Below are positions 1-64,000 of a stretch of DNA of 64,000 bases, piece by piece; within the stretch, counting starts at the first letter, position 1, and every line of letters starts with the position of its first letter. The stretch lies in contig JBCCYL010000002.1 of NCBI GenBank assembly GCA_039189765.1, positions 117,768 through 181,767 on the forward strand. Reading direction: 5' to 3'. The notes below the pieces were generated by a model. The model searched no databases. It saw nothing but the letters and a program-made list of their open reading frames with translations, and was not told where the DNA came from. The translations under genes and the position numbers were made by a program. The DNA comes from Cyanobacteria bacterium P01_F01_bin.150. GTDB lineage: Bacteria > Cyanobacteriota > Cyanobacteriia > CAKZMO01.

Positions 1-829
1 GGACCTGTTAATTTCAGGAACTGAAAGCGCTGTCAACCAGTGTGTTCGCCTGGTTCAGGCATTGGAACCTTACTGGAGTAAAGGCCAACCCATCACAGGG
101 GTTGAAATTTTAACGGCACGCCACGCCTTAAACACCAAGCGTCAAGATGATTTAAGGGCATTACAGGATGATGTCTTGACGCGTACCCGCAAGGGACAGG
201 TGGTTCGAGCCAAAACATTTCATCAACGACAGTATGTTCAGGCTATTCGCAATCATGATCTGACCTTTTGTATTGGTCCAGCGGGAACGGGTAAAACTTA
301 TCTAGCCGCCATATTGGGGGTTCAAGCTCTATTGGATGAAGAATTTGAGCGTTTGATTTTGACGCGCCCTGCGGTGGAAGCAGGGGAAAAGCTAGGATTT
401 CTGCCTGGTGATCTTCAGGAAAAGATTAATCCTTATCTACGTCCCCTCTATGATGCGCTATATGAGCTAATTGATCCACTTAAGGTTCCTAGTCTGATGG
501 AGAAAGGAACGATTGAAATTGCTCCTCTTGCCTACATGCGAGGCCGTACCCTCTCTAACGCCTTCGTGATTTTGGATGAGGCCCAAAATACAACTCCAGC
601 GCAAATGAAGATGGTTCTCACTCGTCTGGGATTTAACTCTCGCATGGTGGTAACGGGTGATGTCACCCAAACCGACCTTCCTTCTTCGCAAAAGTCTGGA
701 CTATTTGTTGCCCAATCGGTTCTTCGAAATATTGATGACATTGCATTCTGCAAACTGACTCAGGCTGATGTAGTCCGTCATCCTCTCGTTCAGAAAATTG
801 TCAAAGCTTATGAGGAACATCGTGCCTAG
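1..829 (+). CDS. phoH: PhoH family ATPase (5'-truncated by the window edge)
   Basis: Walker A GPAGTGKT, plus RPAVEAGEKLGFLPG, YMRGRTL, DEAQN and GDVTQTDL motifs. The frame is open back to base 2. Confidence 0.95.
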   Translation, partial: DLLISGTESAVNQCVRLVQALEPYWSKGQPITGVEILTARHALNTKRQDDLRALQDDVLTRTRKGQVVRAKTFHQRQYVQAIRNHDLTFCIGPAGTGKTYLAAILGVQALLDEEFERLILTRPAVEAGEKLGFLPGDLQEKINPYLRPLYDALYELIDPLKVPSLMEKGTIEIAPLAYMRGRTLSNAFVILDEAQNTTPAQMKMVLTRLGFNSRMVVTGDVTQTDLPSSQKSGLFVAQSVLRNIDDIAFCKLTQADVVRHPLVQKIVKAYEEHRA

Positions 830-844
830 GTAATGCCTCAAAGT

Positions 845-877
845 GATTTTGGCATGACCAGCCATCATGCCAAAATC
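845..877. terminator. Hairpin between convergent phoH and the DUF2325 gene
   Basis: Inverted repeat GATTTTGGCATGA-ccagcca-TCATGCCAAAATC just after the phoH stop. Confidence 0.6.
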
Positions 878-967
878 GCGATAATTTGTCGAAGGCTCGG
901 CGAAGCTGCGCTCTCAATAAAAAACGTTCCGATTCTATTGCGTGAGCGTTCCTTGGCAATAATAGCT

Positions 968-1765
968 TTAGAAAGCTTTACCAGATTCCACATGATTTAG
1001 AATTCCCCGTAAAACGCCACTTTTGCCCTTGCAGTTTAGCTGGAGTACTTCGCCCGCCAATGCCCCTGCATCTTTTAAGCTGAACACGATCTCGGTTAAT
1101 CGATGGCTCATATATCCAGTAATTAACACGACTAAATTACACCGATATATTTTGGACTTAACGCGATTGCGAGTCGTATTCGCTTCATTCATGCGAGGAA
1201 TTTCAACAAAATGCTTAAGGCCATAATGGGCCTGTAATTCTTGAATAACCCCTCGACGAGTACTTGGATGGCCACCAACAAGGGCTAAACGAAAATCTGA
1301 AAGGTCTAGAGATGAGGGTGGAATCGAAGAGTCACCAGACTGAAAAGAAGATATGGCTTCACTGCTTGCCCCATCATTCTGTCTCGGCTCTATTATCACT
1401 CCTTGATGGGTAGAATCCAAGGAAGTTGAAGGTTCCAGAGAAGACTGAGCGGCTAAAGCACTTAAGTCTTCCTCTAAAATTAAAACCTGTAACTGTAACT
1501 CATCCCGTTCCTGAATGATTCGTTCAGTTTCTTGCTTGGCCTTCTGTAATTCCCCATCAGTATATTGCAATAGTTCCTGCATTTCCTGGTGGAGGCGAGC
1601 GCATTCGGCTTCCGCTATTTCCAATGCGGCCCTAAGTAGCTGCACTTTACGACGATCCTTGCCGCTTAAGCCACCAATCGCTTGGCTAAGCATGGATGAA
1701 ATCGGGTTAACAATAGCTCTTGGCCAATTAGTCGGTTTAAAGCGCTTCATCCTCTCACCCTCCAT
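968..1765 (-). CDS. Coiled-coil protein with C-terminal DUF2325-like domain
   Basis: N-terminal coiled coil; C-terminal LALVGGH...LVVLITGYMSH pattern typical of DUF2325. Confidence 0.7.
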   Translation of the reverse strand: MEGERMKRFKPTNWPRAIVNPISSMLSQAIGGLSGKDRRKVQLLRAALEIAEAECARLHQEMQELLQYTDGELQKAKQETERIIQERDELQLQVLILEEDLSALAAQSSLEPSTSLDSTHQGVIIEPRQNDGASSEAISSFQSGDSSIPPSSLDLSDFRLALVGGHPSTRRGVIQELQAHYGLKHFVEIPRMNEANTTRNRVKSKIYRCNLVVLITGYMSHRLTEIVFSLKDAGALAGEVLQLNCKGKSGVLRGILNHVESGKAF

Positions 1766-2005
1766 TTTACAAAGCAGGTATCATCTTTACCATCGCAAAC
1801 ACCTTTTTAACAGAGAGCGATTTAGACCTGTAAAGCATAGATTTTAAAAAATCGACCCCACAGGTAAAGTCAAGCGTATAAGATCGGCCTGCCACCGATT
1901 TTTACCAGACAATGCTGCTGAACTGATACCAAATAAATGCGGTTTATCTTAAGCATATTTCTTGAGTATAGCGATCTCTATTGGAAACGGAGTAAGACCA
2001 ATACA

Positions 2006-2680
2006 ATGAATTTACCTAAACTACGTTTTTTTCTGGATACAGCAAACGTAGATGCATGGAAAATATGGTTACCCACTGGATTATTTTACGGGGTGACAAC
2101 AAATCCATTGTTGCTAGAGCGAGCTGACGCACCATGTACTGTGGAATCCTTGAAAAGCGTGGCAGACATAGCCTTCAATCTGGGTGCTCAAAATGTTCAG
2201 CTACAAACCTGGGGTACAACAGTAGAGAAAATGGTTTCAACAGGGAAGGCGTTAGCAGCGGTTAGTAATCGCATCACAGTAAAAGTCCCTTTAACCCAGG
2301 TTGGTATTCAAGCAACCCGTGAATTGCGCTGTGCCAAGATTAGCATTACATTAACGGCCTGCTATGCTCACCACCAGGTAATTATCGCAGACGCTGCCTC
2401 TGCCGATTATGTTGCGCCTTATCTGGGGAGAATGAACGATCTGGAGATGGACGGACGCAAGGAAATTAGCAACATGCAACGATCCTTGAGTGCTTTGCAT
2501 AGCCGTACTCGTATTTTAGTCGCTAGCATTAGATCCGTAGATGACATTACAGCTTTGACAATGAATGGCTTAGATACGTTTACGTTTTCGCCAGCGATCG
2601 CCCAAGCTCTTTTTGATGTTCCACCTACGCAAAAGGCTGCAGCGGATTTTCAACGTGCAGCCCAAGCGATGCAGAAATGA
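2006..2680 (+). CDS. Transaldolase / fructose-6-phosphate aldolase family protein
   Basis: FFLDTA, GVTTNP, VKVP, YVAPYLGRM and LVASIR motifs. The ATG at 2006 is preferred over 1937. Confidence 0.9.
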   Translation: MNLPKLRFFLDTANVDAWKIWLPTGLFYGVTTNPLLLERADAPCTVESLKSVADIAFNLGAQNVQLQTWGTTVEKMVSTGKALAAVSNRITVKVPLTQVGIQATRELRCAKISITLTACYAHHQVIIADAASADYVAPYLGRMNDLEMDGRKEISNMQRSLSALHSRTRILVASIRSVDDITALTMNGLDTFTFSPAIAQALFDVPPTQKAAADFQRAAQAMQK

Positions 2681-2681
2681 C

Positions 2682-2918
2682 TTAGCATTTATTTAGGTCA
2701 ATGCCAGCCTGCTTAGCCATCGCTTCAATGCCTTTATTCTTTAAGGTTTTAATCGCTTTGGTGGACAGGCGTAATTTGACCCATTTGTTGCCTTGGGGCC
2801 ACCATACCCGCTTGTACTGTAGATTTACACCCTGCAATTTCTTAGTACGACGGTGAGAGTGGGATACCGCATATCCGTTATTTGCTTTTTTTCCAGTCAG
2901 TTGACAAACCCGAGACAT
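2682..2918 (-). CDS. rpmB: 50S ribosomal protein L28
   Basis: [34 protein letters not shown]. Confidence 0.98.
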
Positions 2919-3181
2919 AGTCAGATCTCCAGCAGCTTAATTTCATTAAATAGCACAGTCTCTGATTGTACCTTAAACCCTACCGTAGAACCAGTTGAAA
3001 ATAAGTCTAGTGCGTCTTCAAGTTTTAATTTTGAGGTAAATCCCAGGGGATTTATCTCAACTCTCAAGATTTAAAGAGCACTGGTGAGGCTAGAGAGCCT
3101 CAAGATATGTGGAACCGCGATCGCATCCTACAATGAGGGGGCGATCGCGGTTCAATTACTCGCAAGGACTACTTTTGCTCG

Positions 3182-6100
3182 TTAATTAGGCTGAGTTGTA
3201 TTGTCAGTGTCGTCTTTTTTAAGACCCAATGCCCATAACTCTCGACCAATGCTCTCGCGATCCTCTATCGGAACAACAGTAGGAGTCGTGCCTCTCGCAG
3301 TAAAGAACAGGCGATTTCCGACATTAATAAAGTCACTTGGATTTGAACCACTGTTGTCTGTTTCATATATCCCATTCGCATTTACTATTGGAACCTCTAC
3401 TTCCTCACTCTCATCATTAATTTCCGTTGTGGTCTGTACAATTGGCCGATAGATATCCTCAACCATCTGCGTCCCATCTGCTGTCCCATCACTCTTCCAT
3501 AGCTCCTGTCCGAATACCCCATCATTAGCGGAGAAGTATAAAACGCCATCAATTGCAATAAAGCTTTCCAATGATGATGAACTATCCGGATTGATATTTT
3601 TCACCAATAAAGGATCGTGGAAATTGGCACTATCGGCAGGATTAATATTGATTGACCAGAGTTCTTTATCATTACTCGCATCCCGTGCTGCAAACATTAG
3701 CTTATCACCAAGAACTGTTAGCTCTTCTATAAGAGGAGAACTGTCTCCTGCTAAGTCTGTAATCCGTCTGGCCACATCATCATTGGTATCAACCGTTCCA
3801 TTTTGATCGACGTACCATAGTTCAATTTGCTTCTCGCTGTTTATCTCGCTTTCAGCCAAGAAGTAAAGCGTTTGACTGTTGTCGGGTGCTGTCACTTGGA
3901 GGAAAGAACCATCGTTAAATCCAGTAATCACTTCAGAGGTTGCTAGAGTTTGGATATTATCGGGGACCGTTTGATCCTTCTGAATCCGCTTTAAGGCATT
4001 ATCGTCTGTAAAATACAGCGTATCACCCACTGCAGTTAGATTCTCCGGTGAAGCAACAGACGTCAATAATATTTCCGCACCATCTTTGACGTCTGTTTCC
4101 TTGGAGTCATAACGGTACAGCGACTTACTTTTATCTAGGAAATAGAGAATATCATCGACTACCGTTAACCCACTAAGCGTGTTGTTTATCGAGAGGTCGT
4201 CATCTGTTGTTACATTTGTTTTGACAGTGAGAGTAGAGCCGGTGACTCCCCATAACTCAGAACCTTTTGCCGTTGTTACTTGTACTGCCTGATCATTATC
4301 CTTGCCAAATGATGTAGCAGTGAAATAAAGAGTATTGTCCACAACTGTAAACTCTGAAGCGGTAAAATCAAATACGGCATCATTTTCGGCATCAGTTGCC
4401 CCGTCTCCTGCAAGCATCTCTAAACCAGATGCACCTTCTGTCCAAAGCGCCTGCTTACCGTTGATCGTCCCCAAGAAGTAAAGCTGGTTATTCACCACCG
4501 ACAAGTTAGAAATAGATTCAAAGTCTTGGGGATTTTCAAAGGCCACTTTGACAGTAGTTTCTTCAGAGCTATCCTCACTGGCTCCACTGGACTTCCAAAT
4601 CGCTTCTCCGTTACCATCGTTGGCGACAAAAAATACATCAGTGTCAATACTAACCATTTTATCGGCCTTAACTCCGTCTCCAAAGCCTGCGTTAATATCC
4701 TTGGTGAGCGCAGGAACGTCATTTAGAGGGAATAGGGCCAACTCCAAGTGATAGTAAGACGCATTATCTGGATCAGGAGTATTGGTACCTGTGAAGGGTG
4801 CAGGATAGACATTGAGGTAATAGGTTCCAGCCTCTAAGTTCCCCCCTGCTGATTCCACTAAATCTCCTGGTTTGGCAGATAGACTCACTGACTCAGTGGT
4901 TATTGGGTTTGTACCAACTTGTCTAAGTAACTCCACATCTAGATTACTATCTATCGTCCCTTCGATATCAGGATCAAATATATCTACCAAGTCAACGCCA
5001 AGGTAGCTTTTTTCATCTAAGACAATTTTGTAATAATCACTTGGGTCCTCTCCTCCAACCCATAGTGCCTCATCGGGATCGTCACCAAAGATGACTCTAT
5101 TTGTGTAGGTTGTATCAACCAAGGCATCAAGAGCCTCCTGGGGCAACGTTCTTGCTTCAGCAAGGGTATCACCGGCCTCAAAACTATCTGCCTGTTCTGG
5201 AATGGCGGCTAGATTTAATGTGTAGTCTTTGGATACGATTCCTGCACTAGCGGCTTCCACCTTGAGTAAGTAGGAGCCTGCGGCCAAATCAGTGGAAAAG
5301 TTTTCCGCTGGAGTGATAATTTCATCGCCTATCCCAACACCAGGATTCTGGGGTAAAAGCTCTATCGCAGAGCCATCTTGGCTCAAGATGGACATGTTGA
5401 GATCGCCCGCTAAATCGGTGAGGGTAAAGCGAATTTCAGAATCACGGGAAAGTTCAAAGGCAAAGTAATCGACTGGATCGTCAGCATCAATTGAGAAGGG
5501 AGCATCGCTAAAATTCGCATGATTGTTATCAAGGAGGGTGGACCTGAAGCTTAGAAAAGGCAGTTGGTCAGCTGTTGCGGGCGTGTCATTATCATCTCGT
5601 GATAGAGCAGATCCGGTAATAGAATAATTGCTTTCAGTCCCCGCGAGAGGCTGAAAAACATGTAAATAGTAGTTCCCAGCTTCTAAGGTTTCCGAAAAGG
5701 TTTCGCTGGTCGTTCCTCCATTGTCAGATGTCTGGACTAGAGCATTATTGCTGTCTAATAATTGAACATCAATGTCTGCCGTTAAATTACCAATGCTCAG
5801 ATCGACGTTTGCCCGACTCGCTAATGAAAAGGAATAATAGTCAGCAGTATCGGAATCGCTGATAGAAAAGGGTTCAGAGCCTGATGGTAATCCGGTTAGA
5901 TCCGCAGCCGTGTATGTCTTAGACGTTTCGGATAAAGTTAACCCTAACGCTGTCTGAAATGTTTCATTCCCATCTGCCACAACAACTGGCGTAGGGGTTA
6001 CTGACGGAGTTGGCGTAGCTACAGTAGGGGTTACTGACGGGGTTGGCGTAGCTACAGTAGGGGTTACTGACGGGGTTGGCGTAGCTACAGTAGGGGTTAC

Positions 6101-6631
6101 TGACGGGGTTGGCGTTACCGATGGCGTAGGAGTAAGGTCAGGCGTAGCCTCGATTTCCGTGCTGGCTACATCAATCCTGTACTTCACTTTATTTTTTTTA
6201 CTGGCTCCTTTGTTGGGTCTAACCCGAATAAAGTATTCACCTGCTTCTAGGGATTGAATAATGCTTTCATCTTTTTTGCCACCCCTTTTAGAGATGGCAA
6301 GTCGAGTCAGGCTTCTGTTGAAATGCTTTTTAAATTTACTTTGCAGCTTTAATTTCTTACTAAAAGGGTTGGTAAAAAGATCACTGAACTCTCTTCTTTT
6401 AATTTTATTGAAAGAATTTTTAGGGCCAGCTTCTTTCCGCTGATAAAGCTCAACGTCCACGTTGCTGCTAAGGTCTGTCAACGATAAATCGATGTTACTG
6501 CTTTTCCCCAGGGAGAAAGTGTACAAATCAGTTAGGTCTTTTTTCCCGACCCTATCTTTATTGCTGAAACTTTCACCAGATGATGAGAATACGATATCCG
6601 TTGCTTTTTTAAGCGAATGATCCTTCGGCAT
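3182..6631 (-). CDS. Large extracellular-type protein with multiple PPC (pre-peptidase C) domains, a Thr/Pro linker and ELWxxDGT beta-propeller repeats
   Basis: Repeated DYY.F.L...LEAG.YYL.V PPC units; ELWKSDGTADGT, ELWS and ELWA repeats. Confidence 0.8.
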   Translation of the reverse strand: MPKDHSLKKATDIVFSSSGESFSNKDRVGKKDLTDLYTFSLGKSSNIDLSLTDLSSNVDVELYQRKEAGPKNSFNKIKRREFSDLFTNPFSKKLKLQSKFKKHFNRSLTRLAISKRGGKKDESIIQSLEAGEYFIRVRPNKGASKKNKVKYRIDVASTEIEATPDLTPTPSVTPTPSVTPTVATPTPSVTPTVATPTPSVTPTVATPTPSVTPTPVVVADGNETFQTALGLTLSETSKTYTAADLTGLPSGSEPFSISDSDTADYYSFSLASRANVDLSIGNLTADIDVQLLDSNNALVQTSDNGGTTSETFSETLEAGNYYLHVFQPLAGTESNYSITGSALSRDDNDTPATADQLPFLSFRSTLLDNNHANFSDAPFSIDADDPVDYFAFELSRDSEIRFTLTDLAGDLNMSILSQDGSAIELLPQNPGVGIGDEIITPAENFSTDLAAGSYLLKVEAASAGIVSKDYTLNLAAIPEQADSFEAGDTLAEARTLPQEALDALVDTTYTNRVIFGDDPDEALWVGGEDPSDYYKIVLDEKSYLGVDLVDIFDPDIEGTIDSNLDVELLRQVGTNPITTESVSLSAKPGDLVESAGGNLEAGTYYLNVYPAPFTGTNTPDPDNASYYHLELALFPLNDVPALTKDINAGFGDGVKADKMVSIDTDVFFVANDGNGEAIWKSSGASEDSSEETTVKVAFENPQDFESISNLSVVNNQLYFLGTINGKQALWTEGASGLEMLAGDGATDAENDAVFDFTASEFTVVDNTLYFTATSFGKDNDQAVQVTTAKGSELWGVTGSTLTVKTNVTTDDDLSINNTLSGLTVVDDILYFLDKSKSLYRYDSKETDVKDGAEILLTSVASPENLTAVGDTLYFTDDNALKRIQKDQTVPDNIQTLATSEVITGFNDGSFLQVTAPDNSQTLYFLAESEINSEKQIELWYVDQNGTVDTNDDVARRITDLAGDSSPLIEELTVLGDKLMFAARDASNDKELWSININPADSANFHDPLLVKNINPDSSSSLESFIAIDGVLYFSANDGVFGQELWKSDGTADGTQMVEDIYRPIVQTTTEINDESEEVEVPIVNANGIYETDNSGSNPSDFINVGNRLFFTARGTTPTVVPIEDRESIGRELWALGLKKDDTDNTTQPN
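5991..6114 (-). repeat. Coding 33-bp tandem repeat (about 3.7 copies, encoding VATPTPSVTPT)
   Basis: Unit GTAGGGGTTACTGACGGGGTTGGCGTAGCTACA repeated. Confidence 0.9.
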
Positions 6632-6790
6632 TTGTTCGAAGTTCCTTTTTGTGGTAGTGCTGCCTCCATCCTGTCTTTTGTTAGAAAAAAAAGAGTCGTT
6701 AGTTTTGTCGATTTTTACCTGGAACTCTGCGTATCTGTCGGTAAAAATACGCTATTCTCCTATTTCCAACCCTTATAAAGAGGAGTTTCG

Positions 6791-6871
6791 GGCTTAAAAC
6801 TTAAGCCGGGACGCATTTAACGGGATACTGGGGCGCTCCGCACCCCAGTATCCCGCCTTAAAATACAAGCC
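6791..6871. repeat. 81-bp structured dispersed repeat, copy A
   Basis: GGCTTAAAACTTAAGCCGG...hairpin...CCTTAAAATACAAGCC; homologous to 11100-11180 and 63490-63570. Confidence 0.85.
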
Positions 6872-6896
6872 GGAGTTTCGTTTTAATGTGAAACAG

Positions 6897-6941
6897 ACTT
6901 AATAGGATTGTGGGCGCGACGCGCCCACAATCCTATTAAGT
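6897..6941. repeat. 45-bp near-perfect palindrome
   Basis: ACTTAATAGGATTGTGGGCGCG-a-CGCGCCCACAATCCTATTAAGT (22-bp arms). Confidence 0.9.
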
Positions 6942-7395
6942 TGCTATCCACAAAGAGTCCGATCATCGGCTTATTCTTTAAGCTGGGATTAAGCTGGGAT
7001 TAAGCTAACAGTGCTATGAGGTATGGAGCGTACTACAACACTGTCTTGAAATACAGGCCCGATCCTTAACATGTAATTGCGAAACGGATGCTTAACCCAC
7101 GATGGTCTCTGTTGCGATCGCCACCTTGACTAAGATATTTTTTGTTGAATTAGCAAGTGATTTTACGGATCGTCATTTGAAGTTACTGTAAAGCGTCAGA
7201 TAATGCTGCAAAGGAGCGATAAAGTGGTGTGAGAGGCTACCTTCAATCCACTTGACGTTATCATCGTTACGTTGTGGATTAAGAGAGTAGGGGTGCTTGC
7301 TCAAGTTATTTCTTCACTGCATGTCCTAAATATTTTCCAGAATAGGGCTTATGCGGGGTTGAAGGGATTGAGGGAACATAACAGATTGTGCATTA

Positions 7396-9186
7396 GTGTT
7401 GTTGGCGCTGTGTAAGGAGTCCGTAAAGATGCTTCGTAGGCATACTGCATTCATTGGAATTATCTGTGGTTTAGTTGGTTGGCTGGGAGAAAGTTCTATT
7501 GCCCAGGCGGATACTCCTTTGACTCACGCAGATATCCAGCAAATTCGCAATCAGGTTGACTTTATTCCAGAGAATGGCTCTGCTCGTCTTGCTGAACTCT
7601 CAGATCGGCTGATTCCAGGAGATGCCCTTTCAACTCGTCAGTCTTCGTTCGCTGAGCTGGAGTTCAATGATGGAACTTTAGCTCGTGTTGGTGAATTTGT
7701 ACTCTTTCGCTTTCAACCCAACACTCGCACTGTTGATCTGGAAAATGGCACGTTGTTACTCCTTATTCCACCGGATCAAGGAACGACTAATTTGCGTACA
7801 CCCAATGCAAATGCAGGAATTAGAGGTTCTGGGCTATTTGTTCGCTACATTGAAGGCGATACTCCCGAGCAGTCTACCACTCTGATTGGAGCCTTAACGA
7901 CCAGCGGTATTACTGTTGCCAATACAACTGAGTCTCTTGTTTGGAATGATGAGAGCGATTCATTTACATCTGTGGAGGACAGTCACTCAACTCCCACCGT
8001 CGTTGAGTTGGAAGCTGGGCATATGGCCGTTATTGTCGGCAATAGTACACCCCAAGTCTTTTCATTTGAACTTGACCTGTTCTATCAAACCAGTACCTTG
8101 GTGTCGGGGTTGGACTTAGATGGCGATGGCGATACCTCAGTGGCAATTTGGAGAGAGGAACCCCGTGATGGCGAACATCTCCTCTCTGTCCCAGCTACCA
8201 GCACCAACGGTGAACGGGATGCGATCGCCCTTGTTAGGGAAGAAACAAAAGACGGTCTTTTTGCCCAAGCCGGAACCCTTACTACTCCCTACATTGATAA
8301 TCCTCCATTTGTATACGGTGGTGACTGGCAGCCCTCGACTGCTTGGTTGCCATTAGCTCCTCAGCAAAATCCAAGTTACGGTGAAGCTGTCGATAATATG
8401 ATTGATGCCGCAGAGCTGCAAACTCCTCAATCGAATCTGGGAACAGTGCCTTCTGGGGAGAGAATTGCGCCTCCTCCCATTGAGCAACCACATATTGTAG
8501 GACCCATGCCAACGGTTGGGCCAAGGCCAGATCGAGGAATAGATATTCCACCTCCACTAACCCCTCCAACGATACCATCCCCACCCTCTGTTCCATCTCC
8601 ACAACCCCCTACTGCATTCCCTCCCCAGGCCCCATTGCCAAGTCCCTTACCCCCTACAACCCCAATCTTTCAGCCAACGCCGAGTCCAATGCCTCCAGAG
8701 CCAACGCCGAGTCCAATGCCTCCAGAACCAACGCCGAGCCCAATGCCTCCAGAGCCAGCGCCGAGTCCAATGCCTCCAGAACCAACGCCGAGTCCGATGC
8801 CTCCAGAACCAACGCCGAGTCCAGAACCCCCTGAGCCAACTCCAAATCCTGGCCCCTTGCCTGACCCACCCACTATCCCATTTCCACAAGGCAATCCTGA
8901 AGCCCCAGATAGCGATCCTCCTGAGATGACACCAAGTCCACCTGAAGGGACCAACTCTCCTCCTCCCTCAGAGGCTCAAAGTCCGAATGAAACCCAACAG
9001 CCGGAACAACCTAATACTCCACCCGAACCCAGTACTCCTTCGATAGATGATGGGCAAGTTACACAGCAACCGGATTTTGATATATTTGGGGGCGATTCTG
9101 GAGAAGGGGCATCAGACGATGGTGATAATATCCCATCTGGTCCTATGCTGCCATCTGAAGGAAGTATTGACGTCAACCGTGAGTAA
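7396..9186 (+). CDS. FecR-domain protein with Pro-rich C-terminal tail
   Basis: Signal-peptide-like N-terminus; GDALST..SFAELEFNDGTLARVG and TPNANAGIRGS FecR motifs. The true start may be 7429. Confidence 0.8.
   Translation: MLLALCKESVKMLRRHTAFIGIICGLVGWLGESSIAQADTPLTHADIQQIRNQVDFIPENGSARLAELSDRLIPGDALSTRQSSFAELEFNDGTLARVGEFVLFRFQPNTRTVDLENGTLLLLIPPDQGTTNLRTPNANAGIRGSGLFVRYIEGDTPEQSTTLIGALTTSGITVANTTESLVWNDESDSFTSVEDSHSTPTVVELEAGHMAVIVGNSTPQVFSFELDLFYQTSTLVSGLDLDGDGDTSVAIWREEPRDGEHLLSVPATSTNGERDAIALVREETKDGLFAQAGTLTTPYIDNPPFVYGGDWQPSTAWLPLAPQQNPSYGEAVDNMIDAAELQTPQSNLGTVPSGERIAPPPIEQPHIVGPMPTVGPRPDRGIDIPPPLTPPTIPSPPSVPSPQPPTAFPPQAPLPSPLPPTTPIFQPTPSPMPPEPTPSPMPPEPTPSPMPPEPAPSPMPPEPTPSPMPPEPTPSPEPPEPTPNPGPLPDPPTIPFPQGNPEAPDSDPPEMTPSPPEGTNSPPPSEAQSPNETQQPEQPNTPPEPSTPSIDDGQVTQQPDFDIFGGDSGEGASDDGDNIPSGPMLPSEGSIDVNRE
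8674..8835 (+). repeat. Coding 27-bp tandem repeat (PTPSPMPPE x5 plus a degenerate copy)
   Basis: CCAACGCCGAGTCCAATGCCTCCAGAR units. Confidence 0.9.
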
Positions 9187-9285
9187 AAGAAGAATAGGTT
9201 TCCTTGCAAAATCCTATTGAGCCAGCCAATATGGGTGATGTCCTACTGCCAATTTGACCCTTATGGCTAGCGAATAAAGAGTCTG

Positions 9286-9378
9286 TAAGCACCCAGACAA
9301 AATTATTTTTATCGGAGTGTGCGCCTCTTCGAGGCGCACACTCCAATTTTCATTAAATTAATTATGTCCACCTGCTTA
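9286..9378. mobile_element. MITE-like short element with imperfect terminal inverted repeats and a central hairpin
   Basis: TAAGCACCCAGACAAAATT...AATTATGTCCACCTGCTTA ends; internal GGAGTGTGCGCCTC-ttc-GAGGCGCACACTCC; similar ends at 52116-52206. Confidence 0.55.
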
Positions 9379-9457
9379 TAAAGCTAGTATCGCGTCAGCT
9401 TTATTGTGAGGGGAAAATCCCTCGCGATTTTCCCCTCATTTATTTCTTGATAGAGTA

Positions 9458-10501
9458 CTAGACTCCTTTGAAAGTAACCGATTCGCTTTTGTCGATTTGG
9501 CAAGAAGTTGCTTCTTGGCTGAGCCGAGGTTTAATACGTTGGACTCCGATTTGGTTTAGGGCAATTCCTCCGAGGATGACGATGCCACCAATGTACTGGC
9601 CTAGGGTAGGCACGTCGCCTAGTAGGAGGTAAGCGGCAAGAACGCCTGCTAGGGGATTAAAGGCTGTGGCGAGGGAAATCTCGCTGGCGTTGCTAAGTTT
9701 TAGGCCGTTAAACCAGGCGAGTTGACCACCCACTACAATCACTGCGCTGTAGAATAACATCCATTTCCATAGGAAAGGAGAGGCGGTATCCATTAGGTGA
9801 CTGGGGCCAAATAAAACAATCACCGTTACAAAAAATACGACAGTGCCCAATGCCACACGGTAAACATTGAAAATGCCCAGGGGGATTTGCTGGAGGCTGA
9901 CTTTGCTAATCACGTTGGAGATGGCCTTAAAGACGGCTGCGGCTAAGGTAAGGATCTCACCGAGGCCAATTTCCATCCCACCCATCGACACCATCTCGTC
10001 GCTCGGAGGGGCGATGATAACGGTTAGGGCCACGCCGATAAAGGCGAGAATGGCTCCGGCAATCACCCAGCGGTTGATGCGATCGCCCAGAAACCACACT
10101 GATAGAGCTAGAACTAAAGGCGTATCAAGTTGACCAATCAGAATCACGTTATTAACGGAGGTTATGGCAAGGGCGCTAAAGATAAGGGTGGGGACGACGG
10201 CGGAGCTAAGGATGGCGACAATGGTGAGGATAGTCCATTGTTTAACCGTAATTTTCTTCAGAATGGCGGGTCGCCATTGGTTTTGATACAGGCCAATCAA
10301 CAAAATCAGGGCGCAAAGGTTGCCGACAAACAGAACGTTGCAAAAGGAGATTGGATTGCGCCCGTCAATTAAGTTTTCGGCCCCAAGGTCGGTGAGCTTG
10401 CGGGTTACTGCGTTGGCGGCTCCAAAGATAAGGATTGCCACCATCAAGTAGATACGGCCAGAGGGCTGAAACGGTAGGGAAGGTTTCATCGGGATTTCCA
10501 A
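9458..10501 (-). CDS. DMT/EamA family transporter
   Basis: About 10 transmembrane segments in two EamA repeats. Confidence 0.85.
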   Translation of the reverse strand: MEIPMKPSLPFQPSGRIYLMVAILIFGAANAVTRKLTDLGAENLIDGRNPISFCNVLFVGNLCALILLIGLYQNQWRPAILKKITVKQWTILTIVAILSSAVVPTLIFSALAITSVNNVILIGQLDTPLVLALSVWFLGDRINRWVIAGAILAFIGVALTVIIAPPSDEMVSMGGMEIGLGEILTLAAAVFKAISNVISKVSLQQIPLGIFNVYRVALGTVVFFVTVIVLFGPSHLMDTASPFLWKWMLFYSAVIVVGGQLAWFNGLKLSNASEISLATAFNPLAGVLAAYLLLGDVPTLGQYIGGIVILGGIALNQIGVQRIKPRLSQEATSCQIDKSESVTFKGV

Positions 10502-10717
10502 AGTTGCTTAAGCGACGGTAGCACAGTAAGCAACGGTAGGGACGAGCAGCAAAACTTAAAGCAACAGATCTTAAAGCTGAAGGACCTTATTTTAATAAGG
10601 CTGTGGGGCAAAATTCCTAGAATCTCGACTTGGCAAAGTTCATTAGGGAATGAGGGTTTGAAATACACAACGCGCCTCCCAAAACCTCATTTCACATGGC
10701 TAACGTGATTGGTAATC

Positions 10718-11038
10718 CTAAGCTTGCTCCAGGGGAGCCATGGTTAAGCCCGCTCGACTAAGCTGCTCATGATAAAGTTCGGCTTGCTCCATGGGGCCTA
10801 CCCAAACAATTGCTAGTCCTTCGTTGTGGATTTGATGGGCCAGGTCCCAGGCGCGATCGCTCACCATCCCTGGAATATATTTCACCAAGGTTTCTACAAC
10901 GTGTTGAAACGTATTGACATCATCATTTAGAACAATAATCTTATAGTTCGGATAGGGAACAGAAACAGTTTGCCCCGCCCGCTCTATTGTTGTACTTGGA
11001 GATGAGCCAATTGCAGAAATTGGTGTTCTAGATACCAT
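10718..11038 (-). CDS. clpS: ATP-dependent Clp protease adaptor ClpS
   Basis: YKIIVLNDDVNTFQHVV...IHNEGLAIVW. Confidence 0.95.
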   Translation of the reverse strand: MVSRTPISAIGSSPSTTIERAGQTVSVPYPNYKIIVLNDDVNTFQHVVETLVKYIPGMVSDRAWDLAHQIHNEGLAIVWVGPMEQAELYHEQLSRAGLTMAPLEQA

Positions 11039-11099
11039 TGTTCTCTCTTGTCAAACCCGACTAATTTACCCCGCTTTACACTCACCTATACCTAGAAAT

Positions 11100-11180
11100 G
11101 GCTTAAAACTTAAGCCGGAAAGGATTTAACTGGAAACTGGAGCGCTTCCGCGCCTCCGTTTCCAGCCTTAAAATACAGGT
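11100..11180. repeat. 81-bp structured dispersed repeat, copy B
   Basis: GGCTTAAAACTTAAGCCGGAAAGGATTTAAC...CCTTAAAATACAGG. Confidence 0.85.
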
Positions 11181-11346
11181 CCCTATAGATGAGTCTATGC
11201 ACTCTATAATTATGCACAGTTTCCAGCGTTGCGTCAGCCCTATTCCTTGGAGAGATTGCGTCTCAAAGCAAAGCATAAAGAGGCTTGGTCTTTGTTCCGA
11301 CAGGCAATTTCCGTTGGAAATTGCCCGTCATCTAGTAAAACTAGCC

Positions 11347-12426
11347 TTAGACGGCAACAGTCTGCGTGAATGTAGCCGTTAATTCACCAGCCGCATACTT
11401 AGCCGCATACACGTCTAAGGATTGCTGCTTGATGCGAGTACCATAACCCGCTGCTCCAAACGCATCATAACGGGCAGCACAAACCTGTTTCATATACTTG
11501 ATAGAGGGCTTCAGAAAATGACGGGGGTCGAAGTTAGATGGATCTTTGATCGCTGCTTCACGAATAGCCGCAGTAATGGCCAAACGATTATCAGTATCGA
11601 TATTCACCTTACGAACACCGCTTTTGATCCCCTTCTGAATTTCTTCCACAGGCACACCGTAGGTTTCGGGAATCTCACCTCCAAATTCATTGATCATCGC
11701 TAACCACTCTTGGGGCACGGAAGACGACCCGTGCATGACCAAATGGGTGTTTGGAAGACGCTGGTGAATCTCTTCAATGCGGCTAATTGCTAAGATTTCA
11801 CCAGTGGGCTTACGAGTGAACTTATAAGCTCCGTGGCTAGTGCCAATGGCAACAGCCAGCGCATCCACTTGAGTTGCTTCTACAAACTGAACGGCTTCAT
11901 CGGGATCGGTCAATAGCTGATCCTTCTCTAACGTTCCTTCAAAGCCATGGCCATCCTCTGCTTCCCCTTGGCCTGTTTCCAAAGAACCCAGACAGCCTAA
12001 TTCTCCCTCTACACTAGCTCCAACAGCATGGGCCACTTTAACCACTTCAGCGGTTACGGCAACGTTGTACTCAAAACTAGCGGGGGTCTTAGCGTCCGCT
12101 TCCAGAGATCCATCCATCATCACGCTAGTAAAGCCGTTACGAATTGCTGAGTAGCATGTTGCAGGGCTATTACCGTGATCTTGGTGCATGGCAATAGGAA
12201 TATGGGGATAAGACTCAACCGCAGCTTGGACTAAATGACGCAGGAAGTTTTCTCCAGCGTATTTACGCGCACCACGGGACGCCTGTAGGATGACAGGGCT
12301 GTTGGTTTCATCTGCCGCCTGCATAATGGAGATAATCTGCTCCATATTGTTCACGTTGTAGGCAGGAATTCCATAACCATTTTCAGCTGCATGGTCAAGC
12401 AGTAGCCGCATCGGTACGAGCGCCAT
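11347..12426 (-). CDS. fbaA: Class II fructose-bisphosphate aldolase
   Basis: [34 protein letters not shown] and KVNIDTD motifs. Confidence 0.98.
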
Positions 12427-12615
12427 AACTATTCTCCTAAATTGCGTTCAATCCTAAATAATGCTTTTTGATGCAGGTCAGTCTAGATAGACGTTATGCA
12501 TCCTAATAATCCTAGGATAATTCCTGTACGTAGGGAAATATTCCGGTGAAATTCGATAGTGGAATGCTCAAAATTAGTTCATTTTCACTAATTTTGAGCC
12601 AGTGCCAACCGTGAT

Positions 12616-13452
12616 GTGAATGCTGACTGTAGTGCAGATGCTGACTATTATTATATTGAGGTTCGAAGATTGAGCTTAAGCAACTACTCTATGAATTTTG
12701 TCTATTTAAAGGGATGGACATTTGGTACATTAATAGCGATCGCGCCCAGTTGGTTAACCCCCAGCCACTTTATTATGGCTGCACTGTTGTTGGGGTTTGC
12801 CATTGCCCACAGTGGACTAGCCGCATTACGCATGAGAGCAGAGAAAATCGTTGGAGCACGGATTTACCGAATATTCTTCGCTCTGGTCAGCATTCCCTTC
12901 GCCACGATTCTGATTACCTACTTTTTTAATCACCGCTATGACGGTATCCAGTTTTGGAGTGTGCAGGGCATTCCCGGTATGGTGCCTTTCATCTGGATAC
13001 TATCGGCAATCTCTTTTATTTTTCTCTATCCGGCGACCTTTAACCTTCTAGAAATTGCCGCCGTTCAAAAGCCTCAAGTCCATCTGTATGAAACCGGGAT
13101 CATTCGCATTACCCGTCACCCCCAAATGGTGGGTCAAGTCATCTGGTGTATTGCCCATACCCTCTGGTTAGGGACCAGTTTCACCATCGTGACCTCCTTG
13201 GGATTGATTCTGCACCATCTATTTGCCGTGTGGCATGGCGATCGCCGTCTCTCGATTCGATATGGAGATGCTTTTGCTGCGGCAAAAGTCCGCACATCCA
13301 TCATTCCTTTTCTAGCTGTTATAGATGGAAGGCAATCTCTCAAGCTAGAGGAGTTCCTACGGCCTGCCTATGTGGGAATTGCCGTTTTTGTTGGGTTGTT
13401 CTGGTGGCTTCACCCCAGCCTAATTCGCTGGACAAGCATGGCAAGATTTTAG
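12616..13452 (+). CDS. NnrU family protein / 15-cis-zeta-carotene isomerase (Z-ISO)-like
   Basis: HSGLAALR, YPATFNLLEIAA, GIIRITRHPQM and HGDRRL motifs. The real start is probably at or after 12691. Confidence 0.9.
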   Translation: MNADCSADADYYYIEVRRLSLSNYSMNFVYLKGWTFGTLIAIAPSWLTPSHFIMAALLLGFAIAHSGLAALRMRAEKIVGARIYRIFFALVSIPFATILITYFFNHRYDGIQFWSVQGIPGMVPFIWILSAISFIFLYPATFNLLEIAAVQKPQVHLYETGIIRITRHPQMVGQVIWCIAHTLWLGTSFTIVTSLGLILHHLFAVWHGDRRLSIRYGDAFAAAKVRTSIIPFLAVIDGRQSLKLEEFLRPAYVGIAVFVGLFWWLHPSLIRWTSMARF

Positions 13453-13620
13453 AATCGCTGAGCTTATGGGATCAGCATTGGACAATCATTGAACGCCCAC
13501 CGTGGTGACTTTGGAGATACATTGACACCAAGTCCATATGCCCTAGTGACGAAGTCCAGACATAAGCACTATCTAATGTGATATTTGTACTTCTACTTGG
13601 TTCCTTGATCCCTTAAGATA

Positions 13621-14007
13621 ATGCAAAAGGCTAATTATTTAAAAAATCTTGTTATGACAATCGTTGTTAGCGATAAAACATTTACAAATGAAGTTTTAGG
13701 CTGCTCTGGCCCCGTAGTGGTACATTTCTGGGCACCCTGGTGTGGTCTGTGTCGTATGATCGATCCCCTTATTTCTCGGCTACGACCCCAAATAAAAGGT
13801 CAGGTTAAATTTGTCCGCGTGAATGCGGATGAAAGTCTCAAGTTAGCCAATACATATAGATTGAAAGCATTGCCCACTATTCTTGTGTTCTACCACGGCA
13901 ATGTGCTGCATCGCTTTGATCAATTTAATACAGGGGATGACTTACGGAGAGTATTTGGTGATCTAAAGATCGCCCTAGAGCAACATATGTTGAGCTTCTC
14001 CGCTTGA
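13621..14007 (+). CDS. trxC: Atypical cyanobacterial thioredoxin (WCGLC, TrxC type)
   Basis: FWAPWCGLCRM active site. Confidence 0.8.
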   Translation: MQKANYLKNLVMTIVVSDKTFTNEVLGCSGPVVVHFWAPWCGLCRMIDPLISRLRPQIKGQVKFVRVNADESLKLANTYRLKALPTILVFYHGNVLHRFDQFNTGDDLRRVFGDLKIALEQHMLSFSA

Positions 14008-14061
14008 CGCTTGCTCCTCTGAACTGCACCTGTACTGAATCATATTCTGTTTGAACTTGCC

Positions 14062-15585
14062 ATGACCATCGAACCACTCTCTGGGCCATCTGCGAAAGGC
14101 CAATCTTCGTCGGATGATGTTAATGCTGAGTCTACTTTTAATCCGTCTGATGATAGTGGACCCTTGAGTGCCACCCTTCCCACCATTTCTCTATTTACCA
14201 TGTTTCGGCTGGGGCTATTCCAGATGGGCTTGGGCATAATGTCCGTTCTTACCCTGGGGATCCTTAATCGTATCTTGATTGATGAGTTGAAAGTTCCGGC
14301 TTTACTGGCTGCGGGGGCGATCGCCATGCATCAATTTGTGGCTCCTGCCCGTCTCTGGTTTGGTCAACTCTCCGATGCTAAACCTATTTTTGGTATGCAC
14401 CGTACGGGATATGTCTGGATTGGCAGTATTTTATTTACTGCGACCGCTTTTTTTGCCGTTCAAGTCGTGTGGCGTCTTAACGCTAGTATGCAGGACGTTG
14501 GATGGTCCTCTGCCAGCTACATTTGGATTGGAATACTCGGTCTTGTTTTTGCATTTTATGGTTTGGCTTTGAGTGCTAGCTCTACCCCGTTTGCCGCTAT
14601 GTTGGTGGATATTACCGAGGAAGACATGCGCTCTAAGTTAGTGAGCACGGTGTGGTCCATGTTGATGGTGGGCATCGTAATTGGGGCTATTTCTGGCAGC
14701 ATTTTGCTGAAGCCCCTTGATCTAGATGCTCCCATCGATCAGGTCCAAGCTGCGGTTAATCGATTATTTTTATTTGTTCCCGCAGTGGTTGTTGGCATGA
14801 CGTTTCTTGGGACGGTTGGCGTCGAGCGCAAGTATTCTCGCTACGGGGCACGAACAGTGACAACTGAGCGTGAAGATCAGATCACTCTGCGTCGAGCTGT
14901 TCGAGTTTTGACCGCCAGTCGTCAAACCGGGATTTTCTTTACCTTCCTGATTGTGATGACCATCAGTCTCTTTATGCAGGAGGCGGTGTTGGAACCCTAT
15001 GGGGGTCAGGTCTTTGGCATGCAGATTTCAGATACCACCAAGCTCAACTCATATTGGGGTATTGGGACCTTAATCGGGATTGCTTCCACCGGATTCTTAA
15101 TCGTTCCCCGGATTGGAAAAAAACGGACGGCTCGGTTGGGATGTCTGCTGGTTGCTGGCTGCTTCGTACTGGTTATTGGCTCTGGCTTTACCCAGAACCC
15201 CAAGTTTCTCCAATTTGCCATTTTCCTCTTTGGCGTTGGAGCAGGGGTCACCACCAATGGGGCCATTAGCCTGATGCTGGATCTGACTGCTGCGGAAACC
15301 GCAGGTACATTTATTGGTGCATGGGGACTGGCCCAGGCGATCGCCCGTGCCTTGGCAACGGTTTCTGGAGGATTAATCCTAGACATTGGTCGGGGCATCC
15401 TTGAGGCGTTCAAAGGGGGTCCCGTTGTGGATGCTGAGCTGTTTCCTGCCTATGCGTTGGTGTTTGCAGCCCAGGCGATTGGCATGATTATTGCGGTGGG
15501 TTTACTAAGCCGAGTCAATGTTAAGGAGTTTCAGGTCAATTCCAAACAGGCGATCGCTGCTGTCCTAGCCAATGATCTGGATTAG
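14062..15585 (+). CDS. BCD/PucC family MFS transporter
   Basis: RLGLFQMGLG, LNRILIDEL, GMHRTGY, LEPYGG and GAWGLAQA motifs. Confidence 0.9.
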   Translation: MTIEPLSGPSAKGQSSSDDVNAESTFNPSDDSGPLSATLPTISLFTMFRLGLFQMGLGIMSVLTLGILNRILIDELKVPALLAAGAIAMHQFVAPARLWFGQLSDAKPIFGMHRTGYVWIGSILFTATAFFAVQVVWRLNASMQDVGWSSASYIWIGILGLVFAFYGLALSASSTPFAAMLVDITEEDMRSKLVSTVWSMLMVGIVIGAISGSILLKPLDLDAPIDQVQAAVNRLFLFVPAVVVGMTFLGTVGVERKYSRYGARTVTTEREDQITLRRAVRVLTASRQTGIFFTFLIVMTISLFMQEAVLEPYGGQVFGMQISDTTKLNSYWGIGTLIGIASTGFLIVPRIGKKRTARLGCLLVAGCFVLVIGSGFTQNPKFLQFAIFLFGVGAGVTTNGAISLMLDLTAAETAGTFIGAWGLAQAIARALATVSGGLILDIGRGILEAFKGGPVVDAELFPAYALVFAAQAIGMIIAVGLLSRVNVKEFQVNSKQAIAAVLANDLD

Positions 15586-15630
15586 TGCTAGGCTCATACA
15601 TATGAACTAAATTTCCTGTTTTTCTCATAT

Positions 15631-16527
15631 GTGTTTTGGGTAGGTAAAACTATGGTAACCGTCCCCCTTCAGCAATCTTCAGCGGCATCTCCCGATCTTT
15701 CACAGGCGGATCTTTCACAGGCGGATCTTTCCGAGGCGGATCGCTCACAGATAGATTCGTCTGTCGCCAATGAAACCATATCTCAGCATGTGTCTTGGCC
15801 AATGAGGAATACGGATGGCGTCAGGATTGAATGGAAGAAGCTGCCCGCCGACTTTGAATTACCGGATGATCCTGTGGACAATCTTGCTCAGCCTGCTCTG
15901 GCTGCGGCCCTAACTGATAGCCTAAATCAGGCGGGGCTAGTATCTGATACTGGTTTTACGATGACTAACTATGGGCTGTGTGCCGATCTGAACGGCCATA
16001 CTGTGGTTAAGGCTCCTGATTGGGCCTATGTGGATCGGATTACTGTCCCCCGTGAAGATATTGTGCGAAGCTATACCCCTTACCTGGAGGGGGACACTCC
16101 ATGCATCGTTATTGAGTTTCTATCCGAAACTCCAGGAGGAGAATATTCCGTTAAGCCGACCCATCCCCCTGGAAAATGGTATTTCTATGAAGCGGTTCTG
16201 AAGGTGCCCTATTATGTTCTTTTTGAGCCGACCTCTGGAGATTTAGAGGTTTATAGTTTTCAGGAAGGGATCGTCCATAAAAATGTGATCATGGAAAATA
16301 ACGGTCGCTACTGGATTGAATCCATGCAGCTTTTTTTAGGGGTATGGCAGGGCGATCGCCAAGATCGTAGCGGATATTGGCTGCGCTGGTGGGATAAGGA
16401 TGATAATCTCTTGCTCTGGGGGTTTGAAAAAGCCGAACAGGAAGCCCAACGAGCCGAACAGGCAGAAAATGATGTTGAGAAGCTGCGAGAACAATTACGA
16501 GCGGCTGGCATTGAACCTGATGTTTAA
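15631..16527 (+). CDS. Uma2 family (PD-(D/E)xK) endonuclease-like protein
   Basis: VKAPDW.YV, IVIEFLS, KW.FYE.VL.VPYY and coiled-coil tail AEQEAQRAE. Confidence 0.9.
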   Translation: MFWVGKTMVTVPLQQSSAASPDLSQADLSQADLSEADRSQIDSSVANETISQHVSWPMRNTDGVRIEWKKLPADFELPDDPVDNLAQPALAAALTDSLNQAGLVSDTGFTMTNYGLCADLNGHTVVKAPDWAYVDRITVPREDIVRSYTPYLEGDTPCIVIEFLSETPGGEYSVKPTHPPGKWYFYEAVLKVPYYVLFEPTSGDLEVYSFQEGIVHKNVIMENNGRYWIESMQLFLGVWQGDRQDRSGYWLRWWDKDDNLLLWGFEKAEQEAQRAEQAENDVEKLREQLRAAGIEPDV

Positions 16528-16529
16528 AG

Positions 16530-17345
16530 TCAGAGACGACGGTAAACGGTATAGGCGATCGCAATCAAACTAAATGAAAACAGCGTCGTTAATGTCCCAA
16601 CGGCATACAACGCAGGCGACGTCACGTTCGTTGTCATGCCAAAAATTTCCAGCGGTAGGGTGTTGTATTGACCAGAAACTAGAGATGTACGGGTGAATTC
16701 ATCGTAGGATAGGGTAAAAGTAAGCAGCCCCACTCCCACCAGACTCGGTGCAATTAGCGGTAATACAATTTCGCTAAAGGTTCTCGTGTCTCCCGCCCCT
16801 AAATCATTAGCCGCTTCTTCATAGGTGGGATTAAAGCGATTAAAAATTCCTAACATAATTAAAAAGGCAATGGGCAGGGTCCAGGTCAGGTGAGCACCCA
16901 AACCGGAGGTTAGCCAATTGGTGGACCAGCCCATGACTTGAAACATAACGCCTAATCCTAGGGAAATCAGAATACTGGGCACGATTAAACTGGCAATGGT
17001 GAGATAAAACAAAACGGTGGACCCTCGAAATTTAGCTCGAAAGGCCATTGCTGATAGGACTGCCATCGTCGCCGTTAGAACCGTAACGATGCCGCCGAGG
17101 ATCAGCGATCGCTGAAATGGTTCGACAAAATTCCCCACTCGCTGCTCCTGAAACACTTGACCCAACCAGTAAAATCCAAAGCTACGCACTGGAAACGTCA
17201 GCGTACCGTCTGGTCCCTGAAGCGACAGGATAAAGATGGTAATCATGGGTCCGTAGAGAAATAAAACAAACAGACCAAAAAAAACAGCGAGGATATAGAA
17301 GGAGGGCGATCGCCGAAGGAATGGCAAGACTAAACGCTTTTTCAT
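16530..17345 (-). CDS. ABC transporter permease (PotC-like)
   Basis: EEAANDLGA EAA loop and FTLSYDEF. Confidence 0.9.
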   Translation of the reverse strand: MKKRLVLPFLRRSPSFYILAVFFGLFVLFLYGPMITIFILSLQGPDGTLTFPVRSFGFYWLGQVFQEQRVGNFVEPFQRSLILGGIVTVLTATMAVLSAMAFRAKFRGSTVLFYLTIASLIVPSILISLGLGVMFQVMGWSTNWLTSGLGAHLTWTLPIAFLIMLGIFNRFNPTYEEAANDLGAGDTRTFSEIVLPLIAPSLVGVGLLTFTLSYDEFTRTSLVSGQYNTLPLEIFGMTTNVTSPALYAVGTLTTLFSFSLIAIAYTVYRRL

Positions 17346-17355
17346 TGAATTTAAC

Positions 17356-18327
17356 CTACAGCTCTTTACGAATATTGACGACCCGAAGGATAGAGAAAAC
17401 AACGGTCAGGGTAACCATCAACAGCACAATGGCATTCGCAGCGGCAAGGGGATACTGTAGGCTACCAATTTGGGTTTGAATCAGCTTGCCGACGGACGCT
17501 ACCTGACCGCCTCCCATTAAGCGCACTGTAATAAATTCCCCCATTACCAGGGTGACAATAAAGATAGAGCCAATGGCAATGCCCGGAGCCGACAGGGGCA
17601 AAATCACCTCTCTAAATACGCCAAAGCCCGACGCTCCCATATCCTCTGCGGCAGTAATAAGAGTGCGATCGATCCGCATTAGACTATTAAAGATAGGCGC
17701 AATCATAAAAATCACATAGAGATGGACCATGCCCAGCACCACCGCAAAGTCTGAATAGAGCAAGAATTCTAGAGGCTGGTCAATAATGCCACTGCCTAGA
17801 AGAATCTGATTGACCAGTCCTTGCTTGCCCAGCAGCGGCAACCAAGAAATCATCCGAATAATATTGGAGGTCCAAAATGGGATGGTGCAGACTAAAAACA
17901 GCAACACCTGCCACCGCAGTTTAGGTACGTGAAACGATAGAAAATAGGCCACTGGATAGCCAATCAGCAGCGTGAACGTCCACACCAGCCCTACAAACTT
18001 GAATGTGTTTAAATACGTCTTAAGGGTGACATCAGAGGTAAAAACGCTAATGTAGTTATCTAACGTAAATGCTGGTGTCATGGTGTAGCCGTTAAATTCC
18101 CAAAAGCTCACCACCCCAATTAGAAGAATGGGAAAAATCAGGAACAGGGAAAGGGCGATCGCCTGAGGACTCGCCAGCACGTAAGGTTTTAGAAGATTCC
18201 AGGACTTGGCCACAACTAAATCATGAAATAGAAAGGACTTTTCTTGAGGTGCCCCTCTGCGTATGCGTTTAGCGTCATCTCGACAAACGCACTCCCTAAC
18301 CCTCTTGAGAGAGGGAGAATTGGACAT
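17356..18327 (-). CDS. ABC transporter permease (PotB-like)
   Basis: PFWTSNIIR and AAEDMGAS EAA loop. The real start is probably near 18213, since the ORF 5' end runs into a repeat. Confidence 0.9.
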   Translation of the reverse strand: MSNSPSLKRVRECVCRDDAKRIRRGAPQEKSFLFHDLVVAKSWNLLKPYVLASPQAIALSLFLIFPILLIGVVSFWEFNGYTMTPAFTLDNYISVFTSDVTLKTYLNTFKFVGLVWTFTLLIGYPVAYFLSFHVPKLRWQVLLFLVCTIPFWTSNIIRMISWLPLLGKQGLVNQILLGSGIIDQPLEFLLYSDFAVVLGMVHLYVIFMIAPIFNSLMRIDRTLITAAEDMGASGFGVFREVILPLSAPGIAIGSIFIVTLVMGEFITVRLMGGGQVASVGKLIQTQIGSLQYPLAAANAIVLLMVTLTVVFSILRVVNIRKEL

Positions 18328-18393
18328 CTGCGGGAAAGGACTGCCAAATATTCACAGCAAATAGCAATCAAATGTTCTCGCTAGTGACACGTT

Positions 18394-18420
18394 CCCCTCC
18401 TGGGAGGGGCTAGGGGTGGG
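18394..18420. repeat. Cyanobacterial short dispersed repeat (CCCCTCCTGGGAGGGGCTAGGGGTGGG type)
   Basis: Related copies at 42366-42392 (inverted) and 42428-42452. Confidence 0.6.
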
Positions 18421-18489
18421 CCTAGCCGACACGCTGCGCGGAGGGGGCACCTCATCCTAGCCGTTAGCAGTATGGGATGGCCTTATGGG

Positions 18490-19797
18490 CTATGACGCAA
18501 TAAATTCGTTCCACTTTTGAACTAGATATGTATTCTCTTCCATTGTGGAATTCCAGCAAACAATATTGCCAAAACGCTCCTTAAAAGATCCACCGTCGCG
18601 GACAGCACCAGCCTTGGCTAAGGTTTTCTCAAAGGGATCCACCATATCTTCAGATGCAGCCTTACCTTCGTACCAAAAATCCCACTCGGCATCGCTCATA
18701 TATTTCTTGGCCGTATCGGGAGCTGCGCTGTAGTAGCCCTGACGCCCGAGGAACGCACCAACCCAGCCTTCTAGCATCCAGTTGAGATACTCATAGGCCG
18801 CATCTAGCTCAATACCGCTCAGATTTTTAGAGAGACCGACACCACCGCCCCAGCCTCGGTAGCCTTCCTTCAGGGGGGCATAAATACAATCAATACCCTT
18901 TGACTGAACCGCCGTCACCGCAGGAGACCACATAGATTGCAGCACCACCTCGCCAGAGGACATCAGGTTTACCGACTCGTCAAACGTCTTCCAGAAGGCT
19001 CGAAACTGGCCTTTTGCCTTTTGTTCTTTCAAAATATCGGTAATTTGGTCAATCTCAGCACGGGTCATATTCCCCTTATCGCCAAAGGTCATTAGGCCCA
19101 GCGCCTCAGCTACCATTGCCGCATCCATAATGCCAATTTGGGGAATATCAAGGATGGACGTTTTGCCACTGAATTCTTCATTAAACAATTCACCCCAGCT
19201 TTCGATAGTGCGACCGACCAGGTCAGGACGGTAGCCCAAGGTATCGGCATTGTACTGGAACGGAATTAACGTGGCGTAATCGGTGGGGGTTGTGGAGAAC
19301 TCGGTGGAATCTGCCCCCTGCAAATACATCACCTTGTAGGGAGCCGTTCCCTGGGATTTTTCCACCGGCATTCCTTCAAACTTACCCGTGGTGAAAAAGG
19401 GCACAATCTTATCCCAAGCAGTAATCTTCGCAACTTCAATCGGCTGGAGATTTCCAGAGGGAATAACAAGGGGCAGACTAAAGTACTCACCATCAAAAAT
19501 GTCGTATTGGTCAGGCTGGGTGATGGCAATTTGATTATTTTCTTCCGTACTCAAAGCCCGCATTTCCAGCTTGAAACCTAAGTCTTCTTGGGCTTTATCG
19601 CGAATTTCGTTAATTTGAGAAACTCCAGTGCCAATTAGCCGCAGCGTCACGTCTTTAATTTGATTGGTATTGACCTGGGGACCGGGCGCAGGATTATTAG
19701 GGGTTCCACTGGGAGACGTAGTACAGCGAGCGGCAACCAAGCCAGCTCCAGCAGCTAAGCTCGTTTTTATGAGACGACGACGGGATAATCCAGCCAT
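18490..19797 (-). CDS. ABC substrate-binding protein (PotD/PotF family), Tat-exported lipoprotein
   Basis: SRRRLIK twin-Arg motif and AARC lipobox; GEVVLQSMWS and PLKEGYRGW motifs. Confidence 0.88.
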   Translation of the reverse strand: MAGLSRRRLIKTSLAAGAGLVAARCTTSPSGTPNNPAPGPQVNTNQIKDVTLRLIGTGVSQINEIRDKAQEDLGFKLEMRALSTEENNQIAITQPDQYDIFDGEYFSLPLVIPSGNLQPIEVAKITAWDKIVPFFTTGKFEGMPVEKSQGTAPYKVMYLQGADSTEFSTTPTDYATLIPFQYNADTLGYRPDLVGRTIESWGELFNEEFSGKTSILDIPQIGIMDAAMVAEALGLMTFGDKGNMTRAEIDQITDILKEQKAKGQFRAFWKTFDESVNLMSSGEVVLQSMWSPAVTAVQSKGIDCIYAPLKEGYRGWGGGVGLSKNLSGIELDAAYEYLNWMLEGWVGAFLGRQGYYSAAPDTAKKYMSDAEWDFWYEGKAASEDMVDPFEKTLAKAGAVRDGGSFKERFGNIVCWNSTMEENTYLVQKWNEFIAS

Positions 19798-19904
19798 AAT
19801 TTATACTCCTCATTTATTGATTCAGGGGCTTGAAACGTTAGTGATGGATGCGTTTGGCCAAGTACCTGTGGCTTAATAATCTATACGGATTAGTACCCTA
19901 TGGA

Positions 19905-21170
19905 CTAATAGGGCAAAAACACACAGTCACGGGCTAACCATTGCAGGATGACAGATTGGCCCTCCTGGACATTGGCAGCGAACCAGTCTTGGGTGCGAAC
20001 TTTGTAGAGTAGCTCCTGCCCATTAGCTTCGGACAAGAGGCTGACTCGGGTAACGTACCCGGTCAATTCCACGTCGACAATACGAGCGGAAAGCTGATTG
20101 AGATGATCGTTTGAAACGCTTGAAGAATTGCCAGGGGAACGATCTGCTGGCACAATCATCGTCAATAAATCGGGACGTACAGAACAAGCGGCCATAACTC
20201 CGGGCTGCATCCCATACCCCTGGCACAGGATTGGGCCAATCCCCTCAACCTCCAGCTCAATTAAATCTTTAGGTGGGGATGTGTAAGAACCAGAGTTGGC
20301 AGGCTCCGTTTTAATGTAGCCTTCTGTACAGCCAATAACCTTGCCTTTAAGAATATTATTTTCTCCCATAAACCCTGCGACAAACTGGGAGGCAGGAGTA
20401 CTAAACAGTTCTGCTGGACTGGCAACCTGTTCAATGTGGCCGTGGTTCATCACCACAATCTGATCGGATAGGGCAAAGGCTTCTTCTACATGGTGGGTGA
20501 CTTGGATAAAGGTAAGGCCAAACTGCTTTTGGATTTTGCGCAATTCCCCCCGCATGCGCACTCGTAAATTCTCATCCAGAGCACTAAGGGGTTCATCCAA
20601 CATTAGCACCTGGGGCCGGGTTACCAAGGCCCGTGCCAAAGCAATACGCTGCTGTTGTCCGCCACTAAGCATGTGAGGCTTACGGTCGGCGGTATGGCTT
20701 AATCCCACTAGGTCTAGAATATCGCCCACCCGCTGGTGTCGCTCAGCCTTGGATACTCGCTGCATCTTGAGTCCAAAGTCCACATTTTGCCAGATCGTTT
20801 TGTGGGGAAATAGGGCATAGTTTTGAAACATCATGGCGGTGTTGCGTTTAGCTGGAGGGAGGTCGTTAACGGGGCGATCGCCAATCAAAACGTCTCCTTC
20901 TGTCACCGACTCATGGCCAGAAATAATTCTTAAAGCCGTAGTTTTACCACACCCGCTAGGACCCAACAGACAGCAGTATTGTCCTGCTGGAATATCGAGG
21001 GTCATATTCTCCAAGGCAACGACAGAACCATAGTTTTTTGTGACAGAGCGCAGGGAGACTCCGGCTGCCACAGCAGATGATCGCTTACCCGTGACCATGT
21101 CATCAGGATGGCCCATAGAATCAAGCTGCGTAGACATTGATGATGAAGGCTGGTCTGTGCTAACCGCCAT
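19905..21170 (-). CDS. ABC transporter ATP-binding protein (PotA-like)
   Basis: GPSGCGKT, LSGGQQQR, LDEPLSALD and a C-terminal TOBE-like region. Confidence 0.93.
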   Translation of the reverse strand: MAVSTDQPSSSMSTQLDSMGHPDDMVTGKRSSAVAAGVSLRSVTKNYGSVVALENMTLDIPAGQYCCLLGPSGCGKTTALRIISGHESVTEGDVLIGDRPVNDLPPAKRNTAMMFQNYALFPHKTIWQNVDFGLKMQRVSKAERHQRVGDILDLVGLSHTADRKPHMLSGGQQQRIALARALVTRPQVLMLDEPLSALDENLRVRMRGELRKIQKQFGLTFIQVTHHVEEAFALSDQIVVMNHGHIEQVASPAELFSTPASQFVAGFMGENNILKGKVIGCTEGYIKTEPANSGSYTSPPKDLIELEVEGIGPILCQGYGMQPGVMAACSVRPDLLTMIVPADRSPGNSSSVSNDHLNQLSARIVDVELTGYVTRVSLLSEANGQELLYKVRTQDWFAANVQEGQSVILQWLARDCVFLPY

Positions 21171-21473
21171 AATTTCCTACCATGACAACCACGACACCGA
21201 AACTAAATTGATTTCCTTATCTCTGGACTGCCTTTTTTGCCCAATTTAATTCACAGCAAATATAACCTAGAATGTCGCCTAGATAACAGATGGACACTAC
21301 CAGGCTTTGAGAATTTTGTTGGGAAAGATCAGTAAAACTTTAGATCTCCTTAACAAGCTGCTCTTGACCCATTTCATCCACAAAGTTGAGAAACCAATTG
21401 GCTTTCTGAGATATAGATTAACCATAGTGTCGAAAGAGGCATGGAAGAGTACGATCCGATACATTTTTGAGAT

Positions 21474-22907
21474 TCAAGAACAGCGATAGTGCTTATCCAA
21501 CTCCAACAGTGTATGTAGCAACACATTAGCGCCGTCAATACAGTGTTCGGGAGACGTGTATTCTTTTTCAGAATGGCTAATGCCATCCTTACTAGGAACA
21601 AAAATCATGCCCATTTCAGTAATATTGGCCATGTTTTGAGCATCGTGGCTGGCGCGACTGGGCAAGCTACAGGTTTCTAGGCTGAGGCGATCGCACACTT
21701 TTGAAATCGCGTTAAAGATATGGGAACTTACGGCTACCGGTTCATTGCGTAGCTGGGGTTTAATTTGAATATCAGTACCGGAGGTAGAGGCGATCGCCGC
21801 CATCTCTTGCTTTAATTCCTCTAATATTTTGTCTAAACAATCGTTGGATAAATCACGGATATCCAAGGTCATCTCCACCCGGCCAGGAATCGTATTGGCC
21901 ACATTCGGAAACAGCTTCATTGCCCCCACCGTTGCCACCTGTTCCCCCGTTAGATGCTCGTCCTGCATTTGCCCAAGCTGATTGACCGCCAACACGACCT
22001 GGGATGCCGCCACTAGTGCATCTTGACGCATAGACATGGGTGTCGTTCCAGCATGACTCGCTTGTCCGTCCACGGTAATAATAAAGCGTCGCTGGCCCAC
22101 AATGCCGGTTACCAGTCCCATGGGATTCTTTGCCGCTTCCAGCACCGGCCCCTGCTCCACATGTAGTTCGATAAACGCAGTAAGACTGCCCCTTTCTCGC
22201 TGAGCCGACCCAAGCTGGTCCCAGTCTCCGCCAATCTGGGCCAGGCTGGGCCGAATTGGCTCGTAGTTGGGATGGTCATAAAATGCTGGGTCGAGATTGG
22301 CGATTCCTGCCATCGCCTTACTACCGATCATTGTTCGCTCTTCATCGGCAAAGATAATCACCTCCAAAGGGTGATCTAAACGCACATTGTTTTCATGGAG
22401 TGTGCGGACCACTTCTAGGCCAACCAACACTCCATAGGTGCCATCGTAAATGCCTGCGTTGGGCACCGTATCCAGATGGGAACCCGTAGCAAGGGCCGGG
22501 GCTTGATCAAATTTGCCTGGGTAGTGGCCAATCATATTACCCGATGCATCAATTCGCACCGTCATCCCTGTTGCTTCCATCCAGTGCTGAAGTCGTGTTC
22601 GCGCCTGTACGTCTTCTGGGCTAAAGGCCAAACGTCGGACACCAGTATTAATTGACTTGCCAGTATTAGGTAAAGCGCCAATGGCACCGATATCAAAGAG
22701 GGTATTTATAAGGCGATCGCCATTCACTCGCAGTGACGATGCAGACGTTGAATCCTGCGCATCCATCAGCCCGTTGAGAGGACTTTCGGGCTGAATCGGC
22801 AGCTCTTCTGGTGCTAATGTCAGTGTCAACTCTGGCACCAAGGTTGACACTGGCATCGAGCTTGAAGTGAGAGAAGCTTGTACTGCTATATTATCCTGCT
22901 GCATCAA
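21474..22907 (-). CDS. Zn-dependent amidohydrolase (M20; allantoate amidohydrolase / N-carbamoyl-amino acid hydrolase family)
   Basis: GSHLDTVP..G.YDG, ELHVEQGP, HAGTTPM, SHDA and GISHS motifs. Confidence 0.9.
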   Translation of the reverse strand: MMQQDNIAVQASLTSSSMPVSTLVPELTLTLAPEELPIQPESPLNGLMDAQDSTSASSLRVNGDRLINTLFDIGAIGALPNTGKSINTGVRRLAFSPEDVQARTRLQHWMEATGMTVRIDASGNMIGHYPGKFDQAPALATGSHLDTVPNAGIYDGTYGVLVGLEVVRTLHENNVRLDHPLEVIIFADEERTMIGSKAMAGIANLDPAFYDHPNYEPIRPSLAQIGGDWDQLGSAQRERGSLTAFIELHVEQGPVLEAAKNPMGLVTGIVGQRRFIITVDGQASHAGTTPMSMRQDALVAASQVVLAVNQLGQMQDEHLTGEQVATVGAMKLFPNVANTIPGRVEMTLDIRDLSNDCLDKILEELKQEMAAIASTSGTDIQIKPQLRNEPVAVSSHIFNAISKVCDRLSLETCSLPSRASHDAQNMANITEMGMIFVPSKDGISHSEKEYTSPEHCIDGANVLLHTLLELDKHYRCS

Positions 22908-23066
22908 TGACTCCTAAAGGCGTTTCCTAAATAAGCAAATTGAATGGTTCAGACAGTTGCACACCCTTCATTTGCCAATCCGCATTAGCCCATTCGACAA
23001 AGCAGAGTGAACACTGCCACTAAGATTGTGAACACGATAGTTTTATTTTTAACTGAGTATATTTGT

Positions 23067-23098
23067 GTAGATGCCTCTACTTCTGTAACGCAGCGTAC
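23067..23098. promoter_or_regulatory. Two tandem NtcA-consensus boxes (GTA-N8-TAC)
   Basis: GTAGATGCCTCTAC at 23067-23080 and GTAACGCAGCGTAC at 23085-23098, in the divergent intergenic region of a nitrogen-catabolic cluster. Confidence 0.6.
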
Positions 23099-23186
23099 AG
23101 CGAACAATTGACATTTCATCACTGCCCTGTGCAAAAATCTGTGTACTGCCGAATATCAGGTTCATGAAAAAAAGGAGCAAAGAATT

Positions 23187-23594
23187 ATGGCTGGGACTGG
23201 AGATAAGGTTGTATTTATCTGTGGGTCTGCACTGCGAGGACAGCCTGATCATGGCAATCTACAATCTGCCGTTTTTATAAAAGAAGCTAAAACAGCCGCC
23301 AATTATCGCCTCCATTCGGTGCAAGACGGTTGGCATCCTGGCATTTACAAAGTGGAAGCAGAGGCGACTAACGGCATTTCCATTCCGGGGGAGCTTTATC
23401 AGCTTACTGCCGAACAGTATGAGTACCTGGTGTCTACGGAGCCGCCCCATATGTACCCAGAAGAGGTCATGTTAGATGATGGGGGAACAGCGATCGCCAT
23501 GCTCTATCCCCAAACGTTAATCCAAGAAAACAACTGGCCCGATATTTCCGATATCGGTGGTTGGGCCGCCTATAAAGCTCAGCTACTAGCATAG
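23187..23594 (+). CDS. Gamma-glutamylcyclotransferase-fold protein resembling the allophanate hydrolase C-terminal domain
   Basis: VFICGSALRGQPDH, TAANYRL, GELY and DIS.IGGW.AY motifs. Confidence 0.7.
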   Translation: MAGTGDKVVFICGSALRGQPDHGNLQSAVFIKEAKTAANYRLHSVQDGWHPGIYKVEAEATNGISIPGELYQLTAEQYEYLVSTEPPHMYPEEVMLDDGGTAIAMLYPQTLIQENNWPDISDIGGWAAYKAQLLA

Positions 23595-23600
23595 AAATAT

Positions 23601-26270
23601 TCAAGAAACATCATTGAAATATTCACAGTTGAGAGATTGATAGATTTCTAGGAATTTAGGCTCATTGCGAATGTTATCTAAATCGCGATCAACAGTAAGA
23701 GCATCTTTAATTTTTTGGGCACCCAGCGCAACAGCTTTTTCAAGGCTTTGCAATGCTAAATCCACTTCTCCCTTCAATGCATAACAGCATGCCTTATTGT
23801 AATAGGGAAGAGGATTTCTGGGTTCAATTGATATGGCCTTTTCATAACTTTCAATCGCTAGCTCATAGTCTTTAAGAGCTACTAGAGTTAGACCTTGATT
23901 ATTCCAAATATCGCAGCATTCAGAATTAGTTAGTATAGCCTTATTATAGCTATCAAGAGCTTCTTCATATTGCATTAGGTGGCGTAAGCTGTTACCTCGG
24001 TTAAACCAAGATTTCCAGGCCTTATCATTCTCCTCATCATTTATAATCGCCTTCTCAAAAGAGATTAGCGCATCCTCATGACGCTGTAGTTTGGCTGAAA
24101 TATAACCTCGATTAAACCAAGCAAGCTTGTTATCTGGATCAATTTCAATAGCTTGATTTAGATAATTTATTGCTACTTCATGATCACCTAAAAATTCAGA
24201 AATAACACAGCCTAAATTATTTAAAGATAGGATATCGTCAGCTTTAATCTGAAGAGCCTTACTATAAAATTGAATTGATTGCTCCATTAACTCAGACTTG
24301 TAACAAAATGTCCCTATGCCATCTCTGTATAGACGATTCACAAGACTTTTATCAACTTTTTTTTCCAACCTTGACATTGTTTCGTCTAGTTGACGAATGG
24401 CTGAATCTTTCCGAGAAGAAGTACAGAACCGTAGTTCAATAAAGAGTAGTAGTACGCCTATTAAGTCTTCCACTTGATCAAACTTAGAAAATAAGTGTTT
24501 AGACAGTAGCTCATAAATCTCATACTTTTTAAGTGCGACCGATCTAAAACTCAAATAATCCTTAATATCAAATACATTGTCTTTCAAAATGGCAGAAACA
24601 GGTTCATAAATAAGCTTAATTTCATCTAAAAAAAGATGTATTTTCTGAGGTAATAAATAGGCGTTAGTTCTATTCTCAACATATATTGAATTAATGACAT
24701 TTAAAAATAGTTCATCTTGTTTAAAGTAGCAAGTTCCAATCCAAAACTCTATATAGATTTTATATACTTCTTTGGTATGACAAAAGACTAAATAGTAAAG
24801 ACTCTCTGCTATTAATTTGCACCAATCATCATCCTCAAAACTATCGGAGATATCTTCAGATTTAGTATCAATTATTTTTTCAGCCTGACTCTTGAGGTAA
24901 GCTGATATTGCCATGTGAATATCACGAAAATCCTTTTGGCTCTCTTGCCATAGAGAACGCCTAAGTATATCCCTTGCGACGTCATTTAAACGATATGATT
25001 TCTCAGAAAATTCAACAAAGCTTTGATCCTTAATCCAATTAAAGGAATCTAATTCTTTTTCATCTTTTATGAATAATGGAATTTCAAAATACCTTGTTAT
25101 CTCTACTAACATCTCACGATTAAACCATCGACAACAAGCTGCAATCTGAATTATTTTTTTCTGAGACTTAGAGTAATGAGAATCTAATATTAAGCTGGCA
25201 ACGATTTCATTCCCGATTGAGAAATCGATTTTTCGTCCTAGAATCAGCTCATCTTTTACCCACTTTAAATAGTAAGGTAATCCTTTCGTTGTTTGAAAAA
25301 TGGTATTAATTTTAGATTTATCCAAGGTATTAACTTGGCTAAGATAGTGCTGAGTCTGTTCTAAATTGAATCTGCTGAGACGAGTTGAATAGATCATCTC
25401 ACTATCCTGCTGCAATTTCCTCCACCCTTTCTTCTCCATGAGTGACAATCTACTAGAAATAATGACAAAAATATTATGTTTTAGTCTTGTAAGAAAAGAG
25501 TTTCTGAGCAAGAAATACAAAGCCCAAATATCAAAATCAGTACCGGCTTTTTCATAAGTATCTAGAGCCAAAACTATTGGGTAATTTTTTGATTTTTTCA
25601 CAAGCACTTGAATAAATGCATGTGTTAGCTCTGACAGTGGACTTTGCAATAGCTTCTGCAATTGCTTATTCTTCTTAGTGGCTTGGTGTCTTTGAAGAAA
25701 CTGCTGAATCCTATCTTTTTCTGAAAGGAGCATTGACGAGCTATCTACAACAAGGTCAGAAACGAGAGTGTGTATCTCATTTGGTAAACTTCCAGGAATA
25801 AAAAAACTACTTGCAAAGCTAGAAGTTTGCTTGACTAACTGCTTGACTATCTTAATCTGATCTGAGTCAACAGAAGATTTTCCCTCAACTGGCTGCATTT
25901 CTAACTGAGTAAGTACCGATTCATACTGATTAATTTTCAGACAAAAAGAATCAGGCTTAGGAAATAATTCTTTGTGTAGGATATTTGGCTTAGGAGCATA
26001 CATCCCTAACTCTTCGTATAATTTTTTCATCAGCTGGATAGGTGTCTCTATCCCTATTTTGGAATCAAAGGAGGTATACAGTACACATGCTTGAGAAGAA
26101 AAGGATTTTTGTATGCGTTTCAAAAGATATGTTTTACCAACTCCACCGACTCCATATACATGAAAAACAAATGGCCTATCTTGTCCATTTTGTTTTTCTA
26201 GGCTTGCCGAAAAAGTATCCAGAAATAGCTGATCTTGATTTCTAAAAACATATAGGGGCTTAGCATTCAT
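23601..26270 (-). CDS. P-loop NTPase (STAND/AAA_16-like) with C-terminal TPR array
   Basis: GVGGVGKT Walker A, LALDTYE Walker B, GLP motif, TPRs (AWFNRG, SWFNRG, YYNKACCYAL); AT-rich. Confidence 0.8.
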   Translation of the reverse strand: MNAKPLYVFRNQDQLFLDTFSASLEKQNGQDRPFVFHVYGVGGVGKTYLLKRIQKSFSSQACVLYTSFDSKIGIETPIQLMKKLYEELGMYAPKPNILHKELFPKPDSFCLKINQYESVLTQLEMQPVEGKSSVDSDQIKIVKQLVKQTSSFASSFFIPGSLPNEIHTLVSDLVVDSSSMLLSEKDRIQQFLQRHQATKKNKQLQKLLQSPLSELTHAFIQVLVKKSKNYPIVLALDTYEKAGTDFDIWALYFLLRNSFLTRLKHNIFVIISSRLSLMEKKGWRKLQQDSEMIYSTRLSRFNLEQTQHYLSQVNTLDKSKINTIFQTTKGLPYYLKWVKDELILGRKIDFSIGNEIVASLILDSHYSKSQKKIIQIAACCRWFNREMLVEITRYFEIPLFIKDEKELDSFNWIKDQSFVEFSEKSYRLNDVARDILRRSLWQESQKDFRDIHMAISAYLKSQAEKIIDTKSEDISDSFEDDDWCKLIAESLYYLVFCHTKEVYKIYIEFWIGTCYFKQDELFLNVINSIYVENRTNAYLLPQKIHLFLDEIKLIYEPVSAILKDNVFDIKDYLSFRSVALKKYEIYELLSKHLFSKFDQVEDLIGVLLLFIELRFCTSSRKDSAIRQLDETMSRLEKKVDKSLVNRLYRDGIGTFCYKSELMEQSIQFYSKALQIKADDILSLNNLGCVISEFLGDHEVAINYLNQAIEIDPDNKLAWFNRGYISAKLQRHEDALISFEKAIINDEENDKAWKSWFNRGNSLRHLMQYEEALDSYNKAILTNSECCDIWNNQGLTLVALKDYELAIESYEKAISIEPRNPLPYYNKACCYALKGEVDLALQSLEKAVALGAQKIKDALTVDRDLDNIRNEPKFLEIYQSLNCEYFNDVS

Positions 26271-26712
26271 GAGAGATCCTTAATGAACTAGTGAGCAAGA
26301 GTTGATGAGAACATAAAAGTTTAGTGTAAGAAACTTATAAGATAAGCTTTATGTAAAGATCCTTTAAGCAGATGACCCTTGTATCTTTTGTGGTTTTTAA
26401 AATTCTCAACAGAATACAATCTAAAATTTTAAAAAACTTAACCTAAGAGGATTTTAATTCTCTTAATGCAGCTTATAAATATATTGATGAATTTTCATCT
26501 CTAAAGTTTTGCGAGTATGTGTAGATATAATTTCAATAGTATATTGATGTGTGTGTAATTGGGTCAGCTTAAATGCCTTAATCTAAATATCCAAACACCT
26601 CATTAAAAGTTCTTACTGAAAAAGAAAAAATTGAAGAAATTGGTGATTGGCTTGAATCATATGTTGCTCCACTAGTAAATTATCATATAAGTTTTCCTGT
26701 GTAGTAAATCAT

Positions 26713-27657
26713 ATGAGATCAAGGTTTTCCTCAGTGTCAAAAAAAATACAGAGTATTATCGGTCGATACATTCGGGTCAAGCCATTGCTCGCGTCATTTT
26801 CCATTGGTGCTACCGTAGCTTTTGCCCCTGTGTTTTTTTCTAGAGCATTGCAAGTTGGTGATAGTGGAGCAGGAGTTACGGAAGTTCAAGTGGCTCTGAC
26901 GAATGCAGGGTATTATTCTGGGCCTATTTCTGGCTTTTATGGGGAGCTTACACAGGCTGCAATATTCAGGTATCAATTAGATAGAGGTCTATTTGTAGAC
27001 GGAATAGCTGGCCCCAACACTTTATCCTCGCTTGGTTTGGATGATTTGGCTGAGAATAGTCGAATTGTTGGAGACTCTTCTAGTATTGATCGCAATAGAG
27101 TTGAAGACTTGCAAAGTAGATTACAAGTTGCAGGCTTCTACAGTGGTCCTATTGATGGTGAATATGGTTCGGCAACACGAGATGCTGTTTTCCAATTTGC
27201 AGAAAGGTATCTATTTACTATTCAAGAAGTAGAAAGAGCGCTTGGGTTGCCTGAAAGTGGTATCTATAGTGAAGAGATAAGGGATGCAATCATATCTTTT
27301 CAGATAGAAGAAGGTCTAGTCGCTGATGGTATTGTTGGTCCTGTAACCCGTGAGCGATTAGCTGCAAGATTAGCAGGTTTTAATCAATCTATTGTCAATG
27401 GCTACAGACCTCAAAGCAAATCTTTAGAGGATGAAATTCGTGAGTTTCAAGAAATGAACCGCCTAGAAGTTGATGGAATTATTGGCCGAGCAACCTTTGG
27501 CAGTCTCATCGAGCAAATTACTCGTTTTTCTGCAAAATCAGAGGAGCGGTTCCCTTCTTGTAACCCTGGCATAGCGTCGGGCAATTCATCTAACGGTGTT
27601 AAAGCCTTTTGCCTTTTCCAAGCAGTTATGCGAGAGGGGGTGCTGGGTATAAGTTAA
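26713..27657 (+). CDS. Protein with multiple peptidoglycan-binding domains
   Basis: Repeated PG_binding_1 motifs (VDGIAGPNT, IDGEYGSAT, ADGIVGPVT, VDGIIGRAT). Confidence 0.85.
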   Translation: MRSRFSSVSKKIQSIIGRYIRVKPLLASFSIGATVAFAPVFFSRALQVGDSGAGVTEVQVALTNAGYYSGPISGFYGELTQAAIFRYQLDRGLFVDGIAGPNTLSSLGLDDLAENSRIVGDSSSIDRNRVEDLQSRLQVAGFYSGPIDGEYGSATRDAVFQFAERYLFTIQEVERALGLPESGIYSEEIRDAIISFQIEEGLVADGIVGPVTRERLAARLAGFNQSIVNGYRPQSKSLEDEIREFQEMNRLEVDGIIGRATFGSLIEQITRFSAKSEERFPSCNPGIASGNSSNGVKAFCLFQAVMREGVLGIS

Positions 27658-27708
27658 GCACAAGAAGGAGTAGCGGATATTACTACATTTCAGATAACTC
27701 TAAGTTGT

Positions 27709-27804
27709 GGTCTTAGGACGCATTTTGTACTGATTAATGATGTGAAGAGTCGAATAGGTCTTAGGACGCATTTTGCACTGATTAATGATGTGAAGAGTCG
27801 AATA
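27709..27804. repeat. 48-bp tandem duplication (2 copies, 1 mismatch)
   Basis: GGTCTTAGGACGCATTTTG(T/C)ACTGATTAATGATGTGAAGAGTCGAATA x2. Confidence 0.9.
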
Positions 27805-28031
27805 ATTGATATTAGATTGATTGCTCTAAAACCCAGGAATTTGTGTAGTGGCAAATTCCTGGGTTTCTATAAATGTGCTCTCTGTTGCTCAGGTAGAGGC
27901 TTTGAATAGTGCAAAAGTAAGGGTGTCAAGAGTGGGTTTTCAGTTATGGCCCAGGCACGAGATTCTAGACTAAATGACAATCTTTTGCTAATGAGTGTTG
28001 ATATTGAGCACCATGAATCAAGATAAACTTA

Positions 28032-29159
28032 TTAAGCTGCCAGTGCAGGATAATCAATATATCCTTCTGGCCCAGGGGTGTAGAAAGTATTTTGATCCGC
28101 TTCATTTAGGGCTGCACCCTGCTTAAATCGCTTTACCAGGTCAGGGTTAGAAATAAAAGGAATGCCATAGGCGATCGCATTCGCTTCCCCATTCCGAATT
28201 GCCGCAGCGCCCAAAGGCGCGTCATAGCCACCGTTCAAAATAATCGGACCGTTAAACTCGCGCTGCATATGAGGCGCAGCGCGCTCAACGCCTTCTACAC
28301 TGAAGAAATGACCCGGCAACGGTTCCATAATATGGAGATAGGCCAGATTAAACCGCCGTAGTTCTTGTGCAGCATAGGTAAATGTAGAAATGGGGGCACT
28401 ATCGTTCATATCGTTAAACGGATTGTAGGGCGATAATCGAACGCCAACGCGGTCATTACTCCATTCCTGCACCACGGCTTCAGTCACTTCCAATAAGAAC
28501 CGAGCACGATTTTCCACCCTGCCACCATACACATCAGTACGCTGGTTTGAGCCATCTCGCAGAAATTGGTCAATCAAATAGCCGTTGGCACCATGAATCT
28601 CTACGCCATCAAATCCAGCCAATTTTGCATTACGAGTTGCCAAAACATACTGTTCAATCACCCCTAGAATTTCATCTAATCTCAGGGCACGAGGGGTTTC
28701 ATGGGGCTTTTTACCACTGGGCGTATGAATTTCACCGGCTGGCCGAATAGCCGAGGCCGATACTGGAAGTTGTCCTCCAGGCTGAAAATCCGGATGAGAT
28801 GCTCGTCCCATATGCCATAGCTGAAGGACAATTTTTCCCCCTTTATGGTGAACCGCTTCGGTCACTGACTTCCATCCTTCCACTTGCTCTGGAGTGTGGA
28901 TGCCAGGACTTTGATTCCAGCCTGCCCCCTGTTCCGATATTTGGGTAGCTTCCGAAATAATCAGACCAGCGCTGGCCCGTTGAGCATAATACTGGCGCAT
29001 CAGATCATTGGGTATACGGGACACTCCCGCACGGCCACGGGTCAGAGGTGCCATAATCATCCGATTGGGAAGGGCGATCGCTCCCATTTGCAGGGGCTGG
29101 AATAGGGCGTCGAGGGAAGAATTAGATGAAGAAGGCGAGGAAGGTGTAGCGATAGACAT
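28032..29159 (-). CDS. Alkene reductase / old yellow enzyme (NemA family)
   Basis: MAPLTRGRA, GLIISEAT, EIHGANGYL and N.RTD.YGG motifs. Confidence 0.93.
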   Translation of the reverse strand: MSIATPSSPSSSNSSLDALFQPLQMGAIALPNRMIMAPLTRGRAGVSRIPNDLMRQYYAQRASAGLIISEATQISEQGAGWNQSPGIHTPEQVEGWKSVTEAVHHKGGKIVLQLWHMGRASHPDFQPGGQLPVSASAIRPAGEIHTPSGKKPHETPRALRLDEILGVIEQYVLATRNAKLAGFDGVEIHGANGYLIDQFLRDGSNQRTDVYGGRVENRARFLLEVTEAVVQEWSNDRVGVRLSPYNPFNDMNDSAPISTFTYAAQELRRFNLAYLHIMEPLPGHFFSVEGVERAAPHMQREFNGPIILNGGYDAPLGAAAIRNGEANAIAYGIPFISNPDLVKRFKQGAALNEADQNTFYTPGPEGYIDYPALAA

Positions 29160-29236
29160 GATGTCCTCCTTTGTTCATTTGTTCAATAATTTCGAACAAT
29201 AGGACTATAGCGTATCCCTATGGCATAATGCAAGGT

Positions 29237-29560
29237 ATGAAACCGCTTTATCATCCAACCACTGATCAAATCACCCTAGCTGGCGTACTTTATGCTCTGG
29301 GAGACCCCGCTCGACTCCATATTGTTGAGCTGCTGGCCGCTGGAGACGAACAGCCTTGCAGCGCCTTTAATTGCAACTTGGCAAAATCGACCGTTTCCCA
29401 TCACTTTAAAATTTTGAGGGAGTCAGGGGTTATTTGTTCTCGTAAGGCAGGCACCCAGCATCTGAATTCACTGCGCCGAGATGACCTGGAGCAGCTGTTT
29501 CCAGGGCTTTTAGATGCTGTTCTTCACAATTGCAGCGTCTCTGCCCAGGAGTCGCCGTAA
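29237..29560 (+). CDS. ArsR/SmtB family HTH regulator, divergent from the alkene reductase
   Basis: LYALGDPARL...KSTVSHHFKILRESG. Confidence 0.88.
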   Translation: MKPLYHPTTDQITLAGVLYALGDPARLHIVELLAAGDEQPCSAFNCNLAKSTVSHHFKILRESGVICSRKAGTQHLNSLRRDDLEQLFPGLLDAVLHNCSVSAQESP

Positions 29561-29731
29561 CCTGAATTGCGCGGCTTACTCGTTCCATGGCAAAGCCTGG
29601 ATTCCTCCTATAACTTTTGGGTCATGCCAGAAACAAAAAAACGATGGTTTCCATGCTGTGAGGAACGCCATCGCTTTGACATTATGGAATTATTGATGCA
29701 CTAGCAAACAAAGGATTGCAGCTGATAGCCG

Positions 29732-29971
29732 CTATGCAACAGGTTGCTTAAATATAGAATCTAAGTAAACGCGAGCCGTACGACGATAGTTGCGAGAAGA
29801 TTCCATCGTATTGGAACCACCGTTTTGCAACAAAAATAATGATAAGGCCGCAGAAAACGCCCGATCTTGGTCCCAATCGGGGTGACCGTCTAAATAGCCT
29901 TTTAAGGAAATATGTAAATCTTCAGGAATTTCAGCCAAGATACTGACAGTTGAGCTCATGAGAAACCTCAC
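29732..29971 (-). CDS. DUF2811 family protein
   Basis: EIPEDLH..LKGYLD.HPDWDQDR.FSAALSLFLLQNG. Confidence 0.85.
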   Translation of the reverse strand: MRFLMSSTVSILAEIPEDLHISLKGYLDGHPDWDQDRAFSAALSLFLLQNGGSNTMESSRNYRRTARVYLDSIFKQPVA

Positions 29972-30277
29972 TAATCGGTTGCGGTTAGATACCCAAACCT
30001 CACGTTAGACATCAGAGCTGTGGGGCAAAATAAGCATCCACAAAAAAGCACGTCACAAGGTTTGTCGCATCATTGTGCGCTATTCAGGGGTGGTATTGTC
30101 AATAGGCATGCTCTCATCAATTTATTTAAGATTGATTTAAGGCTTACAAAGGAATAGGGATTACAGCCATTTTTTTGTGTACAAATATAACAGAAATGCC
30201 TTTTCTCTCATAAAATTGGGCGACTGTTAGAAAACCCCCAGAAAATCAGTCAAACCCTTTTTCTCTCGTTGATCGGC

Positions 30278-30361
30278 TGTGGAAAATTAATAAGGGGCTG
30301 TGGAAAACCTGTTAGTCTTTTGAAAAAGGGTGTGGAAAGGATGTGGAAGAAGTGGGGAAAA
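30278..30361. promoter_or_regulatory. Cluster of DnaA-box-like 9-mers (TTTTCCACA type)
   Basis: TGTGGAAAA at 30278 and 30299; single-mismatch copies at 30331, 30342 and 30353; another TTTTCCACA at 30640. Confidence 0.6.
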
Positions 30362-30960
30362 GCGGCGCAAAAAATAAGAATTGAGAAAGCTGAAAATTTT
30401 GCTTCCCTATCGATATTTGTGTTGATTCGAATGTTCTATTGTACGAGTTTGAATTTGCCTGTAATCGTCTCTAGATAATGGTTTTAGGAGTCTGATGGAT
30501 GTTGGGCCAATTATTAACATTCTTAGCATGTTGAACTGTTAAGCTTTTGCTGGCTTATTTTTTGCTGGTCTATTTTTTGCTGGCTTATTAGAGTACAGCG
30601 GTTGGGAAACGCAGGAGTATCTGAAAGGATTGTTTTCCGTTTTCCACAGGCTCGCGTGCGTACATCCCAGGCAACATGAACAATATTGCAGAGGTAAACG
30701 ATTGGCTGTTTCATGGGGCAACGTTGAGTACGTTGCCGATGTCCGGCAAATGTGACCTTTAGCCACAGCGCTGAAATGAATAAAGACTTTTAAAATATCC
30801 TCCAAAGCATCTTCCCAGCTCGATAGACTTAGAAGAAGTTCGTTTTAGGTGAAACTAAAATAATCTGGTGGTAGTATAGTTGCTCTGTGCCCACACTATT
30901 CACCTAAATGTGGATCGCTCAAAAGTGATATCTGACGTTAACTTAAAATTACATAGATTT

Positions 30961-31290
30961 ATGACAACCTACTACTACATCGCGGCCAGTAAGAAGTTTC
31001 TAGAGGAAGAAGCGCTGCAAAAAGAGGTGCTTAAAGAGCGGAAGCGGAACTATACGGAAAAAGAGAAGGAAATCGACTTTTGGATGGTTGAACAGCCTGC
31101 CTTTTTAGACGCTCCTGAGTTAGCAACCCAAAAGGCGAAATGTCCTCAACCTGCGGCGGCTGTCATATCGACTAATCCAACCTTTATTAACTGGCTAAAA
31201 CTAAGGCTAGAATATGTGCTGAAAGGAAGCTTTGAAGCTCCTTCTGAGCATATTCCAGACCCATTGGCCTCTCTAGCGACTAAGGCATAA
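30961..31290 (+). CDS. ycf54: Ycf54, MgPME cyclase auxiliary protein
   Basis: MTTYYYIAASKKFL...EVLKER.RNY.EK.KEIDFW...WLKLRLEYV. Confidence 0.93.
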   Translation: MTTYYYIAASKKFLEEEALQKEVLKERKRNYTEKEKEIDFWMVEQPAFLDAPELATQKAKCPQPAAAVISTNPTFINWLKLRLEYVLKGSFEAPSEHIPDPLASLATKA

Positions 31291-31294
31291 TGGT

Positions 31295-32107
31295 TTGCTC
31301 AGTGAAAAAAGCAGCAAGAAAAAACAGCGAGGAAGATTAACAGTGAGACGTAACAGGTTGGCTTTCAATAGCTCCGTTCTATTTGTCCCTGCTGTGGGTA
31401 CAGCCCTAATTGCTGTGATGGGTGGACTGTTTTTAGAAATTCCTCAAATAACTGGTTTATTGGGGCAGGCGTTGAGTGGCTCGCTAGTGGCGATCGCTCA
31501 ATCCCTGCCAACTTGTGAACCCCCTGAATCAGATGAGCATCTGGTGCTAGTTGATCAGCAAACCCCTGAGGAATTGGAGCAGCTCAAAGAAGTGTTGCCC
31601 AACGGTAGCACTACAACTATCTGTCAGTATTTAGACGATACTGTGATTCGAGTGGGGGGATTTGCGAATGAAGAAGTGGCGATGGCCTGGGCAGAGTACC
31701 TTAGTAAAACAGTTCAAGTGCCAACGGCGGTTGTTAATCCGGCTAGGGCTTTTTCTGGTGTTGATGGTGCGACAGCCGAACCACCTGCTGAAGACAATGC
31801 AACTGCTGCTGTTCCTGATGAACCCTCCTATCCTGATTATGAGCCTCAGATATTAGCGGAAGGCTTTGCGGTGTTGGTGGACTATGCTGATCGAACTGAT
31901 TTGGCGATCGCAGTTCAATCAGAATTAGAGGAATCCGTTGGTTTGGCGGTCTATCGTCAAAAGCCCTATCTGATTACGTTTCAATCAGATGACTTTAAGG
32001 ATGCAGGCAAAGTACTGCGCCAGCTTATTGAAGCAGATTTTGATGCAATTCTGGTTGATAGTCGTCAGGTGGTGTTAATGACCCCTGCCGTTGCGATTAC
32101 GCCCTAG
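31295..32107 (+). CDS. Hypothetical membrane-anchored protein
   Basis: Long ORF with an N-terminal hydrophobic segment; no family recognised with confidence. Confidence 0.6.
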   Translation: MLSEKSSKKKQRGRLTVRRNRLAFNSSVLFVPAVGTALIAVMGGLFLEIPQITGLLGQALSGSLVAIAQSLPTCEPPESDEHLVLVDQQTPEELEQLKEVLPNGSTTTICQYLDDTVIRVGGFANEEVAMAWAEYLSKTVQVPTAVVNPARAFSGVDGATAEPPAEDNATAAVPDEPSYPDYEPQILAEGFAVLVDYADRTDLAIAVQSELEESVGLAVYRQKPYLITFQSDDFKDAGKVLRQLIEADFDAILVDSRQVVLMTPAVAITP

Positions 32108-32147
32108 TTCTTTAGAACAAGCCAGAGTTCATTAAGTTTGGTAACAT

Positions 32148-32735
32148 TTGAGAGTTGTCTCTTGCTCTCACCATCTCCCCATGAATCGATTCTGGTCCTT
32201 ACTGACTACCTTTTTTATTAGCAGCACTTTAATACTGGGAGCTACTTTGATGGCTCCATCTTTGGCTTTGGCTTTGGGGGGTCCCCAGCCAGAGCTGAAT
32301 CAATTAGCCCCTGATTTTACGCTGCCAACCAACACAGGAGACGGCTCCATCTCTTTGGATGATTATCGAGGAGAATGGGTTGTTGTGTATTTCTATCCTA
32401 AGGATTTCACTCCTGGATGTACATTAGAGGCCCGGCGTTTTCAACAGGACTTGCTGAAATATCAAAAGCGCAATGCCACTATTTTGGGCATTAGCGTGGA
32501 TGATGTTGATTCCCATGCAGAGTTCTGTGATTCCGAAGGGTTAAAGTTTCCCCTGTTGGCTGATGTCGATGGAGCGGTTAGCAAATCCTACGGGTCTTGG
32601 CTAGGAATGAATTCCCTTCGCCACACCTATATTGTGGACCCCGATGGCCTTCTGCAGGCGCGATTTTTAGGGGTACAGCCTTCTGTTCATAGTCGTGAAG
32701 TTTTGAAGACTCTGGACAAACTACAAACGATTTAA
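32148..32735 (+). CDS. bcp: Peroxiredoxin Q / BCP with signal peptide
   Basis: YFYPKDFTPGCTLEA. Confidence 0.9.
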   Translation: MRVVSCSHHLPMNRFWSLLTTFFISSTLILGATLMAPSLALALGGPQPELNQLAPDFTLPTNTGDGSISLDDYRGEWVVVYFYPKDFTPGCTLEARRFQQDLLKYQKRNATILGISVDDVDSHAEFCDSEGLKFPLLADVDGAVSKSYGSWLGMNSLRHTYIVDPDGLLQARFLGVQPSVHSREVLKTLDKLQTI

Positions 32736-32812
32736 CTGGCCTATTTGGAGGGCGATGCCTGCTCTACGAGATGGCTAATTGGGCCTCTGGATTTATGGTT
32801 TGATTGAGCAAT

Positions 32813-32843
32813 AAGTGGAGCGATCGCCCCGATCGCTCCACTT
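32813..32843. terminator. HIP1-containing hairpin after bcp
   Basis: AAGTGGAGCGATCG-ccc-CGATCGCTCCACTT followed by a T-rich tract. Confidence 0.55.
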
Positions 32844-32946
32844 GTTTATTCTCTGACGAGGGTGCTTTGATAAAAAAACGTCCAGATTCTGGGCAAAATC
32901 GCCTGTATCCACCAAAATAAATGAAGCTCCTTTTCCCTAGATAGAG

Positions 32947-34914
32947 ATGTCAAACTTTCGTGCAGTGATTCTTACCGCACTTCCTGTTGAATTTGAGTCT
33001 GTGCGAGAGTTCTTGCCTAAGAGTGAGGAAGTTTGTCATCCAGCCGGAAACATTTATGAGCGTGGGGAGTTCCAAGGGAATCACTGCCTCTGGGATGTGG
33101 GCATTGCAGAAGTGGGAATGGGAGATGCGGGAGCTGCTTTTGAGACGGAACGAGCGATCTCTTTTTTTAATCCCGACGTTATTTTATTTGTGGGGGTTGC
33201 AGGTGGAATCAAAGATGTTGAGATTGGAGATGTCGTTGCGTCCACCAAAGTTTATAACTATGAGTCTGGAAAGGCGAAAGAAACGTTTAATCCCCGACCA
33301 GAGACAGGATTAAGCTCCTATGCACTGATTCAGCGGGCTATGGCAGAGCGCCGAAGTCGTGGTCAGGAGTGGCTGAGCCGTCTTAAATCTAAGCCCCAAA
33401 AACTGCCTAAGGTGAAGGTCGGGCCGATCGCTGCTGGAGAGAAAGTGATTGCCTCTAAGAAATCAGAGGTATATAAGCTTGTGGAAAAGCAATATGGTGA
33501 TGCTCTGGCGGTTGATATGGAGGGGTATGGCTTTCTAAAGGCCGCTCATGCCAATGAACATCGAGCCGTGGCAATGGTGGTGCGGGGTATTTCTGATCTA
33601 ATTGAGGGCAAGAACGATGAGGAGAATCAGGAACCAGAAGACATTCGCCAAGAAAAAGCATCTCGACATGCCAGTGCATTTGCATTCCAGCTACTGGCAA
33701 ATTTCACCCCGCAAGGAAGGTTAATTGAGGCTCCCTCAGAGGCTCAGCAGGTATCACCTCAACCTTGGGATTCGCTCTTCAACAGTTTTGATAATGTTGA
33801 TCCTGAAAGGCTTCAAACGTTTGCATCTTGCTTGGAAGAGGTATTGCCGCCTTTACAACGAGATCTTTTCCCGGAATTGAGTCAGAAGACGACGATGAAT
33901 CTTAAAACACTTCTTTCTGTAGTGGAGCGTCTTAATAGTGTAGAGCGTCTTGATAGTGTGGGTCTGCTTGTGAAATGGGTAGAGCTTATTGTGCGTGAGC
34001 CAGAAGAGCGATCTGATGATGAATTATCGGGACTTGGTTTATCTGATTTACAAGCATGGTGCGACAAACATCGTCCTTCTGTTAGGGAGCCAGAGCCAGA
34101 GCCGGAGCCAGAGAGATTGGAGTATCTGCTGATTACCCTGGAACCCAGGGATGATGACGATACAGTGTTTCTGACCGCAGAAATTCAGGCTACGAATGGC
34201 AAGTTACTCAGTAATAATCTTTTGCCTCCGGGTCAAAAATGTTCTATCGATGACCCATCTGAATCGTTATCTGAAGCCATTAATAAAGCGGGGAAAGTTA
34301 AAGCCGTTGAAATTTTCTTATCATGGCGGCATTTTCGCAAACCAATTCATGAGTGGAAAATCAATCGAGGTTTGGACGATATACATCTGAACGTGTTCAG
34401 AAATGTATTGCTGCGATCGCTTGATAGGTGTCTAGAAAAGAAATACAAGTATTTGGTAGCTGAATGGACCGAAAGGCTCCGTAGTCAGTGGGAACAACTA
34501 CCCTCCTGTGAGAATCGGGTCTTAGAAGATTATTGCCATAATGTGACGGCGTTGGATTTGGATTTTTTAAGGAGTACCTTGGTCCCAGAAGAATCTAAAT
34601 ATCTGATTTTGCACTTCTTGGATGAACTGCCAGAAGAACTTGACGAGTTAAGGAAGCTAGTTAGTATCTTAATGGAGTCAGGCATTCCTATCTGCTTATG
34701 GCCGCGTGATGAGCCGATTCAATCTGAGAGCGTTCCAGAATCCCTTGCAACACTTCTTTGCGATATGAACGTGCTGCGCCAGCCAAGCCGCTTGGCGGCT
34801 AGTATTCGAAAACTCGATACTCCTTTGTCAAATTTAGGTTTACTATGCGAGTGTCCTTACCGATTACCTGGTTTGGTGGATTGGAAAAGTGGCCGTTTGC
34901 GCCAGCCTGCTTAG
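32947..34914 (+). CDS. PNP/MTA-SAH nucleosidase effector fused to a putative vWA-MoxR-associated protein (VMAP) C-terminal region
   Basis: ILTALPVEF, FVGVAGG, GDVV, AVDMEG.G and VRGISD nucleosidase motifs. The C-terminal VEIFL...PIHEW...LRSLDR and GIPICLW.R segments resemble VMAP-C, and the gene precedes MoxR and vWA. Confidence 0.8.
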   Translation: MSNFRAVILTALPVEFESVREFLPKSEEVCHPAGNIYERGEFQGNHCLWDVGIAEVGMGDAGAAFETERAISFFNPDVILFVGVAGGIKDVEIGDVVASTKVYNYESGKAKETFNPRPETGLSSYALIQRAMAERRSRGQEWLSRLKSKPQKLPKVKVGPIAAGEKVIASKKSEVYKLVEKQYGDALAVDMEGYGFLKAAHANEHRAVAMVVRGISDLIEGKNDEENQEPEDIRQEKASRHASAFAFQLLANFTPQGRLIEAPSEAQQVSPQPWDSLFNSFDNVDPERLQTFASCLEEVLPPLQRDLFPELSQKTTMNLKTLLSVVERLNSVERLDSVGLLVKWVELIVREPEERSDDELSGLGLSDLQAWCDKHRPSVREPEPEPEPERLEYLLITLEPRDDDDTVFLTAEIQATNGKLLSNNLLPPGQKCSIDDPSESLSEAINKAGKVKAVEIFLSWRHFRKPIHEWKINRGLDDIHLNVFRNVLLRSLDRCLEKKYKYLVAEWTERLRSQWEQLPSCENRVLEDYCHNVTALDLDFLRSTLVPEESKYLILHFLDELPEELDELRKLVSILMESGIPICLWPRDEPIQSESVPESLATLLCDMNVLRQPSRLAASIRKLDTPLSNLGLLCECPYRLPGLVDWKSGRLRQPA

Positions 34915-34936
34915 CCCTATATGTTTTGTAAGTTCT

Positions 34937-36151
34937 ATGTCTAACTGGAAATTTTTTACTGGTCAACTAAAGCAAGATAATACGCCTCGGCAATCTCCAT
35001 TGGAGCCAATTGGGGAGCGACCGGCTTGGCGGCAGTTTATGGCTAAGGACGAGTTTGAAAAAACGTGGGCAAAGGCAAGTAAGGCTCGATGGAAGGCATT
35101 GCGGAGTGAGGGGCGACTGGACACGCGATCACGAGAAAAGGGGCAGAGCTTTCGGATTCGGCAAATGGATAATGGCCAGTCTGAGATTCAGACGGCGGTG
35201 AATTCGGCATTGGCTTTGCGGCGTCCACTATTGATTACGGGCAATCCAGGGTCGGGGAAGACATCGTTGGCCTATGCGATCGCCTACGAACTCAATCTAG
35301 GCCCTGTCTTGCTATGGCCCATTACTACCCGCACCAGGTTATCGGATGCGCTCTATCAGTATGATGCGATCGCCCGTTTGCAGGATACTCAGTTTGATAA
35401 GGCGGAACTGGAGTTACAACTGCTATTGGCGAAGGCGGACGATAAAACGCCAGATCGCACCAAAATCGAAGCGCTTAAAAAAGGCCGCAACCTGGGCGAT
35501 TATATTCAGCTTGGGCCCGTGGGAACTGCGTTTCTGCCGTCCCATTTACCCCGTGTGTTGTTAATTGACGAGATTGACAAGAGCGAGTTAAACCTGCCCA
35601 ATGATCTGCTGAATTTGTTTGAGGAAGGCAGCTACAACATTCCAGAATTGGCCCGACAAAAGAGTAGTGCAAAGGTGTCGGTGCGGACGGCAGATGATGA
35701 GCTATCGGCGGATATTGTTAAGGGCAAGGTGACCTGTTACGAATTTCCATTGGTTATTTTGACCAGTAATGGGGAACGGGACTTTCCTCCAGCGTTTCTG
35801 CGTCGCTGTTTGCGGATTAATATGCCTGACCCCACGGAAAGTGATGTGCTGGAGCGTATTGTTGGGGCACACTTTGAATGCGCTGAACATCTGGAGGGAG
35901 AGCGTTCCTGGCCTGAATTAAAAGAGGATATTCGACCGCTGATTGAGGCGTTTGCTAAGGACCTTGGACGCAAGAAATCGTCTTTAGCGACGGATCAACT
36001 GCTGAATTTAATCTATATGGTGCGTCAGTCCCAAATTAGTGTCACTGAGGCCATGGGTGATGAGAGCCAGCACAAGGAAAAAACAGCGGAATTAGACACT
36101 CTCAAAGCCATCTTGCTGCGTCGTCTCACAGGGGAAGCGGGTCGCAAATGA
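34937..36151 (+). CDS. MoxR family AAA+ ATPase
   Basis: LRRPLLITGNPGSGKTSLA, LLIDEIDK and TSNGERDFPPAFLRRC motifs. Confidence 0.92.
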   Translation: MSNWKFFTGQLKQDNTPRQSPLEPIGERPAWRQFMAKDEFEKTWAKASKARWKALRSEGRLDTRSREKGQSFRIRQMDNGQSEIQTAVNSALALRRPLLITGNPGSGKTSLAYAIAYELNLGPVLLWPITTRTRLSDALYQYDAIARLQDTQFDKAELELQLLLAKADDKTPDRTKIEALKKGRNLGDYIQLGPVGTAFLPSHLPRVLLIDEIDKSELNLPNDLLNLFEEGSYNIPELARQKSSAKVSVRTADDELSADIVKGKVTCYEFPLVILTSNGERDFPPAFLRRCLRINMPDPTESDVLERIVGAHFECAEHLEGERSWPELKEDIRPLIEAFAKDLGRKKSSLATDQLLNLIYMVRQSQISVTEAMGDESQHKEKTAELDTLKAILLRRLTGEAGRK

Positions 36152-39087
36152 GCACAGAGCAGTTTGTCGCAGCATTGAGTGAGTGTGACCTCAATCCCAC
36201 AGAGATCGCGGATATTCTCTGGCTAGCGCTGCGTCAACTGGATTCTGCTGAGCAATTTGGTGAGGATAAGACTAATGATGGCCAGGAGGATGGGGCTAGA
36301 GGCGATGATGGCCAGGAGGATGGGGCTGGAGACGATGATGGCCAGGAGGATGAGGCTGGAGACGATGATGGCCAGGAGGATGAGGCTGGAGACGATGATA
36401 GCCAGGAGGATGGGGCTGAAGACGATGATGGCCAAAACGCTGTAGAAGATGGCGCGGCTGGTGGTGATCTTCCCCCTGGCGATGACGATGAAGAAGAGAG
36501 CGGAGAAGAAACCGGGGACGAGGATAAGGATGACGGCTCTGACCAACAGTCGTCCTTTGATATTGCTGCACAGGATGCTTCGGGGGTCTTGCCAGAAAAA
36601 GCGGTCCCCATTTCGGTTCCTGATGCAGGTTTTCTAGAGGAAACGTTACCGCTGGTGCGGGCCTTGCGACCCATCCTAAAGCAAATTGCCTCTGAGACCG
36701 TTAGCTATGTGGATGAGGCGGCAACGGTGGATCGGATTGCGGAGACAAATATCTGGTCGCCGGTGCTGCAACCGGATTATGAACCGTGGTTTGATGTAGC
36801 CTTTGTAATCGATAGCAGTGCTTCCATGCATTTATGGGAGCGGTTGATTCAGGATATTCAGCGGTTGTTGCGCTGCTATGGGTCATTTCGAGACTTTCGA
36901 GTTTGGCAGTTGAAGGTGACAGAAGGCCAGGTGGGTATTTGTGCGGTGCCGGATCAGGTTATGCGCCATCCAAGGGCGTTGCTTGCGCCGGATGGTCGTC
37001 GGCTGACGTTGGTGTTTAGTGACTGTACGGCGGAATATTGGTGGGATGGAACGCTTCAGCCGATGCTGGCCCTGTGGGGAGAGTCCATGCCGACATCAAT
37101 TTGGCAGGTGCTGCCCGATTGGATGTGGAAGCGTACGGCGTTGGGGGTTGGGGAGTATGTGGCGATTCGAAATCGGATTCCTGGGGCGACAAATGGAGAG
37201 CTAAACCCGATCTTTTTATCATTACGTCCATCGATTTTATCGCCAGCGGAGCCGTCTCAGGCGGCAGATAGTTTGGTTGGGGCTTCACCAGCTAAGCCGA
37301 TTTGTGTGCCTGTGATTACTACGGAGTCCGAGTCCCTGAGTGCTTGGAGTCGAATGGTGGCAGGGGATCGGCGGTCGTCAACGCCGGGGTTTGTGTTGCC
37401 GGAGAGGGGCTGGGAGAAGGAGCGGCCAACGCCATCAGATGATTTACAAGGGGATGCCGATCAGCAAGAGGTTGCAGACCAACAGTTGGAGCAATTTCGC
37501 TTACGAGCGACCCCTGAGGCCCGTCGATTGGCGGCGTTATTATCGGCTGCGCCGGTGATTACCTTGCCGATTATGCGGTTGATTCGAGCGTCCATGTTGT
37601 CTGGCACGTCTCCATTGCCGGTGGCTGAGGTCTTTTTAGGCGGGTTGTTAAAGCGGACATCCACCCCAGGGCAGACGCCAGATAAGCCGATAGATACTGA
37701 GCTGGTCCAGTATGATTTGCCGATTGAAACGCGGAATCGCCTGTTGGATGTGTTGCCAAAGGTGGAGGCGATTGAGGTGATCGAGGCGGTGTCCCAACAT
37801 ATTTCTGAGCAGTTGGGGCTGACTCTGATGGATTTTCGGGCATTGCTGTTATCTCTTGACTTAAAACAGGAGGCGGATCAGTATGACCTAAAAGCGTTTG
37901 CCCGTGTGACGGCCCAGATTTTACGAAAGTTGGGGAAGGAGTATGCGGCCTTAGCGGACCAATTTGAGGTTCCTCTGGAGCCTGATATCCCTCGGACACA
38001 GAAATGGTTGGATCTGCCCCTGGAGGAGTTTGAGCACGAATCGGCTAGGCTTGTGGCTTTGCCTAGTGAGCCGAGGGCGATCGCCCTTACCATAGTTACG
38101 TTAAGCATTCAGCCAGACTATGCTGCGGGGCTGGAAGAGGTGGAAGACCGTCAGGCTGAAGTTGTGACGCTGGTGGTTGACGAAGCAGAGCAACCATCAG
38201 TATTTGATCAGTTAGAACCGTTTCCAATTCAGATTGCAACGGTTGAACGTCAAGGGTCTGAGTGGGTGGTTAACTATACCGAATCAGAGGCCGATCGCTA
38301 TATTGAGACCTTGCCAGGGGGAATTTCTTTGGAATTAGCAAGGATTCCATCTGGGGGCTTTATGATGGGGGCACCAGAGGATGAACCAGAGCGCCATGGG
38401 CGGGAAACTCAGCATCGAGTGACGATCGCTTATGACTTTTTGATGGGGCGCTATCCCGTGACTCAGGCTCAGTGGCGGGTGGTTGCATCCTCCCTGCCTC
38501 AGATTGTTCGGAATCTAAAACCAGCCCCATCTAAATTTAAAGAGGAGAAGCGTCCGGTTGAACGAGTCAGTTGGCATGAGGCGATAGAGTTTTGTAATCG
38601 CCTTAATCGCTATTTTGAGGGGCGCTCTATCCCGGAGGGGTACGAATATCGCTTACCGAGCGAAATTGAATGGGAATATGCCTGTCGTGCAGAAACCACT
38701 ACTCCCTTTTATTTTGGGCCAATGATTACGACCGAGGTAGCAAATTATAGCGGTAGCTCCTATGACGATGGACCTACTGGAAAAAGGCGAGGAGAAACCA
38801 CCCCAGTTACCGAGTTTAACCATGCCAATCAATTTGGCCTATCGGATATGCATGGCAATGTTTGGGAATGGTGCTTAGATGAGTGGTGGCATCAGAATTA
38901 CAGGGGTGCCACCCTCGATGGCAGTACGTGGCTAGAGAACACCCCACAAAGTAATAATAGGCATGTTAGGCGTGGCGGGTCTTGGATCTCTCGTCCGAGG
39001 TACTGTCGGTCTGCCTATCGTCTCCACGACCACTCCGACCTTCGCTCCGACTCTCTTGGTTTTCGGGTTGTTCTCGCCCCTCAATGA
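36148..39087 (+). CDS. vWA (SAV_2336-type) protein with C-terminal FGE-sulfatase/CLec domain; putative DGR target 1
   Basis: EIADILWLA N-terminus, RALRP, DE.ATV..IA, vWA VIDSSASM..W, FSDC...W; C-terminal RLPSE.EWEYACRA, DMHGNVWEW, RGGSW and GFRVV. Overlaps the MoxR stop (ATGA). Confidence 0.88.
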   Translation: MSTEQFVAALSECDLNPTEIADILWLALRQLDSAEQFGEDKTNDGQEDGARGDDGQEDGAGDDDGQEDEAGDDDGQEDEAGDDDSQEDGAEDDDGQNAVEDGAAGGDLPPGDDDEEESGEETGDEDKDDGSDQQSSFDIAAQDASGVLPEKAVPISVPDAGFLEETLPLVRALRPILKQIASETVSYVDEAATVDRIAETNIWSPVLQPDYEPWFDVAFVIDSSASMHLWERLIQDIQRLLRCYGSFRDFRVWQLKVTEGQVGICAVPDQVMRHPRALLAPDGRRLTLVFSDCTAEYWWDGTLQPMLALWGESMPTSIWQVLPDWMWKRTALGVGEYVAIRNRIPGATNGELNPIFLSLRPSILSPAEPSQAADSLVGASPAKPICVPVITTESESLSAWSRMVAGDRRSSTPGFVLPERGWEKERPTPSDDLQGDADQQEVADQQLEQFRLRATPEARRLAALLSAAPVITLPIMRLIRASMLSGTSPLPVAEVFLGGLLKRTSTPGQTPDKPIDTELVQYDLPIETRNRLLDVLPKVEAIEVIEAVSQHISEQLGLTLMDFRALLLSLDLKQEADQYDLKAFARVTAQILRKLGKEYAALADQFEVPLEPDIPRTQKWLDLPLEEFEHESARLVALPSEPRAIALTIVTLSIQPDYAAGLEEVEDRQAEVVTLVVDEAEQPSVFDQLEPFPIQIATVERQGSEWVVNYTESEADRYIETLPGGISLELARIPSGGFMMGAPEDEPERHGRETQHRVTIAYDFLMGRYPVTQAQWRVVASSLPQIVRNLKPAPSKFKEEKRPVERVSWHEAIEFCNRLNRYFEGRSIPEGYEYRLPSEIEWEYACRAETTTPFYFGPMITTEVANYSGSSYDDGPTGKRRGETTPVTEFNHANQFGLSDMHGNVWEWCLDEWWHQNYRGATLDGSTWLENTPQSNNRHVRRGGSWISRPRYCRSAYRLHDHSDLRSDSLGFRVVLAPQ
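36276..36437 (+). repeat. Coding 30-bp acidic tandem repeat (DDGQED(G/E)AGD, about 5 copies)
   Basis: GATGATGGCCAGGAGGATG(G/A)GGCTGGAGAC units. Confidence 0.9.
38971..39087 (+). repeat. Putative DGR variable region VR1
   Basis: 117-bp block homologous to 39879, 41217 and 42181, with variation at codon positions 1-2. Confidence 0.75.
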
Positions 39088-39158
39088 CTCCTTTTGTAAT
39101 TTGCCTTATTTCATTTTATTTTCTACATATAAAAATAATAAAATCTCATTGATTAGAA

Positions 39159-39995
39159 ATGGCGACATCCTCCAGTACGGCTCCTAGGAAAATTCGGGAA
39201 GAACGTGAGACGACGACGTTTCGGTTTGGGCAAGAGCGGTTGAATGATGAGGTTCTGCTGAATTTGGTGCGGATTCTGGCTGGGGGTTTCATTATGGGGT
39301 CGCCAGAGGGAGAAGAGGGGCGTTCTGATGCTGAAGGTCCTCAGCGCTTGGTGTCAGTGTCGGAGTTCTGGATGGGGCAGTATCCCGTGACTCAGCAAGA
39401 ATGGCGGATTGTGGCTGGATATACCAAGGTTGAACGAGATATGGAGCTTGACCCATCTCATTTTAAGGGAGGCCGTCGTCCGGTCGAGAGAGTATCCTGG
39501 GATGATGCGGTGGAGTTTTGTCAACGCCTCTCGCAGCATACAGGCCGTAACTACCGCTTACCTTCGGAAGCTGAATGGGAATATGCCTGTCGGGCGGAAA
39601 CTAAGACCCCCTTTCATTTGGGTCTAACCCTTTCAGCCAAATACTCTAACTACGACGCCAGGGAAGTGTATGGTCTTGGGACACAGGGAGAATATCGAAG
39701 GGGAACTGTGGATGTAGATCACTTTCAGGTGACCAATAACTTTGGATTGGTCGGGATGCATGGCAATGTGTGGGAATGGTGCCAGGACCACTGGCATGAA
39801 AGCTATAAGGGTGCCCCCCTCAATGGTAGTGCATGGATGGAGAACACCTCACATAGTAAGAATAGGGACTGCGTATTTCGTGGCGGGGCTTGGTTAACTC
39901 GTCCGAGAGACTGTCGGTCTGCCTTTCGTGGCCACAATCTTCCCGCCTATCGCCGCCGCAATCTCGGTTTTCGGGTAGTTCTCGCCCCCCAATGA
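39159..39995 (+). CDS. Stand-alone FGE-sulfatase/CLec protein; putative DGR target 2
   Basis: F.MGS, YPVTQ, RLPSEAEWEYACRA, MHGNVWEW, RGGAW and GFRVVLAPQ. Confidence 0.9.
   Translation: MATSSSTAPRKIREERETTTFRFGQERLNDEVLLNLVRILAGGFIMGSPEGEEGRSDAEGPQRLVSVSEFWMGQYPVTQQEWRIVAGYTKVERDMELDPSHFKGGRRPVERVSWDDAVEFCQRLSQHTGRNYRLPSEAEWEYACRAETKTPFHLGLTLSAKYSNYDAREVYGLGTQGEYRRGTVDVDHFQVTNNFGLVGMHGNVWEWCQDHWHESYKGAPLNGSAWMENTSHSKNRDCVFRGGAWLTRPRDCRSAFRGHNLPAYRRRNLGFRVVLAPQ
39879..39995 (+). repeat. Putative DGR variable region VR2
   Basis: 117-bp homologous block; the most diverged of the four. Confidence 0.7.
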
Positions 39996-40035
39996 CTCCT
40001 TTGCTTTTTCTTTTTTGTCTTTTTGCCTTTGCCCC

Positions 40036-40087
40036 GGTGCCCAGACTCTGGCTCCCGGAGCATTCCCAGCCAGAGTCTGGGAATCAG
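40036..40087. repeat. REP-like element (short, internally deleted form)
   Basis: GGTGCCCAGACTCTGGCT...TTCCCAGCCAGAGTCTGGGAATCAG. Confidence 0.7.
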
Positions 40088-40111
40088 GGGGATCAGAGGG
40101 GCGGCTGAGGA

Positions 40112-40240
40112 TCAGGCATCAAGCAAGTCAAACAGAATCTGCACCAGTTTAGGAGCGCTAAAAATTGGAATCCATTTGGTGGTTGTGCAGGTGACAAAGT
40201 GGGGCTGGTTGCCCACAGTCCGATATTGAGAACGATCCAT
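40112..40240 (-). pseudogene. Truncated REP-associated tyrosine transposase (RAYT, Y1/HUH) N-terminal fragment
   Basis: MDRSQYRTVGNQPHFVTCTTTKWIPIFSAPKLVQILFD resembles RAYT N-termini. It stops after 42 codons, before any HUH motif, and is flanked by REP-like elements. Confidence 0.7.
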
Positions 40241-40333
40241 ACTGAAGATTAAATAATGTGGTCTTAACGTTCCCAATTGAATTGGAAGATTGCATACTGA
40301 AAGGCAGATATGTTCGCATTCCTCCAGTCCACC

Positions 40334-40442
40334 CTGGTGCCCAGACTCCGGCTGGGTGCAATGGACGAGACTCTGGCTCGTCTGCCTTTGTTTTTGGAGC
40401 CGGAGTCTCCAAGAGGATTCCCAGCTAGAGTCTGGGAATGAG
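40334..40442. repeat. REP/REPIN-like element
   Basis: CTGGTGCCCAGACTCCGGCTGGGTG...TTCCCAGCTAGAGTCTGGGAATGAG; homologous to 43847-43960. Confidence 0.8.
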
Positions 40443-40481
40443 GTGTGTAAGAGTTGTAAGTTGATTGGAGTATTCCCTTCA

Positions 40482-41333
40482 ATGGTTGTTTTCATCCCCA
40501 AAAAACGAACGCACACCGACCAGCGCTTTTTTGAAGCCTTGGGGAATAACCAACGATTGGAAATGGTGTTAATTCAGGAGGGAACCTTTACGATGGGATC
40601 TCCTGATAATGAGGAAAAACGCAGAGATGCGGAAGGTCCACAGCGTGAGGTAACGGTTTCAACTTTTCTGATGGGCCGTTATCCCGTGACCCAATCCCAG
40701 TGGCGGCAAGTGTCTAAATTTGACCCCGTTGACCCGGATATTGAATTTCCCCCTAATCCATCTCGCTTCAAGAATAAGCAAGATAGCGATCATCGTCCGG
40801 TGGAGCAGGTGAATTGGCATCAGGCCAATGAGTTCTGTGCTCGCCTCAATCAGTTTCTTGAATCCCGCTCCAGCACTCCATTGAATCGAGCCTATCGCTT
40901 ACCGTCCGAAGCAGAGTGGGAATATGCTTGTCGAGCTGGAACTACCACTCCTTTTTATTGCGGCGAAACCATCTCCACAGACGTCGCCAATTATGATGGC
41001 AACTACACCTACGGTAGAGGGCCAAAAGGCCGATATCGAGAAGAAACTACCCCTGTCGGCTCTTTGGAGTCTGGCAATTCCTGGGGACCGTGTGATATGC
41101 ATGGCAATGTTTGGGAATGGTGCCAAGACCACTGGCATGAAAATTACAAGTATGCCCCCCTCGATGGCAGTGCATGGCTGGAGAACACCCCACAAAGTGA
41201 GAATAGGCGGGTGAACCGTGGCGGGTCTTGGCTCGCTCGTCCATGGTTCTGTCGGTCTGCCTGTCGCAACCGCTACCACCCCGACGGTCGCGACGCCTAT
41301 CTTGGTTTTCGTGTTGTTCTCGCCCCCCAATGA
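40482..41333 (+). CDS. Stand-alone FGE-sulfatase/CLec protein; putative DGR target 3
   Basis: ATG at 40482 with an upstream GGAG (the ORF-track extension to 40290 runs through a REP); LEMVLI..GTFTMGS, RLPSEAEWEYACRA and GFRVVLAPQ. Confidence 0.9.
   Translation: MVVFIPKKRTHTDQRFFEALGNNQRLEMVLIQEGTFTMGSPDNEEKRRDAEGPQREVTVSTFLMGRYPVTQSQWRQVSKFDPVDPDIEFPPNPSRFKNKQDSDHRPVEQVNWHQANEFCARLNQFLESRSSTPLNRAYRLPSEAEWEYACRAGTTTPFYCGETISTDVANYDGNYTYGRGPKGRYREETTPVGSLESGNSWGPCDMHGNVWEWCQDHWHENYKYAPLDGSAWLENTPQSENRRVNRGGSWLARPWFCRSACRNRYHPDGRDAYLGFRVVLAPQ
41217..41333 (+). repeat. Putative DGR variable region VR3
   Basis: 117-bp homologous block. Confidence 0.75.
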
Positions 41334-41439
41334 TTCCCCTTTGCCATCTGCTTTTTTGCCTTTCGCTTTCTTCAAGAAATATTCAGTTAAACCTTTCGAT
41401 AAATTAACTAGAAATTATTCAGAGTAAAATCCTTCGCCG

Positions 41440-42297
41440 ATGGTTTCCTCCCCTCCCACCGAATCCAATCCCAAATGCCATATTGACCGAGAACCGATTG
41501 AGGTGATATCGGTTCAGCAGCCGTTAAATAACGACGTGAGTTTGGTCTTGGTGCAGATTCCAGAGGGGGATTTTATGATGGGGTCCCCAGAAGATGAACT
41601 CGAACGAAGCGATGCAGAAGGGCCGCAGCACCCGGTGCATATTCAGGAATTTTGGATGGGGCAATATCCCGTAACCCAGGCAGAATGGCGCATTGTGGCC
41701 AGCTATCGCAAAGTAAACCATGACTTAGCGGCTGCCCCCTCCGAATTCAAAGGAGATCGATTGCCCGTCGAGAACGTGTCTTGGGATGATGCGGTGGAGT
41801 TTTGTCAGCGCCTCTCCCAAAACACCGGATTGAACTATCGCCTCCCCACCGAAGCCGAATGGGAATACGCCTGTCGAGCTAAAACCACAACCCCCTTCCA
41901 TTTTGGCAAAACCATCACCACTGAGTATGCCAACTATCGAGGAACCGATGATGAGTATGGAAATTCTGGTTCCTATGGGGGTGGCCCCAAAGGGGGCTAT
42001 CGAGAGGAAACAACTTCTGTAGGCTCCTTTGAGGTCACTAACCACTTTGGCCTTGCCGATATGCACGGCAATGTGTGGGAGTGGTGCCAGGACCACTGGC
42101 ATGACAACTATAAGGATGCCCCCTCCGATGGCAGTGCTTGGCTGGGCAACACCCCACAAAGTATTAATATGCGTGTAATTCGTGGCGGGTCTTGGCTCGA
42201 TCGTCCATGGTACTGTCGGTCTGCCTATCGTGGCCGCAACCCCCCCGGCCTTCGCCACCTCAATCTTGGTTTTCGTGTAGTTCTTGCCCCCCAATGA
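41440..42297 (+). CDS. Stand-alone FGE-sulfatase/CLec protein; putative DGR target 4
   Basis: FMMGSPEDE, RLPTEAEWEYACRA, DMHGNVWEW, RGGSW and GFRVVLAPQ. Confidence 0.9.
   Translation: MVSSPPTESNPKCHIDREPIEVISVQQPLNNDVSLVLVQIPEGDFMMGSPEDELERSDAEGPQHPVHIQEFWMGQYPVTQAEWRIVASYRKVNHDLAAAPSEFKGDRLPVENVSWDDAVEFCQRLSQNTGLNYRLPTEAEWEYACRAKTTTPFHFGKTITTEYANYRGTDDEYGNSGSYGGGPKGGYREETTSVGSFEVTNHFGLADMHGNVWEWCQDHWHDNYKDAPSDGSAWLGNTPQSINMRVIRGGSWLDRPWYCRSAYRGRNPPGLRHLNLGFRVVLAPQ
42181..42297 (+). repeat. Putative DGR variable region VR4
   Basis: 117-bp homologous block. Confidence 0.75.
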
Positions 42298-42511
42298 CTG
42301 GGCTGCGCACTCTGGGGCTTCTTAACGGAGGCGTATTTATGCAAGATCGCTGCCCGGAACCCACCACCCCTAGCCCCTCCAAGGAGGGGAACCGGAACGT
42401 AGCCCAAGTCTCTATCTACCTCCGGCTCTCTTGGGAGGGGTTGGGGGTGGGTCAGTCGAGACCCTGGCTGCGAATGAGGGAATTAGGCATAAGGGATAAC
42501 TTACTCATAAC

Positions 42512-43726
42512 TTACTCATAACTTACTAATAGCTCTAATCCCTTCGCTCCACGCAGTCGAAAATGGTTTAGAACTTGGGGATTTTGAATACCCAACTCTG
42601 CGACAAAATCAGTTTCTCCAGTACTGGTTTCCTCAAAATAAGCTGCTGCCGGGGCATCGCCATCTAAAAACTGAATCACCGCATTGGGGCCATACTTTTG
42701 CTTTGCAACCTTTAAAGCATCATGCATTAGTAACGAGGGGGTAATCATCGAACCCAAATATTCTTTCGTTTGGTCATCAAAAATACGCAGTCCTCTGGCG
42801 ACAGATTGGGTTTCGTGGAACAAAAACGGTCCGCCGCGTCGCCCACCACCCCTCTCAAATACCGCTTCAATATCATCAGGGTGGCGGATAACACCATGGG
42901 TATCAATCGTAAAGGCCACAACATCTGGCCGTTGTTCCAGGTGTTCTAGCTCTGGCCGAATCTGTTGTTTAATGCTCTCTAACTTCTCATCAGGCATTTC
43001 CCCAGCCCCTTCAAGATGACTAAAATCCAAGTACTCTATACGACCATCCTGATACGTCACAATCCCTGACAACAAAATATTAGGCGCAGACTGACCTGAA
43101 TTATCAGACGATCGATAAATGGGTAGCTCTTCCCCCTGATTTTGGGATAAACGATTCGGGTTGAAGTAGTGATAGCTCAACGCTGTAGCAGCTTTGGTGC
43201 CCGGCTCAAAGCCCTTAAACGTAGTGCCAAAGATGCCGAGCACTTGCCCGCCCGTACGTTCAATTTCAGCCTGAACGGTTTTATAGCTATGCTCTTCTAG
43301 TAGGGGTAGAAGTAGGGTGTTATTGCCTGGTTCTATAGTAATCGTGGGACCTTGCGCATACCAATTGAGCGGGGTATCAGCCATCACTGGCCGGCCATCA
43401 ACTTTGAGATATTCAGGACCGGGGGCAATTTGGTAGGCATGGCCATTTTTATCCAGCACAATCCGTGGACGTCCACTGCTTTGTACGGATTGAACCGTCA
43501 CGGTCCGAATAATCCGTTCCCAGTCGGGGTCAAAATCATAAAAAGATAGGGGGAATGATTCTTCTTCCAGTAGTAAAGACGGTGAGTCTAAATCTTGATA
43601 GTCTACCGGGTCCGACATCAGCCGAAACTGAGCGGTTTCAACCACAATGGCTTGAGTCCCTGCACAATTAGATAATAGGACGGATGCCCCCAACAGAACC
43701 GACAATTTCCCAAATGAAACAGACAT
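42512..43726 (-). CDS. Hypothetical lipoprotein
   Basis: Signal peptide with LSNC lipobox-like motif; no family recognised. Confidence 0.6.
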   Translation of the reverse strand: MSVSFGKLSVLLGASVLLSNCAGTQAIVVETAQFRLMSDPVDYQDLDSPSLLLEEESFPLSFYDFDPDWERIIRTVTVQSVQSSGRPRIVLDKNGHAYQIAPGPEYLKVDGRPVMADTPLNWYAQGPTITIEPGNNTLLLPLLEEHSYKTVQAEIERTGGQVLGIFGTTFKGFEPGTKAATALSYHYFNPNRLSQNQGEELPIYRSSDNSGQSAPNILLSGIVTYQDGRIEYLDFSHLEGAGEMPDEKLESIKQQIRPELEHLEQRPDVVAFTIDTHGVIRHPDDIEAVFERGGGRRGGPFLFHETQSVARGLRIFDDQTKEYLGSMITPSLLMHDALKVAKQKYGPNAVIQFLDGDAPAAAYFEETSTGETDFVAELGIQNPQVLNHFRLRGAKGLELLVSYE

Positions 43727-43846
43727 AAACTAGCTCAATCCTTGGAATTCGACGTGCTACTAATAGCTATCTCTGGCCCTTGGGTAGATATTCAAAAAAC
43801 AGCCAAAGGCTGGGAATGAGAGGTAGGTGCGATCGCCTCTTCTCTC

Positions 43847-43960
43847 CTGGTGCCCAGACTCCAGCTGGGTGCCCAAGACGAGCCAGAGTCTCGTCTGCCT
43901 TCTGCCTGGATGTGGAGCCAGAGTCTCCAAGCAGATTCCCAGACTACGGCTGGGAATGAG
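43847..43960. repeat. REP/REPIN-like element
   Basis: CTGGTGCCCAGACTCCAGCTGGGTG...TTCCCAGACTACGGCTGGGAATGAG. Confidence 0.8.
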
Positions 43961-43980
43961 GGATTGTTTGCTTTCTGATG

Positions 43981-44748
43981 TCAAACTTCGGTGTTCAGGC
44001 GTCTATAAGCAAGTACCCCCAAGAGCAGCAGCGTCACTGCAACCGCAGTTATCCAAATCGTTGGAGAATCGGGATGCCGCAGGGCGATCGCCCCATAGGC
44101 CCAAGCAAACACCAAAATAAACGCCACATCCCTAAATCCCACCGCAATAAAGCTAGCGACCACACCGCCCACCACCAACATAATCGCAGTCCAGACCGCG
44201 CCACTAATGCCCCAGCCACTCCACTCAGCTGCATACAATGCACTGGCAACATTTACGATAGTGGCCACTGAAATCCACGCCGTGTAGATACTAAAGGGAA
44301 TCTGCTCCAGCCAGCGCCGCTTTGTGGACAGTCGCACCTCGCCAACGCCAAGCTTACGGTAAATCAGCAGCAGCGGCACTAAAATCGCCAGCATCATCAC
44401 CACCGAAAGGGCAAACAGCTTTAGGGTAAAGCAGAAAATCCAGAAAACTTGGGCAATACATGCCGTAATCAGCAGGCTATTGATCCGCCAGAATTTAGGA
44501 TTTCGCTGCTGGGTCGGCCCCAGTTGATAAATACCGTAGGCAATTAGCTCAACATAAATTAGGCCCCAAATAATAAACGCGTAGTTCGCAGGCGTAATTA
44601 ATACCCCAGACAGTACCGTATTGGCTATTGTCCCTACGTTTTGGCCACCCAAGGGAAAGATATTCGACAGGGTGTTAACCGCTAATGTGGCGATAATGGC
44701 AAGAAGAGTGGCGATCGCCAGTCCCTGCCTAGGTTCAGAATTCTGCAT
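43981..44748 (-). CDS. Tryptophan-rich sensory (TspO/MBR-like) membrane protein
   Basis: ITPANYAFIIWGLIY and PFSIYTAWISVATIVN; multiple transmembrane segments. Confidence 0.75.
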   Translation of the reverse strand: MQNSEPRQGLAIATLLAIIATLAVNTLSNIFPLGGQNVGTIANTVLSGVLITPANYAFIIWGLIYVELIAYGIYQLGPTQQRNPKFWRINSLLITACIAQVFWIFCFTLKLFALSVVMMLAILVPLLLIYRKLGVGEVRLSTKRRWLEQIPFSIYTAWISVATIVNVASALYAAEWSGWGISGAVWTAIMLVVGGVVASFIAVGFRDVAFILVFAWAYGAIALRHPDSPTIWITAVAVTLLLLGVLAYRRLNTEV

Positions 44749-44850
44749 AATCTCATCAAAAATATCACCCAGCACGTTGGGATAGCTTAAAGCATTACCC
44801 AGTGCCAGGCTCAAAATGTAAGTTGAAGTCCGAACCACAATACCTCACTA

Positions 44851-45690
44851 TTAAGTAGAGGTGTCAACCTCTGAATATGTCTGGGCTACCCCTCTCAGCC
44901 AGTTAATCGCTTGATGTCTCTCCCTTGCGATGCTTTGACATTGATAGAAACGATCGGCAGGTGCTCGCGAGATGGGGACATTGTCAATTGCCAAATCATC
45001 GTCTGAGAACGATATGCCATCGACTTTCAAGGGTCCAAACCATGCTGTTTCTGCAAATACTCGGAAATTCATCGCCTGCCGACGGATGGCAAAGTCGCGG
45101 ATGCGCCAATGTACGGCCAGTTGCATGTCTGAGAATCGGTCCAGCTTATCTGCGCTGCGTAACGTCAACGCCTGAGCACGGTGTTTTGCATCATCTTCAA
45201 GCAGAAAAAGAGAATTAGCAACCTCGGCTGGATCGACCATTTGATCATGTTGAGGCATCTCGATCGCATTTAAGCTCCAAGCAAGGACCGCCAATCCTTC
45301 AGAACGCCACAGTCCATTGGCCACCGTTTGAGGATCAAGTGAGCCAATGTCAGCTTCCATCATTCCACGTTCCGATGGTTCTAACTCTGAATAGAGTTCC
45401 ATTGTGCTAATCCAATGTATGAGCCGAGCATAGAGACGCTCTGCCTCTATCGGATCATCAAGCGTCTCAACAAATGAACGACTGACAACAGCACCAATGG
45501 CCCAAGCCCTACGTTGAACTCGCGTTTCAGAAGGCCGTCCAATCTCCAAATCTTTTTCCACGCTCTTTTCCTCTGCAATGCCATTATGATCTGAGGCGCA
45601 GTTGCGGAGCACTCCATGTCTCACAACGGCGTTAAGGATTTTCCGGCTTAAGTTATCGTTATTTCCGGAGAATTTATTGAGGATGCACAA
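44851..45690 (-). CDS. DUF4272-like protein
   Basis: LEPSER, WRSEGL.VLAW.L, HWRIRD and ERHQAINWL...Y.EVDTST. Confidence 0.7.
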   Translation of the reverse strand: MCILNKFSGNNDNLSRKILNAVVRHGVLRNCASDHNGIAEEKSVEKDLEIGRPSETRVQRRAWAIGAVVSRSFVETLDDPIEAERLYARLIHWISTMELYSELEPSERGMMEADIGSLDPQTVANGLWRSEGLAVLAWSLNAIEMPQHDQMVDPAEVANSLFLLEDDAKHRAQALTLRSADKLDRFSDMQLAVHWRIRDFAIRRQAMNFRVFAETAWFGPLKVDGISFSDDDLAIDNVPISRAPADRFYQCQSIARERHQAINWLRGVAQTYSEVDTST

Positions 45691-46054
45691 TCATGATATT
45701 GAGAGTACCCAGTAAATCTTTTGGATTTAAAGTTAGGGTGCAATAATTTCTAGATATAAGTTGCCTTGTCGAGGGCCAATTCGTAATTATTGGCTCCTCC
45801 AAAGTCAAGATTTTTGAGTTGCTCAAAGTATGTCGATCCGTAACTTTACAGGGCAAAACCCGCTGATTTTCCTGGGGGTTACCCCGATTGCATCAGTGCT
45901 GCTTTATAACGGTGCGTAACCTTACGGGGAAGAATCGCGATCGCTCCCATTTCATTGGGCATAATGGGGAGTGCTAATACTGAGTGCCAATACTGAAGGA
46001 TGAATTACCATTCAGTCTACCCTTGAGTCAGGCCCGCACACCCCAGGTTTAGAC

Positions 46055-48700
46055 ATGATTACAGAAGAGTTACACTCGCAACTCGATTGGCAACAGCCGC
46101 CCCTGAGCTGGTTGTCCCCTGAACAACAAAAGCAAGTAGAAGCCCACGCCACCCCCCAGCGTTTTAAGTTAGGGGAGGTGATTTGGGATACGGATAAAAC
46201 TGAGCATCAGTTTTTAATTTTGTCCGGTAATGTCCGACTAATGCCCGATGGTGGTAGTCCTATTCTGCTGAAAGCGGGGGATTGGTTTGGGGCATTGCCA
46301 CAGTTGAGCGATCGATGGAAAGCCCGTGGTGCCAGCAAAGAAGTCGTGGTCGTTCAATGGCCAGCCCAAATCTGGACCGATATGCTTGACGATCGTTTGC
46401 AGCAGTCCCAAAAAGGTCGCAATGGACGTAATGGTCGCAATGGTGACAATACTGCCAATGGTCGCAATGGTCATAATGGAGTTGCCAGTGGAAACATCAT
46501 TGATTCGTCTCAGTCCCTAAAGCGCTATTGGACAACGTTGCGATCGCGCTACCAGCCCAACTTTTCTGACGCCCCCCAGCCCGTCGATGGTTATCCCTTT
46601 GTGGCCGGAGTCAATACCGCTGCCGCCTGCTTGACCATGCTCTCCCAGCATTTTGGCACCCCAGTACAGCTAGAGTGGATGCAGCGACAGCTCCGCAGTC
46701 AGCGACCTCGCCATGTCATTGACGGATCCGAAAAAGTAGGGCTGCAAATACGGCGGTTACTGGTTGCCACCTGGGACGACCTGAGGCAAATTACCTTACC
46801 AGGGCTTACCCTATGGCAGGGAGAACGATGGGTGGTGGTCTACGAAGCGCGGGGCGATCGCCTCGTGATTGCTGACCCGATCAATCCCGACTACGTTTGT
46901 GAAAGCGTGCCCCGTGAGGTGGTGCAAGAAAACTGGGACGGAGAGCTGTGGCAGGTTGAGCTAGTTAAAAAGCAGGACAAATTTAACCTAAGCTGGTTTT
47001 TGCCAGCGGTGATGCGCTATAAAGGCCTGCTATTTGAGGTGTTGGTGGCCTCCTTTACCCTGCAGCTATTGGGATTAACCACCCCGATCCTGACCCAGGT
47101 GGTAATCGATAAGGTCATGGTGCAGCAGAGCATTCCAACGCTGGATGTAATTGCGATCGCCATGCTCGGCGTTGCCACCTTTGAGGCGATTCTGGGCATC
47201 CTGCGCATGTTTATCTTTACCCACACCACCAATCGCCTAGACCTTAGCCTTTCCGCCCAGCTTTTCCGCCATCTGCTGCGTCTGCCCCTGTCCTACTTTG
47301 AAGCCCGGCGTGTCGGGGATACCGTGGCCCGAGTGCAGGAGCTAGAGGAAATCCGCCAGTTTCTCACTAGCACTGCCCTTACCGTAGTTTTAGACAGTAT
47401 CTTTAGCGTCATCTATTTATTGGTGATGCTTTACTACAGCCCTAAACTAACAGGCGTGGCCCTGGCGGTGATTCCCCTATTTGCTATTCTTACCCTTACC
47501 GCTACACCGATCCTGCGCAACTGGCTCAACGAAACTTTTAACCGCAGCGCCGATAGTCAGTCTTTCCTGGTGGAAACGGTAACGGGCATCCATACGGTAA
47601 AGGCCCACGCCGCTGAAAAGGCAACGCGCGATCGCTGGGAAGGTCTCTATGCGCGATTTATTCGCACCGGATTTAAGGCCAACACCACCGCCAATATCAG
47701 CAACAATATTGGTAATTTTCTTACCAGCTTCTCCAGTCTGCTGCTGCTTTGGGTGGGAGCACATCTGGTCATCAAGCAGGAATTTACCATCGGTCAGCTT
47801 ATTGCCTTCCAAATGCTTTCCGCTCGGGTCACCGGGCCATTGCTACGTCTGGTGCAGCTCTGGCAAAATCTCCAGGAAGTGTTGCTGGCAGTCGATCGCA
47901 TTGGCGATATCCTTAACGTCCCCCCCGAAGCCGAACAGGGGACGGGTCTGGTACTACCCACCCTACGCGGTGCCGTCACCTTTGACCAGGTCTTTTTTCG
48001 CTACAACCAGGAACAGGACTCTATTCTAAAAGGGGTATCGTTTAAGGTGGACCCAGGCATGTTTGTGGGCCTAGTGGGTCGCAGCGGCTCCGGCAAAAGC
48101 ACCCTTTCTAAGCTAATCCAGCGACTCTACGATACTGAGTCCGGTCGCATTGCCATCGACGGCTTTGATATCAAAAGCGCCGATCTTGCCTCCCTGCGGC
48201 CCCAAATTGCCGTGGTGCTCCAGGATGATTTTCTATTTAATGGCACCGTCCTCGACAATATCACCCTAGGCAGCCATAATGCCGATGCGGAAGACGTGAT
48301 TCGTGCCGCCCAAATGGCGGTGGCCCACGACTTTATTCTTGATCTGCCCCACGGCTATGAAACCAACGTAGGGGAACGGGGCATTGCCCTATCGGGCGGT
48401 CAGCGCCAGCGGATTACCCTAGCCCGGCTATTTCTCTCCCAGGCACCTATTCTGATTTTGGATGAGGCCACTAGCCACTTGGATGCGGAAACGGAACAGC
48501 AGGTGTTGGAGAACTTACGAAGTATATCGAGCGATCGCACTGTCTTCCTAATTGCCCACCGTTTTGCGCCGCTAAAAAATGCCGATCTGATCCTGGCGAT
48601 GGAGAAAGGCGTTGTTGTTGAACGCGGCACCCACGAGTCTTTACTCCGGGATAAAGGACTATATTATTCCCTTTATCAACGACAGCAGGCGTCCGTTTAA
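46055..48700 (+). CDS. HlyB-family type I secretion ABC transporter with cNMP-like and C39-like domains
   Basis: N-terminal cNMP-like region, C39-like AAACLTML, ABC transmembrane domain (QVVIDKV, RRVGD), GRSGSGKST, LSGGQRQR and LDEATS. Confidence 0.92.
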   Translation: MITEELHSQLDWQQPPLSWLSPEQQKQVEAHATPQRFKLGEVIWDTDKTEHQFLILSGNVRLMPDGGSPILLKAGDWFGALPQLSDRWKARGASKEVVVVQWPAQIWTDMLDDRLQQSQKGRNGRNGRNGDNTANGRNGHNGVASGNIIDSSQSLKRYWTTLRSRYQPNFSDAPQPVDGYPFVAGVNTAAACLTMLSQHFGTPVQLEWMQRQLRSQRPRHVIDGSEKVGLQIRRLLVATWDDLRQITLPGLTLWQGERWVVVYEARGDRLVIADPINPDYVCESVPREVVQENWDGELWQVELVKKQDKFNLSWFLPAVMRYKGLLFEVLVASFTLQLLGLTTPILTQVVIDKVMVQQSIPTLDVIAIAMLGVATFEAILGILRMFIFTHTTNRLDLSLSAQLFRHLLRLPLSYFEARRVGDTVARVQELEEIRQFLTSTALTVVLDSIFSVIYLLVMLYYSPKLTGVALAVIPLFAILTLTATPILRNWLNETFNRSADSQSFLVETVTGIHTVKAHAAEKATRDRWEGLYARFIRTGFKANTTANISNNIGNFLTSFSSLLLLWVGAHLVIKQEFTIGQLIAFQMLSARVTGPLLRLVQLWQNLQEVLLAVDRIGDILNVPPEAEQGTGLVLPTLRGAVTFDQVFFRYNQEQDSILKGVSFKVDPGMFVGLVGRSGSGKSTLSKLIQRLYDTESGRIAIDGFDIKSADLASLRPQIAVVLQDDFLFNGTVLDNITLGSHNADAEDVIRAAQMAVAHDFILDLPHGYETNVGERGIALSGGQRQRITLARLFLSQAPILILDEATSHLDAETEQQVLENLRSISSDRTVFLIAHRFAPLKNADLILAMEKGVVVERGTHESLLRDKGLYYSLYQRQQASV

Positions 48701-48815
48701 TGATCTGATGGAGAGGTGTTGTGATAAGTTCTATCGGCGTGCAATACAGCTGCATAATGCTGATTTTTTCCAAGAGCCTTTTAAAATTACCAGCTATGCG
48801 CGTCCTAGCAGTGCC

Positions 48816-49139
48816 CTAAGCTATCGTAATAGTCTCGACTTTAATATTAACCTTCAAGGTTTTACGTAACACATTAAAAATCTGGGTTAGATTCTCCATG
48901 CTAGGGTTGCCGTTCATTGCTAACATCTCGTGCAAATGAGTATTTGACGTTTCAATTTCTAACGCGAGCTGATCAAGCCCAATTGTTGCCTTAACTAGGT
49001 CACGGAGGACTAATCGCGCGGTTTCTGGTTCACCATTGAGGAAAAGAGCGATCGCCTCTTCCAATAGGGCAACTGCAAATTCTGAATCAGTTTCCACTCG
49101 CTGATGCACAGTTTCTCGAAAATCTCGTGTCAGTGTCAT
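48816..49139 (-). CDS. Addiction module antidote / HTH antitoxin
   Basis: MTLTRDFRETV..R...D.EFA.ALL and GNPSMENL; downstream of a RelE-like toxin. Confidence 0.8.
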   Translation of the reverse strand: MTLTRDFRETVHQRVETDSEFAVALLEEAIALFLNGEPETARLVLRDLVKATIGLDQLALEIETSNTHLHEMLAMNGNPSMENLTQIFNVLRKTLKVNIKVETITIA

Positions 49140-49144
49140 AGCAT

Positions 49145-49549
49145 TTAACCTTCCTTATCCTCTGATGCACGCAGCAATGATTTGTCAGATTCTTCTTTTT
49201 TCCGCTTTTTGTACTCTTGCAATAGTCGCTTGGCTTTCTCGATATCCGCTTGTTGCCGTTTTTTAGTGCCACCACCGAATAAGATGATTAACTCTTTGCC
49301 ATCTTGTGCCAGATAAATGCGATACCCTGGTCCCCAATTGATCCGATATTCTCCGATACCATCGAACCATTTAACGTTTGAGACATTGCCCAACTCTAAA
49401 CGGGAAATCGCCACTGTCACCTTCGCGGCGGCGATCGCATTCAGCCCATCAAACCACCTTGCATAGGGACTCGAACCATCTGCCCTAATATATTCTGAAA
49501 TTCTCACATACTTTATCGTAGCAAAGAAGGATCTCCCTCTCACAATCAC
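49145..49549 (-). CDS. Type II toxin, RelE/ParE family (addiction module killer)
   Basis: GSSPYARWF, RLELGN, EYRINWGPGYRIY and GGTKKRQQADI. The start is probably near 49507. Confidence 0.88.
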   Translation of the reverse strand: MIVRGRSFFATIKYVRISEYIRADGSSPYARWFDGLNAIAAAKVTVAISRLELGNVSNVKWFDGIGEYRINWGPGYRIYLAQDGKELIILFGGGTKKRQQADIEKAKRLLQEYKKRKKEESDKSLLRASEDKEG

Positions 49550-49657
49550 CCGCGATTGTATCTATCCCCAAAAAACTCAGTTAAACGCGATCGCCCTCTT
49601 CAGATAATCCGTCATAATAGAGCAAAGCAGAGCTTGCCAATATAGAAAGGCCAAATC

Positions 49658-49912
49658 ATGAACTTTTCTCAGATTGAGGCGGATATTAAGTACATAACCA
49701 ATGCATCGGGAGAAAAGACAGAAGTTATTATTCCTGTGCAGCTTTGGGAAACACTACTAGGATTTCTCAATCTTCCTGAGAGTGGATTAGACCCTGTTGA
49801 TGAAAATGAACCTCATGGGAAGATTTTGGCTGATTTAAAGCAGTCTCTCCAAGAAGCCGCAAAAGGAGAGACTTATCCTGTTTCTGACTTGTGGAGTGAT
49901 GCTGAAGAGTAG
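49658..49912 (+). CDS. Putative antitoxin
   Basis: Small acidic protein (YITNASGEKTEVIIP...GETYPVSDLW) directly upstream of a RelE gene. Confidence 0.7.
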   Translation: MNFSQIEADIKYITNASGEKTEVIIPVQLWETLLGFLNLPESGLDPVDENEPHGKILADLKQSLQEAAKGETYPVSDLWSDAEE

Positions 49913-49913
49913 C

Positions 49914-50249
49914 ATGGTTGAAGTTCGGATTACGGCTCCATTTAAGCGACGATTTAAGGCACTTTCAAAGCGCTACCGAAAAATCCAGAGTGATATCAAG
50001 CCTGTGGTTGAAGCGCTTCAAAAAGGGCAGTTTGAGGGCGATCGCATTCCTAGTACGACCGTAACCGTCTTTAAAGTTCGTGCTAAAAACAGTGATATCC
50101 CAACAGGCAAAAGTGGTGGCTACCGGATTATCTATCAGCTTGTTTCCCCCAAACTGGTCTTTTTACTTCTCATCTATGCGAAGTCCGATCAGACGGATGT
50201 AGCTATCGAGGATATTGAGGAGGCTGTGCGTCAATCTCTTGCAGAATAG
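49914..50249 (+). CDS. Type II toxin, RelE/HigB family
   Basis: FKRRFKALSKRY, VFKVR.KNSD..TGKSGGYRIIY and LLLIYAKS. Confidence 0.88.
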   Translation: MVEVRITAPFKRRFKALSKRYRKIQSDIKPVVEALQKGQFEGDRIPSTTVTVFKVRAKNSDIPTGKSGGYRIIYQLVSPKLVFLLLIYAKSDQTDVAIEDIEEAVRQSLAE

Positions 50250-50387
50250 GCCATTGCCCACTGTCATCCCCGTGATTGCCCCTTCCATCAAAACTCACAG
50301 AAATGCGATCGCCCTTTGCTAGCAACAATCGCTTAATCCTCATGACACGATAGGCTAAGTTAGAATGAATTTACTAAGGTTGCTGTA

Positions 50388-50564
50388 ATGCCAACGACTG
50401 CACAATTGGGGTGTTTGTATCGCATTAGTTACTATTTGACCTACTTAATGTTTCATCCGATCCATTTGGTGTGTATTGATGCTCGGACCCGAAATCTATA
50501 TGTTTTGGCTGGTCAAAATGAAGAAATGGAATTTGAAGTAACGCCAGATGGAGAGGTGCTGTGA
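50388..50564 (+). CDS. Small DUF6888-like protein (58 aa, below the ORF-track cutoff)
   Basis: MPTTAQLGCLYRISYYLTYLMFHPIHLVCIDARTRNLYVLAGQNEEMEFEVTPDGEVL; its stop overlaps the next ATG (TGATG). Confidence 0.75.
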   Translation: MPTTAQLGCLYRISYYLTYLMFHPIHLVCIDARTRNLYVLAGQNEEMEFEVTPDGEVL

Positions 50565-50782
50565 TGAGTTCTATCAATTATGCGGCAATGTCATATCAAG
50601 AACTAAGGCGCTATTTCCTAGCTCACCGACAGGATAAAGCTGCATTGCAAGCTTACTTAGAAAAACGTCGAGAGCGATCGCAACGTATCATCACGACAGT
50701 AGACGATCCTGACTTCAACAGTAAAATTCATGCTGCTGTTGAACAGCAAGTAGCAACCTATCAGTTAAAAAACGGAAGTTAA
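50564..50782 (+). CDS. DUF6887-like protein
   Basis: NYAAMSYQELRRYFLAHRQD..A.QAY. Confidence 0.75.
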   Translation: MSSINYAAMSYQELRRYFLAHRQDKAALQAYLEKRRERSQRIITTVDDPDFNSKIHAAVEQQVATYQLKNGS

Positions 50783-51144
50783 AGCGATCGCCCCCTTCCA
50801 ATAAGCCCTTACAAAATGCGATCGCCCTCATATCATCGTCCTTTTCATCAGCTATATACCAAATACGATCGCCCTTCCTCCAAAAGGGATCGTTCTTCCT
50901 CTCAAAACTTTATGAAGGGTAACCGCCCCTAACAGCAGCAGCAATTGCTTCTCTCTTACAAAACCTTATGAAACGCGAGTGATGCTAATGATCACCTGTG
51001 AGCATCTCTATTTCCAACTATCACTCAAGCGCGGTCATCGCCACAATTCTCTCTAATCACATCTTCTCAAAAAACTACTCAAATGCGATTATTCTTCAAA
51101 CTGTCATCAGAGATGGCCTTCGCAACAAAATAATTCAGTGAATA

Positions 51145-51951
51145 TTATTTATCCTCCTCAGATCCAGTATCCACTGAATTATTTTGTTCTCCGGAAGGAA
51201 CATTAAGCGTGCTGTTAACATTTTGCTGATATCTTAGAACTTCTTTTGGATCGAGATTGATACCTATTCCACTCAGTTGTTGTAATACTAAATCAGTGTA
51301 AATTATAAAATCTTCCGTGCTAGTTTCTTGACCATCTCTTGAAGTGTTAGTAACCAGAAATCCTAGAAACTCATTTGAGAAATTGACATATTGAATAAAA
51401 ATATCACCATTCTTTTGAATATTCTCCTCATATTTAAGCCCAATCATTAAACTACCATAGACAAAAACGATACCAGTAGAGACCATAAATATATTTATGG
51501 CAGCATTATTAACTTTATCCCACCCTTCTCTACTAATAAAAAAAGCAGAGAAGAACATTAGGAAGGCACCTAAAGTAATGATAATAATAGTGACATATGA
51601 GCGAATAAAACAGTACCCAAGTATATTAGCATGGACATATTTTCTGATTAATATCTCTGAATAATACTGTCTTAAAACTTGTTTTTGAGCAGGCTCAGCA
51701 TTGTATTCAGCTAATATAGAATCAAAAATCACATAAGAATTTTCGGAAAAATTCTGAGCATCATTACTTTTTTGAGTAAATGTTCGAGGATCTGGAACGT
51801 TCATCCATCTAACCTGCTTTCTTTTACCAGATTCAGAAGCAACTAAATCGCAGAAACAAAAAGAAATGATTAGGGCCAATGAAAGTAAAACATGTCCTAG
51901 AAACGTTGGATTTTTATTTTCTGTTAGGCTGTTAACCAAATATTTATACAT
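51145..51951 (-). CDS. Hypothetical membrane protein (possible SLATT-like two-TM module)
   Basis: N-terminal TM, then two adjacent TMs followed by a helical region; AT-rich. Confidence 0.55.
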   Translation of the reverse strand: MYKYLVNSLTENKNPTFLGHVLLSLALIISFCFCDLVASESGKRKQVRWMNVPDPRTFTQKSNDAQNFSENSYVIFDSILAEYNAEPAQKQVLRQYYSEILIRKYVHANILGYCFIRSYVTIIIITLGAFLMFFSAFFISREGWDKVNNAAINIFMVSTGIVFVYGSLMIGLKYEENIQKNGDIFIQYVNFSNEFLGFLVTNTSRDGQETSTEDFIIYTDLVLQQLSGIGINLDPKEVLRYQQNVNSTLNVPSGEQNNSVDTGSEEDK

Positions 51952-52115
51952 AAGGAATTCTATCTATTAAAAAAATGACATGTTCTTAATATATTGTCTC
52001 GGTCATAAAATAATGAGAAATTCCAATGCCCACATAAATCTTGATTACCAAAAGCCTGAATCACTAATTACAATCAAGCTAATGATCTAATGAATCTAAG
52101 CTGTCAATACTCTTT

Positions 52116-52206
52116 TAAGTAGGTAGCACATTTATTTTGCAAATAAGCCGCAGAACTAAAAAAATTAGTAATCTCGGTCTTAAACTTAATTTGGTCTACC
52201 TACGTA
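52116..52206. mobile_element. MITE-like short element
   Basis: TAAGTAGGTAG...CTACCTACGTA inverted termini; similar size and ends to 9286-9378. Confidence 0.45.
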
Positions 52207-52264
52207 GAAGAGGATGCTAATGCTAAAAAAGTCTCAAGAGCAAGACTTTCATTTATTAAATTTA

Positions 52265-54859
52265 TTAGTCTATTATTTCACAGATAATAGATGTATTCTG
52301 GTCACTTGACGTTTGGGCCTCAGACAATTCCTTTTCCCTAATAGATATATCTCGTTGAGACGTATTGTCACAATTGCCAGTGAAATTCAATGATTGTAAT
52401 TGCTCAGATATTTGCTCTTGGGAGGCCTCAGCTAAATACCATCCTAATGGTAAATTAGTGCTATCTAAACCAATTTTTCTCAGATTACTGGGATCAACAA
52501 TGTATTCTGCTTGCTGAATTATACTTTTGCCAATTTCTGATCGCGTATTCCAAAGTGTTCGAACCGGAGAAAGTAGTTCATTTAAGCCATCCGCTCTTTC
52601 CGAATGACTATCTGACTTGGGAGTCTGGCCAGATGACTCTTCGATAATTGAAAGGTATATGAACTTAACATTATCTATCCCATTTTCCTTGCAATATCGT
52701 TCCAATTCTTGTCCAATATCTAGTGCTGTAAGCATCCCTGAATTATCAAAATAGCCCCCATCTGCTAAACGAATTTTTTTAATTTCATCACTATCCGTAT
52801 CTTTACCCTTAAACCACGCTACAGGAGTAATTAAAGGAAATCTAGCACTCAGACCAGCTGCTGTACTAAGATTAAAATTGATGTCTTCCTTGTAAGCTGT
52901 TATGTCCTTGAGCCTGGGAGTTTCTGAAGCGTTAGGAATTGATATTTTAAAGGGACTTATCACAACTCGTTCACCTGTTTCAACAATAGTTGCATTGATG
53001 ATTAAGGCAGGTGCAGAACCCTTTGGATCCCAATGTTGGTAGAATGAATTCGATAAAGGATTGTCAGATAAATTAGCAAGAGTTTTACTCCACGCATTTT
53101 CCAAGGCAAATTCTAAACCTCTAGCACGATCCCAATCGTATATGGGACGGGGTAAAAAGCGTTGAGCGAAATCAGCAAACAATCCTGTCGCTAGTAATGG
53201 TGAAAGAAAGTCTTCTCCAAGAATTCTGTCTGCTGTTGAGGTGAAACAATCTTTAGATTGTGACTCATTACACACATTAGATTTAACTAGGCTCGAAAAA
53301 GTAGCTGCACCAACACTTCCTCCCGATACGCTACTGATAGCAAATACATGATTTGCGAAAGAAGATGACTGTTGCTGAACGGTGGGCGATGTATGAGTGG
53401 CGGATAGTTCTTGCAATCTTGCTAGAGACATCGCAGCATGGTAAGCCGCGTAAATGCCTCCTCCCTGTGCCGAGACAATATAGACAGGATATGTTTCTTC
53501 TTTGTTACGATCTTTTCGCGCATTTAACCAGCTATTAAAGCTACTGTCCAGAGATATTAAATCAGGCTTTTCTTCTAAGACTTGTCTTATCTGATGATTA
53601 TCATTCCAATTAAAGTAACTAGAAAAAAACGCTATCCCAAGGATAAGACCTATGAGCGGAAATTTACGCCGATGTCCAAAATGAAAAGCTGAGGTAGAAA
53701 TAAAGAGGAAACACAATAAAAAAAAGCAGATAATCCCTATAGAACCAACCGTTACAGAGATGTCCACTAGTGTGAAAGGTTTGCCAAATAAAATTAAAAA
53801 GATCCCAAAAATCGTGAAAGTAAATCCTATAATAATATTTTTTATGCTGCCCCATTCTACTTTTTTTAAAGCTACGCTTGCATGCAATAAATAAAGGCAT
53901 GAAAACAATAAAATACATATAAGTATACAAGCTACAGTCCCTAACGAGAGTAATTTCGGATTTAAAGGAATGGTAAAAGCACAAAAAACTAAAGCTGTAA
54001 TAGTAACTCCTAAAATCTCACCCTCAGGTCCAAAAAGGCTGTTAATACCAACTTGCTGATTTTTTTCTGACTTTTTTGAACTTTTAAATAGTAATGTCCT
54101 ATTCTTTATGAAAAATAAAAGTACGGAAAGCAAACCAGAAGCTAGGAAAACTATATAATCCCAATCTTTAAGGCTATTCTGAATATCAACAGATCTGCGG
54201 TACCCAAATATTATGCCTAACAGAGGTACTAATGCTAATAACCGAGGAATTACTATTAATACTGTAATGCGAATTCGTTCTTTCAGCTCTTCATTATCTG
54301 CTTTAATGGGTTCAGGAACGCTTTTGCCAAAAATAATGCATTTTCCTAAAGTGTCAACAACCAAAGAGTCAACTATCCAGAAGATTATTAAAAAGATGCA
54401 TAACCCTAGCCCAGTTAATGTAACGCTGGGATAAAATTCTATAATTTTACAGACAGATATGGAAAAAATCAAATAAGTAAAAAAGCAACAGACCAAATAA
54501 AAGATGAAAGAAAAATCTCGATTTATTTGAGAAATAGCATTTCTTCTTTCCCCGTATTTTGGCCCTATATCCTTGTCCTCTACTTTTCTGTTTTCAGCTA
54601 ATTGTCGACTGCAATACCAAACTAAGAATGAAAGTAAGAATACAAGGACAGTATTGGCTTTTATTCCTGCTATATTTTCACTTTCAAAAAATGCCTGATA
54701 TATTTCTAGAGCTTGGCTAACAGAACTGAAAAGGAAGAATGATAAAAATGCTATAACAACTGGTATTCTGAAATACCACACTTCCCTTAAAAAAGGTTCT
54801 GCAATATTGCTATAGGGTCGAAATTCCCAATCGTTCCTCGCTCCATTACCACTTTTCAT
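52265..54859 (-). CDS. Multi-TM protein with C-terminal patatin-like phospholipase domain
   Basis: AQGGGIYAA glycine loop, SVSGGS nucleophile elbow, SARFP and DGGYFDNSG. Confidence 0.8.
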   Translation of the reverse strand: MKSGNGARNDWEFRPYSNIAEPFLREVWYFRIPVVIAFLSFFLFSSVSQALEIYQAFFESENIAGIKANTVLVFLLSFLVWYCSRQLAENRKVEDKDIGPKYGERRNAISQINRDFSFIFYLVCCFFTYLIFSISVCKIIEFYPSVTLTGLGLCIFLIIFWIVDSLVVDTLGKCIIFGKSVPEPIKADNEELKERIRITVLIVIPRLLALVPLLGIIFGYRRSVDIQNSLKDWDYIVFLASGLLSVLLFFIKNRTLLFKSSKKSEKNQQVGINSLFGPEGEILGVTITALVFCAFTIPLNPKLLSLGTVACILICILLFSCLYLLHASVALKKVEWGSIKNIIIGFTFTIFGIFLILFGKPFTLVDISVTVGSIGIICFFLLCFLFISTSAFHFGHRRKFPLIGLILGIAFFSSYFNWNDNHQIRQVLEEKPDLISLDSSFNSWLNARKDRNKEETYPVYIVSAQGGGIYAAYHAAMSLARLQELSATHTSPTVQQQSSSFANHVFAISSVSGGSVGAATFSSLVKSNVCNESQSKDCFTSTADRILGEDFLSPLLATGLFADFAQRFLPRPIYDWDRARGLEFALENAWSKTLANLSDNPLSNSFYQHWDPKGSAPALIINATIVETGERVVISPFKISIPNASETPRLKDITAYKEDINFNLSTAAGLSARFPLITPVAWFKGKDTDSDEIKKIRLADGGYFDNSGMLTALDIGQELERYCKENGIDNVKFIYLSIIEESSGQTPKSDSHSERADGLNELLSPVRTLWNTRSEIGKSIIQQAEYIVDPSNLRKIGLDSTNLPLGWYLAEASQEQISEQLQSLNFTGNCDNTSQRDISIREKELSEAQTSSDQNTSIICEIID

Positions 54860-55134
54860 ATCCTAATCCTTCTAAATTTGGTGGCTCAGTTCAGCAGATT
54901 TGTTTTTTAGTATTTTCTCAGTTAATCGACTCTTACCTTCCAGGTTGAGAATATTTATCAAAATTTTGTATATTTTATTTTGAATTTGGAACGTAAAATT
55001 TACGAAAATCAATAAAAATTAGGTGAAGCAGAGTATTCTTGCTAATTTTTTATAAAAAAATCTCCCACAATCATAAGTCTGTAGAAGGCTTTATACAGAT
55101 AAAATAATGTAAGAAAAATTAATTATTTAACGCA

Positions 55135-55188
55135 TTCAATGCGATTTTCTACTTCTTCGTAGATGTATTACAGCATCCCCAGGTTCTC
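55135..55188 (-). repeat. Degenerate duplicate of the chlH 3' end
   Basis: 47/54 identity to 55379-55432, with an identical 26-bp core. Confidence 0.85.
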
Positions 55189-55309
55189 ATTAATAATATG
55201 TTCATTTGCCTTCAGCAGGGGACTAGCCATTCGATTGAATTATCTAAATAGCTAAAAACACTCATTTCCTCCATTGAGGTAAAGAGTTTGTCGTAGCGAT
55301 CGCCGTTAT

Positions 55310-55342
55310 AAATCCCAGGGTTCTTTGAGAACCCTGGGATTT
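55310..55342 (-). terminator. chlH terminator hairpin
   Basis: AAATCCCAGGGTTCT-ttg-AGAACCCTGGGATTT. Confidence 0.75.
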
Positions 55343-55366
55343 GAAGCTCAGCCGATTAAGCTAATT

Positions 55367-58300
55367 TTACTCGACTCCTTCGATGCGATTTTCTACTTCT
55401 TCGTAGATATCCTGCAGCATCTCTAGGTTCTCGTCACTGGTCTCCCAGTAGCCACGACCGTTGACCTCAAGCAGAGTGCTAACGATACGACGGAAGGAAT
55501 GGGGATTAAGGTTCATCAACCGTTTCCGCATTTCCTCGTCCTTGATAAAGGTGTCGTTGGTGTCTTCATAGACCCAGTTGTCCACCGCATCCGCCGTGGC
55601 TGACCAGCCCATGGTGTTGACCAGACGCTTTGATAGCTCCCGTACTCCTTCATAGCCATGGGACAGCATGCCCTCGTACCACTTGGGATTAAGCATCTTA
55701 GTACGGACATCCAGGCGTACGGTTTCCGATAGGGTCCGGACCTGGGCATTGGCCGTGGTGGTGTCCGCCATAAAGGCTTTAGGCTTTTTGCCATCGTCCC
55801 GTAGCTGACCAATCAGCTTGGTGGGGTCAGAGTCAAAGTAGTGGGACACATCCGTTAAGGAAATCTCAGAAGAATCCAGATTTTGGAAGGTCAGATCCAC
55901 CGTCTTCAGCGCCGACTCCAGCATGCCGCGAGAGTGGTCCATCACTCCAGGATTATCGGAGTTAAAGGAGAAAGACTTACGCTTGAGATACATCTCCTGA
56001 AGCTCCTGCTCCTCTTCCCATGAGCTATTTTCCACCGCCAGGTTAACGTTGGCCGCATAGGATCCAGAAGCATTGGAAAAGACGCGGGTTGCTGCTTGAC
56101 GCAGGTTAAGCCCCATCTCCTCCGCTTGGTGGAGCGCGTGCTTACGGATAAAGTTCATTTCCAGAGGCTCATCTGCTTCCGCAGCCATCTTAACGGCCCG
56201 ATCGATTAGCGCCATCTGGTTAATAAACAAATCGCGGAATACGCCGGAGCAGTTGACAACTACGTCAATGCGGGGACGATCCAGCTCCTCTAGGGGGATT
56301 AGCTCAAGCTTATTGACCCGACCCAAAGAATCAGCCACAGGCTGGACGCCAAGCAGCATCAACACCTGGCCCAAGGACTCACCATAGGTCTTGATATTGT
56401 CAGTGCCCCAGAGCATAAAGGCAATACTTTCAGGATACTTGCCGTCATTCTCGGATCGCTGACGCTCCAATAGCCGCTCTACTACAACCTTGGCGGACCG
56501 AACCGCAGCAGTGGTGGGAATCGACTGGGGATCAAGGGCATGGATATTTTTACCCGTTGGCAATACATCAGGGTTACGGATGGGGTCACCACCGGGACCG
56601 GGCAGGACATAGCGGCCTTCCAAGCCTCGAAGCAATGCGCCCAACTCGTTATCGGCAACCACCTGCTTTAGGCAGAACTGGAGATACTCAAACAGCGGCT
56701 TGAGGTCTTCCTTGTTGACGTTGGGATACCCTGCTTTTTGCAGAGGCTTAATCCAGGGTTCTTTATTCCCCCCAAACAGGGAGCCAAAGTCAAGGGCCTT
56801 AGATATAAGCCCTTGGTCATCGGTTTGCTCGTCCACCATGGCGAAGATCGCCTCTCGCACGGCTTGGGTAATGTCGTACTGGAGTTGAACATCGTCGAGA
56901 TGACCGCGATCGCTATTCCGATAAATCTCCTCAATATCCCGCTCTAGACTTTCCGCAATAATTCGGGGCAGACTCTTCATCCCCTCTTTCTCACGGTCCA
57001 AATTAGCGATATTAACCAGTGTGGCCACTGCCTCTTCAGCTGTTGGCGCACAGCCAATCACATGTAGCCCACAGGGCAACAAGCGAGATTCGATTTCCAT
57101 CAGCTTGATGTAAACCTTGCCCACCAAATTATCCCGTTCATCTTGAGCCATCTCCTTGGCGTCAATCTCGGGTAGCTCAACATCCTTATCCAGGTTCACC
57201 AACCGCGCTTTGTCGATAATGGCATTAACAATCGCTGGACCACGGCCTGAATCCTTCAGCGTCTGATAAGAGCCAATCAAATCGCTTAGCTCTTTTAGAC
57301 CCTTGTAAAGACCCGCATTTTCCGCTGGTGGGGTCAAATAGCTAATGGTTTCAGCATAGCTACGGCGCTTAGCAATGGTCGCCTCAGAGGGATTATTCGC
57401 TGCGTAGTAATAGAGATTAGGCGTCATCCCGATCAGGCTATCGGGGTAACACATGCCAGACATCCCCATCTGCTTACCGGGCATAAACTCCAAAGAACCG
57501 TGGGTTCCAAAGTGAAGCACGGCGTCCGCTTTCCAAACTCGCTCCAGATAGGTGTAGTAAGCGGCAAATCCATGATGCGGGCTGGCAGACTTGGAGAACA
57601 ACAGCCGCATTGGGTCACCCTCGTAGCCAAAGGTAGGCTGGATGCCAATAAAGATATTGCCAAAGTGCTTACCAAACACCAGCAGGTTCTGACCATCACT
57701 GTTTAAGTGTCCCGGTGCCGGCCCCCAGGATTCCTCCAATCGCTTGTGGTAGGGCGTCAATCGCTCATACTCACTGACAGACATGGAATAGGCAATATTT
57801 AGCTCGGGGCTGTTGTACTGGGCTTGGGCATCATGCAGCACCTCAAGCATCAGTGCCTCAGCGGTCTCTGGGACATCCTCTACGGTGTAGCCATCCTGCT
57901 TTAGAGCCTTTAGGACCTTGTGAATAGACCCAAACACGTCTAGGTAAGCCGCAGTTCCCACATTGCCCTTGTCTGGGGGGAAGCTAAATACGGTAATCGC
58001 TAGCTTTTTCTCTGCTGTCTTCAGACGGCGCAGATTTGCCCACTTCATTGCCCGTTGGGCCACAGCTTCAATGCGGTCTTGCAATGCAATGGAACGACCA
58101 GTGTTACCATCACGACCAGATAGAACAATGGGTTCAATGGCACCATCTAGCTCAGGGATGGCAATCTGCAATGCCACTTGAATCGGATGCAGACCCAGAT
58201 CGCTTTCTTCCCATTCCTCAGTGGTTTGGAAGACCAAAGGCAAGGCTACCATGTAAGGACAATCCAAGCGCTTTAGCGACTCAATGGCTTTGGGATGATC

Positions 58301-59359
58301 TTGCCTAGCAGGACCACCAACCAATGCAAAGCCTGTCAGAGACACAACTGTATCTACTAAAGGCTGTCCAGAATTTAGCGGATCGTAGAAAAACGTGTCC
58401 ACGGGCTTAGAAAAGTCCAGTCCCCCGGAGAACACAGGAATCACCTTGGCTCCCATGCACTCTAGCTCCTGCACCATTGCCACATAGTGGGCATCATCTC
58501 CAGTAACCAGATGGGTCCGCTGAATCACCAACCCAATACATGGAGTATTATCCTGCTTTAGTTCATCACCAATATCTTTACGGGATTGGTGCCAGTTTAA
58601 ATACTCCTTTATGTCCTCAAACATCTGAGGTGCAAGAGGATGCCAAATTCCGATATCAGGATAGGTTACAGGGGCTAAATAGCTGAGTTCCTCGCTAGTG
58701 GGAGACTCTTTATCCTCTAATACATACTTGTCGATCAGCATCAAGAGGAAGTTCTCCAAGTTCTCAGACGAACCACCCAACCAATACTGAAAACTCAGCA
58801 TAAAGCTACGGGCATCCTGAGCCTTATCTACGGGCAGATATTTCAGGATCTTGGGCAGCGTGCGCAATAGCTTCAGCATTGAATCCTGGAAACTACCAGC
58901 TCCAGACTTCTCCTTGCGCTTCCTCATAAACTGAGCAATCAGGCTCTTCGACTGCCCTAACTGAGCCATCGAAAAACTGCCTAACTTGTTAAGGCGCATT
59001 ACTTCAGGCATGGAAGGAAATACCACTGCCGCACTTAAGCGATCGCGATGGGGCTTTACGGCTGCGACCACCTTTTCCGCTAGCTCTTCAACGAAGATCA
59101 GAGAGCCGATAAAGATATTCGCTGCCGCAACATCTTTCTTAAACGCTTCGTAGTTTTCCTGGCTACGGAGTTCCTCCAATACATACCCGCTAATTTCAAC
59201 TGCGACGTTGGAGTTATGCTTGTTGATTGACCGTACTGCCGCTGACAATGAACTTTGATACTGCGGCTCTAAAACGACATAGACCACTTTGATTAGCTCA
59301 CGCCCATCCAAATTTACTGGGGCAATGTGTCTAACCGTGGGCTTGACGTGTGTGAACAT
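55367..59359 (-). CDS. chlH: Magnesium chelatase subunit H
   Basis: [12 protein letters not shown] start, [26 protein letters not shown] and [10 protein letters not shown]. Confidence 0.98.
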
Positions 59360-59759
59360 CCAGACGACTCCTATTGCAAACGCATACTTACCTAGCAACA
59401 GCGGCTTAGAAGAGGTATTTTAATGCCGCCGCGACTAGCTCTTCCCATGTTTAAAACTTGTATCAAAAAACGTATAGGCAGGAGAGCACTCACTCACCAA
59501 GTGACACAATTTGAGAGAAAAAGTGCAGCTTTGCCGCGAATGATTTAATTATCAATCAAGTATATGCCCCGCAAATATTAATTAATATTAAGATAGCACT
59601 AAGTGTACCTGAAAACTCTTTTATGAAGGTGGTTAGAGCGGTTTCTTTATTTTTGGGAACCGAATGAGCTAGGCATTTAGATATGTAAACTGCCGTAGTT
59701 GTTTGTATGTGCCATTGCACATTCTTGCCTATGTCTATAAGTAAGGTATTAAGGAGTCG

Positions 59760-61037
59760 TCATGGCTGAATGACACTATTTGCTTTTGCCTTAACTAACC
59801 AGTTGTGGTGATTTTTGGCCAATTTATGAGTGTTTGTATCGCCCAAGTTTTCCAAGGCCATCAATATAGCGTAGGGTAGGTCAAAAAGAGGGGATGTAAA
59901 GCTGGATTGCAATTCGGGAATAGCACGCAGGTCACCCAACTCGCCCAGTGCGATCGCCGCTGCCGCTCTAGATTTTTGAAACTGAGGAGCTTGGTTATGG
60001 AGTGCCTCAACCAGTAAGTCATAAGCATCAGCACACTTTAGCCATCCGAAAAGTTTCATGACGTGGAAATGAGCACCGTAATCGTTATGAGCTTCCTCTT
60101 TATAGGTGGCAAACAGGGCTTCAGGGGCTTCCTCAGAGTAGTGCTCCAAGATAGTTTTTACGGCTAAATAGCACCGACCAAAGTCTGTTTGATACAGCTC
60201 ACGAATCAAAAACGGCAAATTAGGCACCACGTCGTAGGCATGAACCAAATCTAGGCCATCAGGATGATCTAACAGCGTCTTCTCGATGTAAGGTCGAACA
60301 AATTTAAACGTCAGCGTTTCGGCTTTGTGGCCGACCGTCGATAGAAAACGAATGCCCCGTAGACGAAAGGCGATGGAAACAGGTGCCCGAGACATTTCGT
60401 GAATTGCTCCAATATATTGGGCATCAATTAGATCTTGAATTGCCAAGCGTCGCACAATCACCATGGGGTGAAACATAAACTCGACAACTTTTTCCATCAG
60501 GGCATAGTCATCGGTAAATCGACACACGGCTGAAATGGCAGCACTGGCCACTGGGGCATCTTCCGCATCAATAAAGGTACGAATTTTGTCCAAAGCAGTT
60601 TTGTGGCCTAACTTTGCCAAGGTATGAATCACTACGCGATGATTTTGCTCTTTGCGATCAAGTTGAGCGACAATCTCATCCAGAAGGGTGGCATCAGTGG
60701 TTCCGATCTCGCCGATGGCCCACACTGCATTTTCAACCGTCAGATGATCGTCTTCGATAAGACATTTTCTGATAGTAGATACAGCTTGTGATGCTTTTAA
60801 TTTCCCCAGCGACTCCACCGACTTGCGGCGGACAATTCGATTTTCTAGAGACTGGTCTTCTGTGGCTTCAACCGCTCGTATTAATGCCTGGATAGAGCTA
60901 TCCGTGGAGAAGTTGATCAGGTGAGAAGCGGCTACGTAACGGGAATCGCCTTCTTTGAGTTGAGATTGGGGAGTATCGAGGAGCGCGATCGCCTCTTCTT
61001 CACTCAAATTAAACAGATTATTAAAACGCTTATCCAT
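59760..61037 (-). CDS. cpeY: Phycoerythrobilin lyase CpeY (HEAT repeats)
   Basis: MDKRFNNLFNLSEEEAIALL..SRYVAASHL, IVRRKSVE, TDFGRCYLA, NDYGAHFHV and PQFQKSR match CpeY as recalled. Confidence 0.82.
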   Translation of the reverse strand: MDKRFNNLFNLSEEEAIALLDTPQSQLKEGDSRYVAASHLINFSTDSSIQALIRAVEATEDQSLENRIVRRKSVESLGKLKASQAVSTIRKCLIEDDHLTVENAVWAIGEIGTTDATLLDEIVAQLDRKEQNHRVVIHTLAKLGHKTALDKIRTFIDAEDAPVASAAISAVCRFTDDYALMEKVVEFMFHPMVIVRRLAIQDLIDAQYIGAIHEMSRAPVSIAFRLRGIRFLSTVGHKAETLTFKFVRPYIEKTLLDHPDGLDLVHAYDVVPNLPFLIRELYQTDFGRCYLAVKTILEHYSEEAPEALFATYKEEAHNDYGAHFHVMKLFGWLKCADAYDLLVEALHNQAPQFQKSRAAAAIALGELGDLRAIPELQSSFTSPLFDLPYAILMALENLGDTNTHKLAKNHHNWLVKAKANSVIQP

Positions 61038-61089
61038 CGATTGTTTAGCTATTGGTTGCTTTGCTCTAGAGCATCCAAAATTATACTCT

Positions 61090-62475
61090 TCACTGTGCCT
61101 CCGCAAAAGAAGTCGGCTTAAGCGATAGTTGATTGACAAGGGCCTCGTAAAACTGATTGGCTAAAACCTCCGTCGCCTCATCGGTTAAACTCGCTGGGCT
61201 TTGGAAAACTTGTTCCGGAAACGAAGCGTAGACTGAAGATAAATTAATTACAGTGGCATTTGCTGACTGCTTGGCTACTTGACTGGCCTGAGCATTTAAA
61301 CGCTCATACCCGGCTTTCATCCACTGCTGGTAAGCATCATTTAAAGTGGACAAAATTTCTGCCTCTACGGGCTTGAGCTTGTCAACGGCCCGCCCAGTAA
61401 TCTCTGGCTGAATACCAATAATGAGTCTTTTTTGATTCGCTGATGCCCATTGCACCATCTTATTTAGATTGTCTTGGTAGCGCTGTACCCGTTGTTCCAG
61501 TTCGGCGGTATCCTCTCCCACATAGTCATTGAAGGATGCTCTAGCTTCCGATGTTGCAATGTTTAGGGGATTTTTCAGCGCAGATTGTTGAGGTTGAGTA
61601 CGGTTCCTGTGATGCTGATAAATTTTAATCGCCACTAGCTGATTGATGGTGTGTTGGATGCGATCGCTAACTTGACTAACTATCCCCGGAGCTTTACTGT
61701 GCGATAGTTTATCCAGGCCTGGGATGTCAGACGCGATCTGATCGCTGGGTAGTAAAAGATCCGGATGCCCATTAAGCAAAATCACAATATCAGGACTGTG
61801 GTGCATCACCTGATGCATCAATTGAGCTAAATCATTGCCAGAAGCATATCCTGGTACTGCGGCATTAATGACTCTATATTGGCCATCTTTGATCCGAGGC
61901 TGTAGGGCAAGGGCATCTTCAACTTGATCGGCCCAGTATGGTAAAACAACAGGCTGAAAAGCATCTGGGTTTGTTCGTTGCTGGTCAATTCTTTGCGCTA
62001 ACAACGCCTCTAATCTATGGGCCAATGTATGAGCATTACTTGTATTAAGCTGCCCAAACGCTGTAGACCCACCCAAAATGAAAATACGGATTTCTCCGTC
62101 TTCTTTTTCGAGCGGTAGGGACTCATCTTCTCGAAAACCCTGGTTGTTCAGCGACCAGAATTTATTGGCTTGATTGGGTAGAAGCTGATATCCCAATAAA
62201 GGATTCCGCTTTGCCCACAGTTGCCCTTGCTCTGGCTGCTCTTCATAGGGCCTATTGTCAGAACTAACAAACTGAAGCTGGTATCCCTGGGTTCGTTCCT
62301 GAGCCGCATTCTCTACTTCTGCGACATTAAAACCTGTCGCTAAGGTGACTAGTCGGGCCAATAGTTCAATGCCAATGGGAACGCTTATTATCAAAAGCGT
62401 TGCCGTCAACCAAGGTGAACGGGACGAGCGACGACTCCACCGAGATCGACGACGACGACTCTTTAGCAACAACAT
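61090..62475 (-). CDS. SGNH/GDSL hydrolase-like membrane-anchored protein
   Basis: NNQGFR, RIFILGGSTAFG and VINAAVPGYAS. Confidence 0.8.
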   Translation of the reverse strand: MLLLKSRRRRSRWSRRSSRSPWLTATLLIISVPIGIELLARLVTLATGFNVAEVENAAQERTQGYQLQFVSSDNRPYEEQPEQGQLWAKRNPLLGYQLLPNQANKFWSLNNQGFREDESLPLEKEDGEIRIFILGGSTAFGQLNTSNAHTLAHRLEALLAQRIDQQRTNPDAFQPVVLPYWADQVEDALALQPRIKDGQYRVINAAVPGYASGNDLAQLMHQVMHHSPDIVILLNGHPDLLLPSDQIASDIPGLDKLSHSKAPGIVSQVSDRIQHTINQLVAIKIYQHHRNRTQPQQSALKNPLNIATSEARASFNDYVGEDTAELEQRVQRYQDNLNKMVQWASANQKRLIIGIQPEITGRAVDKLKPVEAEILSTLNDAYQQWMKAGYERLNAQASQVAKQSANATVINLSSVYASFPEQVFQSPASLTDEATEVLANQFYEALVNQLSLKPTSFAEAQ

Positions 62476-62921
62476 AACAAGCGTTCCTCATATCCTTTGG
62501 GCAAACGGGTAGCTAGCACATCCTCACAGGGGTCGATATTTATGCTGTAGCTTCAACATTGTAGTGACCCTGAAATATCATTCGATGTTCCCCACTTCTA
62601 CACTTATGCACCCTGCATATCAGTACTCTTTGATCTTTGTATTCAATGCAGGCACTTTTCTTGCCTGCGTTGAATGAAGAATAATATGAGAGCATTCTAC
62701 TACTGGTCTAATTACTGGCCTAATTTACTAAAGCTCCATAAAACGGAGATTAACTTTGGGCAGGTAGTATGAGCATGTCACCCCCACACTATCGTCAATT
62801 CTATTTCGCTTCAAAACGAAACCCTATAAAACTTTGGTGAATCAGACTAGCAATTAGATGGATAATAAGTGCGTTGTTCAGTTTGTGATGTGGCAATTAC
62901 CACAGGCAAGGGGGAAATACC

Positions 62922-63386
62922 GTGCGGATTTTCTTGGTTGCAGCTCTAATAGTGGCATTTCTCGCCATTGTATTTGCATTGCAAAATGCCTATGCCATCG
63001 CCATTACATTTGGGGTTTGGCGAGTAACGGCCTCACTTGCACTTATCTTATTGATTACATTGGGCCTTGGCCTAATTACAGGGTTACTGGTCTCCACACC
63101 AGCGGTCATTCGTCGTAACCTTAAAATCGCCAAGTACAAAAGGCAAATTTCTGAGCTACAGCAAGATTTGGATGATGTAAACCGAGAATTGAGTCATCAA
63201 CAGCAGCTTTTAGCTCAAGCCCATGAAGATATCACTGAGCAACAGACTCGCCTTGATCGACAGTTACCTTCTACTCCCCAGCCATCATCCGCCCAAATCG
63301 TAGAACCATTGCCTCAGAAACAATTACCAGAACCAACAGATATTGAAACGGCTGAGCTGATTGAAGATAGCGAGGATTGGATTTAG
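62922..63386 (+). CDS. LapA/DUF1049 family membrane protein
   Basis: IVFALQN, two TMs and a coiled coil. Confidence 0.8.
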   Translation: MRIFLVAALIVAFLAIVFALQNAYAIAITFGVWRVTASLALILLITLGLGLITGLLVSTPAVIRRNLKIAKYKRQISELQQDLDDVNRELSHQQQLLAQAHEDITEQQTRLDRQLPSTPQPSSAQIVEPLPQKQLPEPTDIETAELIEDSEDWI

Positions 63387-63489
63387 CTTCTAATCCCTGG
63401 CTTCGAACACCTTGGCAGTCCAGCAAAGGCTTTGCTCGGGGCCAGATTCCACTTGGAACAGGTTTAACGTTAGCTTCTTTCTCAGAATC

Positions 63490-63570
63490 GGCTTAAAGCT
63501 TAAGCCGGAAAGAATTTAACGGGATACCGGGGCGTGGAGTATCCCAGTATCCCGCTTTAAAGTACAAGCC
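63490..63570. repeat. 81-bp structured dispersed repeat, copy C
   Basis: GGCTTAAAGCTTAAGCCGG...CTTTAAAGTACAAGCC. Confidence 0.85.
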
Positions 63571-63608
63571 TCAGAATCTAAAGAAAATGAGTAATCACAT
63601 ATTTTTTG

Positions 63609-63637
63609 TTTACAAAACTAAACTACATCAGTATGAT
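63609..63637 (+). promoter_or_regulatory. psbA sigma70-type promoter
   Basis: -35 TTTACA (63609) and -10 TATGAT (63632) with a 17-bp spacer. Confidence 0.65.
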
Positions 63638-63706
63638 GTTTACATAGGTTAATAAAGCCTATAAAAAATAAATACACTCATTGCATTTGCAAGGATTCAT
63701 AATCTA

Positions 63707-64000
63707 ATGACGACTACTCTACAGCAGCGCGAAAGCGCTAACTTGTGGGAGCAGTTCTGTGGTTGGGTAACTAGCACTAACAACCGCCTATATGTGGGTT
63801 GGTTCGGCGTGTTGATGATCCCTACCCTACTAACTGCCACCATCTGCTACATCATCGCTTTCGTAGCAGCACCTCCCGTTGACATCGACGGAATCCGTGA
63901 GCCTGTTGCAGGTTCCTTGATCTTGGGTAACAACATCATTTCTGGTGCGGTTATTCCTTCCTCTAACGCTATCGGTTTGCACTTCTACCCCATCTGGGAA
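63707..64000 (+). CDS. psbA: Photosystem II D1 protein (3'-truncated by the window edge)
   Basis: [42 protein letters not shown]...[12 protein letters not shown]. Confidence 0.99.

Follow-up and report, generated by a model that had tools for sequence, protein, structure and literature searches.

A VMAP-type ternary system with a predicted nucleosidase effector and a probably fixed panel of once DGR-diversified sensors in a cyanobacterial genome

The six-gene cluster described here, from Cyanobacteria bacterium P01_F01_bin.150, is probably a VMAP-type ternary conflict system with a nucleosidase effector, whose sensors were once diversified by a DGR and are now fixed. It lies in a window of 64,000 nucleotides of contig JBCCYL010000002.1, which is the whole stretch of DNA that was analysed and to which all coordinates refer (Table 1). 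The source assembly is a metagenome-assembled genome of 10.6 Mb in 350 contigs (99% complete, 4.7% contamination). This kind of cluster is already described: a PNP head, an FGE tail and a DGR link all appear in the account of VMAP ternary conflict systems (vWA-MoxR subsystem 1) given by Kaur, Burroughs, Iyer and Aravind (2020, eLife 9:e52696; PMC7159879). The new element is the hypermutation history, i.e., DGR-marked sensors whose retroelement is gone. By analogy, the locus is predicted to act as an anti-invader or abortive-infection system of filamentous bacteria.

Table 1. Features of the cluster and its 5' flank (window coordinates)
Feature	Coordinates	Strand	Remarks
Terminator-like hairpin	32810..32846	+	17 pairs, includes GCGATCGC palindromes; predicted, consensus scan only
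PNP-VMAP gene, 655 aa	32947..34914	+	Pfam, family alignment, PADLOC
MoxR-like AAA+ ATPase gene, 404 aa	34937..36151	+	Pfam, motifs, relatives
vWA-FGE scaffold/sensor gene, 979 aa	36148..39087	+	Pfam, NCBIfam, motif, fold model
30-nt tandem repeat in vWA-FGE gene, ~6-7 units	36245..36464	+	
VR of vWA-FGE, last 38 codons ahead of stop	38971..39084	+	
Stand-alone FGE/CLec gene 1 (FGE1), 278 aa	39159..39995	+	VR 39879-39992
FGE1-FGE2 gap with palindromic MITE-like repeats	39996..40481	no strand	
Stand-alone FGE/CLec gene 2 (FGE2), probably 283 aa	40482..41333	+	VR 41217-41330
Stand-alone FGE/CLec gene 3 (FGE3), 285 aa	41440..42297	+	VR 42181-42294

All six genes are co-oriented. A previous sequence-only reading of the window had proposed a run of nucleosidase-VMAP, MoxR, vWA-FGE and three FGE genes, with the vWA-FGE gene coupled to MoxR by an ATGA overlap; each open reading frame is found at its place in Table 1, and the ATPase stop does overlap the vWA-FGE start in this way. 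The three core genes form one transcription-unit-like block, and the three stand-alone FGE genes follow it. At the 5' end, the transcription unit is probably delimited by the hairpin, which separates it from a peroxiredoxin gene upstream. The most likely start of the ATPase is ATG 34937, the form on record, which puts 22 nt between the VMAP stop and the ATPase gene and was preferred to GTG 34889. FGE2 most likely begins at ATG 40482; TTG 40290, the start of the longest ORF, was set aside. MITE-like copies occupy positions 40040-40088 and 40333-40443 of the FGE1-FGE2 gap, and related repeats are located at 43846-43961. The neighbouring genes are housekeeping ones (Ycf54, peroxiredoxin, Mg-chelatase).

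The product of the first gene combines PNP_UDP_1 (residues 6-243, E 1.3e-26, 93.9 bits) with VMAP-C (PF20028, residues 440-617, E 4e-14, 53.5 bits vs a cut-off of 27), joined by a helical middle region (~270-385). The nucleosidase and VMAP homologies assumed for this gene in the sequence-only reading hold; in the middle region, Pfam matched no family, VMAP-M included. PF01048 and PF20028 are carried by all 17 members of the PNP-VMAP family, in which E15, M191-E192-G193 and R213-G214-I215-S216-D217 (catalytic-type motifs) and the C-terminal RLRQP tail are invariant; the middle region is the least conserved part. The PNP domain falls short of the MtnN equivalog cut-off (71.7 vs 169 bits). Together with three PNP paralogs of the same genome, which are fused to EAD8 or GUN4 and adjoin EAD8 and NB-ARC/TPR STAND proteins, the protein matches the PADLOC CBASS PN-effector and PDC-M60C models (E 1e-11 to 1e-24). 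The housekeeping MTAP of this genome has no PADLOC match, and its HpnG-like PNP has one at E 0.023 only. These profile matches support grouping the PNP domain with defence-type effectors, not with the housekeeping MTAP. The PNP-VMAP type is distributed patchily, being present in four of the 401 cyanobacterial genomes sampled (this one counted).

The second gene encodes an ATPase with an AAA_5 match (36.2 bits vs a cut-off of 22 in Pfam), a Walker A motif (GNPGSGKT, residues 102-109) and a Walker B motif (LLIDE, residues 208-212). Its relatives are labelled MoxR-like by JGI and NCBI, and it groups with the MoxR/AAA_5 families found in Cyanobacteriota and Actinomycetota; PDB searches by sequence and by profile gave no link to solved MoxR proteins.

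The vWA-FGE protein consists of an acidic low-complexity N-terminus, a vWA/MIDAS region (~167-409), a helical, winged-helix-like region (~435-560), a linker and an FGE/CLec domain, for which Pfam places the FGE-sulfatase match at residues 732-975. The 30-nt repeat encodes an acidic 10-residue repeat, and Asp and Glu make up 47% of residues 36-135. Pfam found no VWA family in the vWA region, nor did sequence-based or profile-based PDB searches connect it to solved vWA domains; NCBIfam SAV_2336_NTERM matches the protein with 368 bits (cut-off 200). In a high-confidence AF2 model of residues 141-560 (pLDDT 88.1, pTM 0.86), the MIDAS-type motif DSSAS (residues 222-226) ends the first core strand. 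Foldseek ranks the VWA domain of NorD, from the NorQ(MoxR)-NorD complex, first (E 1.9e-4), with no other match at E<=0.001; the TM values are low (0.20/0.30), and phosphoribosyltransferases are interleaved with the vWA matches. In a second fold search, which does not rely on Foldseek, the best three of 48,161 chains are the Rea1 and MDN1 MIDAS domains (Z 8.8 and 8.5) and the NorD VWA domain (Z 8.1), all barely above the Z of 7-8 typical of unmatched models, while about 30 of the 50 rows listed are vWA/MIDAS/I-domains, as judged by titles. Taken together with the motif, the model supports a MIDAS-bearing vWA domain at ~167-409, and it shows the helical domain that follows to be STAND-like. The AAA+-MIDAS pairs NorQ-NorD and Rea1/MDN1 (PDB IDs: 9qhe, 9qh8, 6qta, and 8ql1) are the best structural matches of the region, at 12-15% sequence identity. 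In these pairs, AAA_5/MoxR-type ATPases act upon, or together with, a MIDAS domain holding a partner peptide; the pairs serve as chaperones of assembly in nitric-oxide reductase maturation and ribosome biogenesis and are not conflict systems. The assignment to the VMAP-MoxR-vWA ternary class, with a nucleosidase on the VMAP N-terminus and FGE on the vWA C-terminus, is borne out by domain content, fold and synteny.

The three stand-alone FGE proteins match FGE-sulfatase with E 8e-49 to 3e-55 in Pfam, and their N-termini appear hydrophilic by eye. The nearest solved relatives of FGE3 are PvdO and, second, the Treponema DGR variable protein TvpA. The 3' ends of all four FGE genes carry a DGR-type VR, characterized by homogenised third positions, adenine-poor invariant sites and randomised positions 1 and 2. 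Across the four FGEs, the number of codons with a varying third position drops from 141 of 172 upstream to 12 of 39 within the VR (p 1.2e-9). The invariant bases of the VR are C31, G23, T23 and A3, compared to 54 adenines out of 218 upstream (p 1e-5), and 20 of the 22 variable position-1/2 columns are not transition-only. This substitution pattern shows the last 38 codons of the four FGE domains to have been written, on sequence grounds, by a DGR from one shared template. Simple transitions account for eight of the 12 third-position differences among the VRs, which fits drift after the last rewriting and gives no date.

The retroelement itself is missing. Pfam detects no RT among the 44 window ORFs, tblastn and blastn searches found no RT, avd or TR in the window, and no DGR-cassette remnant is detectable in the FGE1-FGE2 gap. 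A genome-wide mask scan at the 80 invariant sites found no TR matching the four VRs in the 10.6-Mb assembly: the best non-self match reaches 66/80 sites, and the three real TRs of this genome match at 50-54/80 only. Remnants in relatives provide a reason for the missing template. On a metagenome contig (L072), RT residues ~20-75 are joined to ~324-351 by an internal deletion, followed by a TR and an FGE2 ortholog (78.8% nucleotide identity); this TR is a close match, departing from the four VRs at 8-13 of 20 A sites and only 8-10 of 89 non-A sites (p 5e-3 to 4e-7). A same-genus genome, G002, contains a truncated bAvd gene in the FGE1-FGE2 gap, and its VRs differ from their orthologs here at 12-15/20 A sites vs 12-15/89 non-A sites. 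We infer that the retroelement (avd, RT and TR) formerly stood between FGE1 and FGE2 and was lost here. Because no TR in the assembly matches and the cassettes of relatives are decayed, the array is most likely a panel of receptors that were once diversified and are now frozen, and with the retroelement lost, its four receptors would now be fixed and germline-encoded. Of the hypermutated CLec sensors postulated in the sequence-only reading, the past diversification stands, as the signature at four 3' ends indicates, and the present one does not; an adaptive-immunity-like circuit is not supported for the locus in its present form, since the cognate TR and RT were not found in the genome and are visibly decayed in two relatives.

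An array that is still hypermutated, whose cognate TR, alone or together with an RT of its own, lies on a piece missing from the assembly or the bin and is served in cis or, by one of the genome's DGR RTs, in trans, is unlikely. The genome does encode at least two DGR-type RTs elsewhere (358 and 371 aa, with avd and TR) and a third TR/VR pair on another contig (C134), for which no RT was found; the assembly is in 350 pieces, the four FGE ORFs are intact with highly conserved VR 3' ends, and trans-acting DGRs and distant TRs are reported by Kaur et al. 2020 and Doré et al. 2024 (PMC10907252). The scores of the genome-wide scan argue against it, as do the decay of a dedicated cassette at the same position in two relatives and the third-position transitions accumulated among the VRs. 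The three-contig relative G388 likewise lacks a matching TR: the nearest one there lies on the same replicon and has mismatches at non-A sites. Degraded DGRs are described in Nostoc (all3226) and Anabaena sp. 90, where paralogs with remnant TR-VR homology retain VR features without a nearby RT; in the authors' suggestion, selection of a variant is followed by removal of the diversification components (Vallota-Eastman et al. 2020, BMC Genomics 21:664; PMC7517822). Unlike the cases outlined there, the loss described here can be followed through three stages in related genomes to one exact site within a VMAP system, and it concerns four VRs together.

In the account of Kaur et al. 2020, the systems share with this locus the three core genes (VMAP with VMAP-C, MoxR-clade AAA+, and vWA), a nucleoside-phosphorylase-superfamily domain on the VMAP N-terminus and FGS/FGE at the C-terminus of cyanobacterial vWA components, and about 80% of cyanobacterial and gammaproteobacterial systems are linked to a DGR. 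Compared with that description, the present cluster has three extra stand-alone FGE genes after the vWA-FGE gene, a cognate TR/RT was not found, and the VMAP middle region matched no Pfam family. Counterparts of the sensors are the DGR-diversified vWA-CLec proteins accompanied by MoxR and VMAP in Thiohalocapsa PB-PSB1 (DGR 4, 5, and 7) and cyanobacterial clade 5E (Doré et al. 2024, PNAS 121:e2316469121). Common to both are a vWA plus CLec target adjoining MoxR and VMAP genes, a long target accompanied by short CLec-only ones, DGR loci that are incomplete or disrupted, remote targets, and a sensor-to-MoxR-to-VMAP-effector model. The VMAP effectors presented in that paper are trypsin-like peptidases or TIR, whereas here it is a PNP nucleosidase; its orphan targets match a distant TR at all non-A sites or have variants with an intact RT, whereas here no TR matches.

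A plausible circuit combines the proposal of Doré et al. with work on the ATP nucleosidase effectors Cap17 (CBASS) and DtcC (Detocs), for which N-glycosidic cleavage of ATP/dATP was demonstrated (Rousset et al. 2023, bioRxiv 10.1101/2023.01.24.525353). DGR rewriting of the four FGE ends from one template would have generated four different binding pockets. Binding of an invader-derived or non-self ligand by a CLec pocket might cause the MoxR ATPase, working on the vWA/MIDAS scaffold, to remodel the vWA-VMAP complex; the PNP domain, freed or activated, would then cleave the N-glycosidic bond of adenine nucleotides (ATP/dATP), and the ensuing arrest or death of the cell would limit spread along the filament. 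The three untethered CLec proteins might exchange with the tethered one or add to it. As in Cap17 and DtcC, a PNP_UDP_1-fold modular effector is fused to sensor or adaptor parts, in line with the CBASS PN-effector match, and FGE-S is one of the cassette abbreviations that a figure legend of the preprint gives for the defensive PNP clade. Activation of PNP-VMAP would be by the MoxR/vWA chaperone pair, as opposed to the cyclic oligonucleotide or phosphotransfer of Cap17 and DtcC.

The information could also flow as envisaged by Kaur et al. 2020, with the VMAP middle region as a sensor, MoxR-vWA as a threshold switch, FGE/CLec proteins as effectors or binders and the PNP domain producing a nucleotide-derived second messenger. 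In their proposal, PNP domains of this sort generate a signal, the superfamily being classified as a "signal-generating" domain of the VMAP N-terminus and FGS as a vWA-borne "effector", and the poor conservation of the middle region in the 17-member family is consistent with sensing. This flow is nevertheless quite doubtful: DGR-diversified CLec/FGE domains are ligand-binding modules in characterised cases (cf. TvpA), defence-type PNP domains deplete ATP/dATP and are toxic alone according to Rousset et al. 2023, and none of the neighbouring genes scanned stood out as a receptor for a base or ribose-phosphate signal.

It is very unlikely that the cluster serves the cell's own physiology as a regulatory or signalling module, e.g., sensing self or environmental glycans or peptides to tune nucleoside metabolism. 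Vallota-Eastman et al. 2020 argue that cyanobacterial DGR targets tune regulatory pathways, and the housekeeping neighbourhood forms no clear defence island; however, the PNP domain groups with defence-type effectors, and its paralogs have the STAND neighbours noted above. In G388 the cluster is located on a contig of 107 kb that also carries a telomere-resolvase gene and an IS110 insertion; this location and the patchy spread agree with an accessory conflict system. Least probable of all is decay of the system as a whole, with the DGR loss as a first step and the other genes no longer functional together: the lost cassette, the MITE-like insertions between FGE1 and FGE2 and the IS110 transposase gene inside the G388 cluster (between vWA-FGE and the downstream FGE genes) would suit it, but the six ORFs are intact, their catalytic, Walker and MIDAS motifs are conserved, and G002 retains the array with its four VRs. 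The expanded sensor array of the sequence-only reading is not peculiar to this genome: the same four-VR array is present in G002, and a distant relative encodes vWA-FGE with two downstream FGE genes.

The locus belongs to an already described kind of VMAP ternary system, and the traced decay of its dedicated diversity-generating retroelement (DGR) is a modest addition. Kaur et al. 2020 (PMC7159879) define the VMAP ternary system, with a nucleoside phosphorylase head, a cyanobacterial FGS tail and a link to DGRs; its VMAP-C domain, its AAA_5/MoxR-group ATPase and its predicted MIDAS vWA protein, encoded by adjacent co-oriented genes, are all found here. In the proposal of Doré et al. 2024 (PMC10907252), sensing is done by the CLec-vWA protein, and the effector is the N-terminus of VMAP. 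That such a system acts in biological conflict, as defence or programmed death, is predicted here as it is in the source papers (PMC7159879, PMC10907252).

The sequence-only reading described a co-oriented run of six genes with an ATGA junction, and both features hold: six ORFs of the same orientation fill 32947-42297, and the stop codon of the ATPase gene overlaps the start of the vWA-FGE gene as ATGA. The ATPase start on record is ATG 34937 (404 aa), 22 nt past the VMAP stop, while FGE2 most likely starts at ATG 40482, giving a protein of 283 aa (cf. 278 aa for FGE1 and 285 aa for FGE3). The order VMAP, ATPase, vWA is identical in three relatives (G052, G066 and G388). Because a terminator-like hairpin lies upstream of the system and the gene downstream of it is convergent, the six-gene block looks like one unit. 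A promoter scan gave fewer sites than shuffled sequences (5 vs 9.3), and Rfam matched nothing within window positions 30000-46000. The window, 64 kb long, forms the end of a contig of 181.8 kb (C2:117768-181767) from an assembly (G000) of 350 contigs and 10.6 Mb (completeness 99%, contamination 4.7%), and its gene content is cyanobacterial (e.g., Ycf54, the Mg-chelatase H subunit and PUCC). The single public run containing the stretch is labelled marine metagenome; it is the probable source and offers contigs only, and RNA runs containing the stretch were not found.

Features of the locus, its surroundings and related loci (positions are those of the window unless a contig is named)
Feature	Position	Remark
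Terminator-like hairpin	32810-32846	17 pairs; upstream of the system
PNP-VMAP gene (gene 1)	32947-34914	+ strand
RLRQP motif	34897-34911	C-terminus of PNP-VMAP
MoxR-like ATPase gene (gene 2)	34937-36151	+ strand
vWA-FGE gene (gene 3)	36148-39087	+ strand
30-nt tandem repeat	36245-36464	N-terminus of the vWA protein
FGE1, FGE2, FGE3 genes (genes 4-6)	39159-39995, 40482-41333, 41440-42297	+ strand
Variable regions of the four FGE domains	38971-39084, 39879-39992, 41217-41330, 42181-42294	last 38 codons
Palindromic MITE-like repeats	40040-40088, 40333-40443	flank the FGE2 start
Further copies of these repeats	43846-43961	~3.5 kb downstream
STAND-like gene	23601-26270	- strand; 889 aa
Low-GC stretch	24001-28000	33-38% GC
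RelE-like toxin gene	49896-50249	
Patatin-like gene	52265-54859	- strand; 864 aa
Second low-GC stretch	50001-56000	37-39% GC
Defence-type PNP paralog fused to EAD8, then EAD8 protein and NB-ARC/TPR STAND protein	G000 C75 ~24975-29700 / C49 ~40375-41845 / C85 ~17540-21185	three-copy set
Two further defence-type PNP paralogs fused to GUN4	same three-contig set (C75, C49, C85)	GUN4 parts match PADLOC PD-T4-6
RT fragment, residues ~20-75 of DGR RT	L072 nt 4-171	
RT fragment, residues ~324-351	L072 nt 189-272	catalytic core deleted between the fragments
TR, a non-coding VR copy	L072 nt ~402-517	no upstream FGE sequence, no stop codon
FGE2 ortholog	L072 from nt 721	78.8% identity to window 40463-41140
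TR 3' flank copies	L072:500-640; G000 C2 ~33410-33545; G000 C48 ~28575-28700	

The fusion of a nucleosidase to a VMAP region, suggested earlier for the first gene, is borne out by Pfam matches to PNP_UDP_1 (E 1.3e-26) and VMAP-C (PF20028, residues 440-617, 53.5 bits with a cut-off of 27), the latter present in all 17 members of the PNP-VMAP family. The protein misses the MtnN equivalog scores of NCBIfam (71.7 bits vs a cut-off of 169 for NF004079 and 33 vs 73.8 for TIGR01704). Its PNP domain, a candidate member of the defensive PNP clade, matches the PADLOC models PN-effector (1e-14) and PDC-M60C (5.5e-24). It and three paralogs encoded elsewhere in the genome score E 1e-11 to 1e-24 against the CBASS 'PN-superfamily effector' and PDC-M60C models; the genome also has a proper MTAP (536 bits vs 453), to which PADLOC gives no matches. 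Residues invariant in the 17-member family (E15, M191-E192-G193 and R213-G214-I215-S216-D217) are presumably the catalytic residues of MTA/SAH nucleosidase, and D217 of the ISD motif is assumed to be the equivalent of DtcC D353. The defence-type PNP domains of Cap17 and DtcC split both ATP and dATP and are by themselves toxic (Rousset et al. 2023, 10.1101/2023.01.24.525353), and a figure legend of the same work places FGE-S among the cassettes of the defensive PNP clade. The paralogs in this genome are fused to EAD8 or GUN4 instead of VMAP, so one enzyme head serves several conflict-type scaffolds of a single genome as a plug-in module. The AF2 model of the whole PNP-VMAP protein (17 sequences) was too poor for a fold search (pLDDT 55, pTM 0.36). 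At the C-terminus, RLRQP is invariant in 17/17 members, most other columns of the VMAP part being variable, and is a candidate docking or cleavage motif.

The PNP-VMAP type is rare and patchy. Sixteen relatives were found in a collection of 5.8 billion proteins, all of 634-657 aa and with both domains, and the four with an organism name come from Leptolyngbya and Leptothoe. The type occurs in 4 of 401 sampled cyanobacterial genomes, G000 counted, and a full-length match in 1 of the genomes of the 60 nearest relatives. A search of genome contigs for related loci returned five, all matched by the PNP domain alone.

The product of the second gene is accepted as MoxR-like on several sequence features: an AAA_5 match in Pfam (36.2 bits, cut-off 22), invariant Walker A and Walker B motifs, relatives with MoxR-like names at JGI and NCBI, grouping with clusters from Cyanobacteriota and Actinomycetota that are named 'MoxR family ATPase', and translational coupling to the putative MIDAS protein. 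The AAA_5 match covers 194 residues over 138 profile positions and thus includes a long insert, which may be the insert in helix 2 of the AAA+ core that marks the MoxR clade. In the PDB, a sequence search with the ATPase returned nothing and a 25-sequence profile gave P-loop-local matches only.

The third gene encodes a protein of 979 aa with a C-terminal FGE-sulfatase domain (Pfam), and the same domain is present in each of the three shorter genes that follow. Residues 84-557 are covered by NCBIfam SAV_2336_NTERM (368 bits, cut-off 200). The N-terminal module is common to 88 proteins (query counted), whose C-termini contain FGE, TPR, CHAT, GUN4, NB-ARC or kinase domains; a shared N-terminal module with varied C-termini is the pattern given for the vWA component by Kaur et al. 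2020 (PMC7159879). Pfam at E<=1 returned no family for residues 141-560, VWA models included, and no solved vWA domain was matched in a PDB search with a 12-sequence profile of the vWA family. Pfam VWA domains in three relatives were dropped as evidence, as they are C-terminal extra domains and not the N-terminal one. An AF2 model of residues 141-560 (39 sequences) reached pLDDT 88.1 and pTM 0.86. Its top Foldseek match, the sole one at E<=0.001, is the VWA domain of NorD (NorQ-NorD complex), below which phosphoribosyltransferases are interleaved, and TM scores are low. An exhaustive aligner run over 48,161 chains ranked the MIDAS domain of Rea1 first (Z 8.8, rmsd 4.1, 166 aligned), followed by the MIDAS domain of MDN1 (Z 8.5) and the VWA domain of NorD (Z 8.1), and ~30 among the best 50 rows are vWA, MIDAS or I-domains by title. 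As Z scores of 7-8 are common for models without a true match, the argument leans on the consistency of the list and on the DSSAS motif (residues 222-226), placed precisely where the first core strand ends. On this model, the gene 3 product is predicted to have a vWA domain with a MIDAS metal site.

In the same model, residues ~295-420 are similar to the helical/winged-helix portion found in STAND proteins (Z 6-7.7). The closest solved relatives of the FGE domain are PvdO (1.2e-35) and TvpA (1.3e-19), ahead of FGEs (~1e-18). The 30-nt tandem repeat near the start of the gene translates into a 10-residue acidic repeat (Asp+Glu make up 47% of residues 36-135), and the contigs of the source run break within it. 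Since MIDAS sites grip acidic residues of extended peptides, it could be speculated that the acidic tail is a built-in pseudo-ligand.

DNA identity among the four FGE genes is 60-69% over most of the domain and 75-85% over the last 38 codons (75-81% in the 25 codons that precede these). Third codon positions vary in 141/172 codons upstream vs 12/39 in the terminal block (p 1.2e-9), where amino acids are less conserved than DNA. Invariant bases that are A amount to 3/80 in the block, two of which belong to the last codon (CAA), vs 54/218 upstream (p 1e-5). Among the 34 variable columns of the variable regions (VRs), 22 fall at codon positions 1-2, and 20 of these are not simple transitions; the remaining 12 are third-position columns, 8 of them transitions. 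The pattern is that expected from a shared DGR template with AAC/AAT-type codons, sites other than adenine being faithfully copied and adenine sites randomised, plus some later ordinary drift. Gene conversion as the origin of the VRs was rejected because it would not leave the columns at positions 1 and 2 scrambled, and duplication with positive selection because it would not homogenise silent sites. The exact contigs of the source run span each VR without differences, which is uninformative on hypermutation as contigs drop rare variants; aligned at 80% likeness, the run contigs have many paralogs and other organisms mixed in.

The hypermutated CLec sensors claimed from the sequence were thus upheld in part: 3' VRs with variation at template-adenine positions are present, but no reverse transcriptase (RT) or accessory gene (avd) was found at the locus and no cognate template repeat (TR) in the assembly. 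RVT_1 was found in none of the 44 window ORFs scanned with Pfam, and tblastn of the two G000 DGR RTs and one avd against the window gave nothing meaningful. G000 contains five RVT_1 matches. Two of them belong to RTs of the DGR type, with 358 and 371 aa; one lies on the window's own contig, 116 kb upstream, and the other on contig C48. Both are followed on the same strand by a TR, and the C2 cassette also has two VRs; judging from the ORF list and an avd match, the genes run in the order target, avd, RT, TR. Contig C134 carries a third TR/VR pair. An ungapped mask scan with the 80 invariant VR sites, on both strands of all 350 contigs, scored the four VRs at 80/80 and next the VR-like ends of other FGE genes at 66 and 64/80. 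The three TRs of the genome have only 50-54/80 of the invariant sites, though with A at 19-22/34 of the variable ones, and an nhmmer search gave the same picture; none of the three can template the window VRs. A TR identical to the VRs at non-adenine sites was not found in the 350-contig assembly, whose incompleteness means that this is not proof of absence. According to Kaur et al. 2020 (PMC7159879), the TR may be elsewhere in the genome, and incomplete DGR loci and short CLec-only targets are described by Doré et al. 2024 (PMC10907252).

A metagenome pattern search with an 18-letter VR core returned at least 118 stretches, and among the 80 fetched a contig of 1,400 nt (L072) stood out; a stricter pattern had 0 matches, and other TR-bearing metagenome relatives may exist. 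L072 combines remnants of an RT with a TR and an FGE2 ortholog. The ~70 nt after its TR are common to the three real TR loci of G000 and absent from all VRs. Between the L072 TR and the four window VRs, 8-13/20 A sites of the TR differ and only 8-10/89 other sites (p 0.005 to 4e-7), and the TR has a 6-nt gap relative to the VRs. G002, a genome of the same genus, has a 6.4-kb contig that matches window 38587-42293 collinearly, all four VRs included. On this contig, the FGE1-FGE2 gap of 1.9 kb contains xisH, xisI, a Uma2-family gene and a truncated gene for bAvd (PF22296, covering profile positions 3-70 of 107) that shares 62% identity with the avd genes of the two G000 DGRs; neither RT nor TR was found in this gap. 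The window has, between FGE1 and FGE2, 486 nt of palindromic MITE-like repeats, and such repeats recur downstream of the system.

As the target-avd-RT-TR order of the intact G000 DGR matches that of FGE1, avd (in G002), RT and TR (in L072) and FGE2, the simplest reading is that the ancestral locus would have comprised vWA-FGE, FGE1, avd, RT, TR, FGE2 and FGE3, and that each line then underwent its own decay of the retroelement. Between G000 and G002, orthologous VRs show differences at 12-15/20 A sites vs 12-15/89 others (p 7e-5 to 1e-7), and VR rewriting therefore continued after the lineages split. In G388 (3 contigs), PNP-VMAP, MoxR and vWA-FGE are followed by an IS110 transposase gene and then by two FGE genes. 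The system is located on a 107-kb contig (C3), which has in addition a gene for a telomere resolvase of the ResT/TelK type (E 8e-29) and may be a linear plasmid. A DGR lies 80 kb away on the same contig, and its TR mismatches the system's VR at non-A sites. Vallota-Eastman et al. 2020 (PMC7517822) report paralogs with remnant TR-VR homology and suggest that the machinery was removed after variant selection. Tentatively, and with the odds rather against it, a dedicated DGR might have written four different CLec pockets, one tethered to the vWA scaffold and three free, and then been lost independently in related lineages, the panel being kept as the fixed multi-sensor front end of a single MoxR-gated nucleosidase effector; 'somatic-like' recognition would then have given way naturally to 'germline' recognition.

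VMAP ternary systems, which are predicted to act in immunity or programmed death, are widespread among multicellular bacteria, and no bench test of any of them was found in the portion of the literature covered. The locus pairs an effector of the PNP-type ATP nucleosidase kind, whose biochemistry is understood elsewhere, with readily mutated control points (Walker A, MIDAS and ISD motifs), which makes it a compact choice if such a system is to be reconstituted for the first time. The series of deleted RT with TR, avd stump and nothing indicates that a receptor panel written by a DGR can persist after the retroelement is gone, which matters where 'DGR targets' are counted only beside intact RTs and where VR-like variation is taken as proof of ongoing hypermutation. 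Should the free CLec proteins indeed work through the MoxR/VMAP machine of the tethered one, bacteria would offer an example of several interchangeable receptors with a single executioner.

Outside the window, ~110 nt immediately 3' of the cyanobacterial DGR TR are conserved in 17 loci of 15 genomes (two of the loci in G000) and in one metagenome contig. Its fold comprises a nested stem that carries a hairpin, and a further hairpin beside it; 96% of the cells are paired vs 31-49% with the partners slid, compensatory changes occur in 14/25 pairs, and 0/500 shuffles reach the observed covariation. Rfam 15 gave no match on two of these loci, and no description of the structure was found in a limited literature search, one DGR survey included. 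The flank may be the counterpart of the Bordetella DGR spacer RNA.

The window also has two low-GC stretches. The first includes the gene of the STAND-like protein, which has weak P-loop NTPase matches and many TPR repeats and may be a further, horizontally acquired conflict gene. The second contains the RelE-like toxin gene and that of a protein with a weak match to patatin-like phospholipases.

Follow-up and report, generated by a model that had tools for sequence, protein, structure and literature searches.

The VMAP locus and its four FGE-sulfatase genes

The 64-kb window, by which we mean the whole stretch of DNA that was analysed, contains a cyanobacterial VMAP ternary conflict system (MoxR-vWA-VMAP), a defence-like locus. 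A VMAP component and a MoxR-like AAA+ ATPase precede four genes with C-terminal FGE/CLec domains, here called targets 1-4 (Table 1). Counterparts of the PNPase-VMAP gene with 44-50% identity occupy the same position in Leptothoe kymatousa (L004) and Leptolyngbya cf. ectocarpi (L024). The MoxR ATPase is 71-73% identical in amino-acid sequence to the neighbours of vWA-FGE genes in these two loci and 51% identical in L017, and a MoxR-like gene beside a vWA/FGE gene is kept in at least nine related loci.

All four targets are intact ORFs with full-length domains matching Pfam FGE-sulfatase (PF03781; E 3e-45 to 3e-55). In target 1 this domain spans residues 732-975 (3e-45), while residues 84-557 match NCBIfam SAV_2336_NTERM (368 bits; cut-off 200). 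From this match and from synteny we assign the N-terminal module as putatively vWA-type; residues 141-451 gave no match to a Pfam vWA model at a threshold as loose as E 10. The translation contains a DSSAS motif, which may correspond to a MIDAS motif. In L005, a separate neighbouring gene matches VWA_CoxE. The start of target 3 is the probable one, an ATG picked by its likeness to the N-termini of relatives; the ORF list begins at TTG 40290.

Table 1 Features of the locus, in window coordinates.
Feature	Position	Strand	Basis or remark
VMAP component (N-terminal purine-nucleoside-phosphorylase-superfamily domain and VMAP-C domain)	32947..34914	+	Pfam PNP_UDP_1 1.3e-26; VMAP-C PF20028 53.5 bits (cut-off 27)
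MoxR-like AAA+ ATPase	34889..36151	+	Pfam AAA_5 7e-9, 36.2 bits (cut-off 22)
Target 1, 979 aa: acidic repeats, putative vWA-type N-terminal module, C-terminal FGE/CLec domain ending in VR1	36148..39087	+	SAV_2336_NTERM and FGE-sulfatase matches
VR1	38971..39087	+	differs from VR3/VR4 at 15-16/28 predicted-adenine and 3-4/68 other columns
Pyrimidine-rich tract after VR1	39088..39132	+	base composition, 0.73 C+T
Target 2, CLec-only FGE gene, 278 aa	39159..39995	+	Pfam FGE-sulfatase 8e-49
VR2, most drifted copy	39879..39995	+	differs from other VRs at 7-9/68 non-adenine columns
Pyrimidine-rich tract after VR2	39996..40040	+	base composition, 0.84 C+T
Spacer between targets 2 and 3, small palindromic MITE-like repeats	40032..40443	.	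repeat search
Target 3, CLec-only FGE gene, 283 aa from ATG 40482	40482..41333	+	Pfam FGE-sulfatase 2.5e-54
VR3	41217..41333	+	differs from VR4 at 14/28 predicted-adenine and 1/68 other columns
Pyrimidine-rich tract after VR3	41334..41378	+	base composition, 0.78 C+T
Target 4, CLec-only FGE gene, 285 aa	41440..42297	+	Pfam FGE-sulfatase 3e-55
VR4	42181..42297	+	last 117 nt of target 4; no pyrimidine-rich 3' flank

Pattern of variation in the gene ends

The last 117 nt of all four PF03781 genes, on the same strand, form the variable regions VR1-VR4. A sequence-only reading of this DNA had aligned these ends without gaps, and we recover its coordinates and sequence, the invariant intervening TGTCGGTCTGCC and all seven of the codon sets it quoted. 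The VRs are more alike (pairwise nucleotide identity 0.75-0.85) than the FGE-coding sequence upstream of them (0.61-0.66). Sixteen codon columns of the VRs vary at position 1 or 2; here 59 of 64 codons end in C or T, compared with 255/496 upstream (Fisher p 4e-11), and all four genes have the same third base in 12 of the 16 columns, compared with 15/124 upstream (p 3e-7), both p values being rough because codons within one column are not independent. Codons for invariant residues are also identical at the nucleotide level more often in the VRs (14/21) than upstream (22/77). None of the variable positions encodes E, K, Q, M or V, the first four being those encoded by NNR codons only; the VRs contain no stop codons and all target ORFs are open. 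The sequence-only reading, in which the third base stays C or T while positions 1 and 2 change, needs one correction: third positions do vary (12, 11 and 11 variable columns at positions 1, 2 and 3). When Met and Trp codons are counted, third positions show raised conservation throughout the last ~80 codons, beyond the 38 codons of the VR.

Of the loci fetched for the closest FGE-domain relatives (72, best 56% identity), 14 contain repeat pairs on one strand, and adenines of one copy account for 75-100% of the mismatches in these pairs. These loci often have two or three VRs per template repeat (TR), and the relatives' RVT_1 reverse transcriptase (RT) lies directly 5' of the TR. With 12 homologous cyanobacterial TRs as a proxy for the genome's own, 21 of the 30 columns at which half or more of them have A vary in the window VRs, compared with 13 of the 87 other columns (odds ratio 13, p 4.6e-8). 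Among the predicted-adenine columns, position 59 has A in every VR and eight more are invariant with a base other than A, so that the TR of this genome must differ there from the relatives' consensus.

At the non-adenine columns, VR3 and VR4 are identical in 67 of 68, VR1 agrees with these two in 64-65, and VR2 agrees with the others in 59-61. In nine of the variable columns none of the VRs has an A; most of these are third-position C/T changes that look like ordinary drift, and four of the nine are private to VR2. The suggestion that VR2 may be an older or inactive copy fits its 7-9 non-adenine differences, compared with 1-4 for the other pairs.

Machinery in the window and in relatives

The sequence-only reading had reported neither RT nor TR in the window, and five independent searches agree. 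A blastn search of the window with the four VRs returns only the four copies (next match E 0.81). There is no Pfam RVT_1 match in 36 of the 39 ORFs of at least 150 aa, the other three being a nested start variant and two antisense shadows of FGE genes. Ten related DGR RTs give a best E of 0.75 by tblastn against the window, and an HMM of these ten RTs gives a best E of 1.4 across 1129 stop-to-stop frames of at least 30 aa. Run with filters off, a covariance model built from the TR-3' RNA of relatives reaches at best 14.3 bits (E 0.13) in the window; true sites score 77-125 bits.

The tracts downstream of VR1-VR3 resemble those that follow the relatives' VR-type gene ends: 36 VR-type ends, the window's four included, have a mean C+T of 0.78 in the 3' flank, compared with a mean of 0.49 and a maximum of 0.71 for 174 other ORF ends. 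The flank of VR4 is not pyrimidine-rich (0.53 C+T). The GGCGC-NNN-GCGCC hairpin found after several relatives' VRs is absent after all four VRs of the window. The gap at 39996-40481 is the sole one in the array long enough for a former RT-TR unit; its repeats comprise a hairpin at 40032-40089 and an element at 40333-40443 that recurs at 43846-43961.

L004 and L024 show the syntenic order VMAP-MoxR-vWA/FGE-FGE(-FGE), and the flanking 10 kb on both sides (less on one side of L024) contain no RT, TR pair or DGR RNA in either locus. At non-adenine columns the four VRs of L004 hardly differ (mean pairwise difference 0.025), which is what continued resetting by a remote TR would produce.

A close parallel to the array is the lineage of cyanobacterial DGRs whose targets are CLec/FGE-sulfatase genes, represented among the relatives by L001, L002, L005, L007, L012, L016, L017, L026, L030 and L063, and described as Lineage 4, confined to cyanobacteria (PMC5758913), and as 'clade 5E' (PMC10907252). 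As in that lineage, the VR is the last ~120 nt of an FGE-sulfatase gene, the scaffold reads RGGSW..CRSA.R...GFRVV, and a pyrimidine-rich tract follows the stop codon (VR1-3 in the window). The lineage has AAY template codons at columns that vary in the window, and several VRs per TR. The window differs in having none of the machinery (RT, TR, TR-linked RNA) in its 64 kb, in lacking the GGCGC hairpin that follows the tract in several relatives, and in its protein tail, ...VVLAPQ*, where the relatives compared have others, such as GFRVVCSFPRAL in L001.

Among solved structures the best match is PvdO (for target 4, PDB 5hha, 1.2e-35), and the targets share their Pfam family and fold with the formylglycine-generating enzyme and PvdO (5hha, 1y1e, 2aft). 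This family-level match gives no sign of an enzyme role. In true FGE enzymes the C-terminal part is conserved, the very part that is hypervariable in the window genes. Target 4 also matches Treponema denticola TvpA (2y3c, 1.3e-19), a DGR variable protein of FGE/CLec fold whose C-terminal segment aligns with the VR, although the two are distant in sequence. TvpA is a lipoprotein of a spirochaete and is not known to belong to a MoxR/VMAP system.

Origin and maintenance of the variable regions

Taken together, the sequence pattern indicates that the four 117-bp gene ends are very probably DGR variable regions. The identification of DGR-type VRs in these CLec/FGE genes, first made in the sequence-only reading, is now strongly supported by the relatives' real TR-VR pairs and by the contrast between VR3 and VR4. 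That reading also proposed that the four are remote targets of one trans-acting DGR. We consider it probable, with some reserve, that their TR and RT lie outside the window and serve the array in trans, or did so until recently; the existence and activity of this remote unit are what we infer. The TR would be transcribed and then reverse-transcribed with errors at adenines, and the mutated cDNA would replace the 3' end of each CLec/FGE gene, turning AAY-type codons into NNY and resetting every non-adenine base to the template. With TR, RT and TR-linked RNA presumably all outside the 64 kb, such replacement would have to act in trans. VR3 and VR4 would be the freshest copies, VR1 intermediate and VR2 the oldest.

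Remote service has precedents in the literature. Diversification in trans is described in PMC10907252, and PMC7517822 counts 76 of 121 cyanobacterial DGR targets as remote. In Thiohalocapsa PB-PSB1 (Dore et al. 2024, PMC10907252), DGR 4 and 5 are served by the TR of DGR 2, and the loci resemble ours in being VMAP-type, in having CLec targets without local RT/TR and a scaffold fit for a distant TR, and in the MITE-like repeats in and around them. In Thiohalocapsa, the TR that matches has been identified and metagenomes were used to measure diversification. Its CLec domains lie in tandem within one gene, whereas those of the window lie in four separate genes.

Some observations count against this reading of the gene ends as DGR variable regions served in trans: the non-adenine divergence of the VRs (mean pairwise difference 0.078, range 0.015-0.132), the nine A-free variable columns, the nine odd predicted-adenine columns, the missing tract at VR4, the missing hairpin, and the third-position conservation that extends beyond the VR.

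The VRs could instead be relics, a possibility that we take seriously but do not think likely. The RT-TR unit would then have been lost from the genome, for example by deletion from the spacer between targets 2 and 3, leaving a frozen and slowly drifting diversity. The finding of no RT, TR or DGR RNA in the 64 kb is consistent with such a loss, as is the position of the only long gap with its MITE-like palindromes: L001 carries its RT-TR unit between the second and third FGE genes, and L017, L016 and L030 carry theirs elsewhere inside the array. The divergence of the VRs also exceeds that of eight of nine arrays with local RT/TR (0.000-0.039; the ninth, L007, 0.118), although these nine were chosen by a filter favouring clean adenine bias, which flatters their uniformity. 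VR2 has its four private changes, relatives contain decayed machinery (L054 has an RT fragment and L026 a truncated RT), and PMC10907252 reports DGR loci that are incomplete and have been shaped by transposons and MITE-like repeats. However, the single non-adenine difference between VR3 and VR4 stands beside 21 differences in the adjoining upstream 120 nt (99/120 identical), in genes that are 0.64 identical overall, so that any loss of the DGR must have been very recent. The ORFs are intact and the FGE domains full-length, and blastn, tblastn, HMM and covariance-model searches of the spacer between targets 2 and 3 found no remnant of an RT, TR or DGR RNA. The same RT-less array in two other genera, with a very uniform scaffold in L004, would call for independent recent losses, which are hard to accept.

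More than one template may have been involved, which we regard as unlikely: VR3, VR4 and probably VR1 would depend on one TR, and VR2 on a second, slightly different TR or on none. This would account for the distance of VR2 from the others at non-adenine columns, and two separate RT/TR loci per genome occur in Pantanalinema (L002, L012) and Aetokthonos (L011, L026), in line with the duplicate DGR cassettes reported for cyanobacteria in PMC7517822; but an inactive VR2 that drifted in the ordinary way would give these counts too.

Least of all do we credit, as already disfavoured and highly improbable, an array of old tandem paralogues under positive selection at ligand-binding residues, in which gene conversion kept the scaffold similar: the variable codons do lie in the ligand-binding part of the CLec fold, where selection alone could concentrate change, third-position conservation does reach over ~80 codons, and a 257-nt stretch is 82% identical between targets 3 and 4, a hint of conversion or recent duplication, yet selection leaves the C/T endings and fixed third bases unexplained, conversion would homogenise the variable codons too, the varying nucleotide columns are the adenine columns of homologous TRs beyond a mere codon match, and the closest relatives have demonstrable TR-VR pairs.

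The arrangement itself is already known. VMAP ternary conflict systems have been linked in print to DGRs, remote TRs included, and the array is a well-supported example. Kaur et al. 2020 (PMC7159879) associate roughly 80% of the VMAP systems of cyanobacteria and gammaproteobacteria with DGRs, whose TR lies nearby or elsewhere in the genome. The system with an FGS effector that they describe has the same order of VMAP-C, MoxR-like AAA+ and a vWA-type protein with C-terminal FGS/FGE, and their account places the PNPase-superfamily domain, present in the window's VMAP protein, among those shared with the VMAP component. The window differs in its three additional CLec-only genes after the fused target and in a vWA domain that Pfam does not call in target 1. 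In keeping with a published proposal, the diversified CLec domains would probably act as sensors of ligands or antigens, one fused to the vWA component and three free-standing, and the PNPase-VMAP protein would be the likely output.

Variable regions of the four FGE genes

The four FGE-sulfatase genes (targets 1-4; PF03781, E 3e-45 to 3e-55) end in 117 bp that align without gaps, and on re-alignment every detail quoted in the sequence-only reading, gap-free ends and codon sets alike, is correct. Pairwise identity is 0.75-0.85 in these variable regions (VR1-VR4) versus 0.61-0.66 in the remaining FGE-coding sequence. At codon positions 1, 2 and 3, 102, 97 and 166 columns vary upstream (213 gap-free columns), compared with 12, 11 and 11 across the 38 codons of the VRs. 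Variation at positions 1-2 affects 16 of the VR codon columns; 59 of the 64 codons in them end in C or T (255/496 upstream), the third base is common to all four genes in 12/16 of these columns (15/124 upstream), and none of the residues encoded solely by NNR (E, K, Q, M) appears at variable VR positions. The pattern is genuine and far from chance. One point of the earlier wording needs correcting: third positions change too, and adenine is absent from all VRs at nine of the variable columns. These look like ordinary C/T drift, and four of the nine are private to VR2.

A protein-profile scan yielded 72 related loci (L-numbers), nearly all cyanobacterial, with a best identity of 56%. In 14 of them, self-comparison shows the gene end repeated in non-coding sequence, with 75-100% of the mismatches at the adenines of one copy; L060, outside these 14, carries an inverted repeat pair that is T-biased (12/15 mismatches). 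The 14 loci often have two or three VRs per template repeat (TR), an RVT_1 reverse transcriptase (RT) of ~350-360 aa lies directly upstream of the TR in related DGR loci, and RT-like coding sequence is found in 16/72 loci. The adenine-biased repeat pairs and RTs mean that the nearest relatives of the window FGE domains are real DGR targets. Machinery has decayed in two relatives: L026 retains only the C-terminal part of the RT (residues 209-348) beside its TR, and L054 only a fragment (residues 15-105). Despite the partial RT, the four VRs of L026 show no difference at non-adenine columns.

As a proxy, the TRs of 12 relatives were aligned with the window VRs; those of L008 and L050 were left out, their alignments being truncated. 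Where at least half of the 12 TRs have A, the window VRs vary in 21/30 columns, versus 13/87 of the others (Fisher test, p 4.6e-8, odds ratio 13). Between VR3 and VR4, 14/28 predicted-adenine columns differ versus 1/68 others; the 120 nt directly upstream are identical at 99 positions, and the whole genes are 0.64 identical. This sharp step, with non-adenine bases reset and adenine-derived ones scrambled, is the expected product of mutagenic homing from a common template, and selection plus gene conversion would not give it. The VRs are very probably of DGR origin. VR1 differs from VR3 and VR4 at 3-4/68 non-adenine columns and VR2 from the other VRs at 7-9/68, which supports the earlier suggestion that VR2 is older or inactive, or else a different template for it.

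Third-position conservation is raised across the last ~80 codons of all four genes, twice the VR length, as in the matching segments of targets 3 and 4, and it also extends beyond the VR in L001 and L004. Motifs rich in Met and Trp (MHGNVWEWC) account for part of this. The closest solved structure to the window FGE domain is PvdO (5hha; 1.2e-35); the Treponema denticola DGR variable protein (2y3c) follows at 1.3e-19, its C-terminal part aligning with the VR.

Coordinates of features in the window (no prefix) and in related loci (L-number prefix)
Feature	Position	Strand	Remarks
P-loop NTPase gene	23601-26270	-	889 aa, TPR repeats
ORF without family	31295-32107		upstream of VMAP gene
AhpC/TSA peroxiredoxin gene	32148-32735		upstream of VMAP gene
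PNPase-superfamily domain + VMAP-C domain gene	32947-34914		upstream of targets
MoxR-like AAA+ gene	34889-36151		upstream of targets
Target 1, FGE-sulfatase gene	36148-39087	+	full-length PF03781 domain; VR1 38971-39087
Tandem acidic repeats	36250-36450		target 1 N-terminus, residues ~35-100 of 979 aa
Target 2, FGE-sulfatase gene	39159-39995	+	full-length PF03781 domain; VR2 39879-39995
Long gap of the array	39996-40481		
Target 3, FGE-sulfatase gene	40482-41333	+	full-length PF03781 domain; VR3 41217-41333; ORF list start TTG 40290
Target 4, FGE-sulfatase gene	41440-42297	+	full-length PF03781 domain; VR4 42181-42297
Matching segments, raised third-position conservation	41094-41350; 42058-42314		
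ABC exporter gene	46055-48700	+	C39 peptidase; weak cNMP-binding match
864-aa protein gene	52265-54859	-	weak patatin match
MITE-like repeat	40032-40089; 40333-40443; 43846-43961		first is a partial hairpin copy
Pyrimidine tract, examples	39996-40040; L004:10781-10825; L001:10805-10849		
Extra VR-type FGE gene	L004:3235-4053; L024:2401-3201		upstream of VMAP gene
Partial RT	L026:13073-13658; L054:11286-11558		
TR-3' RNA	L001:12866-12950		equivalent sites in L002, L005, L007, L008, L011, L012, L015, L016, L017, L026, L030, L063
TR-3' RNA, further sites	L027:197-319; L036:3730-3850		

DGR components and candidate signals

The sequence-only reading had reported neither RT nor TR in the window, and the searches agree. 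Blastn with the VRs over the window returns only the four copies and no TR. RVT_1 is absent from 36 of the 39 ORFs of at least 150 aa, the three unscanned being one nested start variant and two antisense shadows. When ten RTs of related DGR loci serve as tblastn queries the best E is 0.75, and an HMM built from these RTs gives a best E of 1.4 against 1129 stop-to-stop frames. R1, our covariance model for the relatives' TR-3' RNA, reaches a top score of 14.3 bits with filters off; on true sites it scores 98-125 bits at the 13 loci used for training, and 91 and 77 at two untrained ones. R1 detects such cyanobacterial DGRs sensitively. In the long gap of the array the VR blastn, RT tblastn, R1 and RT HMM searches give no trace of a TR or RT, and a remnant there is rejected. 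Blastn of the VR3 region in distant mode gives no match among PLSDB plasmids.

The RNA modeled by R1 is conserved and structured and begins at the TR 3' end in cyanobacterial DGRs, with a CTCTTC...GAAGAG outer stem around a 9-bp hairpin; of 18 predicted pairs, 10 show compensatory changes. Its probable counterpart is the spacer RNA of phage BPP-1. There is no match to an Rfam 15 family at gathering thresholds in L001, L007, L017 or the window, nor at E up to 1 in L001 12500-13040.

VR-type genes are followed, in the 45 nt after the stop codon, by a pyrimidine-rich tract of CCCTTT/GCCCTTT-like repeats, with a mean C+T of 0.78 for 36 such genes versus 0.49 for 174 other ORF ends. Several relatives' tracts terminate in a GGCGC-NNN-GCGCC hairpin. 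The tract is absent after TRs and missing after VR4; we regard it as a candidate recipient-site signal. The words 'pyrimidine' and 'hairpin' do not occur in the text of one paper, PMC5758913. Small palindromic MITE-like repeats, the two ~110-nt copies of which are 82% identical, flank and interrupt the target array.

A VMAP locus with lectin-fold targets

The locus corresponds to the VMAP ternary conflict system described by Kaur et al. 2020 (PMC7159879). According to that paper, the FGS domain occurs almost exclusively in the VMAP systems of cyanobacteria, a DGR is associated with ~80% of the VMAP systems of cyanobacteria and gammaproteobacteria, and the linked TR is found in the same neighborhood or at another genomic site. 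Vallota-Eastman et al. 2020 (PMC7517822) give 76 of 121 cyanobacterial DGR targets as remote, and Dore et al. 2024 (PMC10907252) describe a diversified vWA-CLec protein as the proposed antigen sensor. In its N-terminal half, target 1 has a match to NCBIfam SAV_2336_NTERM (368 bits), and Pfam finds no vWA domain there. This half also contains tandem acidic repeats (DDGQEDGA/E-like units), seen in translation and in shadow ORFs on both strands; the L004 and L024 counterparts align only over residues 1-30 and from ~146 onward.

Both of these syntenic relatives have, upstream of the VMAP gene, an extra VR-type FGE gene. Unrelated genes take that place in the window; the ORF without family was considered as a counterpart of the extra gene, and tblastn gave no match. 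The P-loop NTPase, ABC exporter and 864-aa protein genes are other conflict-type or export genes.

Service in trans or relic

We consider it probable that a still-existing remote DGR serves the array, with a putative TR and RT outside the window. The same array is carried by L004 (Leptothoe kymatousa TAU-MAC 1615) and L024 (Leptolyngbya cf. ectocarpi), at identities to the window of 71-73% for MoxR, 62% for the vWA N-terminus and 44-50% for VMAP. Neither has an RT, TR pair or DGR RNA within 10 kb each side (one L024 side being shorter), and the four VRs of L004 are nearly identical at non-adenine columns, with a mean pairwise difference of 0.025. Four tandem FGE genes also occur on L003, a 6.4-kb contig, with VR scaffolds 74-80% nucleotide-identical to those of the window.

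Recent loss of the DGR, leaving the VRs as relics, is possible but rather unlikely. It would fit the mean pairwise non-adenine difference of 0.078 in the window versus 0.000-0.039 in eight of nine arrays with local RT and TR (the ninth, L007, is at 0.118), a comparison that flatters the local arrays, which were chosen by a filter favoring clean ones. It would also fit the MITE-like repeats that lie in the array's only long gap, and the RT-TR unit of L001, which occupies the corresponding place, after the second FGE gene and before the third; such a unit is also inside the array, at other positions, in L017, L016 and L030.

An extension of the remote-DGR reading, which we consider improbable, is that arrays lacking an RT, with one CLec target fused to vWA and several free ones, are a stable and conserved layout, in which a single distant master DGR would diversify several VMAP sensor genes in trans and the pyrimidine tract after the stop would be a cis licensing signal. 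The window and Leptothoe L004 have this layout, L024 has it in part and the MAG contig L003 possibly. If this were true, the tract-less VR4 and the drifting VR2 would be natural examples of licensing that is lost or weak.

The four gene ends are a well-supported group of DGR variable regions in a locus of known kind, not a new system, and they leave general knowledge of DGRs unchanged. The locus shows that homologous TRs of other genomes can authenticate orphan VRs when their own TR is out of reach. It is a clean four-target addition to the cyanobacterial VMAP/MoxR systems with DGR-rewritten lectin-fold sensors. The existence and activity of the remote TR and RT are putative; if such a TR exists, the gradient of freshness (VR3 and VR4 > VR1 > VR2), together with the tract-less VR4, would provide a natural series for the study of recipient competence in trans.

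What the first reader, a model, noticed from the sequence alone, without database searches (positions are those of the whole stretch)
38014..38253. vWA scaffold has four tandem beta-strand-like motifs, matching the four CLec domains: possible donor-strand docking of free receptors
Seen: just before its own FGE domain the vWA protein has four similar short motifs separated by P/D/E-rich linkers: LPLEEFEHESARLV, EPRAIALTIVTLSI, LEEVEDRQAEVVTLVV and LEPFPIQIATVER. The fourth leads directly into WVVNYTESEADRYIETL and the FGE fold. The three stand-alone FGE proteins start at the segment equivalent to what follows that motif (KIREERETTTFRFGQERL, IPKKRTHTDQRFFEAL, HIDREPIEVISVQQPL) and lack it. From recall, cyanobacterial FGE/CLec domains often begin with an F.FEVVTV-type strand. 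Inference: one motif completes the cis domain and the three extras complete the three free CLec proteins in trans, giving a 1:3 multivalent, variable receptor complex on the MoxR substrate. I know of no description of this mechanism, and the motif similarity is loose.
Basis: partly seen in the sequence, partly recalled or inferred. Interest (0 to 1): 0.85.

Follow-up and report, generated by a model that had tools for sequence, protein, structure and literature searches.

The report
Spare docking strands for receptor heads
A defence-system scaffold protein carries spare copies of a short strand motif, and their number matches the neighbouring stand-alone variable receptor proteins that lack exactly that strand, which suggests, but does not prove, that the free receptors plug into the scaffold.

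Summary
Residues 623-702 of the 979-aa vWA-FGE protein (36148-39087) carry four strand-like motifs. The three free FGE/CLec proteins start just after the equivalent of motif 4 and lack it.

In the window alone the similarity is weak: shuffle test 81/1000, and only motifs 1 and 4 pass a family PSSM. Relatives show the same four positions as clear paralogues, consensus PLQTFEFxVATI.

AlphaFold2 (pLDDT >95) pairs motif 4 with residues 705-721 as a long beta-hairpin in front of the FGE fold. Motifs 1-3 are low-confidence.

All 107 short FGE homologues examined lack an N-terminal strand 1.

Extra motifs equal free FGE genes in 24 of 26 evaluable loci (counts 0-3). 18/18 loci with free FGEs have extra motifs, against 0/8 without.

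Caveats:
- Motif counts are partly by eye.
- There are only about five independent evolutionary contrasts (sign test p 0.06).
- Two loci have a surplus motif, and two orphan free FGEs have no scaffold nearby.
- Binding itself is untested.

The locus is a known VMAP/MoxR/vWA conflict system with DGR-type variable CLec domains. The strand-socket coupling appears undescribed.

The parts
32947..34914 (+). VMAP component: PNP_UDP_1 nucleosidase-like domain (residues 6-243) plus VMAP-C (residues 440-617); presumed effector
   Evidence: Pfam PF01048 93.9 bits, PF20028 53.5 bits
34889..36151 (+). MoxR-like AAA+ ATPase
   Evidence: Pfam AAA_5/AAA; orthologues sit in the same position in all related loci
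36148..39087 (+). Scaffold: SAV_2336 N-terminal/vWA domain, then linker with four motifs, then beta-hairpin, then FGE/CLec domain (979 aa)
   Evidence: NF041121 368 bits; PF03781 155 bits; AF2 model pLDDT 85.4; Foldseek hits PvdO 5hha and TvpA 2y3c
38014..38055 (+). Motif 1 (residues 623-636, LPLEEFEHESARLV): spare strand-1-like motif
   Evidence: PSSM 9.1, above the 99% threshold of 8.1. Aligned with FEYEVAEFL of relatives. AF2 pLDDT about 41
38068..38109 (+). Motif 2 (residues 641-654, EPRAIALTIVTLSI): positional homologue of the FPPLxxFxFxxAxL motif, degenerate here
   Evidence: Alignment position. PSSM -12.5. Short strand 645-648 at pLDDT about 54. A similar form occurs in P0180
38131..38178 (+). 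Motif 3 (residues 662-677, LEEVEDRQAEVVTLVV): positional homologue of FPPPLQTxEVxVVTIVL, with the prefix lost here
   Evidence: Alignment position. PSSM -1.3. pLDDT 53-68
38212..38250 (+). Motif 4 (residues 689-701, LEPFPIQIATVER): strand 1 of the cis hairpin
   Evidence: AF2 strand 690-702, pLDDT 95 or more. PSSM 18.4. F692 invariant in 13 homologues
38260..38310 (+). Strand 2 of the cis hairpin (residues 705-721, EWVVNYTESEADRYIET); the free FGE proteins begin at the equivalent of this segment
   Evidence: AF2 strand 705-721, pLDDT above 95. W706 invariant. N-termini of free proteins
38341..39072 (+). Cis FGE-sulfatase/CLec domain with C-terminal variable region
   Evidence: PF03781 residues 732-975. 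The 3' 125-158 nt is repeated in all four FGE genes at 73-83% identity. It varies where TR-like sequences of L005/L010 carry AAC runs
39159..39995 (+). Free FGE/CLec protein 1 (278 aa), lacking strand 1
   Evidence: PF03781 residues 36-274. N-terminus. Paralogue pair with FGE3, support 99
40482..41333 (+). Free FGE/CLec protein 2 (283 aa from Met MVVFIPKK; the mechanical ORF starts at 40290), lacking strand 1
   Evidence: PF03781. Start set by homology to P0070
41440..42297 (+). Free FGE/CLec protein 3 (285 aa), lacking strand 1
   Evidence: PF03781 residues 37-281. N-terminus

Best explanation
The locus is a VMAP-type MoxR/vWA conflict system: a PNP-like effector with VMAP-C, a MoxR ATPase, and a vWA scaffold ending in a DGR-type variable FGE/CLec sensor domain.

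In this family each FGE domain is preceded by a two-stranded beta-hairpin. Strand 1 reads PLQxFEFxVATh. Strand 2 reads W/h-x-h-x-R....A.RY.E.L.

The three neighbouring stand-alone FGE proteins keep strand 2 but have no strand 1. The scaffold linker carries, upstream of its own strand 1 (motif 4), three further copies of the strand-1 motif (motifs 1-3).

Most likely each spare copy acts as a socket. It pairs with the unpartnered strand 2 of one free FGE protein and completes that protein's hairpin in trans. This would tether up to three extra variable ligand-binding heads to the one scaffold that MoxR and the effector read out.

Shown:
- the motif paralogy at family level
- the cis hairpin (as a model)
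- the systematic absence of strand 1 from free FGE proteins
- the numerical match of spare motifs and free FGE genes across loci

Inferred:
- the physical trans pairing
- its specificity and stoichiometry
- the signalling consequence
For: 1. Cis geometry. The AF2 model with a 115-row alignment has mean pLDDT 85.4. Residues 690-702 (motif 4) and 705-721 form consecutive long strands at pLDDT 95 or more in front of the FGE fold. The fold matches PvdO, TvpA and FGE.

2. The spare motifs are paralogues of strand 1. An iterated PSSM converges on LQTFEFTVATIVR and finds 3-4 in-register hits in the linkers of relatives. A profile of the linker finds 80 cluster representatives at E <= 1e-3 in 1.84 billion proteins. 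Many carry the FPPLxTLxF..GQLV / FPPPLQTExFxVxTI / LExFxFxVATL series, so the motifs are conserved well below 50% identity.

3. Free FGE proteins lack strand 1. 107 of 107 short (<=300 aa) proteins among the 120 best homologues of FGE1 have no N-terminal PSSM hit and begin a few residues before strand 2. This also holds for all free FGE ORFs with a readable N-terminal box in the fetched loci, and 0 of 7 free plasmid proteins have a hit. Multi-domain FGE proteins have strand 1.

4. Counts. 39 loci were examined (the window plus L001-L038), of which 26 were evaluable. Spare motifs equal free FGE genes in 24 of 26 (values 0, 1, 2, 3). No shuffle of 100,000 reaches 24 (mean 6.6). Among the 18 loci with free FGEs, 16 match (shuffle mean 6.0, 0 of 100,000). 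In binary terms, 18/18 loci with free FGEs have spare motifs against 0/8 without. The whole-protein PSSM gives exactly 2 hits in 6 of 6 plasmid scaffolds that have one free FGE.

5. The motifs are tied to FGE, not to vWA/MoxR. Four vWA scaffolds without an FGE domain (L016-L018 and the L027 vWA protein) have 0 hits.

6. The motifs stay when domains are inserted between them: VMAP-C in L010, a GUN4-like segment in L025 and an HTH-like segment in L015/L024. That fits separate sockets better than one compact sheet.

7. The window lacks the upstream-type FGE of its relatives but has a lineage-specific duplicate pair, FGE1/FGE3 (support 99), so the total stays at 3. Its motif region has diverged disproportionately: the motif/vWA identity ratio is 0.37 in 8 window pairs against 0.58 in 28 other pairs.
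Against: - No result here shows binding.
- In the window, motifs 2 and 3 fail the PSSM (-12.5 and -1.3). The window-only shuffle test is not significant (81/1000).
- AF2 gives motifs 1-3 pLDDT 36-68 and draws two short strands (645-648, 676-679) in the single-chain model. Some cis pairing is therefore not excluded.
- Two loci (L002, L011) have three spare motifs but only two free FGE genes. tblastn finds no further FGE copy in their 18.6-20.9 kb loci.
- L004 keeps the motifs although its cis FGE is replaced by Csx3.
- The upstream FGE of L010, counted as free, is degenerate: it has no GxFxMG box and sits on a long branch.
- Two plasmid loci (L036, L038) hold strand-1-less free FGE genes with no scaffold and no strong motif in six frames within 12 kb. 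Vallota-Eastman et al. 2020 (PMC7517822, passages) report CLec-only paralogues dispersed through genomes.
- Motif counts are partly by eye. PSSM and eye disagree for the window, L013, L015, L021 and L035.
- All eight loci without free FGEs have non-vWA scaffolds, so scaffold type is confounded with the trait.
- On a weakly resolved FGE tree (3 of 22 branches supported), the two traits change five times, always together. That gives only 5 independent pairs (sign test 0.06), and 2 on supported branches.
Confidence: 0.5

Rival explanations
1. Cis-only structure. Motifs 1-3 are additional strands of the all-beta N-terminal extension of the scaffold's own FGE domain, forming a meander or spacer. 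The free FGE proteins work alone, and the numerical match reflects shared ancestry and locus complexity.
For: - The AF2 single-chain model draws short strands at 645-648 and 676-679.
- Kaur et al. [quoted passage not shown]
- In two-motif scaffolds the two copies are only about 9 residues apart and could form a hairpin.
- Only about 5 independent contrasts support the count rule.
Against: - 0 of 8 scaffolds without free FGE genes have a spare motif. A purely cis structural element should sometimes occur there.
- Whole domains are inserted between the motifs in L010, L025 and L015/L024.
- pLDDT of motifs 1-3 is low (36-68) although the alignment covers them.
- Exact counts match in 24/26 loci.
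Confidence: 0.17
2. The motifs are short linear motifs for another partner of the system, such as the MoxR pore, the vWA MIDAS site, VMAP-C or a processing peptidase. They are not sockets for the free FGE proteins.
For: - Conserved, proline-flanked, acidic, low-pLDDT segments are typical of linear motifs.
- Kaur et al. propose that the vWA domain captures a peptide and that VMAP peptidases cleave the vWA protein (PMC7159879 passage; summarised in PMC10907252 passage).
Against: - vWA/MoxR scaffolds without FGE carry no such motif: 0 hits in 4 proteins.
- The motifs also occur in non-vWA scaffolds (L026, L028) next to a free FGE gene.
- Their sequence is that of strand 1 of the FGE hairpin.
- This reading does not explain why their number follows the number of free FGE genes.
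Confidence: 0.12
3. Historical remnant. Each free FGE gene arose when a strand-2-plus-FGE unit moved out of a tandem array in the scaffold, leaving its strand 1 behind. The leftover strands have no present function.
For: - This would give equal numbers by history alone.
- The window's motifs 2-3 are degenerate.
- L002 and L011 keep a surplus motif.
- In the Leptothoe clade the first downstream free FGE groups with the cis FGE, support 97.
Against: - The motifs are conserved across 80 cluster representatives below 50% identity and across different scaffold families. That indicates selection.
- The degenerate window forms recur in P0180.
- The model needs a precise excision at the strand 1/strand 2 boundary several times over.
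Confidence: 0.08

Closest known systems
VMAP ternary conflict systems (MoxR, vWA, VMAP) with DGR-diversified FGS/CLec domains (Kaur, Burroughs, Iyer, Aravind 2020, eLife, PMC7159879)
   Same: Gene order VMAP-C protein, MoxR, then a vWA protein fused to a C-terminal FGS domain. Cyanobacterial host. [quoted passage not shown] All three core domains are found here.
   Different: The passages read describe neither the tandem strand-1 motifs, nor the strand-1-less stand-alone FGS proteins, nor any link between the two. Here the VMAP N-terminal domain is a PNP_UDP_1 nucleosidase-like domain. The window holds no RT or TR.
DGR loci with a long target plus a short CLec-only target (Dore et al. 2024, PNAS, PMC10907252; Vallota-Eastman et al. 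2020, PMC7517822)
   Same: A MoxR-associated long target and one or more CLec-only targets lie in the same locus. The CLec domains are proposed to be antigen sensors (passages read).
   Different: In the passages read, those papers treat the short targets as separate proteins and propose no physical docking. The SI figures (S10, S11) were not opened.
vWA target with three tandem CLec domains in cis (Thiohalocapsa DGR 4/5, PMC10907252)
   Same: Several variable CLec heads sit on one vWA scaffold of a VMAP system (passage).
   Different: There the heads are covalently fused. Here they would be separate gene products held by strand pairing.
Donor-strand complementation and beta-strand augmentation (chaperone-usher and type V pili, TasA, archaeal threads)
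   Same: It would work the same way: a fold lacking one strand is completed by a strand from another polypeptide. This rests on established knowledge; the papers were seen only in a search listing.
   Different: - The fold is different: a hairpin in front of an FGE/CLec domain, not an Ig-like pilin.
- It is cytoplasmic and does not polymerise.
- One donor protein carries several different donor strands.
- No paper in the library holds 'diversity-generating' together with 'donor strand' or 'strand complementation'.
Effector-associated domains (EADs) as coupling adaptors (Kaur et al. 2020)
   Same: The concept is the same: stand-alone components are recruited to a core component through a shared small module (passage).
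   Different: EADs are whole domains present on both partners and pair homotypically. Here the two partners would each hold one half of a hairpin.

Membership tests
VMAP ternary system (Kaur et al. 2020) | MoxR-type AAA+ ATPase gene in the operon | tested here: met
   34889-36151: AAA_5 36.2 bits (cutoff 22) and AAA 29.8 bits. Orthologues lie beside the vWA gene in 11 of 12 genome loci; L007 is too short to tell.
VMAP ternary system (Kaur et al. 2020) | vWA component with conserved helical extensions (SAV_2336 N-terminal type) | tested here: met
   NF041121 368.2 bits against a cutoff of 200, residues 84-557.
VMAP ternary system (Kaur et al. 2020) | Third protein with a VMAP-C domain | tested here: met
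   32947-34914: PF20028 53.5 bits against a cutoff of 27, residues 440-617.
DGR variable protein (CLec/FGE-type target) | FGE-sulfatase subtype of the C-type lectin fold | tested here: met
   PF03781 155-188 bits in all four proteins. Foldseek: PvdO 5hha E 4.6e-21, TvpA 2y3c E 9.6e-19.
DGR variable protein (CLec/FGE-type target) | C-terminal variable repeat differing from a template repeat at adenine positions | tested here: inconclusive
   The four 3' ends are 74-83% identical to each other. They differ where the TR-like, AAC-rich fragments of L005 and L010 carry A. The window itself holds no fifth copy, i.e. no TR.
DGR variable protein (CLec/FGE-type target) | Reverse transcriptase and Avd nearby | tested here: not met
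   No RVT family hit in 36 of the 39 listed ORFs of 150 aa or more in the window. One of the remaining three duplicates a scanned frame and two are antisense overlaps. RT and Avd are annotated in related plasmid loci L013, L015, L023 and L025. According to Kaur et al. the TR/RT may lie elsewhere in the genome (passage).
Donor-strand complementation systems (pilins and the like) | Ig-like subunit fold lacking its last strand, completed by a neighbour's strand | tested here: not met
   The fold is FGE/CLec with an N-terminal hairpin. This is resemblance in principle only, not membership.
Donor-strand complementation systems (pilins and the like) | Demonstrated pairing in trans of donor strand and acceptor | not testable with these tools
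A binding assay or a structure is needed.

The most novel reading that the evidence does not exclude
A general 'split-hairpin socket' code. DGR-diversified CLec-only proteins, which are abundant in cyanobacteria and whose role is unexplained, would be detachable sensor heads. Each would lack strand 1 of an N-terminal hairpin and plug into a matching spare strand on a MoxR-linked scaffold. One socket per head would give a modular, multi-specific immune receptor whose valency is written in the linker and can be read from sequence.
Probability: 0.4. Interest if true: 0.85.

Novelty: new variant of a known kind. Interest (0 to 1): 0.72.

Why it matters
CLec-only DGR targets are common. In one search, 7836 of the 8000 candidates of 152-487 residues that were scored matched FGE1 at E <= 1e-20. 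In the passages I read they are treated as separate proteins of unknown role.

If they dock onto scaffolds through a split hairpin, three things follow:
- It would explain how a hypervariable binding domain with no signalling part is read out.
- It would give a sequence rule (sockets = heads) for predicting complexes and their valency.

The idea is directly testable with peptides and pull-downs.

Tried and rejected
1. Co-folding. I sent four chains: linker residues 612-684 (motifs 1-3, as partner) plus the three free FGE proteins, each with an alignment. The tool's verdict was 'no answer (no support, and no evidence against)'. Scores were 0.73, 0.74 and 0.74. Controls with the partner replaced scored 0.00 and 0.00. 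The control with chain 4 replaced scored 0.70, so the required margin of 0.20 was not met. The four-chain design was my choice and made that control uninformative. The cap was one job, so pairwise runs could not follow. This is evidence neither for nor against binding.

2. The first AF2 run, with a 9-row alignment, was poor (pLDDT 48.7). It was replaced by the 115-row run.

3. The first iterated PSSM absorbed the conserved helix GLKxFAxVTAQILR at the end of the vWA module. I retrained it on linkers cut after that helix. Even so it penalises unseen residues heavily and misses motifs that are visible by eye in L013, L015, L021 and L035.

4. I rejected it in favour of counting all free FGE genes in the locus.

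5. I first scored L025 as a mismatch. Reading further upstream showed a spare motif before a GUN4-like insert. Because that second look was prompted by a mismatch, I then scanned all whole proteins with the PSSM. This included the loci without free FGEs. There only two weak hits turned up (5.1 and 3.6), in L031 and L032.

6. A search for a TR or RT in the window found none.

7. A PDB sequence search for a solved hairpin found that PvdO and TvpA align only from ELARIPSGG onwards.

8. The phylogenetic independent-pairs test is underpowered: 5 pairs, p 0.06.

9. Not checked:
- Only one genome-contig scan was allowed, and it gave 12 loci.
- Supplements of PMC7159879 and PMC10907252 were not opened.
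- Any further free FGE genes elsewhere in the source genomes were not looked for.


Full report
**What is at the coordinates.** They are residues 623-702 of a 979-aa protein, 36148-39087.

That protein has three parts:
- a SAV_2336 N-terminal/vWA module (NF041121, residues 84-557, 368 bits against a cutoff of 200)
- a linker
- an FGE-sulfatase domain (PF03781, residues 732-975)

Upstream lie a PNP_UDP_1 plus VMAP-C protein (32947-34914) and a MoxR-like AAA+ ATPase (34889-36151). Downstream lie three stand-alone FGE genes: 39159-39995, 40482-41333 (mechanical ORF from 40290) and 41440-42297. This is the VMAP ternary MoxR/vWA conflict system with FGS/CLec domains described by Kaur et al. 2020 (PMC7159879; passages read).

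The four FGE 3' ends are repeats of one another at 74-83% identity. They differ at positions where TR-like, AAC-rich fragments in two related loci carry adenines, which is the DGR signature. No TR copy and no reverse transcriptase is in the window.

**Are the motifs real?**

In the window alone, only weakly. A retrained PSSM passes motif 1 (9.1) and motif 4 (18.4) against a threshold of 8.1. Motif 2 (-12.5) and motif 3 (-1.3) fail.

In relatives the repeat is plain:
- Thirteen close homologues (35-50% identical in the searched region) and twelve genomic loci align position for position. Each motif reads as a variant of P-L-[QE]-x-F-E-F-x-V-A-T-h.
- In 13 of 18 family members at most 12 of 1000 shuffles reach the observed score.
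- A profile of linker plus hairpin finds 80 cluster representatives (E <= 1e-3) among 1.84 billion proteins. Many show the series FPPLxTLxFxxGQLV, FPPPLQTExFxVxTI, LExFxFxVATL and then W.I.R....A.RY.E.L, including behind N-terminal domains other than vWA.

The motifs are therefore conserved paralogues of one strand. The window holds a diverged version, whose forms of motifs 2 and 3 recur in P0180.

**What motif 4 does.** With a 115-row alignment AlphaFold2 gives a model of mean pLDDT 85.4. Residues 690-702 (motif 4) and 705-721 are two long consecutive strands at pLDDT 95 or more, directly before the FGE fold. That fold matches PvdO, TvpA and formylglycine-generating enzymes. I read the two strands as a hairpin; the coordinates themselves were not available to me.

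The other motifs are modelled poorly:
- motif 1 has pLDDT about 41
- motif 2 has pLDDT about 51-54
- motif 3 has pLDDT about 53-68

There are two short strands in this stretch, at 645-648 and 676-679. Solved relatives align by sequence only from ELARIPSGG onwards, so the hairpin has no solved counterpart by sequence.

**The free proteins lack strand 1.** The three free proteins of the window begin at the equivalent of strand 2, and there is no open frame for a strand 1.

The same is true well beyond the window:
- Among the 120 best homologues of FGE1, 107 are 300 aa or shorter. All 107 lack an N-terminal strand-1 hit and start a few residues before strand 2.
- Multi-domain FGE proteins from the same searches carry the canonical FxFEVVTV strand.
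- Every free FGE ORF with a readable N-terminal box in the fetched loci behaves likewise.

I examined the window and 38 further loci: 12 from the genome scan and 26 from cyanobacterial plasmids. For each I counted spare strand-1 motifs in the scaffold (E) and strand-1-less FGE genes within 10-12 kb (F).

Thirteen loci were not evaluable:
- three cut by contig ends (L007, L009, L012)
- three vWA scaffolds without FGE (L016-L018; no motif, no free FGE)
- two FGE proteins with no hairpin at all (L027, L037)
- one scaffold cut by an IS (L034)
- one with its cis FGE replaced by Csx3 (L004)
- one ambiguous (L019)
- two orphan free FGE genes with no scaffold nearby (L036, L038)

In the other 26, E equals F in 24:

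| E = F | Loci |
|---|---|
| 3 | window, L001, L006, L008, L010 |
| 2 | L003, L005, L013, L014 |
| 1 | L015, L022, L023, L024, L025, L026, L028 |
| 0 | L020, L021, L029-L033, L035 |

L002 and L011 have E 3 and F 2. Shuffling F among loci never reaches 24 matches in 100,000 trials, with a mean of 6.6.

The window's relatives carry one free FGE gene upstream of the operon, so the rule holds in 1 of 9 loci of that family.

**How far to trust the count.**
- Relatedness inflates it. On a tree of the FGE cores, with only 3 of 22 branches well supported, presence of spare motifs and presence of free FGE genes each change five times, always together. That gives five independent pairs and a sign test of 0.06.
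- The eight loci without free FGE genes all have non-vWA scaffolds.
- Motif counts are partly by eye. PSSM and eye disagree in five loci, the window among them.
- On the other side, vWA/MoxR scaffolds without an FGE domain have no motif. Two non-vWA scaffolds with one neighbouring free FGE (L026, L028) have exactly one spare motif. The PSSM alone gives exactly two hits in all six plasmid scaffolds that have one free FGE.

**Further pointers.**
- Whole domains sit between the motifs in some relatives: VMAP-C in L010, a GUN4-like segment in L025, and an HTH-like segment between strands 1 and 2 in L015/L024. This fits independent sockets better than one compact sheet.
- The window has lost the upstream-type FGE gene of its relatives but gained a lineage-specific duplicate (FGE1/FGE3, support 99), keeping three.
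- The window's motif region has diverged more than its vWA module when compared with other pairs: identity ratio 0.37 against 0.58.

**Interpretation.** Each FGE domain of this family needs a strand 1 for its N-terminal hairpin. The free proteins do not encode one. The scaffold encodes one spare per free protein. The spares would then complete the free proteins' hairpins in trans and tether extra variable heads to the MoxR-read scaffold.

I put this at about 0.5, because binding is not shown by anything here.

Rivals:
- cis-only strands (0.17)
- linear motifs for another partner (0.12)
- functionless remnants of domain excision (0.08)

Evidence against the docking reading includes the two surplus-motif loci, the two orphan free FGE genes, the dispersed CLec-only paralogues reported by Vallota-Eastman et al. 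(PMC7517822; passages), and the degenerate motifs 2-3 of the window.

**Comparison with what is known.** The system as such is known. That long and CLec-only targets co-occur in MoxR-linked DGR loci is also known (PMC10907252; passages).

I found no description of spare strand-1 motifs, of the systematic lack of strand 1 in CLec-only proteins, or of docking between them:
- The passages read in the three papers do not mention it.
- No paper in the library combines 'diversity-generating' with 'donor strand' or 'strand complementation'.
- Supplements were not opened.

The proposed mechanism works like donor-strand complementation, but the fold and the context differ, so it is not a member of that class.

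Noticed in passing
window 36245-36464: Six tandem 30-nt repeats (70-100% identical to the reference copy) encode an acidic decapeptide repeat (DDGQEDGAGD-like). It lies in the N-terminal linker of the vWA scaffold, before the vWA domain. Copy number may vary between strains.
   Followed up: no
window 40040-40088, 40333-40443 and 43846-43961: Short dispersed repeats (49-56 nt, 73-82% identical; families D8 and D9) lie in the 487-nt gap before free FGE gene 2 and again about 3.5 kb downstream. They look like small mobile or MITE-like elements flanking part of the FGE cassette.
   Followed up: no
window 38930-39087, 39838-39995, 41176-41333, 42140-42297: The four FGE 3' ends look like DGR variable repeats, but the window has no template repeat, Avd or reverse transcriptase. 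The retroelement must lie elsewhere in the genome or be lost.
   Followed up: partly
L004 9299-11497 (Leptolyngbya sp. PCC 7375): In this relative the scaffold's hairpin strand 2 and FGE domain are replaced by a Cas_csx3 domain (PF09620, 92.8 bits). The strand motifs are kept, and two free FGE genes remain in the locus.
   Followed up: partly
L010 9287-12889 (Acaryochloris marina MBIC11017 pREB2): A complete VMAP-C domain (PF20028, 107 bits, residues 672-881) is inserted in the scaffold linker between motifs 2 and 3. So the vWA protein itself carries the domain that otherwise marks the third component.
   Followed up: no
L005 13359-13679 and L010 13989-14231: Asparagine-rich FGE C-terminal fragments (runs of AAC codons) lie between free FGE genes. 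They are probably the DGR template repeats of those loci. No RT was found within 10 kb in L010, and L005's ORFs were not scanned.
   Followed up: partly
window 32947-34914: The VMAP protein's N-terminal domain is a PNP_UDP_1 phosphorylase/nucleosidase (MTA/SAH-nucleosidase-like, far below equivalog cutoffs). From recall, similar nucleosidase domains act as nucleotide-depleting effectors in other defence systems. This was not tested here.
   Followed up: no
window 42512-43726 (-), 43981-44838 (-), 44851-45690 (-): Three minus-strand ORFs lie directly after the FGE cassette. Two (404 and 285 aa) have no Pfam or NCBIfam match. The third is DUF4272. Whether they belong to the system is unknown.
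   Followed up: no
window 23601-26270 (-), 46055-48700 (+), 52265-54859 (-): Other conflict-type genes lie nearby: an 889-aa P-loop NTPase with TPR repeats, a cNMP-binding C39-peptidase ABC exporter, and an 864-aa protein with a weak patatin match.
   Followed up: no
P0198 (2005 aa) and P0199 (3742 aa): Two very long proteins match the linker profile in 8 and 11 separate stretches. They may carry long arrays of similar strand motifs, or may simply be repetitive. Their matched regions were not examined.
   Followed up: no
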